Origin: Eledone cirrhosa | Taxonomy: Eukaryota | DNA: 64,000 nt | Assembly (NCBI GenBank): GCA_964016885.1 | Contig: OZ024741.1 | Coordinates: forward strand, 129,456,001 to 129,520,000 | Direction: 5' to 3' | In this document: in pieces, positions 1 through 64,000 of the stretch | Layout: each line of letters starts with the position of its first letter | Position numbering within the stretch: the first letter of the stretch is position 1 | The notes under the pieces: generated by a model | What the model saw: the letters and a program-made list of their open reading frames with translations, nothing else | Told to the model about the DNA's origin: nothing | Databases searched by the model: none | Made by a program: the position numbers and the translations under genes

Positions 1-239
1 AATTCTAAAATCCCATTGTTACATAATGCTCGTGGTTTCTAATGTTTTGGCTTCTTTTAGTCAAAATAAAAGACAAATGCTAAGTAAAGAAAGTTTATTA
101 GAATAACAAAAGAACAGCTAGAATTAATAAGAAAATTAATTAAACAAACATAAGAATAACCAAAAACTTGGTAAAACTGAATTGAGTCCAACCATAAAAA
201 GTTAGTACTTTTATAAAAATGAATAAATAGAAGATTGTT

Positions 240-590
240 TCCGCGCCGAAGCTCGTCGTTCCGCTACCATTTCCCGCTACCATTTCCACGCAACAGCTGA
301 ACGGTCAACCACCTCCCTCATGTTTATCGCACGTAAAAATGGAATCATTCCCGTGTCCCCTTTTCCGATCAAATCCCGCCGCAGTTGTTTTCTGTAAATC
401 CGCTTTAGTGCCTCCAAAACTCCCTGGTCCATTGGCTGAATAAGTGACGTAACGTTCGCCGGAAGAAATGCTGCCCGAATCTGTCCGTCTGCCGAAATCA
501 AGTCCTCCTCATCCGGAGGTAGTATAGAAATAGCCGTCCGGTAAATCGAATTTCGGTAAAAGCGATATCCGGATAAGCGAAGATGCACTG
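240..590 (-). mobile_element. Tigger/pogo-type DNA transposon remnant (DDE transposase fragment plus one terminus)
   Basis: Minus-strand peptide FLPANVTSLIQPMDQGVLEALKRIYRK is the pogo/Tigger DDE_1 motif. The terminus reads TA|CAGTGCATCTTCGCTTATCCG at 590 and abuts (TA)n. The left boundary is approximate. Confidence 0.8.
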
Positions 591-655
591 TATATATATA
601 TACATATATATATATACACACACACATATACATATATATATATACACACACACAC

Positions 656-730
<75 letters not shown>

Positions 731-733
<3 letters not shown>

Positions 734-866
734 TGTCTTCCTCCGATTGCAACGTTTTTTGAAATATCCACTTCTGCGTTTACAGATTGACTTTGTTAGT
801 TTCAGAAGATCCCGTTAAGGGTGAAACCAGCGATTCTTTGCTTAAACTTTAATCTGTTATTTTAAT
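731..866 (+). mobile_element. PLE terminal-repeat fragment, CAGAAGA-hammerhead family
   Basis: Near-identical to 58243-58378 and embedded in (TA)n. It carries the hammerhead-like motif at 798-848 with a stem III substitution. Confidence 0.75.
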
Positions 867-1548
<682 letters not shown>

Positions 1549-1647
1549 CTTCGTGTAGGTGTTGGTTGTTTACCAATATTTCAGTATGCAGGGTAGAACA
1601 TTCAAAGAAGTGCGCAGATGAGTCTGTTTACTCCGGAGTAATGTACA

Positions 1648-1952
1648 AACAAGAAGTGTAAGCCAGGTTAAAATTAACTTCGTTTATTCATACTAGCTGC
1701 TATATATATTTCGGTTTCGGTGATAGCCATTATCCAACAGCTATGACCTCATCAGGCAGTTAGAACAGATAAAACCAGGGAAACATAATGCTGGAATAGA
1801 TTTTACCTTGTTAATTCGGTGATATGTTCAGATCCAGAGTGTGGTGTTAATCCTCCAAGGAACTGAAAGCATATACTATCACCGAAATATATATAACAGC
1901 GAATATGAATAAACGAAGTTAATTTTAACCTGTTGACTTACACTTCTTGTTT
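1648..1952. mobile_element. PLE-like inverted terminal-repeat pair
   Basis: About 1648-1725 is the reverse complement of about 1876-1952, and the region contains a hammerhead motif. Confidence 0.65.
1697..1759 (-). ncRNA. Type I hammerhead ribozyme motif with a 6-nt duplication lesion
   Basis: Minus strand reads CTGC-CTGATGA-GGTCATAGC...GCTATCACC-GAAA(CCGAAA)TATATA-TA-GCAG. Stem I is CTGC/GCAG and stem II pairs 8 of 9 bp. Confidence 0.7.
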
Positions 1953-2047
1953 TCGAAGATCCCGTTAAGGGTGAAAGCAGCGATTCTTTGCTTAAACTTT
2001 AATCTGTTATTTTAATAAATAATTCACACACACATATATATATATAT

Positions 2048-2235
2048 AGGAAAAGGTTCAGGACCCCGACGGCAGAGCTCAAGCCGTTTCGACGGCTATT
2101 TCTGGACTCATGGATATAGTCAAGAAATAGTCGTCGGGGTCCTGAACCTTTTCCTATTACCCACTCTACTACCCAAAGTATCGAGTACTCTGCTGCGTTA
2201 TGGTCCACCGGGTTCCTTACCACACTTCCTTCATT
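2048..2235. mobile_element. PLE-like fold-back terminal repeat plus tail (family also at 8998-9190, 42650-42718, 62400-62535)
   Basis: Inverted repeat AGGAAAAGGTTCAGGACCCCGACG and a shared tail TATTACCCACTCTACTA...GTATCGAGTACTCT. It carries the 3' half of a hammerhead (long stem II, GAAA, CGGC/GCCG stem III, TC). Confidence 0.65.
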
Positions 2236-2280
2236 ATATATATATACTTTAATCTGTTATTTTAATAAATAAATAAATAA

Positions 2281-2455
<175 letters not shown>

Positions 2456-2583
2456 GAGAAAAGGTGGAGACGGAAATAGCACGGAAAATATATTTTAGGG
2501 TCTGTTTTCTTTTTTTTCCCTTTCTTTGATTCGTCAAAGTGACATTATTTTGAAAAAATGTATATATATATAAATGTATATGT

Positions 2584-2729
<146 letters not shown>

Positions 2730-2759
2730 CACCTTATAATATATTCTGAATAATATATT

Positions 2760-2940
2760 CACATCAAGAATAGGATGCCAAAGAGCCTGAGAGATCTACA
2801 TGGTATGCATGTGGATATTTTCAATAAACATCTCGCCATTCTGCCGACCGGGATCCCGGGTGAACCCACAGCACAAGGTGAAGCATATATAAGAGCAGCA
2901 GCAACAAAACAAATTCCATTTTGCATCAACGGCCAACCAG
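2760..2940 (+). pseudogene. CR1-type LINE ORF2 C-terminal remnant
   Basis: Peptide [19 protein letters not shown]...IPGEPT...RAAAT; a similar stretch lies at 53230-53400. Confidence 0.55.
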
Positions 2941-3729
2941 GGAAGGCTGGCTGTAGAAATTGTAGCATCAATGGCAGTGCCCCAGCATGGCCTCAACCTG
3001 TAGCTGGAACACATAATAGAATAATAAAGCAATATTATATAAATAAGTTCTCAACTCATATATAAATTTATATATATAATAAACCATGCGAGAGATGGGG
3101 AAAAAACGATAAAACAAAAGACGTTGTCTGTTACCATGTTATTCTAATACGGGGTCTTCGAACATGAATTTTAAAGGTAGATGAAGACTGCTCCCGGACT
3201 TCGGGGTGTCGGGAAGTTTCTCACAAAATTCATGAAGACAGGAAGCTTTTATTTTTGTTTTACATTTTCTTGTTCCTTTTTTTTTTTTCGGTGGAGGTCG
3301 AGCGTTATATATGATAACTTGGGGCTTCTCCTTTCTCAACAGTTTGGGATTCATGTATCTGCTGCTGAATAGTCGCCATCTTCATACAAGGCTTAGAGGT
3401 TGATAGAAAAGAACCAGTGTAGTACTGGAGACTCTTCCTCTATATCTCTTTTTTACTTCCATTCTCTCACCCTCTCTCTATCCTTCTCTGGTAGAAATCT
3501 GCAGTGTTCACACCTGGAGAAGAGATGGGCTCCACCAGGCACAAATGCTCTAGAAACAGCGTGTGCCATTACGGCACTCTTACGACACCATCAGGAGTTA
3601 CAGGACCATGTATGTATATCGGCCTCAGATTGACTTAGTTAACTAATAACTGATTGAACTTACCTATGTGAGCAGACGGTAGAATAAACTTCCGTGTGTA
3701 ATAACTCCACCACTTCTAACATGAAGTGT

Positions 3730-3860
<131 letters not shown>

Positions 3861-4023
3861 ATCACATAAAGCGAGAGATTCAGAAAAAGTGTGCGTTAGT
3901 GTATATCCTCCCTAGGCTGACTGACTGACAAAGCAGACAAACAGAATATAGTTCCATGTGTAATAACTCCACCACCACTTCTAACACTATATACATATAT
4001 GTATAGTTAGATAGATTTGTACA

Positions 4024-4056
<33 letters not shown>

Positions 4057-4214
4057 TGTATGTATGTATGTATGTATGTATGTATGTATGTATGTATGTA
4101 TGTATGTTTGTATGTATGTATGTATGTATGTATGTATGTATGTATGTATATAATATTATATTATTATATTATACATATACTTTTTAATATACAGGAAATA
4201 GTTTTCTGCCTAAT

Positions 4215-4270
<56 letters not shown>

Positions 4271-4396
4271 TATTGTAGACGAAAAGAAGTGAGTGCTGCT
4301 GTGTTTTATTTTTCATTGACTAATTAAATCACCGATTTTCTGATTGATTGTAATTGTGTGAGCAGACGATAGGGAGTAGTTTCCCTGTGTAATATA

Positions 4397-4840
4397 CCAC
4401 CACCACCACCACCACTACTACTACTGTCATCACAACCACTGCCTACACCATCACCACTACCAACATCAACGCCACTACCAACACGACCACCACTACCATC
4501 AATATCACCACCACCACCACCATCAATATCACCACCACCACCACCACCACCACCACCACCACCACCACCACCATCAATATCACCACCACCACCACCACCA
4601 CCACCACCACCATCAATATCACCACCACCACCATCACCACCACCACCACCACCATCAATATCACCACCACCACCACCACCACCACCACCACCATCAATAT
4701 CACCACCACCACCACCACCACCACCACCACCACCACCACAACTATCACAAACACCACCACTACTACCAATATCTCCACTATCACTAACTCCGCCACCACC
4801 ATCACCACTACCAAGAACTCCACTACCAACACCACCAACA
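4397..4840. repeat. (ACC)n trinucleotide repeat with recurring ATCAATATC interruption
   Basis: Direct reading of the sequence. Confidence 0.9.
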
Positions 4841-4914
4841 GCACAACTTGCGGGGTATCGTACCATGCGTCCCCTGGGGTACTTTAGCCGATATATTTAA
4901 TTATTTAATTATAA

Positions 4915-5295
4915 GGATTGGTAGTATCGGTAGAGGATCGGATGCCATGCTTTGTAGCATAGAGTTATGTCCCTCTACGGCCTGAGTTCAAATCCTGCCG
5001 AGGTTAGCTTTGCCTTTCATCCTTACGGGGTCGATAAAATAAAGTACCAGTAACGTACTGGGAATAATTGCTGGCCTCTTGTCAAAAGTAGAAACAGTTA
5101 TTATAACTAGTATTGAGGGCAGGGGGATTGGTAGTATCGGTAGCGTCGGACATAGAGTTACTGCCCTTTACATTCTGAATTCAAATCCCGCTGAGGTTAG
5201 CTTTGCCTTTCATCCTTATGGGGTCGATAAAATAAAGTACCAGTAATGTACTGCGTAATTGCTGGCCTTGTGCCAAAAGTAGAAACAATTATTAA
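4915..5295 (+). mobile_element. Two tandem tRNA-derived SINEs (Meta/MESC-like central domain)
   Basis: Box A-like TGGTAGTATCGG, box B-like GAGTTCAAATCC, central GCCTTTCATCCTTACGGGGTCGATAAAATAAAGTACCAG and tail CTTGT-N-GAAACA(A/G)TTATT. Confidence 0.85.
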
Positions 5296-7955
5296 TATAT
5301 AATGAAATTATTGTGTACAGTGCTCAGGTGCACTACAACTTATCAAAGGTGCATGTATAGTACATAGAATAATGTACAAATGTCAGGAAAATGAACAGTG
5401 TATGAGTCATGATATACATGTGTGCGTGTGTATGGAGGGGGGATATCAGGTATAGCGTTGGCGAATCTCAGGAAGCATGGAGGTTTAAAAGGATGCAGTG
5501 CCCTGACAGCTAACAACTGATGCAGGTAGTTTGTTCCATGCTTCAGCAACTCTGAGCGTGAAAAAATGTTTCTGAAAGTCATGGGAGCTAAGCTGTTTTC
5601 TGATTTTGTTGGCATGCCCACGTCTGTTAGACACATGGAAATCAAAAAGGTGCTCAGGGTTGTTGTTGGCAAGATGGTTAATAATTTTGTGGGTGTTTAC
5701 CAAGTTAGTTGCCAGACGTTAGAGCTTTAATGTATCCATGTCCACAGAAGCAAGGCATTCAGAGTATGGTAGATGCCTGATGGAGGATATTCACTTGGTT
5801 GCACGTCTCTGAACAGTTTCCAGGCGGTCAGTGTTCTGAGCAAGATAGGGGTTCCAGACTGGTGATGCAAATTCTAAGTGTGGCCGCACCATAGCTATAT
5901 ACAGCTTTAAATAGATAGATGGAGAGCGGCTAACAAAGGTCTTGCTGAGTGATGCTAAGACACCCTCGGCCTTCTTGACAATTTTAGAGAGGTGCTTCGT
6001 CCAACGCAAAACGCTGCTGACAGTAATGCCCAGGTCACGTTCACAAGAAGACTTCTTGATATTAGTGTTGTGGAGGGAGTATGTGGATGCTGGGCTTTTA
6101 CTCCCAAAATGCATGGTGGTACACTTGTCCACAGCCAACTTGAGTTGCCAGTCCGTGATCCATTGTTGCATTGTGTCCAGGTCAGATTGCAGGAAAGATC
6201 TATAGTGTTCAGGATATGTCCTTTTTATCTCAAGGTACAGCTTGATGTCATCTGCATATTTCAGTACTGTGCCATTCTTTAAGTTGGCATCTATGTCATT
6301 AATATATGACACAAACAAAAGGGCGGTAAGAACAGATCCCTGTAATACACCAGATGACATCTCATATGGTGAGGAATGCTGTCCTAGAACCGTGACTACC
6401 TCTCTTCGACTGAGAATGAAGGACTTCAACCAGTTAAAAAGACCATCCTTCACACCCATTGCAGAGAGTTTTGCCATAAGTTTTTTGTGTGGCACAGAAT
6501 TGAAAGCTTTGGCAAAGTCAAGGTAAACAACATCCACCCATGAGCCGCCATCAGTGATCCGGGTGATGTCTTCAAGAAACTCGATAAGTTGATCACAGCA
6601 GCTGGAGTTAGGGATAAATCCAAATTGCGAGGGCCGGATAAGACTGTGAGAGTTCCAGAAGTTCCAAAGTGTTTCTCTAACACAGGATTCCATCAGTTTG
6701 GCAATGCAGCTAGTAAGACTGACTGGATGATAGTTGACAAGTGATGTGCGGTCACCCTTTTTGAACAGAGGAATGGTACTGTCAGTTTTCCACTGCTCTG
6801 GAGTAGCACCGTTGTTCAGACAGAATTGGAAGAAGCGTGATAGCTGGGGAAGAAGGAAGTACCCACCACGTTTGAGAAGCAGGTACGTAACACCTTCAAG
6901 ACCAGGAGAGGCATGGTTGCGTTTATTTTTAAGGTGACGTCGCAGCATTGCAGGTGTAAATTCCATAGTTGTAATAGGATCCGATGTCAGAGGTGGTGGA
7001 GATGGTACACTCTGATCTTCAACAGTGAAAATGCCTGCATGGCATTCAGCAAGAAGTTCTGCGCATTCCTTGGGGTCGTCAGTAACCTGGCTTGTATGGG
7101 GTTTGCGAAGAGGACCAACTGGAGAGTGAGGCCTCTGCTTTGAGATACTTCCAGAACACCTTACTATTAGGGTTGGTTGCTATGTGTTGCTCAAATTAAA
7201 GCACTGCCTTTTTTGTCACCTGCTTGAGATAGTTGGATGATTTATTTCGCTTTTTCCTATTGATATCTGATTTATGCAGTTTATACTCACGTTCAGCATT
7301 ACGACAATCTTTTCTGGCAAATTCTGAAGTCTCCCAAATTGCACTTTTGGGATGTTTTTTCTGCTTACGTGGTACCTATGCTGCACATGATGTCCATATT
7401 GAGTTCAGGATGTTCTGGAGTACAGTGTTGACATCCCCAGAGTCGTAAAACTCAAGTCAGTTTGGATATTGCAACTCGGTGCAGTAACAGTTCCAGTCTG
7501 CTTTATTCCAGTCAAAGTGAGCAGTTTGGAGATGGTTGTGGTTTTTGTTACTGCCCATGAGGGACAGATTGGCAATGATCATAGCATGATCAGAGTCACC
7601 TAAAGGTTCCTCAGTATTAACACTAATAACTGTTTCAGGAGTAGTGGTGAAGAGTAGATTCAAAGTGTTGTCACCTCTTGTTAGGAAGGTGACTACTTGG
7701 GACCAGTTCGAGTCCAGCACTAGCTCAAGGAAATCATTTGCACTTTGCGACCAACGAAAGATTTCCCAGTCAATCTCAGGGTGATTGAAGTCCCCTGCAA
7801 TAAAAACATAAGTGGCTGTTTTCCTGGCAGCAACTCTGAGGATATCACAAAGTTGTGTGTCCTGATGGTAATTTGGGGACGGTAAACGACTCCAAGTAGC
7901 AGTGTTGACATGGTCATACGTATATCGCAGAAAAATACTTTTTGCTGCGATTGTT
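5296..7955 (-). mobile_element. CR1-type LINE, 5'-truncated and decayed
   Basis: APE remnants (GVVYRP, SDH) at 7457-7959, RT at 5791-6966 and a C-terminal FFTLRVAEAWNKLP motif near 5500-5600. Confidence 0.85.
5791..6966 (-). pseudogene. CR1-type reverse transcriptase segment
   Basis: Motifs NYHPVSLTS, QFGF, YLDFAKAF, SGVLQGSVL, YADD, ERDLG and RPHLEFASPVWNP; upstream and downstream parts are in other frames. Confidence 0.9.
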
Positions 7956-8029
7956 TCAATTATATAATAGTGGTAGACTGGAAGAATCTTTAGAACGTCG
8001 GAGAAAATGTTTGTGGCATTTAGTCACAC

Positions 8030-8578
8030 CGCTTTATGTTCGGAGTTCACATAGCACCGAGGTCAACTTTGCCTTTCACTCTTCAGGTGTCGGTAAAAAA
8101 GTACCAACAAGTACCTGGGGTGATATAATCCGCTTTATCCTGCCCCCCCCCCCCCCCGCCCACCAATTTGTTGGTTTTATGCCTAAATCAGAAACCTTTA
8201 TTATAGTTATGTGCAGGCGGTGGATTGGGAATATCGGTAGATCGTTGGACATGTTTGCAGCATAGATTTATGTCCCTTTACGTTCTGAGTTCAAATCGCG
8301 CTGAGGTGAGCTTTGCCTTTCATCCCTACGGGGTCGATAATTGCTGGCCTTGTGCCAAAAGTAGAAACAATTATTATAACTAGTATTGAGGGCGGGGGGT
8401 TGGCAGTATCGACAGTGTTGGAGATAGAGTTTAGCCCTTTACATTTTGAGTTCAAATCCCACCGAGGTTAGCTTTGCCTTTCTTCCTTACGAGATCGCTA
8501 AAATAAAGCACCAGTAACGCACTGGAGATCGACTTAATCGACTTTCCCTACCCCCTATATCAAAAACCATTATTATAG
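8030..8578 (+). mobile_element. Cluster of three tandem SINE copies
   Basis: Repeated GAGTTCA...GCCTTTC...GTACCA core with ATT tails. Confidence 0.8.
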
Positions 8579-8997
8579 TTATCTGCGATGTGGTGACTAT
8601 ACTTTCAAATTTTTCAATATATGGATAATTAACGATCTTGATGAAATGAATGTTTGGTTGGTTAGGCGAATCAGTTGGTTCGATTAAATTAATTAGTTTA
8701 ACTGGTTTGAGTGTTCAATATCAAGTAATTTCTCAATTTTCCTACACGTTCATATTTATTGATTATTTCTGAATTTTTTATATTATTTTCTTCAGTTGCG
8801 ACTCTTGTTTGTTTGTTTCTTTCTTTCTTTCTTTCTTTCTTTCCGTCTGTCTACGAACTCGTCATATTTCTTTACGCTTTGAACAAAAGTATTCAAATGT
8901 ATGCACCCACACACACTACATATACACATACCGACATGCACACACATATACATATAGGCCCCCGCCCCACACACACATATATATATATATTTATATA

Positions 8998-9187
8998 TGG
9001 GAAAAGAGTCAGGACCCCGACGGCTGAGCTCCGGCCGTTTCGACAGCTAGATCTGAACTCGCTGTCGAAACGGCCGGAGCTCAGCCGTCGGGTCCTGACT
9101 CTTTTTCTATTACCCACTCTACTATCCTAAGTATCGAGTACTCTGGTGCGTTATGGTCCACCTGGTTTCTTACCACACTTTCTTTGT

Positions 9188-9190
<3 letters not shown>
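8998..9190. mobile_element. PLE-like palindrome (~48-bp arms, 13-nt loop) plus tail in (TA)n
   Basis: GAAAAGAGTCAGGACCC...TTTCGACAGC is followed by its reverse complement and then the family tail. Confidence 0.7.
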
Positions 9191-9220
<30 letters not shown>

Positions 9221-9221
9221 T

Positions 9222-9341
9222 CAAAAGGTAAACAGAAACAACAAAGCAAAGACACAGTACAATGAAGAAATATATTAGTTTAACGCTTGTGTAGTATGAA
9301 AAGAGTCTTAAACTTTCGGACACAAGTCTTTCTTCGGGAGA
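9222..9341 (-). mobile_element. PLE terminal fragment with degenerate minimal hammerhead (relative of 39858-39990)
   Basis: Minus strand reads CCGAAGA-A-AGAC-TTGT-GTCC-GAAA-GT-TT-AAGA, and the flank AAAAGGTAAACAGAAA is shared with 39858. Confidence 0.55.
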
Positions 9342-9574
9342 TCCGACAGGTTTGCGGTCGAGTCCGTAGCAGTGGAGACGTTTGGTGTCCTTGGCCCTAG
9401 GACCACCTCCATACTCACCACCACACCATATTGCATTTTTTTTTATGACTGGCAGGATTTGAACTTAGAATGCGAAAACGCGAAACAAACATCGCAAGGC
9501 TTTTTTCAGATATCGCCTGAATTGTTTCTAAATTACGCACAAGGCCAGCAATTCGGAGAAGTGAGAAGAGTTAA

Positions 9575-9865
9575 TTACATAGGAATCAGTACATAACTGG
9601 TACTTTATTTCATCGACCTAGAAAAGATGAAAGGAGAAGTTGATCTTGGCAGAATTCAAACTCACAACGTAAAGAGTGGTAACTAAATACCGCAAGGCAT
9701 TATGTCTGTTTCAATAATAATTGCTTCTACTTTTGGCATAAGGCCAGCAATTACCCTAGTGCATTACTGGTACTTTATTTTATCGACCACGTAAGGATGA
9801 AAAGCAAAGCTAATCTCAGTGGGATTCAAACTCAGAACGCAAAGGGCCATAACTCTATGCTGCAA
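9575..9865 (-). mobile_element. Two SINE copies
   Basis: Reverse complement of the SINE core (CTGGTACTTTATTT...GATGAAA). Confidence 0.75.
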
Positions 9866-10365
9866 TAACAATGAATGTTAATATTTGACATAGAACCACT
9901 GTAAGTTATACACAGAAAGCTACATTTGATTAAATCAATCAAACGATACTTGACAGGTAGGTATTTTATCGATCACTGAGTGATGAAAGTCTAAATTAAG
10001 TGTATAGGAAGAATATGCGGTCGATTATGCTGTTATTAGATCGTTAAACATGCGTTCTGAATCTCAGCGTTCTGAATTCAAATCTCGCCGAGGCCCACTT
10101 TATCTTTCATCTTTTGGGGATCAATAGATAAAGTACTATTCCAATACTAATATAGCACTCTTTACTTCCAGTTGTCATTTGTCCAGTTGTCCATTGAATT
10201 GAAGTAGACAGAGTCAAGATGGTGTATATATCTGTTCGTGACTGCATAGACGCATAAAACTCCACCAAATGTAAGGTACATACTACCAAGTCATAATCAA
10301 TTGCAAGTGACGGCCGTAGATGTTTTAGTGTGTGTGTGTGTGGGGGGGGGGGGTAATTTACTTAG

Positions 10366-10525
10366 AATAATTGTTTCTACTTTTGGCACAAGGCCAGCAA
10401 TTATTCCAGTGTATTACTGGTACTTTATTTTATCGACCCCGTAAGGATGAAAGGCAAAGTTAACCACGGCGGGATTTGAACTCAGATCATAAAGGGCCGT
10501 AACTCTTTGCTGCAAAGCATGGCGT
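10366..10525 (-). mobile_element. SINE copy
   Basis: Reverse complement of the same SINE consensus, including the tail. Confidence 0.85.
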
Positions 10526-10735
10526 CATTTACTTAGAATAATGTTATATAGTCATGATATACAAGTGGTTTGTAGAATCAGGACCGGTGGAGGCTGGAAC
10601 AAAAACTCTGCTCTTCTCGTACTTGGGTCTACTTTTACTATTTGATGTCCATGCAGACCGTGTTCCTAAGCGTTTAATTCGGGTATTAATTTCAAATTAC
10701 TTCGCCACCTTGTGTTTGTGTTCATTCTCTAATGG

Positions 10736-10800
<65 letters not shown>

Positions 10801-12214
10801 GGGATCCCGAATGCGAGGGTCGCAAAACTGAACAGAGTCAAGAGCTCGATCGATAGACGACACTAACCCTTCGGTCGCGCATGTGCAGGCAACTTTGGGG
10901 ATGTTCCTGATGACTCTCCGTGACGCATGTGGCGTCGAGAGGGCTAGGCATTGCGTGCAGTGCCACCGGGGCAGGGATTCTGTCGCACGCCGAGTAAGTT
11001 TGACGCAAGAAAGATGGAAGAAACTGTTACAGTTGGTACAGTTCCTTTCTTTGTTGCAACTGTTGCACGTGGTATATTAGTAACACTGTTCACCATCCCG
11101 CAGGGAATAAGGGTGGGGGAGGCGTGTATTTTAACTGTGGTGTAGGAGATGGAAGCAGAAAATTGTAATTAAGGAGATGTATAGAAGCATAGAAAAAGAG
11201 AGAAATGGAAAGATAGTGATGGGGGATAAATAGATGGATAGGTGTATAGAGGGATAGAGAGAGGGTAGGAATAGATAGGTGGATGGGTTCCAAAAAAGGA
11301 GAGAACTAAGAGAAAAATGCATAGACCTAAATTAGTTAGAATTTGATAGGTGGGATTTATAGTAAAAGTAACATACATAGTAAATGAAACAAAAAAGGGA
11401 GGTGGGATCAAAGAATTTTTTTTAGAGAAAATCAGATACATAAATACATTAATACATGACCAAATGAAGGAAAGAGGAGGAAAGAGCAAGTGAAGTAAAA
11501 TATAAAGGCGGAGCAGAGACAAAGAATGAAAAAAATTGAATAAAAAGATAAAGATAAAGGAAAGAAATATGAAAACTGTTACAGTGTGCAATGCTTGACT
11601 GGCGGGCAAAGTCTTTCGGTGCAGATTAAGGATAAAAATAAAATAGAATAGAATCAGCGAGCTCAAACATGGATTTCTTTCGCATAATCAAAGATTACCT
11701 TGGAAATATTTATTAACACCTATATTTCGGATGTAGCATCCATTGTCAAATGATCCGAAGGAAACTCCGGGGAATGTCGAAGAGGACATTTCTATGCTTC
11801 TGCGTGGCTCGTGTTCAAATTCCGCTCAACCTCACTTCTCTATTTCTTCACCAGATTTTGTTGCCTTAATATTTACAATCCCGCCTGCATTGTTGCGGCT
11901 TTATAAACATAATCAATTAACGTATTCCACAATGGTTCAAGTAAAAACTACAACACGCTCTCTTACCCCCCCCCCCCCCTAGTATAATTGTTATTATTAT
12001 TATTATTTGGAGTCTTCTTTGTATTTGTACGAGCTGACTCCAAGTCTCACCCAGAGATCTCAACAACAAATGTTAAGTTCAAGTGGGCGGTCATCATCAT
12101 TATTATTATTATTGTTCTTTGAGTCTCAGTCATTGATGTTATTTAACTGGAAAGTTTGTTGAAATGAATATCAAGCCTCAGATATTCAGGACGTATCGGA
12201 GGGTTCTTGCTGTT

Positions 12215-12395
12215 GTAGTATCCGTAGAGGGTCGGACACCATGCTTTCCAGCATAGTTACGTCCCTTTACGGTCTGAGTTCAAATCCCGTCGAGGTTAAC
12301 TTTGCCTTTCATCCTTACGGGGTCGATAAAATAAAGTACCAGTAATGTACTGGGTAATTGCTGGCCTTGTGCCAACAGTGGAAACAATTATTATT
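12215..12395 (+). mobile_element. SINE copy whose ATT tail hosts the Tx1 array
   Basis: SINE core ends GAAACAATTATTATT, immediately followed by Tx1 ORF2 sequence. Confidence 0.85.
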
Positions 12396-13800
12396 AGCAG
12401 GGTGGCCTCCCTCACCCAGAAATGGGCCGAGAGGAAGCTGTCCCTGAAAGGCCGGGCGGAAGTGGCGAATACGTACATCGCATTCGTCATCTGCTACCGC
12501 CTCACCGTCGTCCCTTGCCCCGGGCCAACTCTCACCAAAATGGAGCGCTTCCTCTTCCGCTTTTTGTGGAAAGGACGCGCTCCCATGGTCAGACGATCCA
12601 TCTGCTGTCAACACCCGTTGCGTGGAGGACTGAGTATGCCATGGCAGATGATGCGCAAACATGCGCTGAGGTTACGACATCTCTGGTGCTTCCTTGACAG
12701 TGAACAGGCGTGGTCGTCGTTTGCCAGGCACGTTTTCCCACAGCTCGTCTCCTTGACGAAGCTGCAGTCCTGGGTCAGGAAAAGACCGAGGGATAGCGCT
12801 TGGAAACTGGAATGTCTCCAGGCGCTCACCGCCCTCTGCCAGCTGGGCACCAGTATCGGTGGAACATCCACCTCGGTGTTCTATAGAGGACTAGTGGAGG
12901 GTAAGAGCGACGACGTTCTCGGAGAGATCCTGGGCGTCGAAGAAGATCAGCTGTTTGCTCTCTTCCGGAGAACTTTCAGCCCAGGACCTATGGATAACTT
13001 CCAGAAATCCCTGGCCTGGCAGTGCTACCGGGGAGCGTTTCCGGTTCGAGATAAGCTCTACAGGCACGGAAGTGCCGTCAGCCGAGCCTGTCCGAGATAC
13101 GCGCAGAGCGACGAAATCGTCGTGCACGCACTCGTTCAGTGCCCGAGCATTGCTGACTTGTGGAGCTATGTCGAACAGTTGCTGCCGCGTGTAGGACTGA
13201 TCCGGTTATCGACTGAGTCCATTGTACAGATGGTCTCGCGGTCTTCCTTCGAGGAGGAAGAGCAGGCGGTTTTCATCTGCCTGGTGGCCATGGCAAAAGA
13301 GATTGTGTGGTGGACAAGGTTGAAAGGGTTGAAGAGGAAAATTAGGGTGGAGAGGCAAGTGCTGCCTTCTAGCAAGTTTGTTGAAAGGTGGGTGAATGTA
13401 GCGAGAATGGTCCGAGTGAACGGGACCGCTCTGAATATACGTCTGTAGTTTGAGAAATGGAAAAATTGAGAGAGGGCACTTGCCCTGGTGGTCAGGGTGG
13501 CCGTGGTCTTTTGTGCGGTTTTCGCCACGAGTAACCCTCAGAGGTTTCCACCCTATTGGGGAATTTTTCCATTGTTTCAATTTTCATTTTTATTGTTTAT
13601 AAAGAAAGCATTGTTTATATATATATATGTGTTTCTATGTCTTTTTTTCTTTTTTAAATAAATAATAAAAATCTTTACACGCACAAAACCCACATCGTAC
13701 CGTCCTGTACCGTCCTGTACCGTCCTGTGCCGTCTGTAATGTTTTTCCGGATGTCAGCCCTTGTGGCCAATAAAGAAATCATTATTATTATTATTATTAT
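12396..13800 (+). mobile_element. Tx1-type LINE copy C (3' ~1.4 kb fragment)
   Basis: Start AGCAGGGTGGCCTCCC matches 16286. It encodes the ORF2 C-terminus (stop at 13448), then the 3' UTR and AATAAAGAAATC(ATT)n. Confidence 0.92.
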
Positions 13801-16800
13801 ACAGTACAAACCTTTAAAACAAAAATTCCCCAACGCAGTTGGAGACTTCAGAGGGACGGTTACCAAGAGGATATACACTGACATCCTCTTGGAAACACCC
13901 ATGACCAGCGAAAGGGACGATTCTACTGTCCCTTCACCACACGAACAAGGTAAGTGACCCTTTCTCATTTGCCCCGTTTCTCATCCAACATGGCTGTACT
14001 CAGAATAGGCAGTATAAATGCACGTGGCCTGGGGTCATCTTGGAAGCAGGGTCACCTGCTCAATGACCTCAGGTCACTAAACATAGATGTGGTGGCCATC
14101 AGTGAAACCAGAATCTCCGAGGCACGGGCCTTCGCACCGATCTTCGGCAGCTACGATGTATACGCATCTCCCAGCCGTCCAGGATCGGGGGGAAGGGTTG
14201 CCGTCCTTTTTCGGAGAGGCTTGGATCTCGCGATATGGGCCATCTTCCTGGACCCAGAAGATAAGTCGGTGGTGCTGGACGTGACCGGCAGCGAAGGCAA
14301 TGCTTTCAGGCTAGTAGCCGTCTACGCCCCAACAGGGGCAGGGTGGCCAGATTTCTTCAGACGTCAAGAGACCTTTCTTGGAACGTCCCGCTCTTTAGTG
14401 TTAGTGGGCGACTGGACGGTATCTTGGATGCACGCTGGGATCGTGTGGGGCTAGTGGATAGGGAGGAGGGTGCAAGAGCCTCACCAACCTGCTCAGACGT
14501 TTTGAACTGTCTGATAGGTATCGACTGGATCACCCGAATGTGCCAATGTGGACATGGACAAACCGCATCGGGTCATCCAGATCGTATCTAGATAGGGTAT
14601 TCTGCAGGGAACTAGATAAGGCTAGTATAAGTTGTCCACAATTTAAAATAGTCGACTACACAGACCACAAATTTGTGATCTGTGATATCAACATAGACAG
14701 ACTTCATAGACAAGGGCCTGGTTACTGGAAGCTGAACGCGTCTTTCCCGGCGCGCAAAGCCTACAGAGACCGGATTAGCGTATTAGTTAAGCGGGCAATG
14801 ACGGGAGCCGTCGTCAACAACAGGTGGTGGTTCGCCCTGAAAAGGGCAATTAAAGTAGAGTCGATTAGGTTTAGTAAAGGAATAGTGATAGAGGAAAATA
14901 GAGTAGAGGGAGAGCTAGTCAGAAAGCTAGAAGAGGCGTTTAGGACAGGCATCGCAACCGACGTGCTTGCGGCGAGATTGGCACTCGACCAATTCTTCAA
15001 CGCAAAACACGAAGGCTGCGTTGTCAGAGCTAGAGCGCGTGCTTTGAAACACGAGGGTACAAAAGCCGTCCAATGGATCCGAGTGGCAGAGGCGCGACGT
15101 AGCAACAAAGCCACAATTCGGTCTTTGCCTGACCAAAACGGGTGCGTGATGCTCGAACCCGAGCAGATGTGTGAAGCTTTTCAGCGGCACTTTGCTGAAC
15201 TGTTCGGGAGCGGCGGCGGCCCGGATCGGGGCATGGACTTCAGTGCATACCTCAACGGACTGCCTCGGCTCTCGACGACCGCAGCACAGTGTTGCGAAAA
15301 GCCAATAGCAGCTGGTGAAATACGGGAAGCGATGGCTAACTGCACAAGAGGTAAATCGCCAGGTTTAGATGGTCTGCCCTACGAGCTTTATGCATTTATG
15401 CCAGACTTGTTCGGTGACCTCTTGGCAGACGACTACTGCAACTGGCAGCAGAACGGGAGCATTCCCAGTTTTGTGAGCTGGGGAGGAGTGGCGCTGCTGA
15501 GAAAAGACCCGAACAAGGGGATGTTATTGATAATTTCAGGCCCATAACCCTGCTAAACGCAGAGTTCAAGATTTTGGCCAAGGTGTTAGCAACGAGGTTG
15601 GCGCTTGTCGTCAAGGGTCTGGTGGGAGAGGCGCAGATATGCGCCATTCCGGACAGATCCATACACGACAACCTCCACCTCATGCGATACATCATAGAGA
15701 GGGTGGTTATGGAACCTGGCAAGGGTAGGGCCCTGATCAACTTGGATCAATCCAAAGCATTCGATAGGGTCGACCATCGGTACCTGGCGGCGGTCCTCGA
15801 GGCAACCGGTTTCGGGCCCGTTTTCAGGCGTTGGATCGCAGCAATGTACAGCGACATCTGCTCAGTTGTGAGGGTGAACGGTCACCTGTCGCAGCCATTC
15901 AGCATCATGCGCTCAGTCCGCCAGGGTTGTCCCCTCTCGTCCCTCTTGTACGTATTGGCTCTCGAGCCGTTACTGCACAAACTGGGGGCGATGAGGGGCG
16001 TCCCACGCGAACTAGGATGCGGAAATCCGAGTCGGCTTACGCTGACGACGTCACCGTGGTGGTGTCGAGCACCAGACACGTCCAGATGCTCGGCACCGCT
16101 CTCAAGGAATACGAAGCGGTGACAGGAGCAAAGATAAACCAGTGGGCTTGCAGATAGGCATCTGGAGAGGCAAGTCCATGCCGTCCGACAGCGTCGTAGG
16201 GCGTTGGACGGACGGACCGGTTAAATTGCTCGGGGTCTGGTTCGGACCGGACCTCCAGATGGAGAAAAACTGGAACGAGGTGACGAGCAGGGTGGCCTCC
16301 CTCACCCAGAAATAGGCCGAGAGGAAGCTGTCCTTGAAAGGCCGGGCGGAAGTGGCGAATGCGTACATTGCATCCGTCATCTGCTACCGCCTCACCGTCG
16401 TCCCTTGCTCCAGCCCAACTCTCACCAAAATGGAGCGCTCTTCTTCCGCTTTTTGTAGAAGGGACGCGCTCCCATGGTCAGACGATCCATCTGCTGTCAA
16501 CACCCGTTGCGTGGAGGACTGGGCATGCCATGGCTGATGATGCGCAAACATGCGCTGAGGCTGCGACATCTCTGGTGCTTCCTTGATGGTGAACGGGTGT
16601 GGTCGCCGTTCGCCAGGCACATTTTCCCACAGTTCGTCGCCTTGACGGAGCTGCAGTCCTGGGTCAGAAAAAGACTGAGGGATAGCGCTTGGAAACTGGA
16701 ATGTCTCCAGGCGCTCACTGCCCTCTCCCAGTTGGGCATCAGTATCGGTGGAACATCCACCTCGGCGTTCTATAGAGGACTAGTGGAGGGTAAGAGCGAC

Positions 16801-17681
16801 GACATTCTCGGAGAGATCCTGGGCGTCGAAGAAGATCAGCTGTTTGCTCTCTTCCGGAGAACTTTCATCCCGGGGCCTATGGATAACTTCCCAAAATCCC
16901 TGGCCTGGCAGTGCTACCGGGGAGCGCTGCCGGTTCGGAAGTGCCGTCAGCCGAGGCAGTCCGAGATGCGCGCATAGCGACGAAACCATTGTGCACGCAC
17001 TCGTTCAGTGCCCGAGCATTGCTGACTTGTGGAGCTATGTCGAACAGTTGCTGTCGCGTGTGGGACTGATCCGGTTGTCGACTGAGTCCATTGTGCAGAT
17101 GGTCTCGCCGTCTTCCTTCGAGGAGGAAGGGCAGGCGGTTTTCATCTGCCTGGTGGCCATGGCGAAAGAGATTGTGTGGTGGACAAGGTTAAAAGGATTA
17201 AAGACAAACACTTTCCTCTTCGGCGAATCCCTAATTAACTTTTTCAAGTTTCACTTGAAGAGGAAAATCAGGGTGGAGAGGCAAGTGCTGCTTTCTAGCA
17301 AGTTTGTTGAAAGGTGGGTGAATGTAGCGAGAATGGTCCGAGTGAACGGAACCACTCTGAATATACGTCTGTAGTTTGAGGATGGAAAAATTGAGAGAGG
17401 GCGCTTGCCCTGGTGGTCAGGGTGGCCGTGGTATTTTGTGTGGTTTTCGCCACGAGTAACCCTCGGAGGTTTCCCCCCTATTGGGGAATTTTTCATTGTT
17501 TCAATTTTCATTTTATTGTTTATATATATATGTTTTATGTCTTTCTTTTTCTTTTCTTATATAAATAATAAAAATCTTTACACGCACAAAACCCACATCG
17601 TACCGTCCTGTTCCGTCTGTGATGTATTTCTTGATGTCAGCCCTTGTGGTCAATAAAGAAATCATTATTATTATTATTATT
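13801..17681 (+). mobile_element. Tx1-type LINE copy B (5'-truncated in ORF1; frameshifted ORF2)
   Basis: ORF1 tail KFPNAVGDFRG...DDSTVPSP. ORF2 runs from ATG 13990 to stop 17374, split over several frames. Ends AATAAAGAAATC(ATT)n. Confidence 0.92.
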
Positions 17682-17896
17682 GAATGCCATGGTTGACGGA
17701 GGCTCGGTTCTGTAAGGTATTGTAAATTTTGACCGCTATAACAATTGTAAATTATTTAAAACTTTAACCAAATTGTAGACAAAAACACCCTCCTCCTCGT
17801 GAGAGGGGTCTTTCTGCCCGTTATTTGGCCCTTCGGGGTTAAATAATCGCTTATTGGTGTTTTGTGCCCAATATTTATTTTAAACAAAAAAAAAAC

Positions 17897-20059
17897 ATGG
17901 CCACGAAAAAGAATTTTCATAGGTCACTCCCACTCATTCCGTCTTCTTCATCAATCATCACTACAGCAGAGAGAAAATTGTCTCTCTCCCTCCCTTCTCT
18001 AAATGTGTCTTTCTCCCTCCCTTCTCTAAATGTGTCTCTCTCCCTCCCTTCTCTTTCGCAAGCGACGACAGAAAAGAAAAATCTCGTGCAAAGCGTGCAA
18101 GATTTCTCCACAACGACGACGACAACGACGAAACAGGTGTGCGGGAAATACGAAAACCCATTTCATTCGTCTGACGTCAGGAATAATAGCAGTAGCAGCC
18201 GTAATAACAACAGCAACAGTGACAAGGAAAACAACAGTAGCAGCCGCAACAGCATCAGCAGCAGCATAAACAACAACAGCATTAGCAGCAACAACAACAG
18301 CAGCAGCAGCAGCAGCAGCAACAACAACAACAACCACAGCAACAGCGGCGCCGGCAGTAGTCGTAGTACCTGCAGCAACAACAAAAGTAACAGCAGCTCT
18401 GACGACAACAACAACAACAACAGCAGCAAAGAAAAACCAATCTCGTTTGCAGGTATCGCAAAGAACCTGGAAACCATCCTCATAAAAAATGAGGAATTAG
18501 AGGAAGCGAAGAAGATGGTGACAAAAACTGGACACCGAGCAATCTGCAAGGTAGCTGAAAATCTTTTCGAAACCCAACAGCACTGTACGGTCACGTACCG
18601 TATAGTAAGTACAAAATCCCGTAGGGTTGAAAGAGCCACAGAGGCTCAAATACAAAAAGCCTTGGGGTCTGTGTGGCAGCGGAAAACGCACATCACCCGA
18701 GGCAAGAAATATGCCACCGTAGACGTACTTTTTGCCACACCCCAGGAGGCAAAGGATCAATCCTTAGTGACCCTAAGGAGCGAGGAAATGGTGTTGGTGC
18801 CCTCCTACTGCGGGCAAAAAATTGTGAGGGTCAAACTGACCCACGTCCCCCCCGGGATGGCCTCTTCTTGGCTGGCCGCGTCTGTCCTCGTCGGAATCGA
18901 GGACAAAACAACTGTACTGCAATTACAGAAAAAAGTAAAAGAAGATTGGGTCGGCACCTCCATTGAGATGTTAATCCAAACCAACCAGGAGTGCATCGAA
19001 GCTATCCCGGATGTGATAGACTTCGATAACGGCACTCAATTGCCCATAAGTGTTGAGGGCAAACGCCCGAAATGCTTTCGCTGTGGATCGAAGACTCACC
19101 TCAGGGCCTTCTGCAACGAGAAGACCCTGAGAAAGGAGAAAACCCCCCTCCTTACGAAACCGGCTCCACGGCTACCAGCAACAGGACAAGCGGCAACCAG
19201 GAACGATAGGTCCGTAGCACCCATACCCACGCCACGGAAATCAAAAACAGCAGCAGCAGTGGAAGTATTAACAACAACAACAGCAATACCAAATGCAGCT
19301 GCAACAGAGACTCCAGTGCAAACATCACCAACAACAACAAGTGAAAGAGTGGAGCTGGTACCCCTCCCCGACCTCACAGAATCAGACATGGAGTGTGAGG
19401 TGGGAGAGGGATGGCAAAAGGTCGTAAGAAGGCACAAACGCAGAAGCAGCGCATCGTCACCTTCGAAAAGGGAGGAAAGAAATGAAAAAAGGGTAAAGGC
19501 TACTGCAAAGAGACTCACAGCAGCAACACCACCAACACCATCACAACCCACACTAGCACCACCATCACCACCGGCGACAACCCCACCGCCAACAACAACA
19601 ACACCTTCAACACCACCACCACAAGCACCAACATCGCAAACACAACAACAAAACACACACACCCAGCAACAACGACAAGAAAATAGCAGAACCACACCCC
19701 ACCCCCAGAAAAACAAATGCACAGCAATAAATACACACAACAAGAAACTAATGACTTACATAATTGAACACACAGACATTTCACAACACGACTACATAAT
19801 ACCAGCACCAATCAAAACGCCAACTAACATAAGACTGCTAAAAATAGCACAGAAACAATACACAAACATTAAAACGAAATTCCCCAAATCAGTTGGTGAT
19901 TTCAGAGACCTAGGAGGGACTCTCAATCGAAGAGTATATTCGGACATACTCATAGAAGAGCCGACGACCAGCCGAAGGGACGATTCAACGGTCCCTTCAC
20001 CAGACGATCAAGTGAAAAGGGATGGAAAAACCATCCCTCCTCTACGAAAAGTACGGTAA
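17897..20059 (+). CDS. Tx1/L1-clade ORF1 nucleic-acid-binding protein (CCHC zinc knuckle)
   Basis: First ATG at 17897. Zinc knuckle CFRCGSKTHLRAFC (CX2CX4HX4C) preceded by ISVEGKRP, GWQKVVRR motif, and S/N- and P/T-rich linkers. Confidence 0.88.
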   Translation: MATKKNFHRSLPLIPSSSSIITTAERKLSLSLPSLNVSFSLPSLNVSLSLPSLSQATTEKKNLVQSVQDFSTTTTTTTKQVCGKYENPFHSSDVRNNSSSSRNNNSNSDKENNSSSRNSISSSINNNSISSNNNSSSSSSSNNNNNHSNSGAGSSRSTCSNNKSNSSSDDNNNNNSSKEKPISFAGIAKNLETILIKNEELEEAKKMVTKTGHRAICKVAENLFETQQHCTVTYRIVSTKSRRVERATEAQIQKALGSVWQRKTHITRGKKYATVDVLFATPQEAKDQSLVTLRSEEMVLVPSYCGQKIVRVKLTHVPPGMASSWLAASVLVGIEDKTTVLQLQKKVKEDWVGTSIEMLIQTNQECIEAIPDVIDFDNGTQLPISVEGKRPKCFRCGSKTHLRAFCNEKTLRKEKTPLLTKPAPRLPATGQAATRNDRSVAPIPTPRKSKTAAAVEVLTTTTAIPNAAATETPVQTSPTTTSERVELVPLPDLTESDMECEVGEGWQKVVRRHKRRSSASSPSKREERNEKRVKATAKRLTAATPPTPSQPTLAPPSPPATTPPPTTTTPSTPPPQAPTSQTQQQNTHTQQQRQENSRTTPHPQKNKCTAINTHNKKLMTYIIEHTDISQHDYIIPAPIKTPTNIRLLKIAQKQYTNIKTKFPKSVGDFRDLGGTLNRRVYSDILIEEPTTSRRDDSTVPSPDDQVKRDGKTIPPLRKVR

Positions 20060-20094
20060 GTGGTCTTTTCCATCTTTTCCACTCTATTTTAAAC

Positions 20095-23000
20095 ATGACC
20101 TCACTCAGAATAGGCAGCATAAATGCGCGTGGCTTGGGGTCGTCATGGAAGCAGGGTCACCTGCTCAACGACCTCAGGTCACTAAACATATATGTAGTGG
20201 CCATCAGCGAGACCAGAATCTCCGAAGCACGGGCCTTCGCACCGATCTTCGGCGGCTACGATGTGTACGCATCTCCCAGCCGTCCTGGATCGGGGGGAGG
20301 AGTTGCTGTGCTTTTTCGGAGAGGTTTGGATCTCGCCATACGGGCCATCTTCCTGGACCCAGAGGGTAAGTTGGTAGTGCTGGACGTGACCAGCGGAGAC
20401 GGGCAAGCTTTCAGGCTAGTGGCCGTCTATGCCCCGACAGGAGCAGGGTGGCCTGATTTCTTCCGGCGTCTGGAGACCTTTCTTGGAACGTCCCGCTCTT
20501 TAATGTTAGTGGGCGACTGGAACGGGATCTTAGATGCACGCTGGGACTGTGTGGGATTAGCGGATAGGGGTGGAGGGTGCAAGAGCCTCACCAACCTGCT
20601 CAGGCGTTTTGAACTGTCTGACAGGTACCGATTGGATTTCCCGAATGTGCCAATGTGGACTTGGACAAATCGCATAGGGTCATCCAGATCATATCTAGAT
20701 AGAGTATTTTGTAGGGAAATAGATAGGTCTAGCATATGCTGTCCACAATTCAAGATAGTCAGCTACACGGACCACAAATTCGTGATCTGTGTGCTTGACT
20801 TAGATAGGCTTCATAGACGAGGACCCGGCTACTGGAAGCTAAACGCGTCCTTACCAGCGCGTAAGGCCTACAGAGACCGGATTAGCGAACTAGTTAAGCG
20901 GGCGTTGACGGGGGCCATCGTCAACAACAAGTGGTGGTTTGCTCTGAAAAGAGCGATTAGAATAGAATCTATTAGGTTTAGTAAGGCTTTAGCAATAGAG
21001 AAAAATAGAGCAGAGGGAGAACTAGTTAGAAAATTAGACGAGGCGCTTAGCAAAGGCATCGCGACCGACGTGATTGCGGCGAAATTGGCCCTTGACCAAT
21101 TCTTCAATGCAAAGCACGAAGGCTGCGTTGTCAGAGCTAGGGTGCGTGCTCTCAGACACGAGGGGACGAAAGCCGTTCAATGGGGCCGAGTGGCGGAGGC
21201 GCGTCGTGGCAACAAAGCCACGATCCAGTCTTTGGTGGACCACGATGGGCGCATGCTACTCGATCCCGGGCAAATGTGTGAAGCTTTTCAGCGACACTTC
21301 GCTCAGCTGTTCGGGGGCAGCGGTGGGCCGGGTCGAGGGATGGACTTTAGTGTCTACCTCGACGGACTGCCGCGGGTCTCGGCCACTGAGGCGGAGTGTT
21401 GCGAAAAGCCCATAACAGCCGCTGAAGTAAGGGAGGCAATGACTGGCTGCACAAGGGGTAAATCGCCTGGTTTGGATGGTCTGCCCTATGAACTTTACGT
21501 ACAGATGCCAGACTTGTTCGGAGGCCTCTTGGCGGACGTCTACTGCAACTGGCAACAGAACGGGAGAATTCCCAGTTCTGTGAGCCGAGGAGCGGTGGCA
21601 CTGCTGAGAAAGGATCCGAACAAGGGGGATAACATAGATAATTTCCGGCCCATAACTCTGCTAAACACAGAGTTCAAGATTTTGGCCAAGGTGCTAGCAA
21701 AGAGGTTGGCGCTTGTCGTTGGTGGTCTGGTGGGAGAGGCGCAGACATGCGCCATTCCCGACAGATCCATCCACGACAACCTCCACCTCATGCGATACAT
21801 CGTAGAGAGGGTAGCTAAGGAACCTGGCACGGGTGGGTCCTTGATCAATTTAGATCAGTCGAAAGCTTTCGATAGGGTCGACCATCGTTACCTAGCGGCA
21901 GTCCTGAGGGCGGCTGGCTTTGGGCCCGTCTTCAGAGGCTGGATTGCTGCCATGCACAGCGACATCTGCTCTGTGGTGAGAGTGAACGGTCACCTATCGG
22001 AATCGTTCAACATCATGCGCTCGGTCCGCCAAGGATGTCCCCTCTTGTCCCTCTTGTACGTATTGACTCTCGAGCCATTACTGCACAAACTGGAGACGTT
22101 GAGGGGCGTCCCGCGCGAACTAGGATGCGGAAGATCCGTGTCAGCATACGCGGACGATGTCACCGTAATGGTGTCGAACGCCAAACACATCGAGGCGATC
22201 GGCACTACACTAAGAGAATACGAAGCGGTGACAGGAGCAATGAACAACCAGGAAAAGTCAGTGGGCCTGCAGCTCGGCACCTGGAGATGCAGGTCCATGC
22301 CGTCCAACAGCGTCGTCGGACGCTGGACGGACGGACCGGTTAAATTGCTAGGGGTCTGGTTCGGTCCGGACCTCCAGACGGACAAAAACTGGGACGAGGT
22401 GACGAGCAGGGTGGCTTCTCTCACCCAGAAATGGGCCGAAAGGAAGCTATCCCTGAAAGGTCGAGCGGAGGTGGCTTACGCGTACATCGCGTCTGTCATC
22501 TGCTACCGCCTGACCGTCGTACCTTGTCCTAAGCCTCGCCTGACTGCGCTGGAGCGTTTGCTCTTTCGCTTTTTGTGGAAGCGACGCGCTCCGATGGTCA
22601 GGCGGTCCATCTGTTGTCAACACCCGCTACGTGGAGGGCTGGGCATGCCGTGGCTGATGATGCGCAGGAACGCGCTCAGGCTACGACATCTCCACCTCTT
22701 CCTCAACGGTGATCAGGTGTGGTCGCCGTTTGCTAGACACGTATTTCCTCAGCTCGTTTCTTTGACGGAGCTGCAGTCCTGGGTCAAGCGAAGACCGAGA
22801 GGGAGCGCCTGGAGACTGGAATGTCTTCAGGCGCTCACAGCCCTCGACCAATCGGGCAATGTGATAGGTGGAAACTCCACCTCGGCGTTCTATAGAGGAT
22901 TAGTGGAGGGGAAGAGCGACGACGTACTTGGGGAAACTCTAGGCGTCGACGAAAATCAACTAGCCAATCTCTTCGGAAGAACTTTCGGGCCGGGGCCTAT

Positions 23001-23514
23001 GGACAACTTCCAGAAATCTCTGGCCTGGCAGTGCTACCGAGGAGCCTTGCCAGTTCGGGATAAACTCTACAGGCATGGAGGGGCCGTCAGCCGGGCATGT
23101 CCGAGATGCGCACAGGGTGACGAAACCGTCCTACACGCACTCGTCCAGTGTCCGAAAATTGCTGACTTGTGGGTTTATGTCGAACACCTGCTGTCGCGTT
23201 TAGGACGGATCCGGCTATCATCTGAGTCCATCATGAGGATTGCCCCGCCCTCCTCCTTTAGCCGGGAAGGGCAGGCAGTTTTTATCTGCCTGGTGACCAT
23301 GGCGAAAGAGATAGTATGGTGGACACGTTTGAAAGGGCTGAAGACGAGCACTTACCTCTTCGGTGATGCTCTGATTGACTTTTTCAAATTTCATTTGAAA
23401 AGGAAAATCAGAGTAGAGAGGGAAGTGCTCTCTTCCCAGCATTTTGTTGAAAGATGGGTGAGAGAAGCAAGAATGGCCCGAGTGAATGGGCCTACTCTGA
23501 GTATATATCTGTAA
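20095..23514 (+). CDS. Tx1/L1-clade ORF2: APE endonuclease, reverse transcriptase, C-terminal zinc motif (1139 aa, uninterrupted)
   Basis: APE motifs GSINARGL, SET, GDWN, YLDR, TDH. RT motifs KSPGLDGLPYE, NFRPITLLN, DQSKAFDRV, RQGCP, YADD. C-terminal CPRC...HALVQC. Confidence 0.96.
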   Translation: MTSLRIGSINARGLGSSWKQGHLLNDLRSLNIYVVAISETRISEARAFAPIFGGYDVYASPSRPGSGGGVAVLFRRGLDLAIRAIFLDPEGKLVVLDVTSGDGQAFRLVAVYAPTGAGWPDFFRRLETFLGTSRSLMLVGDWNGILDARWDCVGLADRGGGCKSLTNLLRRFELSDRYRLDFPNVPMWTWTNRIGSSRSYLDRVFCREIDRSSICCPQFKIVSYTDHKFVICVLDLDRLHRRGPGYWKLNASLPARKAYRDRISELVKRALTGAIVNNKWWFALKRAIRIESIRFSKALAIEKNRAEGELVRKLDEALSKGIATDVIAAKLALDQFFNAKHEGCVVRARVRALRHEGTKAVQWGRVAEARRGNKATIQSLVDHDGRMLLDPGQMCEAFQRHFAQLFGGSGGPGRGMDFSVYLDGLPRVSATEAECCEKPITAAEVREAMTGCTRGKSPGLDGLPYELYVQMPDLFGGLLADVYCNWQQNGRIPSSVSRGAVALLRKDPNKGDNIDNFRPITLLNTEFKILAKVLAKRLALVVGGLVGEAQTCAIPDRSIHDNLHLMRYIVERVAKEPGTGGSLINLDQSKAFDRVDHRYLAAVLRAAGFGPVFRGWIAAMHSDICSVVRVNGHLSESFNIMRSVRQGCPLLSLLYVLTLEPLLHKLETLRGVPRELGCGRSVSAYADDVTVMVSNAKHIEAIGTTLREYEAVTGAMNNQEKSVGLQLGTWRCRSMPSNSVVGRWTDGPVKLLGVWFGPDLQTDKNWDEVTSRVASLTQKWAERKLSLKGRAEVAYAYIASVICYRLTVVPCPKPRLTALERLLFRFLWKRRAPMVRRSICCQHPLRGGLGMPWLMMRRNALRLRHLHLFLNGDQVWSPFARHVFPQLVSLTELQSWVKRRPRGSAWRLECLQALTALDQSGNVIGGNSTSAFYRGLVEGKSDDVLGETLGVDENQLANLFGRTFGPGPMDNFQKSLAWQCYRGALPVRDKLYRHGGAVSRACPRCAQGDETVLHALVQCPKIADLWVYVEHLLSRLGRIRLSSESIMRIAPPSSFSREGQAVFICLVTMAKEIVWWTRLKGLKTSTYLFGDALIDFFKFHLKRKIRVEREVLSSQHFVERWVREARMARVNGPTLSIYL

Positions 23515-23802
23515 ATTAAAGGTGGAAAACTGGGAGAGGGCACTTGCCTTGGTGGTCAGGGTCATTGTGGCTTTTTACTGGGCTTTCTCCACAAATGTCC
23601 CTCCGAAGTCTCCCCCCTATTGGGGAATTTTTCATTGTTATTTTTTGTTACACCCTCTGTTTTTTTTGTCTTTTTTACACGCAGAAATGCCCATTTGTAC
23701 CGTCCTGTATTGTCGTGCACTGTCCTTAATGTCTACTTTATGTAAACCCTTGTGGTTAATAAAGAAATCATTATTATTATTATTATTATTATTTTTTTTT
23801 AA

Positions 23803-23852
<50 letters not shown>

Positions 23853-24039
23853 GACATCTTATACAACCACTTGCCGGGTCATTACCTATGTCTGGGGAAA
23901 GAGAAGATGATTAATTGCTTTCAACTGCCTGAATAGGAGGTGCCACAAAATGTGTGGTTTGTGCACATAACTTGGCATTGAATATATAGAAGGAAGTATA
24001 GAGGTATATAAAGTATAATTTAAATTAAGTGGTTTATTT

Positions 24040-24400
24040 CCTTGAACTTTTCGGTCTCAGCTAACTGGAAGTATTGTTATATTGTCTGCTTCCTTTAATG
24101 GTTCTGAGTGGTGTTCATACCAGTTGATGACTGTTTTTATTTTGTATTGGTTGCATATTCAGTATTGGATGGTCTAAGATGAGATATTCCATTGTTCCCT
24201 CATATTGGTAACAAAACCTGCATTTTGGATGGGTTTGCACCATATTTTAGGACATGAGCTTGGTAATTTCTGGCAAGCAAGCTTTGATCTTGTGCTGCCA
24301 ATATAAATCCGCATGTCTCTGCTTTCAGTTTTGAACTCTTTGGCCACTGATAGGTTGTTTTCTACATTAGCATCTTTATTTCGGGGTATATACTTTCCAC
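24040..24400 (-). pseudogene. Degenerate GIY-YIG (PLE-like) fragment
   Basis: Minus-strand translation includes ...ESRDMRIYIGSTRSKL; heavily decayed. Confidence 0.4.
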
Positions 24401-24444
24401 GTGGAAGCTTTTGTCTTCATAGTTCTTCTAAATATGAGAATCCG

Positions 24445-24730
24445 CGTGGCTTAATGGTTAAGGCATTCGACTCACGATCGTAAAATCGTGAGATCAATTG
24501 TATACTTGATAAAGAACTTTATTTTACGTTGCTCCAGTCCACTCAGTTGGTAAAAATGAGTTGTACCTGTAATTCAAAGTGCCAGCCATGTCACGCTGAT
24601 TCCCTTTGAGAATTACTTAAGAGGTACAAGTATCTAAGGAATGCGCAGCCACCTGCATATTCGTTTCATGAGCAGTCTATTCTTTTGGTAAAACAACTGG
24701 AGTAATCATTGTCGGAACCGACAGAATTCC
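24445..24730 (+). mobile_element. Second tRNA-derived SINE family (CORE-like); relatives at 36470-36730, 54830-54975 and 25190-25350(-)
   Basis: Head TGGCTTAATGGTTAAG and shared ACTT(T/C)ATTT(T/C)ACGTTGCTCCAGT block. Confidence 0.6.
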
Positions 24731-25559
24731 AACACCAATGGCTCCATTTTTCTAATTGTTTTTTGGCAATTTTTGGTTAGCTTCTTGGTGTTTTTAGCCT
24801 ACTTGAAATTTAGTTGATCCTACTTTTTTCACTCATTGTATGGTTTACATTGGGTTCGTTAGCATATTTTCAACATTTCTTTGTAATTGAGTGGAGATAT
24901 TTTGATGACTTCATGCGCTACATCTTGCTGCATCATCTGTGAGCTCTAGATATCAAGACATCATTATCATTGCTGCTTTATGACAGCTTTAGTGGTGTCG
25001 TTCCTTTTTACTAGCTTCTGTATGACTTTAACTTGCTTAGTGGCAGTTTTTACTTGTTAGTTGTTACTTTAATTTTCTACTTTCTTTTGCATCTGACTCT
25101 TATTGAGTGTTGTTAGTTTCGGGGTCATCGCTTATAACATCCAATCTTCTGAGAACTCTCAAGTTAAAGTCTGTTATAAGCCAAAGGCTCATCAGGCCGG
25201 TGCTTACCCCCAGTTTCCTTGGCGTTAAGTGACTGAGAGTACAATATTCTTCCCGGATAGGACGCCGGTCTAGCGCAGGTTTATCTCCCTAGCTACTGCT
25301 GGTACTCATCTCAGCTAAGTGTACTGAAGCAACGTAAAATAAAGTGTTTTCTTAGAACTTTAGGGTATCTAAACATTACGAATAGAGGTATTTTTTTTTT
25401 TGGACAGTGTCCAATGTAGTGAACCTTGGTATTGCTTCTATATTTTTGTTACTATGTTTTTTTATCATATTTTAGAACAATAATTATTATTGACATTGTT
25501 TTTACCTTTATGTTTTTACCTAGATTTCAATTTCAAGATCCTTCTTTCTTAAATTCGGT

Positions 25560-25930
25560 GTTGAATGGTCATGAATCTTGGGTAATGACTGAAACACTAT
25601 GATCAGGAGCACAAACAGCCGAAATGGGCTTCCTCCGAAGGGTTTTGGAGTAACGTTACTCAATAGAGTGCATAGCTCGGAGATCAGAGAGTCACTCCAG
25701 GTAGAGCCGCTACTTCTCCGAATTGAGAGATCACAGCTCCGATATTATGGATATGTAGTTGGAATGTGTAAAGAAGGAACTGCTGGATTTTACGAACAAA
25801 CTAAAACTAGTAGGAGACCCAGAAGTAGAACCCGAGCAAGATAGTTGGATAACAACCATAAGCTCGGTTGGTCTCGCTTGGGGATCCGGCCGATAGGATT
25901 TACTGGAAGGCGTCTGAGGATCCTGTATAT
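25560..25930 (+). pseudogene. RTE-clade LINE ORF C-terminal remnant
   Basis: Peptide HESWVMTE...GVTLLNRVHSSEIRESLQVEPLLLRIERSQLRYYG...RPRSRTRAR. Confidence 0.75.
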
Positions 25931-26286
25931 ACAGAATATTTCAAACCTGGCAGAGCCCATCCTTCTCCAGAACTGGGTAGTCGATTTTTTCCGGAGAAGG
26001 AAAGAGTGAGAGAGTGAGCGAGCGAGTAAGCGGAAGAGATAGATAAATAGATAGATATATAGATAGATAGATTTCTTTATTTACCATAAAGGCATAAAAA
26101 GAAGGGACAAATACAAAGGGGAAGTTTACATACAATCGAGTAAAAAGGGTATAAAATGAAAATAATCGAAAACAACCTCAAAAGGAAGGGGACGTGATGG
26201 GGGTTGCACACACCCCCGAAAAAGTGTGCAATCCTTTGCCCGGGGAGCACATGGAGAAGGTGCTCCCCTCTCCTTCACTTCTTTAC

Positions 26287-28738
26287 CTACAGGATGGTAT
26301 ACAGAGAAGGCCCATTTACACGAGCCATTCTCGCCACTATCACCAACCTTTCATAAAACTGCCTGTGGCCAAGCACCTCTCTCTCCATTCTTATCCTTCT
26401 TCCGAAGTGATATCGGAAGAAGTAGACCAGACTATGGCCAGAGAGGAAGTTGCCTGACCTCAGACCTTTCAATCGTGTCCACCAAACAACCTCTTTCAAC
26501 ATGGCTATTACGCACAGAAAAACCGCCTTTGCTTCCTTTGTGAAGAGGGGAGGCGGTTTGATTGTCATCACGGACTCGGCGGTCAATCGAATCGGCGCCA
26601 CCCGCGACAGCAGTCGTTCGGCGTAGCCCCACAGATCAGCCACGCCCGGACATTGCACCAATGCGTGCGCAACGGTTTCTTCGTGACGCACGCATCTAGG
26701 GTAAATCTTTTTCGAGGGATCCCTGCCCGGGCGCCCGTGTCTGTAGAGCCTCTCTCGAACGGGTAGAGCCCCCCGGTAGCACTGCCAGGCTAGTGACTTC
26801 TGGAAGTTGTCCATTGGTCCCGGGCCGAAAGTCCTACCGAACAGGCTGGCCAGTTCGTCCTCTTCCATGTCCAGCGACTCTCCAAGGGTGTCATCGCCCC
26901 TGCTAGCCACCAGCCCTCTATAGAATGATGAGGTGGATTCTCCACCGATGGCCTGGCCCGCTTGCCAGAGAGCCCCGAGCGCCTGAGCACACTCAGTGTG
27001 CCAGTCTCCCAGTTTTCCAGATCTTTGCTTGACCCAGGACTGCAGCTCGGTGAGCGAGACGAGTCTCGGAAAGGCCAGTGAGGTTGACCAGTGAGGAATA
27101 CCTGTAGTTGCCGTAGCCTTAATGCGTGCCTACGCATCATCAACCACGGCATCCCCAGCCCTCCTTTCGAAGGTTGTTGGCAGCAGATGGATCTTCTCAC
27201 CATAGGAGGGCGCTTCTTCCAAAGAAATTGGAAGAGCATGCGTTCCATGGTGGTGAGTGTTTCCTTAGGGCAAGGCACGACAGTCAGGCGGTAGTAAGTG
27301 ACGGACGCTATGTAAATGTTCGCCACCTCCGCCCGGCCTTTTAGGGACAGCTTACACTTGGCCCATTTCTGGGTTAGTGCAAACACCTTGTTCGTAACCT
27401 CGTCCCAGTTCTTTTCTACCTGGAGGTCCGGTCCAAACCAGACCCCAAGCAACTTTACCGGGCCCTCCGTCCAGTGTCCGACGACACCGTCGGGAGGCAT
27501 CGGTCTGCCTCTCCACGTTCCGAGTTGCAGCTCGATGGATTTTTCCCGGTTCAGTTTCGCTCCTGACAACCTTTCGTAATCCTCCAGTAAGGTACCGATC
27601 GCCTCGATCTCCGAGTCGGTCGATACCATTACTGTTACGTCATCGGCGTAGGCCGACACCGCTTTGCTCAATCCTGGTTCCAGGGGGATACTCTGCAACA
27701 ACTCCAACTTCCTCAGTAAAGGCTCGAGAGTCAATACGTACAGAAGGGAGGTAGAGGGCACCCCTGTCGAATGGATCGTGTGATTTCGAACGGCTTCGAA
27801 AGGTAGCCGTTCACCTTGATCCTAGAACAGATGTGGTTGCTATGTAAGGCAGTGATCCAGCCTCTGAAAACAGGACCAAACCCAGCCGCCGCTAGCACCG
27901 CATCCAAGTTACCATGGTCGACCCTATCGAAGGCCTTAGACTGATCCAAGTTGATCAGCGCCCCACCGAAGCCGGGTTTGTTGCCAACCCTCTCTATGAT
28001 GTATCGCATGAGGTGGAGGTTATCGTGAATCGACCTGGATGGGATAGCACATGTCTGCGCATCTCCCACCAGGCTACCCACGACAAGCGCCAACCTCTTT
28101 GCTAACACCTTGGCCAAAATCTTTAACTCTGTGTTTAGCAGGGTTATGGGCCGAAAATTATTTATACTATCCCCCTTGTTCTCGTCCTTCCTCACCAGCG
28201 AGACTACGCCCTTGGCTACAGAACAAGGAATTCTCCCGTTCTACTGCCAATTGCAGTAGATCCTATTAGGACATGCTCCTGCATAGTCCCAACGTGCATC
28301 TAGGATGTCATTCCAATCCCCCGCTAGAAGCAGGGGACGCGACGTTCCCAGAAAAGTCTCCAAACGCTGGAAGAAGTCGGGACGTTCAGCTCCGAAAGGG
28401 GAGTAGACGGCGACCAGTCTCAAGGCCGCACCTTCACTACTGCCAACGTCTAGCACCAACAAACGACCCTCCGGGTCCGAGTGAACAACCTGTACGGCAA
28501 GACCCAGGTGTTTTTGCAGCAGTACGACAACCCCACCCCCACCTCCAGGTTGACAGAGAGATGCATGCACCTCAAAGTCATCGAAGGTAGGGGCCAGCTG
28601 CCGCACGACGCTGATCCGTGTCTCACAGATAACCATTACATTTATACCACATGACCTGAGGTCATTTAGAAGCTTTGCTTGCTTCCAAGTTGAGCCCAGG
28701 CCACGTGCATTCAAACATCCTACTCTTAACACATCCAT
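26287..28738 (-). pseudogene. Tx1 ORF2 with ~1 kb internal deletion, a stop codon and frameshifts
   Basis: APE N-terminus (GCLNARGL, GDWN) is joined directly to YCNWQ near 28260. RT motifs (DQSKAFDRV, YADD) and the C-terminus follow in shifted frames. Confidence 0.9.
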
Positions 28739-28771
28739 GTGGGCGGCAAAGCCAAAGGAGAGTGTAGAGAC

Positions 28772-30689
28772 CTACCTTTCTGCTTCCCGGGGTTCGGGTC
28801 GCACGACTTCCATGGGGTCGGGGGTGTTGGGTGAAGTGGTGTCTTGTGGTGGTGTGGGGTCGTCAGTGTGTGGTGGGGTTGGGGTGTTTGGAGTTGTGTT
28901 GGGGAGGGGAAGGGGAGGGGGAAAGCTTTTTAGTAGGACGCGGTTTATGGGTTTGACAGAGGGTGGTCCTACGTCCTCCTTAAAATCCTTTTTTAGTTTT
29001 TGGTAGAGGTTCATTGGGATCTTTATTAGTTTTAAATGTGGGTAGTTTTTTGAAGAAACAAAGTTTACACCTTCGGTTTGTACCGAAGGATTATTGTTTA
29101 TGAGTTCATTTAATTTATTATTGTTTCTGTTGATGTAAGTATAGTGTAATGTCTTTTTTTCGGATGGTGTGAGTGTTTCGAAGAGGGGGGGGGGCAGGTT
29201 TGGTTTTGTTTGTTGCTGGAGGGGTGTTTTGTGTTTTGTTGGATTGTGTTGACATTTGGGTGGTGGTTGTTTGGCCTTGTGTGTTTTGCACATGTTTTCT
29301 TTTTTTCCTTTTAATCTGTCTGAAGGACTCCGTTTCTTCCTCCGAATTCGTTGGGTTATCTTCAGTGTTGGAGGGAAGAGGTATGTTTGCTGGTAATATT
29401 TCCGTGTTGGTTTTCTTTGTGGGGGAGATGGATGTCACTATGTTAGACTGTGTTGTGTGTTGTGGCTGCGATGGTTGTGTTGTTTTATTGAGTGAGGGGT
29501 TGGGTGGGCCTGTATTTTGTTTTGGGGTAATGTGTTGTGACTGTTTGTGTTGTGGTGGTGGTGTAGTTTTACTGAGGGACGGGTTGGGTGGGACTGAGTT
29601 TTGTTGTTTGTTTATCTGTTGTGGTGGTGGTGGTGGTGGAGCTGGTGTTGGTAGCAGGGTTTTCTTTTTGTTGAGTTGGGGACAAGCCGCCTTCAGATGC
29701 CCTCTGCCTGCACAGATATGAAAGGACGGCCTTCTCCCCTCCACGCTAATGTTTATATACCCGTGGCCCTCTAATAGGATTCTGTCGGGTATTAGGGCGA
29801 TGCGTTCAGGCTTCATTTGCACTACAAGTTCTATACCTGTTCCACTGGACGCATTGCCTGTGGTTTTCCCAATGGAAATCACGTTGTCATTCGCTGGATC
29901 GATGAAGCCAGCTATGAGCCAGCAGTAGTCCACATCTGGCATCATTGCATCCAGCCATATGCGTTGAGTTCTTTTACCCATATAAGATGGATAAAAGGTA
30001 AAATTTTTCGAACGAATCGGTGACAAAGCACATTTTTTTGCCGCCGATTCGTTCTTCATAATAATCGCTAGGCTTCCATACAGTCTGTCTTTTCTTATGA
30101 AAGTGGTTTCATTCAGTACTTCTGTAAGTACTGTTTTGATTTCTGTTTGAGTTGGCTGTTCAGGTTTTTTAGAAATGTTGTTGATGGTGCGGAAAACGAC
30201 CGTTCGACTTTCAATGTCTTTGGTGAGTTCTTGAGGCATTTTTACCGATAAAATACCATTTTCTCCTTCAGTTATATATTGTTTGGCGTCTGTGATTCTT
30301 TGTGCCACATCTGAAATGTTTTCAGGTATATATGTCAAAGATTTCTTTGTTGTTTGTGCAAATGAAATATTTTTGGTGTTGGCTTTGTCGTCTGCTTTGA
30401 TTTCTGTTACGATGTTGTTTTCAAATGTTATTTTTGTGTTTGTCGTGTCTTTGTTTGTGGTATTAATATTGTCATGCAATTTTTCAAATTTTTTTTTTTC
30501 GTTGTTGGAATCAATGTCCAGATTTGTGTTTTCGTCATTTTTCTCCGTAGATTCGTCTGTTTTTATTTTATTTTTTCTTTCCTTTTCTATGACGTTAGTT
30601 GGGAAGGAAGGGGGGGGGACTAAAGCGTGCGAGCTTACAACTCTTACCGCTGTCCCCCCACCACTATTTTCGTTAGCTTCGTTTAACAT
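28772..30689 (-). pseudogene. Tx1 ORF1 with a frameshift near the homopolymer at ~29185-29194
   Basis: ISVEGRRPSFHICAGRGHLKAAC (decayed knuckle). The C-terminal domain homologous to copy A lies in a second frame. Confidence 0.8.
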
Positions 30690-30915
30690 TTCTGTCAGAC
30701 GATTGAAATTTTTTATGCCTCAAAATTTTTAAAAACAGGTTTTTCACCCCTAGGAGGGGTAAAGATGAGCTGACCCACCGCCTGACAGGGGGGTCAAGCT
30801 ACACAATAGTATCAAAATTAAAATTGAACTTACAAAATTTCCGCAATAAATTTGAACAAAACTTCTGCGCGAAGTGAATTACATCTACGCTGTAGAACAG
30901 ACGACAGCTAGATTG

Positions 30916-30932
30916 GATAGATATATAGATAG

Positions 30933-30966
<34 letters not shown>

Positions 30967-31113
30967 AAGAAGAAGAAGAAGAAGAAGAAGAAGAAGAAGA
31001 AGAAGAAGAAGAAGAAGAAGAAGAAGAAGAAGAAGAAGAAGAAGAAGAAGAAGAAGAAGAAGAAGAAGAAGAAGAAGGAGGTGGAAGAGAGGAGGAGGAG
31101 GAGGAGGAGGAGG
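30916..31113. repeat. Compound (GATA)n(GA)n(GAA)n(GGA)n microsatellite
   Basis: Direct reading of the sequence. Confidence 0.95.
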
Positions 31114-31114
31114 T

Positions 31115-32040
31115 ATGTTACGTCTCTTTACGTTCTAAATTCAAACCCTGCCGAGGTTAAGTATGCCTGTCATCCTTACGGAGCTGATGAAATAAAGTAC
31201 CAGTCACTCAGAGATCAATTTAATCGTCTTATCACTCCCTCGCAAAATATTGTTGGCCTTGTGTCGAAATCAGAAACCATTAATTTCTGATAAAAAAAAA
31301 AAAAGGTGGCTTGGTAATAACGGTAGAGCGTCGGACAATATGCTTTGTAGCATAGAGTTACGTCCCTTTACGTTCTGAGTTCAAATCCTGCCGGCGTTAA
31401 GTTTGCGTTTCATCCTTACGGGGGTCGATGAAATAAAATATCAGTAATGCACTGGGGTCAATTTAATCCACTTTCCTCTCCCCGAAAATTACCGGCCTTG
31501 TGCTTATAATAGAAATCATCATTATTGGCAGTATCGGTAGAGAGTCGGACGCCATGCTTTGCAGCATAGAGTTACGTCCCTTTTCGGTCTGAGTTCAAAT
31601 CCCGCCGAGGTTAACTTTGCCTTTTTTCCTTACGGGGTCGATAAAATAAAGCACCAGTAACATACTGGGTCGATTTTGGTCGACTTTCCCCTCCCCCAAA
31701 TTACTGGCCTTGTGCCTATACTAGAAATCATTATCATGATTATTATTATTGTTTTTTCTATGGTTATCTATTCATTATATGTCCTTATTTCAACATAAAT
31801 ATTTAGAATCAGTTGTTCTTTGTATAACGTCCTTGACATTTGTATAACTTTATCTTGTTCATTGCCAAACATTTTCCCCTTTACGTTCTGAGTTCAAATC
31901 GTGCCGATATTAACTTCACCTTTCATCCTTATGGGGTCAATGAAATAAGTACTGGGATCGATTTAATCGAGACTTGTTCCTCCACCTCCCAAAAAATAGT
32001 TGTCCTTGTGTCTAAATCAGAAACAATTACTATCAAGTAA
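31115..32040 (+). mobile_element. Cluster of four SINE copies, two directly head-to-tail at 31526
   Basis: SINE core occurs four times; tails such as CCTTGTGCCTATACTAGAAATCATTAT. Confidence 0.85.
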
Positions 32041-32211
32041 TCATTATAAGCCCACCATCGAGAGTCAATGATCATTTTATAAGTACGCTATATTGAATAT
32101 TTTAGCTGAAACATGTTTCTCTGAATAAATTTCTATAGTATTGTTTTTGTTGTTGTTTCCCTCTCTTGCCCTTTGTTTTATCATTGATTTGCTCGTTTAT
32201 CGTTGGAGACA

Positions 32212-33350
<1,139 letters not shown>

Positions 33351-33519
33351 GAGTTTTAATGTCTTTAGCATAGAGTGATAGGAATGGACTTGTAAACTAT
33401 GTCATTCATTGATTGTCAACGAAAGTAAAGTCCAGAAATCTGTTTGTTAGGCGATATTCTTAACAAAGGAACTACATTTTGTGGCCAAATATAATGGATC
33501 CCCTGTCACTTTCGGCGAT

Positions 33520-33960
33520 GATCCAGCCTTGTCGCTTCGGTCATAAACTCGGGGTCCGCAACTCGCAATGCGGAGGAGAGAAAGATAGTCAAATACCAGG
33601 GCCTGACAGACAGCTTCCTCTTTGTACCGGTCTCCGTCGAGACCTCTGGTGTCCTTGGTCCTCCCACGGCGGTCTGCTTGAGGAGGAAACCATGTGAGGT
33701 GGGGTGGCTGTTGCAACTGTTATCTCTGGCCGTTCTCCACGGTAACACCTTTGCCATTTTGTTTGCGGGGCGCAGCTGAGACGCCACCCGACTGGGGTAT
33801 AGTGTCTGTTCCCCCATCCCTTTCATTACTTGCTCCTTTTTTACTTTCTTCTTTTCATTTCCTTTTTTCTCCCTTTTTGTTCCCTTTAATGATGTGTTTT
33901 GTTTTTATTAGATACTACTCAAGAAGAAGAAGAAGAAGAAGAAGAAGAAGAAGAAGAAGA
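33520..33960 (+). pseudogene. CRE-like restriction-like-endonuclease LINE 3' remnant followed by (AAG)n
   Basis: Translation AEERKIVKYQGLTDSFLFVPVSVETSGVLGP. Confidence 0.65.
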
Positions 33961-34174
33961 ATGTATCTCTCCGCCAGTTTCGACAATGAGAGTTCCAGTT
34001 ATTCGCTCAACGGAACCATGACCTACTCGTGAAAGTAATGTGTAAGTGGCTGAGCATTTCACAGACATGCGTTCGCTTAACGTGACACTGTGTGTGATGA
34101 GATTAGTCCTTTGAATTACAGGAACATTTCATCTGATGGACTTCCATACAACTAAAAGCTAAAACTTACCCTTG

Positions 34175-34308
34175 TGAGATATGTTGCCGAGATATGTTGC
34201 CGAGATATGTATGTACATATGTATGCGGAGATATGTGGCCGAGATATGTATGTACATATGTATGCGGAGATATGTGGCCGAGATATGTATGTACATATGT
34301 ATGCGGAG
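34175..34308. repeat. 39-bp minisatellite, about 3 copies
   Basis: CCGAGATATGTATGTACATATGTATGCGGAGATATGTGG repeated. Confidence 0.9.
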
Positions 34309-34631
34309 TAATGCAATATACTAAAACGTGTTAACAGCCTGTTTTTATACAAATAAAAATAAATCTCTGTCTGTCTGTTTGACTCCCTGAAACTCGAGAA
34401 CCATCCAACTGATTGTTTTCAAACTTTACACATGTAATACTTATGGTCCTGTGAGTGTTTTGAGCAAAACATATTTCAAATTTTCAATGCCTTAGGGACC
34501 GCATTAGGCGATTTAGCTATCTCTCTCTATAATTCTTAGTCTTTCTTTTTAGATAGATACATAGATATAACGTTCCACCCTTATAATATCTGTCTGTATG
34601 TCTGGCTGTCTGCATTACGACATTATGACGC

Positions 34632-34762
<131 letters not shown>

Positions 34763-34763
34763 T

Positions 34764-34984
<221 letters not shown>

Positions 34985-35990
34985 TGTATATATAGTGTAT
35001 TTTGCAATACACTGTATGCTTAATTAAAAGCATTTTGAAGACCATACACTATTGTTTTAAAGTAGTGACAATGTCACTTACTTAAATTTTCAGCAAACAG
35101 GGTATAATCAGCTCCTGATTATAAATATAGGGTTGGTGTGAGACAGTTGACCACTACATCTTAGCTGGTTGGTATGAACACTGCAACTGCCATAGTTGAA
35201 TATGGGCTCAGGCTATTTATCAGTATTCCATTTGCTTTGTCTCCGAGACATGAGAAAAAGCAGACGACCGCATGACACTGAAAGCCCATTCACAATGGAT
35301 CTTATCTATGAGGCCACCAAAGGTCAGCTTCCTGGTGGTCGATTGATAGTGTGAAAGAAACTCTATTGAAGATAGTATTAAATTACTGCTACATATGTAT
35401 GGTAACTCCCGATAGAATCTTAGGGGTATCGTAGTGGCGTTTCTTGGGCATTTTAAGCCTGACGGAACCCTTCTCTCCAGGCCTGAATACAACAGATTTC
35501 TTCCAGTGAAGGATAGAAAGCGAGAGAGGGGAAGTGAGAAAGAGATGAAGAGGAAGAATCTACCATAGTATTAGACTGATACTTTAAAAATTGATCTCAG
35601 AGAGGTCTTAGGAGAGCCTGGTACTTGTCCGGCATTTCCCCTGAAACCAATACAATACTTGACTGATCGTCTGTTAAGATCAGCATGAAATGGTCTGGGC
35701 TTGGGTTGCTCCTCCATGTTTTATTTTATTTTAACAAAGTTATGTCACCTTCCTGGTTGAATTGCCCGGACAAGTAGGTACACACTTTTGAGACATACCT
35801 ATACCATATTTCTTCGTTTGTCTAGCATGTATAGCTAACAATTGATGAGCTGCTGCTGTTGTTGCTGTTGGTGTCCGCGTTAACATTATATAAGTCAAGC
35901 GTTTATTTGCTCGTCAAATTGTGACTGTATTTCTAACTGATTCTATTTATTTGGCTGCCGTTTCTTTTCGTTTTCCTTGTTTTATGTACT

Positions 35991-36034
<44 letters not shown>

Positions 36035-36044
36035 TTGTTGTTGT

Positions 36045-36109
<65 letters not shown>

Positions 36110-36113
36110 TTGT

Positions 36114-36198
<85 letters not shown>
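35991..36198. repeat. (GAT)n microsatellite
   Basis: Direct reading of the sequence. Confidence 0.95.
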
Positions 36199-38040
36199 AT
36201 AGGCGGGAGCAAAAGAGAATATTAAGTAGGTGAAGGAGGCGAAATAATATGTTGACAGACGACGGAGATAAGCAGAGTTGTCAGCTGTTATTATTGGATG
36301 TGAATTTACGACTTCCTGGTGAATGTGTTGATGTTTACTGACACAGCAAGACCCCACCGTTTTCATAACATATGTACAAGGTGGGCCACAATTAGGCTTA
36401 CTGATTACTATAAAACATAGCAATAAAGTGCTTGCAAACAGGCAGTATTTGTTGATTCCTGGATTGGCTTGCGTGGTGTATTCTTGAGCAAGACACTTCA
36501 TTTCACGTTGCTCCAGTTTATTCAGCTGAAAATAAGTACTAGCAACAGCTGGGCGTTTAACCCTGCGATAGACTCTCGTCCTGTCCAGGGGCCGTCTTGT
36601 ACTCTCAGTCGCTTCTCGCCACAAAAACCGGGATAAGCCTCCGAGCTCGAGACAGACTTTAGACATTTTAATTTTCCGAACAGGCTGCTCCGTTGATTCA
36701 ACAACTGGAACGCTCATCGACGAGACCAAAGGAGGCCCATTTCATAAATTTACCTGAATTGCCGATGGAATAAAGTTGAATATCATTATGGTGTTGGTGT
36801 TGTTGATGGTGGTGGATCTTTTTTAAACACTAGTATATATTTTGGACTACATTATTTTATGCCCTGTTTGCTTAGCTAGGGCGGGGAGATGAGGCACTAT
36901 CCGCACCGGGTGGGATTCGTTGGAGGCCGTTTTAGTTAATCTTGGGCTATAACGTATAGGTTTTTCGTGGAAAAGAAGTTGGCAACTGATTGACTGCCAT
37001 GCCTCCCTTTTCACTGCGTCATTTCAGAGAGATTTGGCTACTATTTCTAACAGGCCGATCGACTAATATAGGTTTCTTTGTTAGATACCAACAAGTTTAT
37101 TTGATATATTTCCATTGATATTTCATTTGGATTGATAAATAACCTAACTACGAAGCCAAAACAAACATAGGATTGTTTCTTGTTAAAGACATTTACAATA
37201 CAGCAGCTGTCAAAAAACAAAACACTGCAGTTTTTCCAATAAGGACATAGAAACGTTATACAATCGGATGAAATCTGTTGTAGCGTTTATCACGGAGCTT
37301 TTTGCGTTACGAGTTCAAGTCCCAACAAGATCAACCTTTCCGTGTATCCTTCTGGGGTCGAGAAATAAAGTGCCAGTCAAAGGCGGTGGACAAGGGAAAT
37401 CGCTAGAGCATCGACCAAGTTGCTTTGCGGTGTATGTTTCGGCTTTTTGCATTCCAAGTTCAAATCCTGTCGCGGTCTACTTGGGCGATAGAGTTAATCC
37501 GTTGCTCGTCTTAACACAATTACCACCTGTCCTCTGGGGTGCCATTAGCTAATTTCTTTAGACTGCACGCATTCGCGCATTTGAGTCACAAGAAGCGATT
37601 CAACTTGAGACAGCTCAAGGGAAAGAAGAAAGTGTGAACGATGTATGTTTCAAAAGTCAGATTTATCAAGTGAAAGGTGAGGATGGGAGTGAGGAGGAAC
37701 GTGGCACGCCCTCGAAAGAAGGGTTCCAATGAGAGAACAAGTGCCTGTGGAATAGTCAGTAGGTTTACACTCAGCGCTGAACTTCCCTATAAGCTAAATG
37801 AGCTTTGGTTAAGGGTCACACACCTCCAGGGGCCTCATGAAAAAAAAAATACATTCATATTTTATCATTAATTTATGTTCTTTAACTTTAAATTCAGACG
37901 TCTATGTTGAGCTCGTCTGTCTTCGTGAAACCTTTGGTAAATGGAATAATTGTCTTATGTTGTTTATTACATAATCAAATAGCTCTGTAGCATACATAGA
38001 GCACTCTCCTTTCCTTTACAAATATATATATGTATGTATA

Positions 38041-38116
<76 letters not shown>

Positions 38117-38139
38117 TATACATACATATATATATTTGT

Positions 38140-38600
38140 AAAACACCAGAGCCAAAGAAATGTAACAACTTTAGCAGAAAAAGCTTGGACGCTCAGGGAT
38201 AGCGACCAAAAGTTTACCCTAAAATGGGAGAAATTAGCTAAAACCCAAAGCTTTTCCAGGAGCCAAAATTTCTGCAAATTGTGTAATCTTGAGATTTATT
38301 ACATAATCACACACAAGAAGAAACTGCTGAATAACAGAATTGAACGAACATTATTCTGCCGTCACAGAACTAAAACCCTTTTTTCCCACTACAAGCCGAA
38401 TATTACATAAAAGAGGGACATCCCCCAACTATATAAACCTTAATCTAGTTAGAAAAATATAAAAACAATCTCTTCTCAACATATATTAATAACCTTAAAT
38501 TACCATACTAATAATGAAAAGATATGCTGATGAGAATAGGTACAAATATGCGATAATGAATGTGTCTAAAAACGTCCATAAGTATGTATATATATGTGAA
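38140..38600 (+). mobile_element. PLE 3' remnant: GIY-YIG C-terminus plus degenerate hammerhead
   Basis: Peptide [12 protein letters not shown]...[11 protein letters not shown]...LLNNRIE...CRH (stop 38410). TATG-CTGATGA...AAACGTC-CATA at 38524-38580. Confidence 0.75.
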
Positions 38601-38731
38601 AATGTATATAAATAAGTAAATATATATATATGTTTGATGTGTATAGTTGGATGTAAGTGTATTCATGTATTAAAGTGCTTATATATATATATGTATGTAT
38701 ATGTATGTATATGTATGTGTGTGTATATATG

Positions 38732-38850
<119 letters not shown>

Positions 38851-39406
38851 ATATGTGTATATGGATGTGTAAGTATGTGTATGTGTGTACACATGGACTA
38901 GAGTATGTATGTATATATGAGTGTGTCTATACGTGTGTATATAAAGATAAGTTGAGTATGAAAATGTATACACATGAGCGCGTATGTATGTATATGAATA
39001 CATGTGTGTATATATATGTGTATGCATGTGTATATATATGTAAGTATGAATATGTGAATTGTGAGTATATGTATTTTGTAGAGGTGTGCAAATATATTTG
39101 TGTGTGAATGCGTGGGTGAAAGGATACGTACACTTGAAAGAAAAATTTAAGTCTGAATGTTAATTAAGTGCAAACACAAAACCAACCACGCATATCTTAA
39201 CTATCTCTAATCCTTCTATAGATTTAGAAAAATAACCAATAATATATTCTATAAAAAATGTCAAAACAACAGATGGGAATCTAATTACTCACTGCCACCA
39301 AGAATTCTCACTGCTATCGAAAAACCACTCCTTCAACTATTCTTCTAACAACTTCACCCCTCCCTCCTAATATTCTCTATAAAAACTAAATAGGTCCTCA
39401 GTAATA

Positions 39407-39523
39407 TTATTCTGATGAAATGACAGTAAATAATAACATTGAAATATTGAATGTCTGCATAACTAAAAGTTTGTAGATAGCTGTTTTAGGTTATGTAACT
39501 GTTATAGAAACACGTGTCAATAA
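39407..39523 (+). ncRNA. Type I hammerhead motif with branched stem II
   Basis: TTATT-CTGATGA-A-ATGACAGT...(two inner hairpins)...ACTGTTAT-A-GAAA-CACGTG-TC-AATAA. Confidence 0.7.
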
Positions 39524-39670
39524 ATTCCTTTCAACTAAACTGTATCCATTCAAATCTTTCTATTTTTCTCCGGATTACTTTTGGAACTACAACTGGAACC
39601 GTCGAGCAAACTCTACGTGAGCTGATAATCTACTGTGTGTAATATTTATATTACAACACAACGGAAAATA

Positions 39671-39862
<192 letters not shown>

Positions 39863-39943
39863 GGTAAACAGAAATAACAACACAATCGGTACAGTATATG
39901 GAAGGGATATATTAGGTTAACGCTTGATATAGCAGGAAGAGGG

Positions 39944-39979
39944 TCTTAACGTTTCGGACGCTAGTCCTTCATCAGAAGA
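39944..39979 (-). ncRNA. Minimal type I hammerhead motif
   Basis: TCTT-CTGATGA-A-GGAC-TAGC-GTCC-GAAA-CG-TT-AAGA. Confidence 0.8.
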
Positions 39980-40399
39980 AAGAATGAGAAATAAGATAGA
40001 ATGAGGGGACGGGCGGAATGGAATTGGAAAAATTGTCTTGCAAAACTGTTGGTGCTGGCGTTTTGTGTATGATTTATTTGTTAGTAAGTGGATGATGGAG
40101 CGCGTCTACCTGAAATGGAAAAAAAAAAACGTTTTGTAAAAAGAACTATACTTGTGCACGTGCGTAAGCGCGCGTGTGTGTGTGTTATTATAGGTCCGTA
40201 TGAAGCTAAGAAGAAATGTGTGTGTATATGTGAGTAAAAGAGTGTGTGAGCATGTAAGTACGAAGCTATGAGCAAAAGGATGTGTATGTGTGTATACAGA
40301 GCAGTGAAGGGAAAAGTGGAGTGAGCATATATAGTAGCCCGATCTTCTGTAGCTCATATTTGCTGGTCTTTATTTTCAGTGTGTATCAGGTTTAGAATA

Positions 40400-41545
40400 G
40401 GTACACTATCCCTGCATGTGGTCTGTTGACAGCGATTTCTTGGTCAGTTATCACAGGCATATCCCACAAGATGGATATGTTGCCCTTTTCCATGACTGTT
40501 TTTTTATCAGAAGTTTGGATGTCATGAAAGCATCCAGTGAACATATTTGGCAATGCGGTTGTGTCTTTCTATATAATCGGTTTTTGCCAGCTCTGGACGC
40601 CCGGAAATAACATGATCTACCATTTCTTCATGTTTGTAGCATATTCTGCATAGAGGGCTAGTCGCATCAATCACTATTCTGTGTCTATAGGTCCGAATGT
40701 CTAGAGTTTTGTCTTGTGCAGCAACTAAGAGTCCCCCAGTCTCTGCTTTCAAACCAGCACTTCTGAGCTAGGATAGTGAGCCATGCTGATCGATATCATT
40801 GTTAGAACGTCGTTCTGGGAATCTACCATGTAGTGATTTTGCCTTCCATTCACGGTTTAGTTCCTCTGTTTGGAGTTTCTTTGCCTTGATTTTCAGTCTT
40901 AGCTAGCTGTACATCACTCTGTTATTGATTTTCTATGGGTGTGTCTTGTTCCATGTTCAATTTTTGCCGAAATTTCCTCGCCTCTTTTGTTATTGAATGT
41001 AGTTTTTTAATCCGTTCATGCTTGAGTACAGGCTTAAGAAGTTCATCTTGGGTGTGGTGGAGGTAGCTACCCAATACACTGGTTGTTGTTTTGTATGCAG
41101 CTTCCAGTTGTAGGATCCCCGCTCACCTTCTCACCTTGAGATATACAGCTTATTTACATCGGCTTTAGGGTGGTCATTTTTTTCAGTTGTCAGTAGTTTT
41201 CTGGTCTTATTATCCATTACTTTATAGTTCTTGTAGGTTCCAGTTTACGATGTTAAAGCTGTATGTTATCACTGGTACTGCTAGACTATTAATGGCTTTG
41301 AACTTGTTGCAGGAGTTTAGCTCACTTTTTGTTACCAGTCTCACTCTCCTTATGTACTCCTCCCATATCTTTTCCTTTCATACTTGCATGTTCGATTCCA
41401 TCTCCTTCATTAACTTAAAGATATTTGTAGAACTCTTCATTGTTAAGTTCCTTTATGGTGTTTTTTTTCGTCTATGACAATATCTTAATGGTTAGGGAGC
41501 CACCCTCTCTTGACTGTGGCTTTTGCACACTTGTCCAGTCCAAAT
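40400..41545 (-). pseudogene. R4/Dong-like (RLE) non-LTR retrotransposon fragment
   Basis: GLDKCAK and YKYL RT-end motifs; ETGGLLVAAQD...CRIC...ERHNRIAKYVHW zinc region. Confidence 0.8.
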
Positions 41546-41574
41546 TAATATTAATATTGTTATTATTATAAAGA

Positions 41575-42027
41575 CGGTGGATTGGCAAATCAGAAATCAT
41601 TATTATTACAATGACGGTGGTGGATTAGCAGTATCGGTAGAGGGTCGGACGCCATGCTTTGATGCATAGAGTTACGGCCCTTTCCAATCTGAGTTCAAAT
41701 CCCGCCGAAGTTAACTTTGCCTTTCATCCTTACGGAGTCGATAAAATAAAGTACCAGTAATACATTGTAATAATTGCTGGCCTTGTGCCAAAAGTAGAAA
41801 CAATTATTACGATGACCGTGGATTGGCAGTATCCGTACGCCATGCTTTTCAGCATGGGTCGGACGCCATGCTTTCTAGCATAGAGTTACGTCCCTTTATG
41901 ATCTGAGTTCAAATCCCGCCGAGGTTAACTTTGCCTTTCATCCTTACGGGGTCGATAAAATAAAGTACCAGTAATACACTGTAATAATTGCTGGCCTTGT
42001 GCCAAAAGTAAAAACAATTATTATTAC
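41575..42027 (+). mobile_element. Head-to-tail SINE array
   Basis: Two near-identical full SINEs plus a stub, each ending in GAAA(C/T)(A/C)ATTATT or a close variant. Confidence 0.88.
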
Positions 42028-42413
42028 AATGAATCATTTTGCAGATCTATAACCAATGACTGTATAGAAATATAAATTTCTCAATCTTTCTTTGTCCTAC
42101 ATCCCAACATTCTACACTGACCGAATAATGTCATCCCTCTAAATTATACTGAAGAAGCTGTATTATTGATGTTGCTACGCTTCCCTGCCACTTGTGTTGG
42201 TTTCGTTGTTCGTCTTTTTATTTATGGTTATAAAGGAGTGCGTTTATGGTGGCATCTAGGTAAGTGGGATTAGTTTGTTAGTTCAATAGATACTAGATCG
42301 ATCTGAACAGGTAATAAATAATGTACATGTAACGCCCAGGTGTGTAAGTATAAATATGTATATGAGTGATAAAATGAATACTTGTGCACACAGAAACACA
42401 CCCCCACTCCCCG

Positions 42414-42499
<86 letters not shown>

Positions 42500-42593
42500 G
42501 AAAAAGTGGAGAATAACATGGTCAACAGTACAAAAAAAGGGGATTTATATTCACAATCTCTAATTGGATTACCTATAACGATTTTTTGTTATC

Positions 42594-42651
<58 letters not shown>

Positions 42652-42859
42652 GTGTGATAAAATACCATGTGGACCATAACTAGAGTACTCGATACATGGG
42701 GTAGTAGAGTGGGTAATACACACACACACACACACATGTATATACATATATACATATATATATATATGTGTGTGTGTGTGTATGTGCAGAAGTATACATA
42801 TATATTACATATATATACTATACATACATACATGTATATATATATGTATATTACATATA

Positions 42860-42912
<53 letters not shown>

Positions 42913-43029
42913 TCATATATACATATATATATATATATAATGGAAAAGTTTGAACAGGGACAAAACAGAGAGGCAGTACAACGAATGTTTATTAATTTCA
43001 CGCTCTGGAGAGTGGGGTGTTGGTGGGGG

Positions 43030-43061
43030 ACGACGTTTCGGGCATAATCCCTTCCTCAGGT
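43030..43061 (-). ncRNA. Minimal type I hammerhead motif
   Basis: AC-CTGAGGA-A-GGG-ATTATG-CCC-GAAA-CG-TC-GT; stem I is short. Confidence 0.65.
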
Positions 43062-43350
43062 GAGAAGTGTGTGGGAACAGAGTTCAAAGGGTGTGTAGGG
43101 GAGTGGTGGAGAGACATATAGCGAAAGGAAACGGTGCGAATGAAAAAAATAAAAATAAAAATAAAAATAAAAATAAAGCATGATCAAAATACAAGGAATG
43201 AAATAAATTTAAATATAAAAGCATGATCAAGATAAACTGAAATTAAAAGGGGGGTAAAACAGGTGGTGGAAGGGTGTGGGTGTGTAGGGGTGGTGGCGGG
43301 TGGAGTGGGGAGAGGGAGACGGGGTGTCCGAGCGGGGAGGGCTGAAGGTG

Positions 43351-43435
<85 letters not shown>

Positions 43436-44629
43436 CATATATTTATATTTACACTTATAAGCTTTGTGTTAACATTATTTAGTGTATGTTTCTGTGATAT
43501 CCTTTAACATAAATTGTGTGCATCCGGAGGATCTGAATACAACTATTTATACAATAGCGCAGTGTAGAGGTGGTACTCAGCAGAGTCGGAAGGGTGAGTG
43601 TAGTGATGAAGAGTGTGGAGGGGTCATGAGTGGGGTGCACTGGGGTAGAGAGACTAGCTACTAGGGTGTGATAGTGAGAATATCTAAGGGCTTTAGTTGG
43701 GGGTAGTAGCTAAGAAGTGATACTGGAGGAGGCAAGGATGGGGTGGGTATGGTGCTGTGTAGTGATGGAAATTATAGCTAATAAGCAGTGCTAGTGGAAA
43801 AGGGGACACGAGGGTAAGTAAGGACACAGTCTATGCTGTTGGCCGGGTCTTCACCAGCTCAGCATAGCGCCAGCCTTTACAGTTCTTTGTTATCTCTGTT
43901 ATCGTTAGTTTCTTAAGATCGATTTTCTTCCTGGGTTTGCTTCTTTTACGGGTCCCAGTCACTGAGATTTCTCTTCATTTTTTCATTCAGCTGGTATTGT
44001 CCATTCGTATCACATGTCCATACCAACGCAGTCTTCTCACTTGCTCACTGCAACCACTTTCTCGTGTACAAAGTTTTTCTTTCAGTTTGCTTATGTTATT
44101 TCATTCATGAACACTAATAAAGTACCAGTAATACACTGGGATAATTGCTGTCCTTGTGCCAAAAGTAGAAACATGAACACTAATATTACAGATTCATCGG
44201 AGAATAACTCGCGTCGTTATTTCCTACTCCTCGCAAAGCTTCTGCGGTCAAGGATCATGTTTTACTGTCTAACTTTTACTGTTTAACTTTCACTTTGAAG
44301 GAGAAGGCCTTTGTTGTCATAAGAGGTAACAGTTCTTTAAACGTCTTCCAGCCTGTTCATATCCCGGCTATCACACTTTCAGAGCATCTTTATTGATTAC
44401 TAATTAGATCGCCTTTGTAACAAAAGCCGTCAACAAGTTCCAAGGAGTTTCCTTAGTAATTGGAGGAATATATATAAATATATATATATTCCATTTATGT
44501 TTGATGGTTAAACTAATGGGTAGATCTGGTCATTCCAATTAGCATACTATGATGCAATTAGCAAAAGCATTCAAAGTTATATGTTTCATCCATTGTTGAT
44601 GTGGTATCTCATGTCTGGTGCACGATTTA

Positions 44630-44668
44630 CACCTAATGACGTCATGATCTGATGAAATACGTATTGTG
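44630..44668 (+). ncRNA. Degenerate minimal hammerhead motif (G5>A)
   Basis: CAC-CTAATGA-C-GTCA-TGATC-TGAT-GAAA-TACGTA-TT-GTG. Confidence 0.5.
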
Positions 44669-44978
44669 ATTTTTGCAACAATAAAGGAATATATGGAACC
44701 CAGCCCTCTCTAAATGTGTTAAATTATACCCACGGTTTGGTAAACGTTTGTCCAGTTGCGTTTACTTACTAAGGTGCGGTGGACTCCTTCGAGAAGGCTC
44801 CACATGCTGTCCCATTGCACGTCATGCCTTGCTCAAGCATTGCAGACTTCCCTCTGACATAAGTGGTGACATCTGTCCTGCTGACTCATGCCACTTTATT
44901 AAAGTACAAAAGCACCAAGCCAATTTTCTCCACGTGGTAGGAGAAGCATACCTAATACTAATTGCATCAGAGCATTCG

Positions 44979-45570
44979 GTTTATATTCTTTACATATTGT
45001 CCAGGCATGCAGTTTTCCCACGATTAGGTCTGTTGGCGGCCCGCGTTATGTTTCAGGGAGTGTTATGCACATAAAAACTTCAACTTTTTGATCTCGCATT
45101 AGGTGAAAAACTGCATTTTTTTCAGTTTTTTAGGGGTATTTTGAGGCGTTACGTCAGACCGATTTCCTTGAAATTATAACTATGTATTAGTCAGTCTCTT
45201 CTTCATACCGTGAGCAAAGAAAATCCAACTTTTTTATGGCCTAGGGCCCGCATTAGGTGAAAAACTTCATTTATTCAGCTTTTTAGGGCTTCTTTTAGGC
45301 GTTACGTCTAGCCGATTTTCCGAAATTTCAAGGCATATTATGCACATAAAAATAATTCATTTTCTTGATCCCTTAGGGTCCGCATTAGGTGAAAACCTGC
45401 ATTTTTCCTGCTTCATCGAGGAAAATCTTAAAGATTATCCAGCCATCAGAATATTCTGTTTATTTTCTTTACATATTGTCCAGGCATGCAGTTTTTACAC
45501 GATTAGGTCTGTTGGCGGCCCGCGTTCCAAAATATCTTAATCCGGGCAATGCCGGGTACCACTGCTAATA
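44979..45570 (+). mobile_element. Non-autonomous Helitron/Helentron-like element with internal repeats
   Basis: ~70-bp direct repeat at 44979 and 45458; CGCATTAGGTGAAAA occurs three times. 3' hairpin-like CCGGGCAATGCCGGG is followed by a CTAA/CTRR-like end. Related sequence lies at 34360-34520. Confidence 0.55.
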
Positions 45571-45823
45571 CATAATAAATATACAACCCCACAACCTAGC
45601 GACTGAGGACAACATAAGTACATACAAGAACAAATCTCTGTGTGTGTGGCGGGGGTGAGTGTTTCGTGTGTGTACGTGTGCGTTATATTTAAAAGGGTGT
45701 GGTCCTGTTCAAAAGACAGACAGAATTGCAATAATGCAAGCCACAGACAAGATAAACATAATAGGTGGCTACTGTAAGGTGGGGAATAGAGATAGCTGTT
45801 AGAGTGTTCAAGGTATTACTTCA

Positions 45824-46640
45824 ATGATGGTGGTGGTGTTGGTGTTGTTGTTGGTGGTGGTGGTGGTGGTGGTGGTGTTGGTGGTGGTGGTGGTGGTGGT
45901 GGTGGTGGTCTTGGTGTTGGTGGTGGTGGTGGTCTTGGTGTTGTTGTTGGTAGTGGTGGTGGTGTTGGTGGTGGTGGTGGTGGTGTTGGTGGTGTTGGTG
46001 GTGGTGGTGGTGTTGTTGGTGGTGGTGGTGGTGTTGTTGGTGGTGGTGGTGGTGGTGTTGGTGGTGTTGGTGGTGTTGTTGGTGGTGGTGGTGTTGGTGG
46101 TGGTGGTGTTGGTGGTGGTGTTGTTGGTGGTGGTGTTGGTGTTGTTGGTGGTGGTGGTGGTGGTGTTGGTGGTGTTGGTGGTGGTGGTGGTGGTAGTCTT
46201 GGTGTTGGTGGTGGTGGTGGTCTTGGTGTTGTTGTTGGTAGTGGTGGTGGTGTTGGTGGTGGTGGTGTTGGTGGTGGTGGTGTTGGTGGTGGTGGTGTTG
46301 GTGGTGGTGGTGTTGGTGTTGTTGGTGGTGGTGGTGTTGGTGGTGATGGTGTTGGTGGTGGTGGTGGTGGTGGTGGTGTTGGTGTTGGTGTTGGTGGTGG
46401 TGGTGGTGTTGGTGGTGGTGGTGTTGGTGTTGGTGTTGTTGGTGTTGTTGTTGGTGGTGGTGGTGGTGGTGGTGTTGGTGGTGTTGGTGGTGGTGTTGGT
46501 GTTGTTGGTGGTGGTGTTGTTGTTGTTGTTGTTGGTGGTGGTGGTGTTGGTGGTGGTCTTGGTGTTGTTGGTGTTGTTGTTGGTGGTGGTGGTGGTAGTG
46601 GCGGTGGTGGTGTTGGTGGTGGTGTTGGTGTTGTTGGTGG

Positions 46641-46671
<31 letters not shown>

Positions 46672-47026
46672 GGTGATGGTGGTGGTGGTGGTGGTGTTGG
46701 TGGTGTTGGTGGTGGTGGTGTTGGTGGTGGTGTTGGTGGTGGTGGTGGTGTTGGTGGTGGTGGTGGTGGTGATGGTGTTGGTGTTGGTGTTGGTGGTGAT
46801 GGTGATGGTGGTGTTGGTGGTCGTGGTGGTCGTGTTGGTGGTGGTGTTGGTGGTGTTGGTGGGGTGGTGGTGTTGGTGGTGGTAGTGGTGGTGGTGGTGG
46901 TGGTGGTGGTGGTGATGGTGTTGGTGGTGGTGTTGGTGGTGGTAGTGGTGGTGTTGGTGGTGGTGATGGCTATGTTGGTGGTGTTGGTTTTGTTGGTGGT
47001 GTTGGTGTTAGTGGTGGTGATGTTGG

Positions 47027-47057
<31 letters not shown>

Positions 47058-47147
47058 GGTGGTGTTAGTGGTGGTGGTGGTGTTGCTGTTGTTGTTAGTG
47101 GTGTTGTTGTTGGTGGTGGTGGTTGTTGTAGTGGTGGTGTTGATATT

Positions 47148-47178
<31 letters not shown>

Positions 47179-47495
47179 GTGTTGGTGGTGGTGTTGATGC
47201 TGGTGGTGTTGGCGTTGGTGTTGATGTTGGAGGAGGAAGTGGTGTTGGTGGTGGTGGTGGTGGTGTTGGTGGTAGAGGTATTGGTGATGGTGTTGTTGTT
47301 GTTTTTGGGTGTAGTGGTTGTGGTGATGGTGTACGTGGTGGTGGTGTCGGTTGTGATAATGGAGGAGGTGTTGGTGTTGGTGGTGGTGATAGTGGTGAAG
47401 GCGGTGGTGGTAGTGGTGGTAGTGGTGCGGAGGCGTTGGTGGTAGAGGTACTGGTGATGGTGATAGTGATGTTGTTGCTGGTGGTGGTGGTGGAC
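45824..47495. repeat. 1.7-kb (GGT/GTT)n cryptic trinucleotide repeat
   Basis: Direct reading; open frames on both strands follow from the base composition. Confidence 0.9.
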
Positions 47496-47577
47496 AGAAC
47501 CCCCCCCCCCCTTCACACACACACATACATAGATTACAAAAAATAGAATAACAAATCACTAGTGGCAGACGAAACAT

Positions 47578-47647
<70 letters not shown>

Positions 47648-47742
47648 ACAAAAATATGGTGGGGCAACAAGACACAAAGACATACATACACAGACATACA
47701 CACATGCCAAACACAGAAGCTTGTAGAAGTAGCAGCACGCAG

Positions 47743-47822
<80 letters not shown>

Positions 47823-47919
47823 GCGTTGTACGGTAGCATTGCAGAGCCCACTGTTGTATTTTAGGGGCCAATGCTTAGCTTTCAAAAAGAACATGAAGTC
47901 TAAGAGAAAGAAAGTTTAT

Positions 47920-48405
47920 GGAACACCCAAATGATTTAGAAGTCGACCTTAAGTAGGAGCAATAACATTAAGAAAAACATAAACGACACCACATCATTTT
48001 GGTTTGAAAAATTTTGAAAGTAGGTTTATAAGTATGAATTTTCATAGGATTTTCGTAGTTGTCTTTGTGGCCTAGTGGTAGGCACAAAAGACGGTGACGA
48101 TATTGGTTTTGGGTTCAATCCTGGTCGAGAGGTACATGCCTTTTTCGATTTTTATTTTACATGCCATAGAAAAAACTGAAAAGGTTTACCAGGAGCCTTA
48201 CTCCCGACCAGGATCGAACTTCAGAGCAGGATCACCACCGTTTATGATTCCTCCAACTAGGCCATCGAGACAGCTACAAAAGTATACTGAAAATTAATAA
48301 TTGTAAACCTACTTTCAAAATCAAAGTTTAAAAGATGTGGTGTCGTTCATGGTTTTCCTAGAGCTATTAGTCATATTTAGGATCGACTTGTCAATCATCT
48401 GGCTC
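47920..48405. repeat. Diverged ~490-bp palindrome containing two convergent tRNA-like heads
   Basis: Outer arms ACGACACCACATC...TTTTGAAAGTAGGTTTA are matched by their reverse complement. Inner arms carry box A TGGCCTAGT(T)GG and box B GTTC(A/G)ATCC. Confidence 0.7.
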
Positions 48406-48577
48406 TTTGGTAATAACCCTATTATTCCTATGTGTGTTTCACTGTTGAATTAATTTAATTTGATTATTTTAACAACCAAACAAATTATATATATATATAT
48501 ATAACCCATGTAACCCATGTGCAACCACGCAGTTTTCCTCTTTCTTCCCATGTTTTATATATATATATATATATATA

Positions 48578-48732
48578 CAGTGGCGGACTGGCCAGGTTTC
48601 CAGGTTGACCAATGGTATGTGGACCCCAGAGGATCCACTGTAGTATCTTAGGGGCCAACGCTAGCATTCTATATGTAGGTGGGCCCCCTTCATTTCCTGG
48701 CAACCAATATTTTTAGACCCAGTCCGCCACTG
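48578..48732. mobile_element. 155-bp MITE (hAT-like termini)
   Basis: 14-bp perfect TIR CAGTGGCGGACTGG / CCAGTCCGCCACTG. Confidence 0.75.
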
Positions 48733-49078
48733 CATACATACATGATGGCTGCAAACTCTGCTAAGAGTATTGCAATCGCTTGTCAGATTACAGAAAATGG
48801 TGCACTTTTAGGCTACGGCCAGCCACACGAACCTGTAACATATCCTGAACAAGCAATGCCTGTGTTTCGAAGGATTTTTTTAAGTGGGGAAAGGTCTTGC
48901 ACTCGACCAATCCCGCTCTTTGAACCTCGAAAACACTACCCGAAAAGGAGAATCGGTCAACATAATCAGATGCTTCCGAAGCCGCAGGTTCTTTTTTTTT
49001 TCAGAGTTTCCTTCTCCTAGAAAGGTGTTGTGACAACTGGAGGCATTTTACTCCTAGCTGAAAGAAAGTACTAAGTGG

Positions 49079-49483
49079 GTGGTCGTTGACTCTGGGAAAT
49101 GCCTTACCAAAAACATAGTCTACGACTGTAAGGTCTCCACTCCTGATAGAACCTTTAGGTATGTGGGGGCAACTGCCACGGAATTTAATGATAGATGGTA
49201 TAATCACCGCCATACCTTTAATAGATTAGATAAAAAAAATAGCACACCACTTTCTGAATTAGTCTGGAAGCTTAAACATCAGAATATAGAGCACTCCTTA
49301 TCCTGGTCCATAGTTTGCTCAGCCCTACCTTATAACGGCAGCACTTGCGTCTGCAATTTATGTATAACTGAAACTTTTAATATTATTAGAGGCGGCCCCC
49401 TATTAATTAATAGGAGAGCAGATTTTTTCAGCAACTGCCAACATAGAACCTCGAAAACCTTCCGCAGGATTTTTGGAAGGTAA
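49079..49483 (+). pseudogene. Penelope-like GIY-YIG endonuclease domain (5'-truncated ORF end)
   Basis: GKCLTKNIVYDCKV...RYVGAT...RWYNHRHTF...LSELVWKLK...CNLCITE...CQH. Confidence 0.88.
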
Positions 49484-50970
49484 CCTACCACTAATTCCTC
49501 CCTCTCTACTTTAGCCATAGAGTTCTCTCAATAAACAGACAGTCACACACTCAGGTAGTTAGACGGCTAAGATTGTTTGCGCACTTACAAACGATACTCG
49601 GCCTGTTTCCGCGGAGTTCTCACAGCTGAGTGCACTTTTTTTAGAATACCTAGCTAGTAAATAGTTAGATTGGTTACACACTTAGTATACCTAGTTAGTA
49701 ATTGATTGCACACTCAGACATGACCGATTACGCGCATCTACCTTTACTTTAAGATACCCTAACCATTGAGTTCTCTATATAGATATAGGATATAGCTAGT
49801 CGTATTACACACTTAGTTAGGACCGATTACGCTCTATATACATAACTCTATACACAGTACCCGTTTCCTTTAGACATTGAGCTCCCACAATTACAACTGT
49901 CACGTTCCTACCGACTGAACACTACACTAGGTTATGATCCGTGATCATCTAACCATGGAGGACTCACTGTTACGGATTGAACAATAATACTGACACACTA
50001 TTAATGGGCCTACACACATCATTTGGATTTTACTATCCTGTGTTTTTATTTCTTTTTTTTCTCTTCATCTTCTGTGTTGGATAACACACCTCCACCACTC
50101 AAACAACTATCTTAAAAGCTCATTGGCCCATATGACGGGAAATCGCACTTACGCACGCATTTACCCAATACCCAACCCTACACGGAGCCCTTTGCTGGCC
50201 TACATTGCGGTTGCTTGCACGCACGGATTTGGTGACTCGGATTCTCAATGGGACAGCGGTACATACTGAGTTCGATATGAGCTGATTGCTTGCTCTTCAC
50301 ATGGATGTGTATATACCCGGACATACCCTTTTTTGGACGTTTCGGATGTGTATATACCATAACATACACTTGAAGATATGGATGTTACAATTCAATCTAT
50401 ACACGTATAGCAGAACACTGAACTGAACTGAACTTACGCGCGTGTGTGTGTGTGTGTATGTATGGGGCGTTGGTTAACCCAATATTTCCAATTTACATCG
50501 TCAAATTGAGATTTGACCAATATAGCTTCTGTTGTTTTGTGAACTAACTTTCGGTGAGTGCTGTGTTGGTACATTCTTATATTTGTTTTCTTATATTTTT
50601 TTTTCTAGGACATCGCTTCGGTGTGTGTGAGAATGTGTGTGTACCCACCCACACTAAATCTACAGGTTTAATACTGTGTTCATGTGTGTATATATATGTA
50701 TATATTTTTCTTTGATCTCGAGCCGGTGTATGTGGGTGTGGAATGTGTGTGTACCCACTCACATTAACTGTGACTGACTGTATCCCTACAGATTTGATTG
50801 ATGTCCAGCGTCTTTTGCAGCGATAGAAATCTGAAAACTTTTATGACCTCAACTGAGGTTAATAGCAGTCGCCGTGTCTCTGACTGACTGGTGTGTCTTC
50901 ATATGAGGGAATGAATTCTGTGAGAGAACATCGTTATTTTTCTCCCTCATATCGAGAATTTGAAGACAAT

Positions 50971-51058
50971 TCATTTTCACCTGATGAGATCAGTGATAAT
51001 CGATCATGGCTTCACAATCGATCTATCTCTTATTGAAACATGTGTCGTGATTAAATGA
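50971..51058 (+). ncRNA. Type I hammerhead motif at the 3' end of the PLE
   Basis: TCAC-CTGATGA-(long imperfect stem II with ATCGAT/ATCGAT)-GAAA-CATGTG-TC-GTGA; stem I extends via TCATTT/AAATGA. Confidence 0.78.
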
Positions 51059-51091
51059 TTGGAACTTTACCTTCCCTTCGGATTTTCATTT

Positions 51092-51123
<32 letters not shown>

Positions 51124-51128
<5 letters not shown>

Positions 51129-51794
51129 TAGTATATTTACCAACATATGCGTACAGATGTACACTAATGCTAGCAAATACATAAGTTATGTCATAGTACC
51201 TAGGTGGTTCAATGCAGGAGGATGCAGAACAATTATATGAAAGACGTAAAATAAGAAAATTTAAAAAATTAAAAATTAACTTACTTACTAAAATTTTCAC
51301 TCCAACTAATTAGTTTCTGTAATGGGATAAAGATAGTTACGCAATGTAACCAGCGAGAATTCATTACGTCATCAGGGAGTCTATTCTCAGCTAAGTCTCC
51401 AGGCAATGCGCGGACACTAGGGACTCATATAAAAATGATAATAATTCGGTGGATGGAACAGCTAGCGGGGACTGAATTCCAAAGCACTGAAAAAGTTCAC
51501 TGTCTCTAGTCAAATGGCAGATTCTAAAGAATCAATCACGTGACACTGAGGCTAGTCGGAAGGAGTGGGGTGGTAAAATGACAAAAGCCTACTACCACTA
51601 CAATGAGTTAGTAGTGGATTTGGCAGGTTTGCTCAAAAATAAATAATTTGGAGATAAATATAGAGAATTAGTATATTTACCAACATATGCGTACAGATGT
51701 ACACTAATGCTAGCAAATACATAAGTTATGTCATAGTACCTAGGTGGTTCAATGCAGGAGGATGCAGAACAATTATATGAAAGACGTAAAATAA
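51124..51794 (-). mobile_element. Small hammerhead-bearing element with 131-bp identical direct repeats (540-bp period)
   Basis: 51124-51254 equals 51664-51794; flanked by (TA)n. Confidence 0.8.
51299..51380 (-). ncRNA. Type I hammerhead motif with extended stem II
   Basis: ACTCC-CTGATGA-C-GTAATG...CATTAC-A-GAAA-CTAATTAG-TT-GGAGT. Confidence 0.8.
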
Positions 51795-52580
51795 CTATAT
51801 ATATATATACTAGCAGAATGGCTCGACGTTGTTTGGGCTTCTAAACATAGATTGGCATGTTTATCCCTCCTTTCTGAAACAGTACAGAGAAATGTACGGA
51901 ATACCTCGGCCTGGGGATGATGTCTACATTTTGTGCTTATAAAGAAAATTCGTCGTAGATTACCATGGGATTAACTTAATTGGGTGCCTGAGAGTAAAAT
52001 GTTCAACCCACGAAAGCTAAGACGATAGGGTTAAGCAAAAAGGCATTCGACAAACCGAACATGTATTTGTTGTGCTATGTTATAATGAAAGTTACAGAGC
52101 AGTAACCATGTGGGACTGCAGTGGTGGAGAACATGAAGGAATTTAGTTGGATACTTTTAAGGTTACAAAAATCCACCCAATCTGATATAGACCGAACTGT
52201 TATATCAGATGCCGAAGGCTTCGGAGTTACTATTAGGGTCACCATCAACAATTTCAAGGGATGTAGGTTTAAGTAGAGATAATATAGTCTATATAGAGAG
52301 GTAACTCTTTCAAAATACTAAAGAGTTGTCTCTCTTGAACATTGTAGACAAAATTGCTGAACAGACCAAAAAGTGCTTAAAGTTTTAGTGAAAAAAAACG
52401 CCTTTAACAACAGAAAATTGAAAAATAAAAGATGCAGTTAATATCTTTAGACCGCAAGGAATATATAAATGCAAGTTTGAAGTCAAATGGAGTAGAAATG
52501 TGGATTTGTATAGACTTTCCAAAATTAGGACACACACGCACACACAGACAACTTCAGTTTTATATATATGTATAGATATA

Positions 52581-52697
<117 letters not shown>

Positions 52698-52849
52698 CGA
52701 GCGTGTGTGTGTGTGTATAGGTATATATATGACACAAGACCACTACAATAAAGGTACTCTTGACCAAGAGGAATCGGAAATTTTAAAGTCGAAATGAACC
52801 TGGTAATTGACATGAGCAAGGATGAGTCGTTTGACGGAGATAGCGGCGA

Positions 52850-53400
52850 TGAACAGGTGACTGGCTGGTTAGATTCTGGTGACTTTCAGGTCAAGCGAAA
52901 CCATGTTTATCCTCTGGGGATCATTTGCCTTCAGCCGACTAATCTATTGTTCTCAGCTATAGTCACCTCACAGTGTCAGACTAACTGCAAACCTAGAAGA
53001 AATCCAGCGAAGCCACACCAAGAAGATTGCCTCAATAAAGCTATACTCACTGCAACGAAGGCGGGAAAGATACGCAGTGATATACATGTGGTAGATTCTG
53101 GAAGGTCTAGCACCAAAGTTTGGCATTAGAGCTAGAATAAAATTTCGAACAGAACATTCCTGCACAGTGCCAAAGGTACCATCCTTCACATCTAGAGTAA
53201 GAACCAGATGCTGCAATAGCCCGTGGTTCAAGAGTCTCGAGTTCTTTAATACATGGTGTGAATGTAGATGTTTTCAAGAAGCATCTCAATATTCTGGTAA
53301 GATCTCAGGTGAACCCACAGCACGGGAAGAAGTACAAATAAGGGCAGCAGTAATAAACTCCTTCATACACCAATGGCAAACCAAAGAAAAGACAGACCCA
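52850..53400 (+). pseudogene. CR1-type LINE ORF2 C-terminal remnant
   Basis: Translation ...YSLQRRRERYAVIYMW*ILEGLAP... and GEPT...RAA. Confidence 0.7.
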
Positions 53401-53533
53401 GAACATTTAGCTACAATGGCAGTGCTCCAGCTTGTCCTCAGCCAATTGACTGGAACAGGTAAAGGAGTATATAAATGCACACATACACATACATACATTC
53501 ACACACACACACGCACACACACACACGCGCGCG

Positions 53534-53631
<98 letters not shown>

Positions 53632-53743
53632 CTTCAATAAAATTAATGCAAATAACTTAAACCATTGGTAATCAAATCAATCAGTATATATAAATGTGTG
53701 TGTGTGTGTGTGTTGTGGGTGTGTATGTATATATGTATATATG

Positions 53744-53775
<32 letters not shown>

Positions 53776-53778
53776 TAA

Positions 53779-53823
<45 letters not shown>

Positions 53824-54119
53824 TATACACACACATACAGAGGTTAGTTATTTTTATTTGTTTGTGACCGAAAATAAGATTCAACGAAAGATTTTAGAGA
53901 GAATTCATTCATTAAAAATACCTGCGAATTGTATATTAAATTTTATTATGACACCTTATTTCATGGAATTCTTTTAAATCTAATAGTACGTAAAATATGA
54001 GCCTTTAGAAGTGATGTAGGTGAAGGAAAGTAACTCTTTTAGCCATTTTACAGGAAGCCTAAAGTTATTTCCCTTGTTATAAAAATATGCGTCTGTAGAA
54101 ACAAATAAGGTTGTCCAGA

Positions 54120-54300
54120 AATTAATTGTTTCTACTTTAGGCACAAGGCCAGCAATTATCCAGTACATTACTGGTACTTTATTTTATCGACCCCGTAAGG
54201 ATGAAAGGCAAAGTTAACCTTGGCAGGATTTGAACTCAGACCGTAAAGGGACGTAACTATGCTAGAAAGCATGGCGTCCAACCCTCTACCGATACTGCCA
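54120..54300 (-). mobile_element. SINE copy
   Basis: Reverse complement of the SINE consensus. Confidence 0.85.
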
Positions 54301-55329
54301 ATTGTCCAGAAATTAATGCAGGTTTCTAATAACAAAAAAAAAAAAAAAAAATTGAAATAATATACTGCAGTTCAGAAAACGCTCTGTTAATCGAAATAAA
54401 AACCTTTCTCAGATTTGTTTCCACCACCTCTCGCTGTTATTCCATACAACCACCACCGCTTATTAAATGTCGCTCATTTATCTCCGGAGAATGTTTTCTT
54501 TATACATCAAAAACATTATACATGACATAAAAATGTACATTACTAGAAATCTCGTACATTATTAAAATAAAAAGGATAGGTTGGGGTCTCAATATGTAAA
54601 CTAAGCCACTAATTCTGGGTTTTTTTTTAAATCAACGAAGACAACATAGAAAAATTACTGATTCCTCCCCCCACCAATTATTCCAACTGGAATACTCAGC
54701 CACTTACACCAGGCCTACTTACTAATTGGTATCATCCTATATAAACAGTAACTGCGAATGTACCACTTGTTGCTTCACATCCTCAAAGTCATCGCCTCTG
54801 ACAACGTCTTTTCAATCACCATGAACAAGTGGCGACGCGTAGCCTAGTGGTAAGTGTGCTGGATTTAGGATCACAATGTCGTGAGTTCGATTCCTGTACT
54901 AGGTTGTATGTTGTGTTCTTGAGCAAATCACTTCATTTCTCGTTGCTCCTGTATACTCAGCTCAAAATGAGTAGCAAGGGGTTTAACAGTAGAAAATGCA
55001 CCCAGTTACACATACATAACATCAACAGACAAATGCATCATTACTTCATCAGCCACCATGCTAGCAGTACAGTTTCGCACATTAAAGTCGTAATACACTT
55101 TAACTGTCACCTTGTACAACAGAATGGAGCCTGCTACGTCACATAGGAGACAATAATAAAAACAAAGTTTAGACAGGAAAGATTTACTTGAGTCTTTCGA
55201 CCAAAGGAGATACATACGTGAATATTTACAACTAGAATTGAATGGACAACAAATTGTGCATGCATGTATGTATGTATGTATGTATGTATGTATGTATGTA
55301 TGTATGTATGTATGTATGTATGTATGTAT

Positions 55330-56320
55330 GTCCGGGAGAGATGACCCCTTAGCCTTTGTCAAGGCAGAATTCTAGGAGAAGGAAAACTCTGATATAACAC
55401 CTGCAACCCTGATGGTATCCAATGATGTTGACTTGTTCTTCTTTTTGGTAAATATCATCTTGGTTAAGAGAGTGGGACTGGCTTTGTGCAGTGCCTTTGC
55501 TCACTATAAAGCTTCACGGCACAGGCATTGCTTTATATCTGGAGTTCTCTCTGCACTTGTCATCACATGGTACCATGGGCCCAGCACTATGTGTCAATAA
55601 TTGTCACAAGTGTAGTGTTTGTAACCAGAGTTTTCAAGTCGCTGGCTGGACTAAAAAGTCACACTCGTTTAGCGCATCGGTAGGGGTTCTCCTACATGGA
55701 TATAAAGTAGTGGCCGTACTCGAAAACGAGTTGGCAGCCACCATGTATGTGTGTATGTATGTATGTATGTATGTATCAGGCCACTCTTCAGCGCTACAGG
55801 TGACATGTATCCCAGTACAACCTGTGCATGGTCGGGTCGTCGGTGACTAAACCGGCAACTATACCAAGCTTACTTGGTGAGGAGGGTGATTTGGGGCACT
55901 CTGCGGGATGAAAAACGAAACCCGTCAAAGGACGAAGGAACTCAAGAGAGTCAACGGTCATCCAATAAAATGCTTTTTTTTTTTTTTCTAGCGAGAGACT
56001 CCTAGTCTGCATTAAGACATCTCTCTAGAAGGTCACTCTGATATAAAACCTGTGACTTCATTTGCATCCAATGATGTAGACCTGTTCTTCTTTATGGGAA
56101 AATGTATACGATGTTCAGAGAGTGGGATTGGCCTCGTGCTTAAAAAAGTCTCAAGCACAGGCATCGCTTGAAAGGTGACGCTTTTTGTGATGCATGGTAT
56201 TGCTGGTCATAGGTAAGTCCCTAGCAGGACTAAAAAGCAACGCCCGTGATGATCATGTTTAAGTATAAAGCGATGGCATTACTTCAAATCGAGTTGCAGC
56301 CATTATGTATGTATGTATGT
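55330..56320 (+). repeat. Two diverged copies of an interspersed repeat associated with (TATG)n
   Basis: ACTCTGATATAA(C/A)ACCTG...TCCAATGATGT...GAGTTG(G)CAGCCA occurs at ~55386 and ~56035. Confidence 0.6.
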
Positions 56321-56478
56321 TTCGATATACACAGATATCCGGGAAAACCTGTATTCTAGCACGTCTTCAGAACTGAATCACTATATTTTAAAGGAAAACA
56401 CTGCTCCTCCTCTCTCCCTATCTATCTGTCTGCCTGCCTGCCTGCCTGCCTGACCGTCATCCTGTTCCTTTCTCTCTC

Positions 56479-56516
<38 letters not shown>

Positions 56517-56891
56517 CCACACACATACACACTCACTCCAAGACACCCACTTACGCACACATGGTGCCGTTGCCAAAATACTGTATTATATTATCAGTCG
56601 TTTGTTTGTATTTTCAGGAATATTATTTCAAGGTTTGTTTAGCAGCAGTTAAATGCGTATCTTCGTAAAATAGTTATGGCGTCAATTGTTCGCGTTGTTA
56701 TTTTCGTATATTTACAAACGACTCCTGATTTTGCAGAACACAGCTCCGATACTATGGGTATGTGGTTAGAATGAATTGAACTCACAACCTTTCGATTGCA
56801 AGGCCAATGCTCTAACCACTAAGCCATGTGCCTCCACATGTAAATGTATGTATCAATCGAAAGGTTGTCAGTTCAATTCATTCTAACCACA

Positions 56892-58558
<1,667 letters not shown>

Positions 58559-58660
58559 ATTTCAAATTTGCCGGTCATTCGATGCGGGAAGGAGCAACTT
58601 AACAGACACGATTTTTAACTGTGGTAAGAAATGTTTTTCTTATATCAAAGTTTAATGGGC

Positions 58661-58785
58661 TTCCACTGATGATTTATAAGTGCCCACCTAAATATATTCT
58701 TACATGAATGTATATTAAGCTTCTACATAAACTGGAAATATTCTCCGAATTTGTAGAAAACTTATAATGAAACAATTGTTTGGAA
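58661..58785 (+). ncRNA. Type I hammerhead motif with branched stem II
   Basis: TTCCA-CTGATGA-T-TTATAAGT...(two inner hairpins)...ACTTATAA-T-GAAA-CAATTG-TT-TGGAA. Confidence 0.8.
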
Positions 58786-58966
58786 TGAAAGATATATTTT
58801 AACTTTAATTATATCTCATAAAATAATACAACTGGCTTTTCCACATAATACATATTGTTAGCACCCCAAACACTTAAATTGGGTTTATATTAAAATATAA
58901 CCTAATGTTTGTTGAGTGAGATGGTTACCAGTCAGAGATTAGCTTTAAACTATCTCTGTTATTGTA

Positions 58967-59046
<80 letters not shown>

Positions 59047-59306
59047 GGCAAGAGCCCCAGGAGTGGATCCCGAACAAGATGGTTGGATAACATTCATTAG
59101 CTTAGCTGGTCACTGATAGGGATCCAGTCCCATCAGTTGGAGACGGTTGCTTCTGACAGAACCTGCTGGAAGGACTATTTGAGGAGTCTGCCCCCACCAC
59201 CCTCCCAGGAATAAGTGGGCGAAGAAGAAGAAGAAGAAGAAGAAGAAGAAGAAGAAGAAGAAGAAGAAGAAGAAGAAGAAGAAGAAGAAGAAGAAGAAGA
59301 AGAAGA
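59047..59306 (+). mobile_element. RTE-clade LINE 3' end with (GAA)n tail
   Basis: Peptide GKSPRSGSRTRWLDNIH, homologous to 25800-25920, then the tail. Confidence 0.7.
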
Positions 59307-59339
59307 CGATTGAAAAAAAATCACCAAATACTCCGAATT

Positions 59340-59560
59340 GAAAGTGGAGATGGCAAGACTGTTTGGATTTCGACAGCGACCACCAGGGAAAGAAAATGGT
59401 TAGTTATGTCCCGATATTTGGAAATCTTTCGCTCTTCTGCGTCACGGTCGGTTGTATCCAGGTTTGAGGCCGAAGTTACTAATTCGAAGAACGCGTCGTA
59501 GCACGTGGCAACCCAAATTAGGCGCTTGTCATCCTCACAATCGAGGCCAGCAGGTTCCAA
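59340..59560 (-). pseudogene. CRE-like restriction-like endonuclease remnant
   Basis: Peptide KRLIWVATCYDAF...AEERKISKYRDITNHFLSLVVAVE. Confidence 0.65.
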
Positions 59561-59677
59561 TTGAGATGAGTAACAGGCCGCATGAAGGCTTCTTCTGATA
59601 ACGTCGTTGACGAAGGCCTGCTGAGAGGCCGATTTAATTGGTTATTATCGTTGTTAACATTAAAAAAAAAACTTGAA

Positions 59678-59841
59678 CTCTTTACGTTCTGAGTTCAAAT
59701 TCCACCGAGGTTAGCTTTGCCTTTCATCCTTCTCTGGGTCGATAAAATAAAGTACCAGTAACACACTGAGGTCGATTTTACCGACTTTCTCCTCCCCCTT
59801 CAAATTGTTGGCCTTGTGCCTAAAGTAGAAACAATTATTAT
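59678..59841 (+). mobile_element. SINE copy
   Basis: SINE core and tail CCTTGTGCCTAAAGTAGAAACAATTATT. Confidence 0.85.
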
Positions 59842-60819
59842 CTAAAAAAAATAAAAGTTTAAAAAATTAAAAAGAAATAATTATTGTTGCGTATGAGACT
59901 CTGTCTCAGATTGTTGTTCGACTGATCAAGATCAGAGATCAGTGATCAGTTTCCAGTGCCTACCAGGTGAGGTCGACAAACTTGAACCCTGATTTAATTG
60001 ATTGTGTTATATCTTCTCGTACAGCTTCTTTCAATTTATGTATTGCCTTGTCCATAAAATACTTGCCATCGTCTTCGATATTTCAGTGCTGATATTCACG
60101 AAATACATTTACCACTATTAACATGAGAATGGTTTGACATTTGCTTCCCAAGCCCTCTACCAACAACGTCAATAAATGGTATTCGCTGTCTCTTTGTTCT
60201 TGTCCTGTCACAACCCCATATTGACTGATATATTTCCACGTTTGAAAACCAATTAACTCTTAACAACTTGTAATGATTTAGCAGAAACTATCTTTAAAAA
60301 TGGTTTTATTAATTCAAATATTTATAGTATCTTTACTGATGAATAGCTTGCCATAAACTAAAGTAAAAACTAATTTTTTATATGACGCAGTCAAAGTAGT
60401 GTTTTGAACTTTTCAAAGATGTCTTGCTAATGCGGTTTCATGTGGTACAGGATGTTAAGAGTTAAAGATACTATGGCATTTAAATGTAGAGACTTCAGAG
60501 TGAATTATACTTTTCTCGTAATAAAATTGATTTCTATCTAATGAAAATGATTGAAAATATTTTAACCGTGGGAAAATGGAAGTTTCTTTTCTCTTTCTAC
60601 AGTAGATGAAAATGAATTTTAGAAAAAGAAAAAGAAGAATAAAAAGAAAAAGAAAAAGAAAAAAGAAAAAGAAAAAGAAAAAGAAAAAGAAAAAGAAAAA
60701 GAAAAAGAAAAAAAGAACGAGATTTTTTGAAAGAAGAAAGCTGGAGTCCTTATTCATCTATCTATATACTACTAAAATTCTGTGATTGTGTGCTTGTCTG
60801 TAATTTAATACAGCGAAAA

Positions 60820-61595
60820 CTCTCTTCCCCTCATTCTCTTACAATTTCCCCTCTCTCACTAGACCACCAATCTATTTCCCCATCTATATATCCCACCACA
60901 TACACCTCTCTCTCTCTCACAATTCCCCCTCTCTCACTAAAACAACAAACTCTCTTCCTCTCACTCTCTTACAATTTCCCCTCTCTCACTAGACCACCAA
61001 TTTATTTCCCCATCTCTATATCCCACCACATACACCCCTCTCTCTCACAATTCCCCCTCTCTCACTAGACCATCAAATTCTCTCCTCCTCTCTATATCCC
61101 ACTACATACCTCACTCACTCTCACAATTCCCCTCTCTCGCTAAACCAACAAACTCTCTCCCCCTCACTCTATACCACTACATACTTCACTCGCTCACAAT
61201 TCACTCTCTCTCACTAGACCATCAATCAATCTCCTCCCCTCTATATCCTACTATATACTTCGCTCCCTCTCTCCCTCTCTTAATTTCCCCTCTCTCGTTA
61301 AACCAACAACTTCTCTGCTCCTCTCTCTATCCTACTACATATCTCACACTTTCTCTCACTAGACCACCAAATTCACTCCTCCTCTCTATATCTCACTACA
61401 TACCCCACTCTCTAACAATGCCCCCTCTCTCACTAAAACAACAAACTCTCTCTCCATCACTCTATACCACTACATACCTTACTCTCTCTCAACTCCCCCT
61501 CTCACTAGACCTCCACCAAATTCCCCCTCTATATTCAACTACATAACTCACTCTCTTTCACTCTCTTAATTCCCCCTCTTTCACTAGGCCAATAA
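60820..61595. repeat. Degenerate pyrimidine-rich tandem repeat (~45-70 bp subunits)
   Basis: Recurring TTCCCCTCTCTCACTAGACCA...CTATATCCCACTACATAC. Confidence 0.8.
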
Positions 61596-62533
61596 ACACA
61601 CACACACACACATATATGTGGGCCTTCCAATTTCATTTTAAATTGTAGACATGTCTGTGTATATTTTAACTATTTAAAAATTATTTTAAAATGAACATGG
61701 TTTATAAAAATTATATTTTTAAGCGAACGTAACTCAACGGGTGGTCTAGTATCTAAACTATAATAAAGTAAGGAGCGCAGGACTGCGTACGGTTTATAAT
61801 TTTTTATCCCATTAGTAAAATAAGTTGGATTACTTTGAATAAATAATGAATGAATATTACATAATTTCTCTACTAAATTTCGTGGCTGTTGATTAAATAT
61901 ATTTTGTTTATTTAAAGAATCACTTCTTTAACATTTCTGAAATGTCAACACTTCCGGTTAGCCATCGCTTAAATAAACATATTAATTTTCTGTCACTAAT
62001 TTTCTCCTAATGCAGTTTATATATAATATCGTCTTTTTTAATGTATCATGGATTACGTTACTGATTAAATAAGACAGTGTAACGCAGTCTTCGTTCAATT
62101 TCTATGTATTATATATTGTCAATTACGATTTTATTTGATGTATCATATCTACATGTATATATACCTGCGTATAATATCAATATACACACTACACATGCTA
62201 GCAGAAAACCACCCTTAGGCTGGTTTTTCTGCTAGTACATATAACAATATATTTATAACGTTCAGACAATACGCTGTATGTATAAAAGCTGGTGAGTTTG
62301 TTGGGTGAAGAGGATAGATTTGGAAGAGATTTACTAAGACTCTGTGCAGAGTTGGATTAAAGCTTTCTCCATGAGAGCAATGTTGTCGGAAGGTGCTGAA
62401 ATAGCTGCCGTCGAAACGGCCGGAGCTCAACCATCGGGGTCCTGACTCTTTTCCTATTACCCACTCTACTACGCATAGTATCGAGTACTCTGGTGCATTA
62501 CGGTCCACCTGGTTCCTTACCACACTTCCTTCG

Positions 62534-62596
<63 letters not shown>

Positions 62597-62732
62597 CATA
62601 TACTATATTATATTATATTATATACAAGTAGATGACCAGTTAGGATATTGTAACTGGTAGATCTCGAAGCATCTTGATGTAAGCACTCAACACTCTGAAA
62701 CATCGAAGATTACATCTGGTGGTCCAGGCGGA

Positions 62733-63130
62733 GTATATGAAATGAAGAATAAGTATGCAAAATGGGTTTTCACAACAATTTATTCTGAAACTTTACAAAT
62801 GTTTCGACACAAATTTGACGACTATACAGTGTGTTGGTTCCATAGTATCAATCCGTTCTCTTCAGATTGTCTTCCAAACATTATTTTTACCCAGCCCTGG
62901 TTCTCTGGAGAACCCAGGTGAAAAGATAGGGGAACTGATAAAATTCAATCTCTCCTCTCTCACTATCTGTTCCTCTATCTCTCCACGCCGGGTTCTCCAG
63001 AGTACCAGAAGTGGATATAAATAATGGTCGGAATACAATGCATAGTAGTCAAACCCGTCGAAATTTTTGCAATGGAAAATTTCAGAATAAATTGTAAACA
63101 CACATTTTGCATACTTATTCTTCACTATAT
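62733..63130. repeat. Diverged inverted repeat (~70-bp arms)
   Basis: TGAAGAATAAGTATGCAAAATG...ACAATTTATTCTGAAA versus its reverse complement at 63080-63124. Confidence 0.7.
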
Positions 63131-63136
63131 ATATAT

Positions 63137-63606
63137 ATTATAAGAACAGGTTTAAGTTTAAGCAAAGAATCGCTGCTTTTACCCCTAACGGGATCTTCTG
63201 AAACTAAAAAAAAAATCAATCTGTGGACGCAGAAGTAAATATTTCGAAAATCGTTACAACCGAAGAAAAACAGAAAGACGATACTTTGGTTCGTGAAGAC
63301 GTTCCCTGGCCTGGTTATCGAAATAAAAGGAACGACAACCAGGCCAGGGAACGTCTTTACGAACCAAAGTATCGCCTCTCTGTTTTCCTTCGGTTGTAAC
63401 GTTTTTCGAAATATTTACTTCTGCGTCCACAGATTGATTTTTTTTAGTTTCAGAAGATCCCGTTAAGGGTGAAAGCAGCGATTCTTTGCTTAAACTTTAA
63501 TATGTTCTTATAATAAATATTTGCTATACGGGTTTATATATATATTATATATATATAATCCTTATCGAGCCCTCTTCGGATTTTAGTCTTCACATTTATT
63601 ATTACG

Positions 63607-63607
<1 letters not shown>
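63137..63607 (+). mobile_element. PLE fold-back: ~180-bp palindrome arms plus tail (CAGAAGA family)
   Basis: Arms meet at CCCTGGCCTGGTT...AACCAGGCCAGGG. The tail CCTTATCGAGCCCTCTT matches 58420. Motifs at 63155-63205(-) and 63446-63496(+). Confidence 0.85.
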
Positions 63608-63650
<43 letters not shown>

Positions 63651-63721
63651 GGTGCCCCCAAAAGAGTATACACAAAACATCTTTTAAAAAAATGCATTAA
63701 ATTCTGTCTTATATGCATTAT

Positions 63722-63840
63722 TTGAGTTCAAATCCCGTCGAGGTTAACTTTGCCTTTCATCCTTACGGGATCGATAAAATAAAGTACCAGTAATGTACTG
63801 AGTAATTGCTGGCCTTGTGCCAAAAGTAGAAACAATTATT
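63722..63840 (+). mobile_element. SINE copy (5'-truncated)
   Basis: Box B, core and tail present. Confidence 0.85.
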
Positions 63841-64000
63841 TAGATTATGTAAACATTTAAATTATGTAAACACACACACGCGCACACGCACACGCACGCA
63901 CACACACGCACACACACACAGACACACACACACACACACACATATATGTATATATGTATATACATTTATATATATATGTATATATTAGAATGGGTGGTTT

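Follow-up and report, generated by a model that had tools for sequence, protein, structure and literature searches.

The window analysed here, a 64,000-nucleotide (64-kb) stretch of the Eledone cirrhosa genome, carries an array of L1/Tx1-like LINEs headed by a SINE, with LINEs of other kinds nearby. The array and the LINEs lie as follows.

5304..7960, minus strand: LINE, presumably CR1-like, ending in (ATT)n; its 3' end is unrelated and served as internal negative control
12114..12214, minus strand: 3' fragment of a LINE, presumably Dong/R4-like; its (AAT)n end reads (ATT)n on the plus strand
12215..12386, plus strand: SINE copy heading the array; its ATT target (12387-12395) now holds the LINE array
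12396..13780, plus strand: 5'-truncated TxA2 copy that also carries an internal deletion; its hairpin is closed at 13759 and 13765
13801..17663, plus strand: broken, 5'-truncated TxA2 copy; its hairpin is closed at 17642 and 17648
17682..23769, plus strand: TxA1, full-length L1/Tx1-like LINE with both ORFs open
17897..20059, plus strand: TxA1 ORF1, 720 aa, with a C-X2-C-X4-H-X4-C knuckle at 19073-19114
20095..23514, plus strand: TxA1 ORF2, 1139 aa, with APE endonuclease, reverse transcriptase and zf-RVT
23745..23769, plus strand: terminal element of TxA1, predicted to fold into a hairpin (arms 23745-23748 and 23754-23757, loop 23749-23753)
23758-23763, plus strand: poly(A)-signal hexamer within the terminal element
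23764-23767, plus strand: purine block within the terminal element
23770..23852, plus strand: (ATT)n run, the target microsatellite
26073..30900, minus strand: TxB, a related LINE family whose terminal hairpin is the same, with (TATC)n on both sides

The CR1-like and Dong/R4-like labels are our assumption, based on protein features. TxA1 shares 98% protein identity with a second copy ~94 kb past the window. Its ORF2 contains the Pfam domains Exo_endo_phos, RVT_1 and zf-RVT, while ORF1, whose knuckle was read from the sequence, matched no Pfam family above the cut-off. Compared with solved retrotransposon proteins, ORF2 lies closest to human L1 ORF2p (E 1e-50, against 1e-20 for R2), and this closeness, with the APE endonuclease, the reverse transcriptase and the C-terminal zinc motif, places TxA in the L1 superclade as judged from its sequence. 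An ORF1 with a CCHC knuckle is a feature of the Tx1 clade. The narrower assignment to Tx1 rather than to the broader L1 clade draws on such features (sequence-specific insertion, the CCHC knuckle) and not on a tree with named references, and the homologues retrieved in the protein searches included none named Tx1. The window copy of ORF2 is substituted at three or more positions that do not vary among five relatives, and is possibly disabled by these changes. The (ATT)n run behind the element may have been lengthened by element-added units.

The SINE is short (~180 or ~210 bases), non-coding and present in high copy number, with target-site duplications. Copies in the window include these.

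31527..31729, plus strand: long-form SINE subfamily copy in a head-to-tail array, with the same hairpin tail
41602..41615 (5' copy) and 41803-41816 (3' copy), plus strand: 14-base target-site duplication of the model SINE
41616..41802, plus strand: model full SINE (hairpin arms 41778-41781 and 41787-41790, purine block 41797-41800)
41626-41637 and 41691-41702: presumptive A-box-like and B-box-like elements of the model SINE
~41712-41757, plus strand: conserved middle of the model SINE
41817-42012, plus strand: second SINE, directly after the 3' duplication copy

The boxes were placed by eye against the box consensus. ARAGORN made no tRNA call in the SINE, and Rfam returned no tRNA match for 31200-42200, giving microsatellite noise only.

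The preliminary description of this DNA proposed that the LINE and the SINE share a 3' end of the form CCTTGTG-N9-GAAA(T/C)(C/A)ATTATT with identical spacing. All six sites cited for it were recovered at their coordinates, and a pattern search of the 64-kb window gave 11 matches, against none in 100 shuffles.

LINE ends: 13759, 17642, 23748
SINE ends: 5266, 8348, 10367 (minus), 12365, 31708, 41781, 59812, 63813

Genome-wide, the 11 fixed element bases (a seven-base block and a four-base purine block set apart by nine free bases) occur 311,888 times, compared with 1,142 for a reversed control, and the TxA-specific form occurs 5,102 times against 0; subtraction of pattern counts leaves ~285,000 SINE tails. 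The shared block is thus real, but the terminal ATTATT proved to be largely duplicated target DNA rather than element, and the element-derived match is therefore ~22-30 bases at 53-67% identity. The nine-base spacing varies among the LINEs, as TxC has 10 free bases. The end is common to nine related Tx families or variants, and TATC-targeting families also carry it together with the hairpin (e.g., 26073-30900, minus strand).

The resemblance is confined to the Tx group among the LINE ends sampled. Over the last 30 bases of the SINE, six L1/Tx1-like families are identical at 16-20 of 30 positions, a level reached by 0-65 of 3000 shuffles, whereas eight CR1, RTE and Dong/R4-like ends match at 9-14 of 30 (178-2771 of 3000 shuffles); the six Tx ends, aligned in register with the terminus, all exceed chance, which none of the other eight does. 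A better match in another clade, one of the objections anticipated earlier, did not appear among the ends sampled. In a sample of 1.264 Mb (~0.04% of the genome), none of 44 non-Tx reverse transcriptase or endonuclease segments had a SINE-type tail of its own, and the two non-SINE tail matches were one TxA1 3' UTR. Locus L158, considered as a LINE with a SINE-type tail, was rejected, as its match belonged to the 5' UTR of the element that follows.

The shared block is predicted to form a hairpin of 3-4 pairs with a five-base loop, recovered identically in the minimum-energy and centroid folds of six out of six tails. Its energy is weak, being no more stable than shuffles in five of the six. 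Stem positions pair in 83.3% of cells, a figure that counts the SINE's single G-C flip event three times, compared with 69.2 +/- 4.3 in shuffled tails and at most 52% when the stem is slid. Pair 2 is G-C in 207/240 SINE-class tails and C-G in 79/84 Tx-class tails, pair 3 is A-U in TxA1 and G-C in the other tails, and pair 4 does not form in 6 of 12 rows. At the family level, the SINE and Tx tails show compensatory changes in a common predicted stem, arising from few independent events. No LINE with the SINE's flipped pair was found among the nine Tx families or variants, nor any SINE subfamily with a LINE-type stem (12 matches, 5 in the control). Separately, in run X1, where one SINE pair was compared with sequencing-run contigs, the variant listed inside the SINE hairpin fell on pair 4.

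Could the hairpin be incidental? A Tx1-like ORF2 might move the SINE with only the AUU end annealing to the nicked target, the hairpin being a relic of descent or kept for some other role, e.g., 3' processing. The low folding energy would fit, as would the position of the conserved block in LINEs, which adjoins the poly(A)-signal hexamer; the available text of one survey also describes most L1-clade LINEs as lacking a SINE-shared tail (PMC3472496), and crocodilian SINEU, in the sections available, shares targets with Tx1-Mar and no common tail (PMC4494074). However, the hexamer of the LINE spacer is missing in the SINE, yet SINE subfamilies of different age keep the loop, the stem and the nine-base spacing while the spacer letters vary. 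Moreover, Tx families with ORF2 C-termini 57-100% identical to that of TxA1 retain the block despite differing upstream UTRs, and the stem changes are compensatory. We consider such relaxed recognition unlikely.

Insertion sites provide a second line of evidence. Target duplications of at least 10 bases flank 64 of 98 SINE copies, against 2-5 in mispaired controls; they are 9-23 bases long (median 16) and start with ATTATT, with target bases 78-92% ATTATT, so that the ATT preference anticipated for the SINE is strong and lies on the sense strand. ATTAT precedes the 5' end in 66/98 SINE, 15/34 Tx-ATT, 3/50 CR1 and 3/41 RTE copies and at 354/5000 random positions. Where truncated Tx copies lie at short ATT seeds, their footprint is of this kind too, with duplications of at least 9 bases in 9/18 (29/304 when mispaired) and of at least 12 bases in 7/18 (3/304). 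Median divergences are 3.9, 6.9 and 15.1% for the SINE and 2.8, 4.2 and 10.6% for Tx-ATT. Motifs, duplication lengths and ages, whose comparison had been suggested, therefore agree in a common ATTATT footprint and overlapping ages, and differ in ATT run length. Among the matches listed, all 100 full-length TxA 5' ends follow ATT repeats, and six perfect units precede 88 of these 100, while even four units precede only 5/98 SINEs; only 115 of ~5,100 TxA tails have just two ATT units, the SINE median. Living TxA copies thus sit in much longer runs than the SINE, which weighs against TxA as the partner. Across all Tx-ATT copies the duplication test gave 10/44 against controls of 9-11 and is uninformative, because the repeats match each other. 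The imperfect 5' ATT run was not duplicated in six full-length TxA copies with both ends, the 6/10 full-length TxA tails located gave no diagnostic duplication length, and a junction-free test picked up mostly satellites.

An ATT tail taken alone was rejected as evidence of partnership, because the CR1-like family also ends in (ATT)n. That family (at least 8,502 copies, of similar age range to the SINE), or Dong/R4-like families targeting (AAT)n and occupying the same microsatellite, might in principle mobilize the SINE. Yet their tail match is at chance, CR1 and RTE copies lack the SINE-type ATTATT footprint, the 5' ends of CR1 copies show no ATT preference, and long duplications flank 3/58 CR1 copies against 2-4 in controls, a test that can miss CR1 or RTE duplications behind a long repeat tail. 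Dong-like copies lie opposite to the repeat (0/9 sense, 5/9 antisense). The footprint largely refutes this explanation, which we regard as most improbable. Somewhat less so, but still improbable, is a partner from another clade (L2, Nimb/I, Jockey or Hero), unsampled or extinct, that matches the SINE over more bases and prefers a short ATTATT site, in which case the resemblance to Tx would be due to chance. The small sample, in which several small reverse transcriptase clusters lack a 3' end, and the difference in ATT run length between SINE and TxA leave room for it; the in-register match of all six Tx ends and none of the eight others, and the SINE footprint left by short-seed Tx copies, speak against it. 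In addition, the youngest SINE copies are 0-2% diverged, so a partner should still exist in the genome.

Taken together, the same predicted hairpin and the same short ATT target suggest that the SINE uses the copying enzyme of the Tx group, and we interpret an ATT-targeting Tx1-like ORF2 as the probable engine of its mobilization. A terminal sequence that the SINE shares with only one LINE group, more closely than expected by chance, is consistent with a stringent SINE/LINE pair, read from a short match and the 1.264-Mb sample. The earlier proposal that a Tx1 family moves the dominant SINE is hence supported, by tail match and footprint, when it is taken to mean the ATT-targeting L1/Tx1-like LINEs as a group. 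This support does not extend to the TxA family in particular or to the ORF2 at 20095-23514, given that nine families share the end, none has the flipped pair and TxA occupies longer ATT runs; the equally good match of the SINE tail to TATC-targeting and ATT-targeting families even weighs against an ATT-family partnership. The SINE probably acquired its tail from an older element of this Tx group.

We envision that RNA polymerase III would transcribe the SINE from its putative A/B-box head, and that Tx ORF2p would bind the predicted 3' hairpin and its five-base loop, set ~15 bases back from the end of the RNA. The strand opposite ATTATT would then be nicked by the endonuclease; at this nick the AUU end of the SINE RNA may anneal and prime reverse transcription, and a second nick 9-23 bases on would yield the target duplication. 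ATTATT would be regenerated behind each insertion, such that SINEs and LINEs stack head to tail, which would explain the SINE arrays better than the shared tail to which they had been attributed. More tentatively, and with rather less than even confidence, an animal Tx1 lineage may use stringent recognition of a minimal 3-4-pair hairpin, fixed across ATT/TATC target switches, and one SINE may have captured this signal, reached ~285,000 copies and escaped confinement to long microsatellites through a six-base seed. If so, the RNA 3' end, and not only the endonuclease, would set target choice in the Tx1 clade.

Our literature search returned no such SINE pairing for animal L1/Tx1-like LINEs; entries in Repbase, Dfam and SINEBase, outside its scope, may list the pair. 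In octopus, the available text of PMC8967140 describes very abundant tRNA-type SINEs (tRNA-CORE, tRNA-Deu) beside L1-Tx1, CR1, RTE and Dong-R4 LINEs, and PMC4824008 and PMC4758252 name the SINEs OK/OR1/OR2; the accessible parts of these annotations, compared with the present SINE by description, name no partner LINE. The pairing would thus identify what drives a SINE expansion that likely ranks among the large ones of octopods, a host group inferred from an Argonauta protein with 73% identity. As far as PMC4494074 was available, a Tx1 group was likewise inferred to move crocodilian SINEU, from shared target and overlapping age, but SINEU has snRNA heads, poly(A) tails and a Mariner target, and no LINE was found there to have the 3' end of SINEU-1. 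The Kibi (TC)n, Koshi (TTC)n and crocodilian (TTCC)n/(TTTC)n Tx1 families in the same text are likewise APE-type and specific for a simple repeat; compared by description, they differ in target from the families here, which occupy (ATT)n and (TATC)n. Bivalve SINE/LINE pairs share 35-61 bases (PMC11481361), more than the ~22-30 found here. According to the accessible portions of PMC4176376, UnaSINE1/UnaL2, ZfL2-1 and ZfL2-2 end in a short terminal stem-loop whose loop is conserved and whose stem is exchangeable, with a short repeat behind it; those are L2-clade elements with recognition shown by experiment, whereas here the LINEs are L1/Tx1-like, the stem has 3-4 pairs and recognition is predicted. 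The Ohshima survey, in the parts available, gives L1-clade partners for 3/58 tail-sharing SINEs, all from plants or algae, and leaves open whether ancestral L1-clade elements were stringent or relaxed (PMC3472496, PMC3747384); neither animal L1 or Tx1 partners nor cephalopod SINEs appear in Table 1 of PMC3747384, as available. A structured tail common to a SINE and an animal L1/Tx1-like group would bear on that question and offer a small, testable signal. Its closest counterparts in the same texts (PMC3472496, PMC3747384) are ZmSINE2/3 with LINE1-1_ZM in maize and SINEX-3_CR with L1-1_CR in Chlamydomonas. There too the LINE is L1-clade; its conserved 3' hairpin shows compensatory changes and is borne by a SINE as well. 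Those pairs share ~50-80 bases in plants and algae, compared with ~22-30 in an animal here.

The LINE–SINE array at 12215–23852 comprises four elements with ATT repeats between successive ones, and a minus-strand LINE, TxB, lies beyond it:
12215–12386: SINE, first element of the array
12396–13780: broken TxA2 copy, second element
13801–17663: broken TxA2 copy, third element
17682–23769: full TxA1, last element
26073–30900, minus strand: TxB, within a TATC run with TATC on both sides, about 1 kb of ORF2 lost near 28280

TxA1 has two ORFs: ORF1 (720 aa) contains a CCHC knuckle, and ORF2 (1139 aa) combines endonuclease, RT and zf-RVT domains and has human L1 ORF2p as its best relative of solved structure (E 1e-50, against 1e-20 for R2). 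Among named homologs the nearest, at 73% identity, belongs to Argonauta, which makes an octopod host likely; because none of the homologs found carries the Tx1 name, the Tx1 label relies on target specificity together with the type of ORF1. Compared with a sibling of 98% identity, this ORF2 has changes at three or more positions that do not vary among five relatives, and may be disabled. Head-to-tail TxA arrays with ~6.05-kb spacing also occur at G000:C1:55.42–55.45 Mb, 56.17–56.18 Mb and 441.10–441.13 Mb (genome contig coordinates).

The preliminary description had proposed that a Tx1 LINE mobilizes the dominant SINE, from a common end of a seven-base block, nine free bases, a purine block and an ATT-type end. 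All six sites it cited are present, and its pattern matches 11 times in the window (3 LINE and 8 SINE ends) and never in 100 shuffles; the identical spacing it described is usual, at nine bases, but TxC has a 10-base spacer. The last ~22 bases are kept across Tx families with ORF2 C-termini ~57–100% identical to that of TxA1, while the upstream UTR differs; the tail is thereby a property of the group rather than of one family. The repeat downstream varies among the tail-sharing families, being ATT in some and TATC in others, with at least three families targeting TATC.

Across the 3.0-Gb genome there are 311,888 matches to the 11 fixed element bases of the tail pattern and 1,142 to the reversed control; a looser Tx-type pattern occurs 27,388 times, and SINE-type tails come to ~285,000 by subtraction of Tx-type matches rather than by count. 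Exact matches in an unselected 664-kb sample carry the SINE middle domain upstream in 62 of 85 cases, the remainder being, by eye, 7 ends of Tx elements and 16 of SINEs that are truncated or diverged. Within 1.264 Mb, the tail follows 158 of 207 SINE middle domains, the other 49 comprising degraded or truncated copies and members of an older subfamily that ends differently, and none of the 207 is followed by an RTE tail or an ATT-ending CR1 tail.

Several repeats were observed alongside. An older SINE (for example at sampled loci L076, L067 and L065, outside the window) has the same middle domain and a different, pyrimidine-rich tail, and a 45-base tandem satellite whose unit derives from the SINE head makes up several arrays, each tens of units long, at G000:C1:1.30–2.27 Mb (L243–L252). 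Short elements ending like RTE-like LINEs with (GAT)n (893–1537 and many loci) are probably, with those LINEs, a second, ordinary SINE/LINE pair. L110 (C8) holds an RTE 3′ end and, beyond an AT run, an inverted copy of that end; no (AT)-free palindromic arrangement was seen in the L088 region (C4). The window also holds an imperfect 1.67-kb (TGG)n tract with long spurious ORFs on both strands (45828–47493) and a minisatellite with periods of 74–76 and 130 bases (60817–61597).

Over 30 bases, the three natural SINE ends are identical to six Tx ends at 16–20 positions (reached by 0–65 of 3000 shuffles) and to eight non-Tx LINE ends at 9–14 (178–2771 of 3000), the further LINE families being compared as they occur in a sample of ~0.04% of the genome. 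We take these families, on protein features, to be CR1, RTE and Dong/R4. That sample holds 58 RT or endonuclease segments, 44 of them non-Tx; none of the 44 has its own SINE-like tail within 3.5 kb, several small clusters having no visible 3′ end, and the two non-SINE tail matches near such segments are one TxA1 3′ UTR. A partner from an unsampled clade, for which the sample size and these clusters leave some room, is quite improbable. TATC families match the SINE tail as well as ATT families do, which leaves the target as the sole pointer to the ATT group. The ATT repeat itself was rejected as proof of partnership, since it also terminates a CR1-like family with at least 8,502 copies.

The insertion footprint was read from 98 full-length SINEs (70 from an unselected sample, 28 pattern-picked, one 5′ flank counted twice). 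Target duplications of at least 10 bases flank 64 of them, against 2–5 with flanks mispaired; duplications measure 9–23 bases (median 16) and start at a pre-existing ATTATT (78–92% per position), and the SINE therefore ends two bases past the purine block, with almost no repeat tail. An ATTAT is present no more than 30 bases upstream of 66/98 SINEs, 15/34 Tx-ATT and 1/13 Tx-TATC copies (LINEs grouped by microsatellite target), 3/50 CR1, 3/41 RTE, 0/9 Dong and 354/5000 random sites, the LINE denominators being callable 5′ junctions among 78, 20, 72, 63 and 36 copies, respectively, with Tx calls often extending into the repeat. CR1 (3/58 copies, controls 2–4) and RTE (0/36) gave no sign of target duplication in a test that could miss those behind long tails. 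Mobilization of the SINE by CR1 or Dong, which the ATT-ending CR1-like family might suggest, is thus set against these counts and appears highly improbable.

The 100 full-length TxA copies first listed of 1,734 all have 5′ ends behind ATT repeats, 88 of them behind six perfect units, by a search pattern that itself demanded A or T 18 bases upstream. A short ATT seed was the criterion for choosing 22 TxA copies, four of which extended past the locus; among the 18 scored, junction duplications reach at least 9 bases in 9 (29/304 mispaired) and at least 12 in 7 (3/304), two copies being one duplicated insertion and three junctions being placed by hand. Tx insertions of just 22–37 bases, barely beyond hairpin and spacer, were observed at L365, L366, L367, L370, L373 and L378, three with clear target duplications. 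Tx-ATT and Dong/R4-like LINEs occupy one ATT/AAT microsatellite from opposite strands, often tail to tail (12090–12214; L001, L002, L006, L008, L016, L022; L084–L087 region).

A SINE sits directly behind another SINE tail in 29 of the 98 cases, and the spacer repeats the 3′ flank in 10 of the 29, as expected if each insertion regenerates its target. Tandem SINEs with identical 11–24-base spacers equal to the target duplication (L237, L074–L080 region, window 41602–42031) suggest either that one site took repeated insertions or that the template was switched by jumping.

Measured from the column majority, two short SINE subfamilies have median divergences of 3.9% and 6.9% and the long form one of 15.1%; for TxA1, TxA2 and TxC the values are 2.8%, 4.2% and 10.6%. 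These ages are compatible with a Tx partner but do not discriminate, because the CR1-like family (11.7%, wide) overlaps the SINE too.

All six tails share one predicted hairpin, its loop five bases long, in minimum-energy and centroid folds, and only the TxB tail folds more stably than its own shuffles. In an ungapped alignment of nine Tx and three SINE rows, the closing pair is invariant in all 12; pair 2 is C–G in eight rows, U–G in one and G–C in the three SINE rows, pair 3 is A–U in TxA1, and pair 4 is unpaired in six rows. Stem cells pair at 83.3%, against 69.2 ± 4.3 when shuffled (0/500) and at most 52% when slid; RNAalifold recovers the same three pairs, with the caution that relatedness raises such scores. 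The SINE flip at pair 2 is a single event. Across copies, this pair is G–C in 207/240 SINE-class and C–G in 79/84 Tx-class tails, many Tx loci being pattern-picked; SINEs carrying the LINE-type stem were sought, with 12 matches against 5 in the control. Relaxed recognition, with the tail as a relic, would suit the unexceptional stability of five tails, and the retained pairing would speak for a working hairpin; we regard this alternative as unlikely. From the common end, pairing, footprint and ages, we consider it likely that the ORF2 of an ATT-targeting Tx1-like LINE binds the predicted terminal hairpin of the SINE and would copy it by target-primed reverse transcription at ATTATT, the exact partner family presumably lying within the ATT group.

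Two observations fit this mobilization by an ATT-targeting LINE less well: TxA tails with just two ATT units, the SINE median, number 115 of ~5,100 (the pattern catches about three quarters), and no duplication of the imperfect 5′ ATT run was found in six full-length TxA copies. Either LINE RNA with several AUU units favors long repeats and SINE RNA has two, or a looser-targeting related family did most of the SINE copying.

The tail-sharing SINE/Tx1 pair may be new, none having been found in the open full-text literature. In the portions of text available, Ohshima counts three L1-clade pairs among 58 (PMC3472496), every one of them from plants or algae (PMC3747384); in bivalves, SINEs are partnered by CR1, CR1-Zenon, L2 and Nimb (PMC11481361); and octopus repeat papers report SINEs and L1-Tx1, with partners not named in those portions (PMC13282606, PMC8967140, PMC4758252, PMC4824008, PMC5804259). 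SINEU and Tx1-Mar have targets in common, and no tail common to both was found (PMC4494074). Zebrafish L2 proteins recognize a hairpin whose loop is conserved and whose stem can be exchanged (PMC4176376), a combination like that of the predicted SINE/Tx hairpin.
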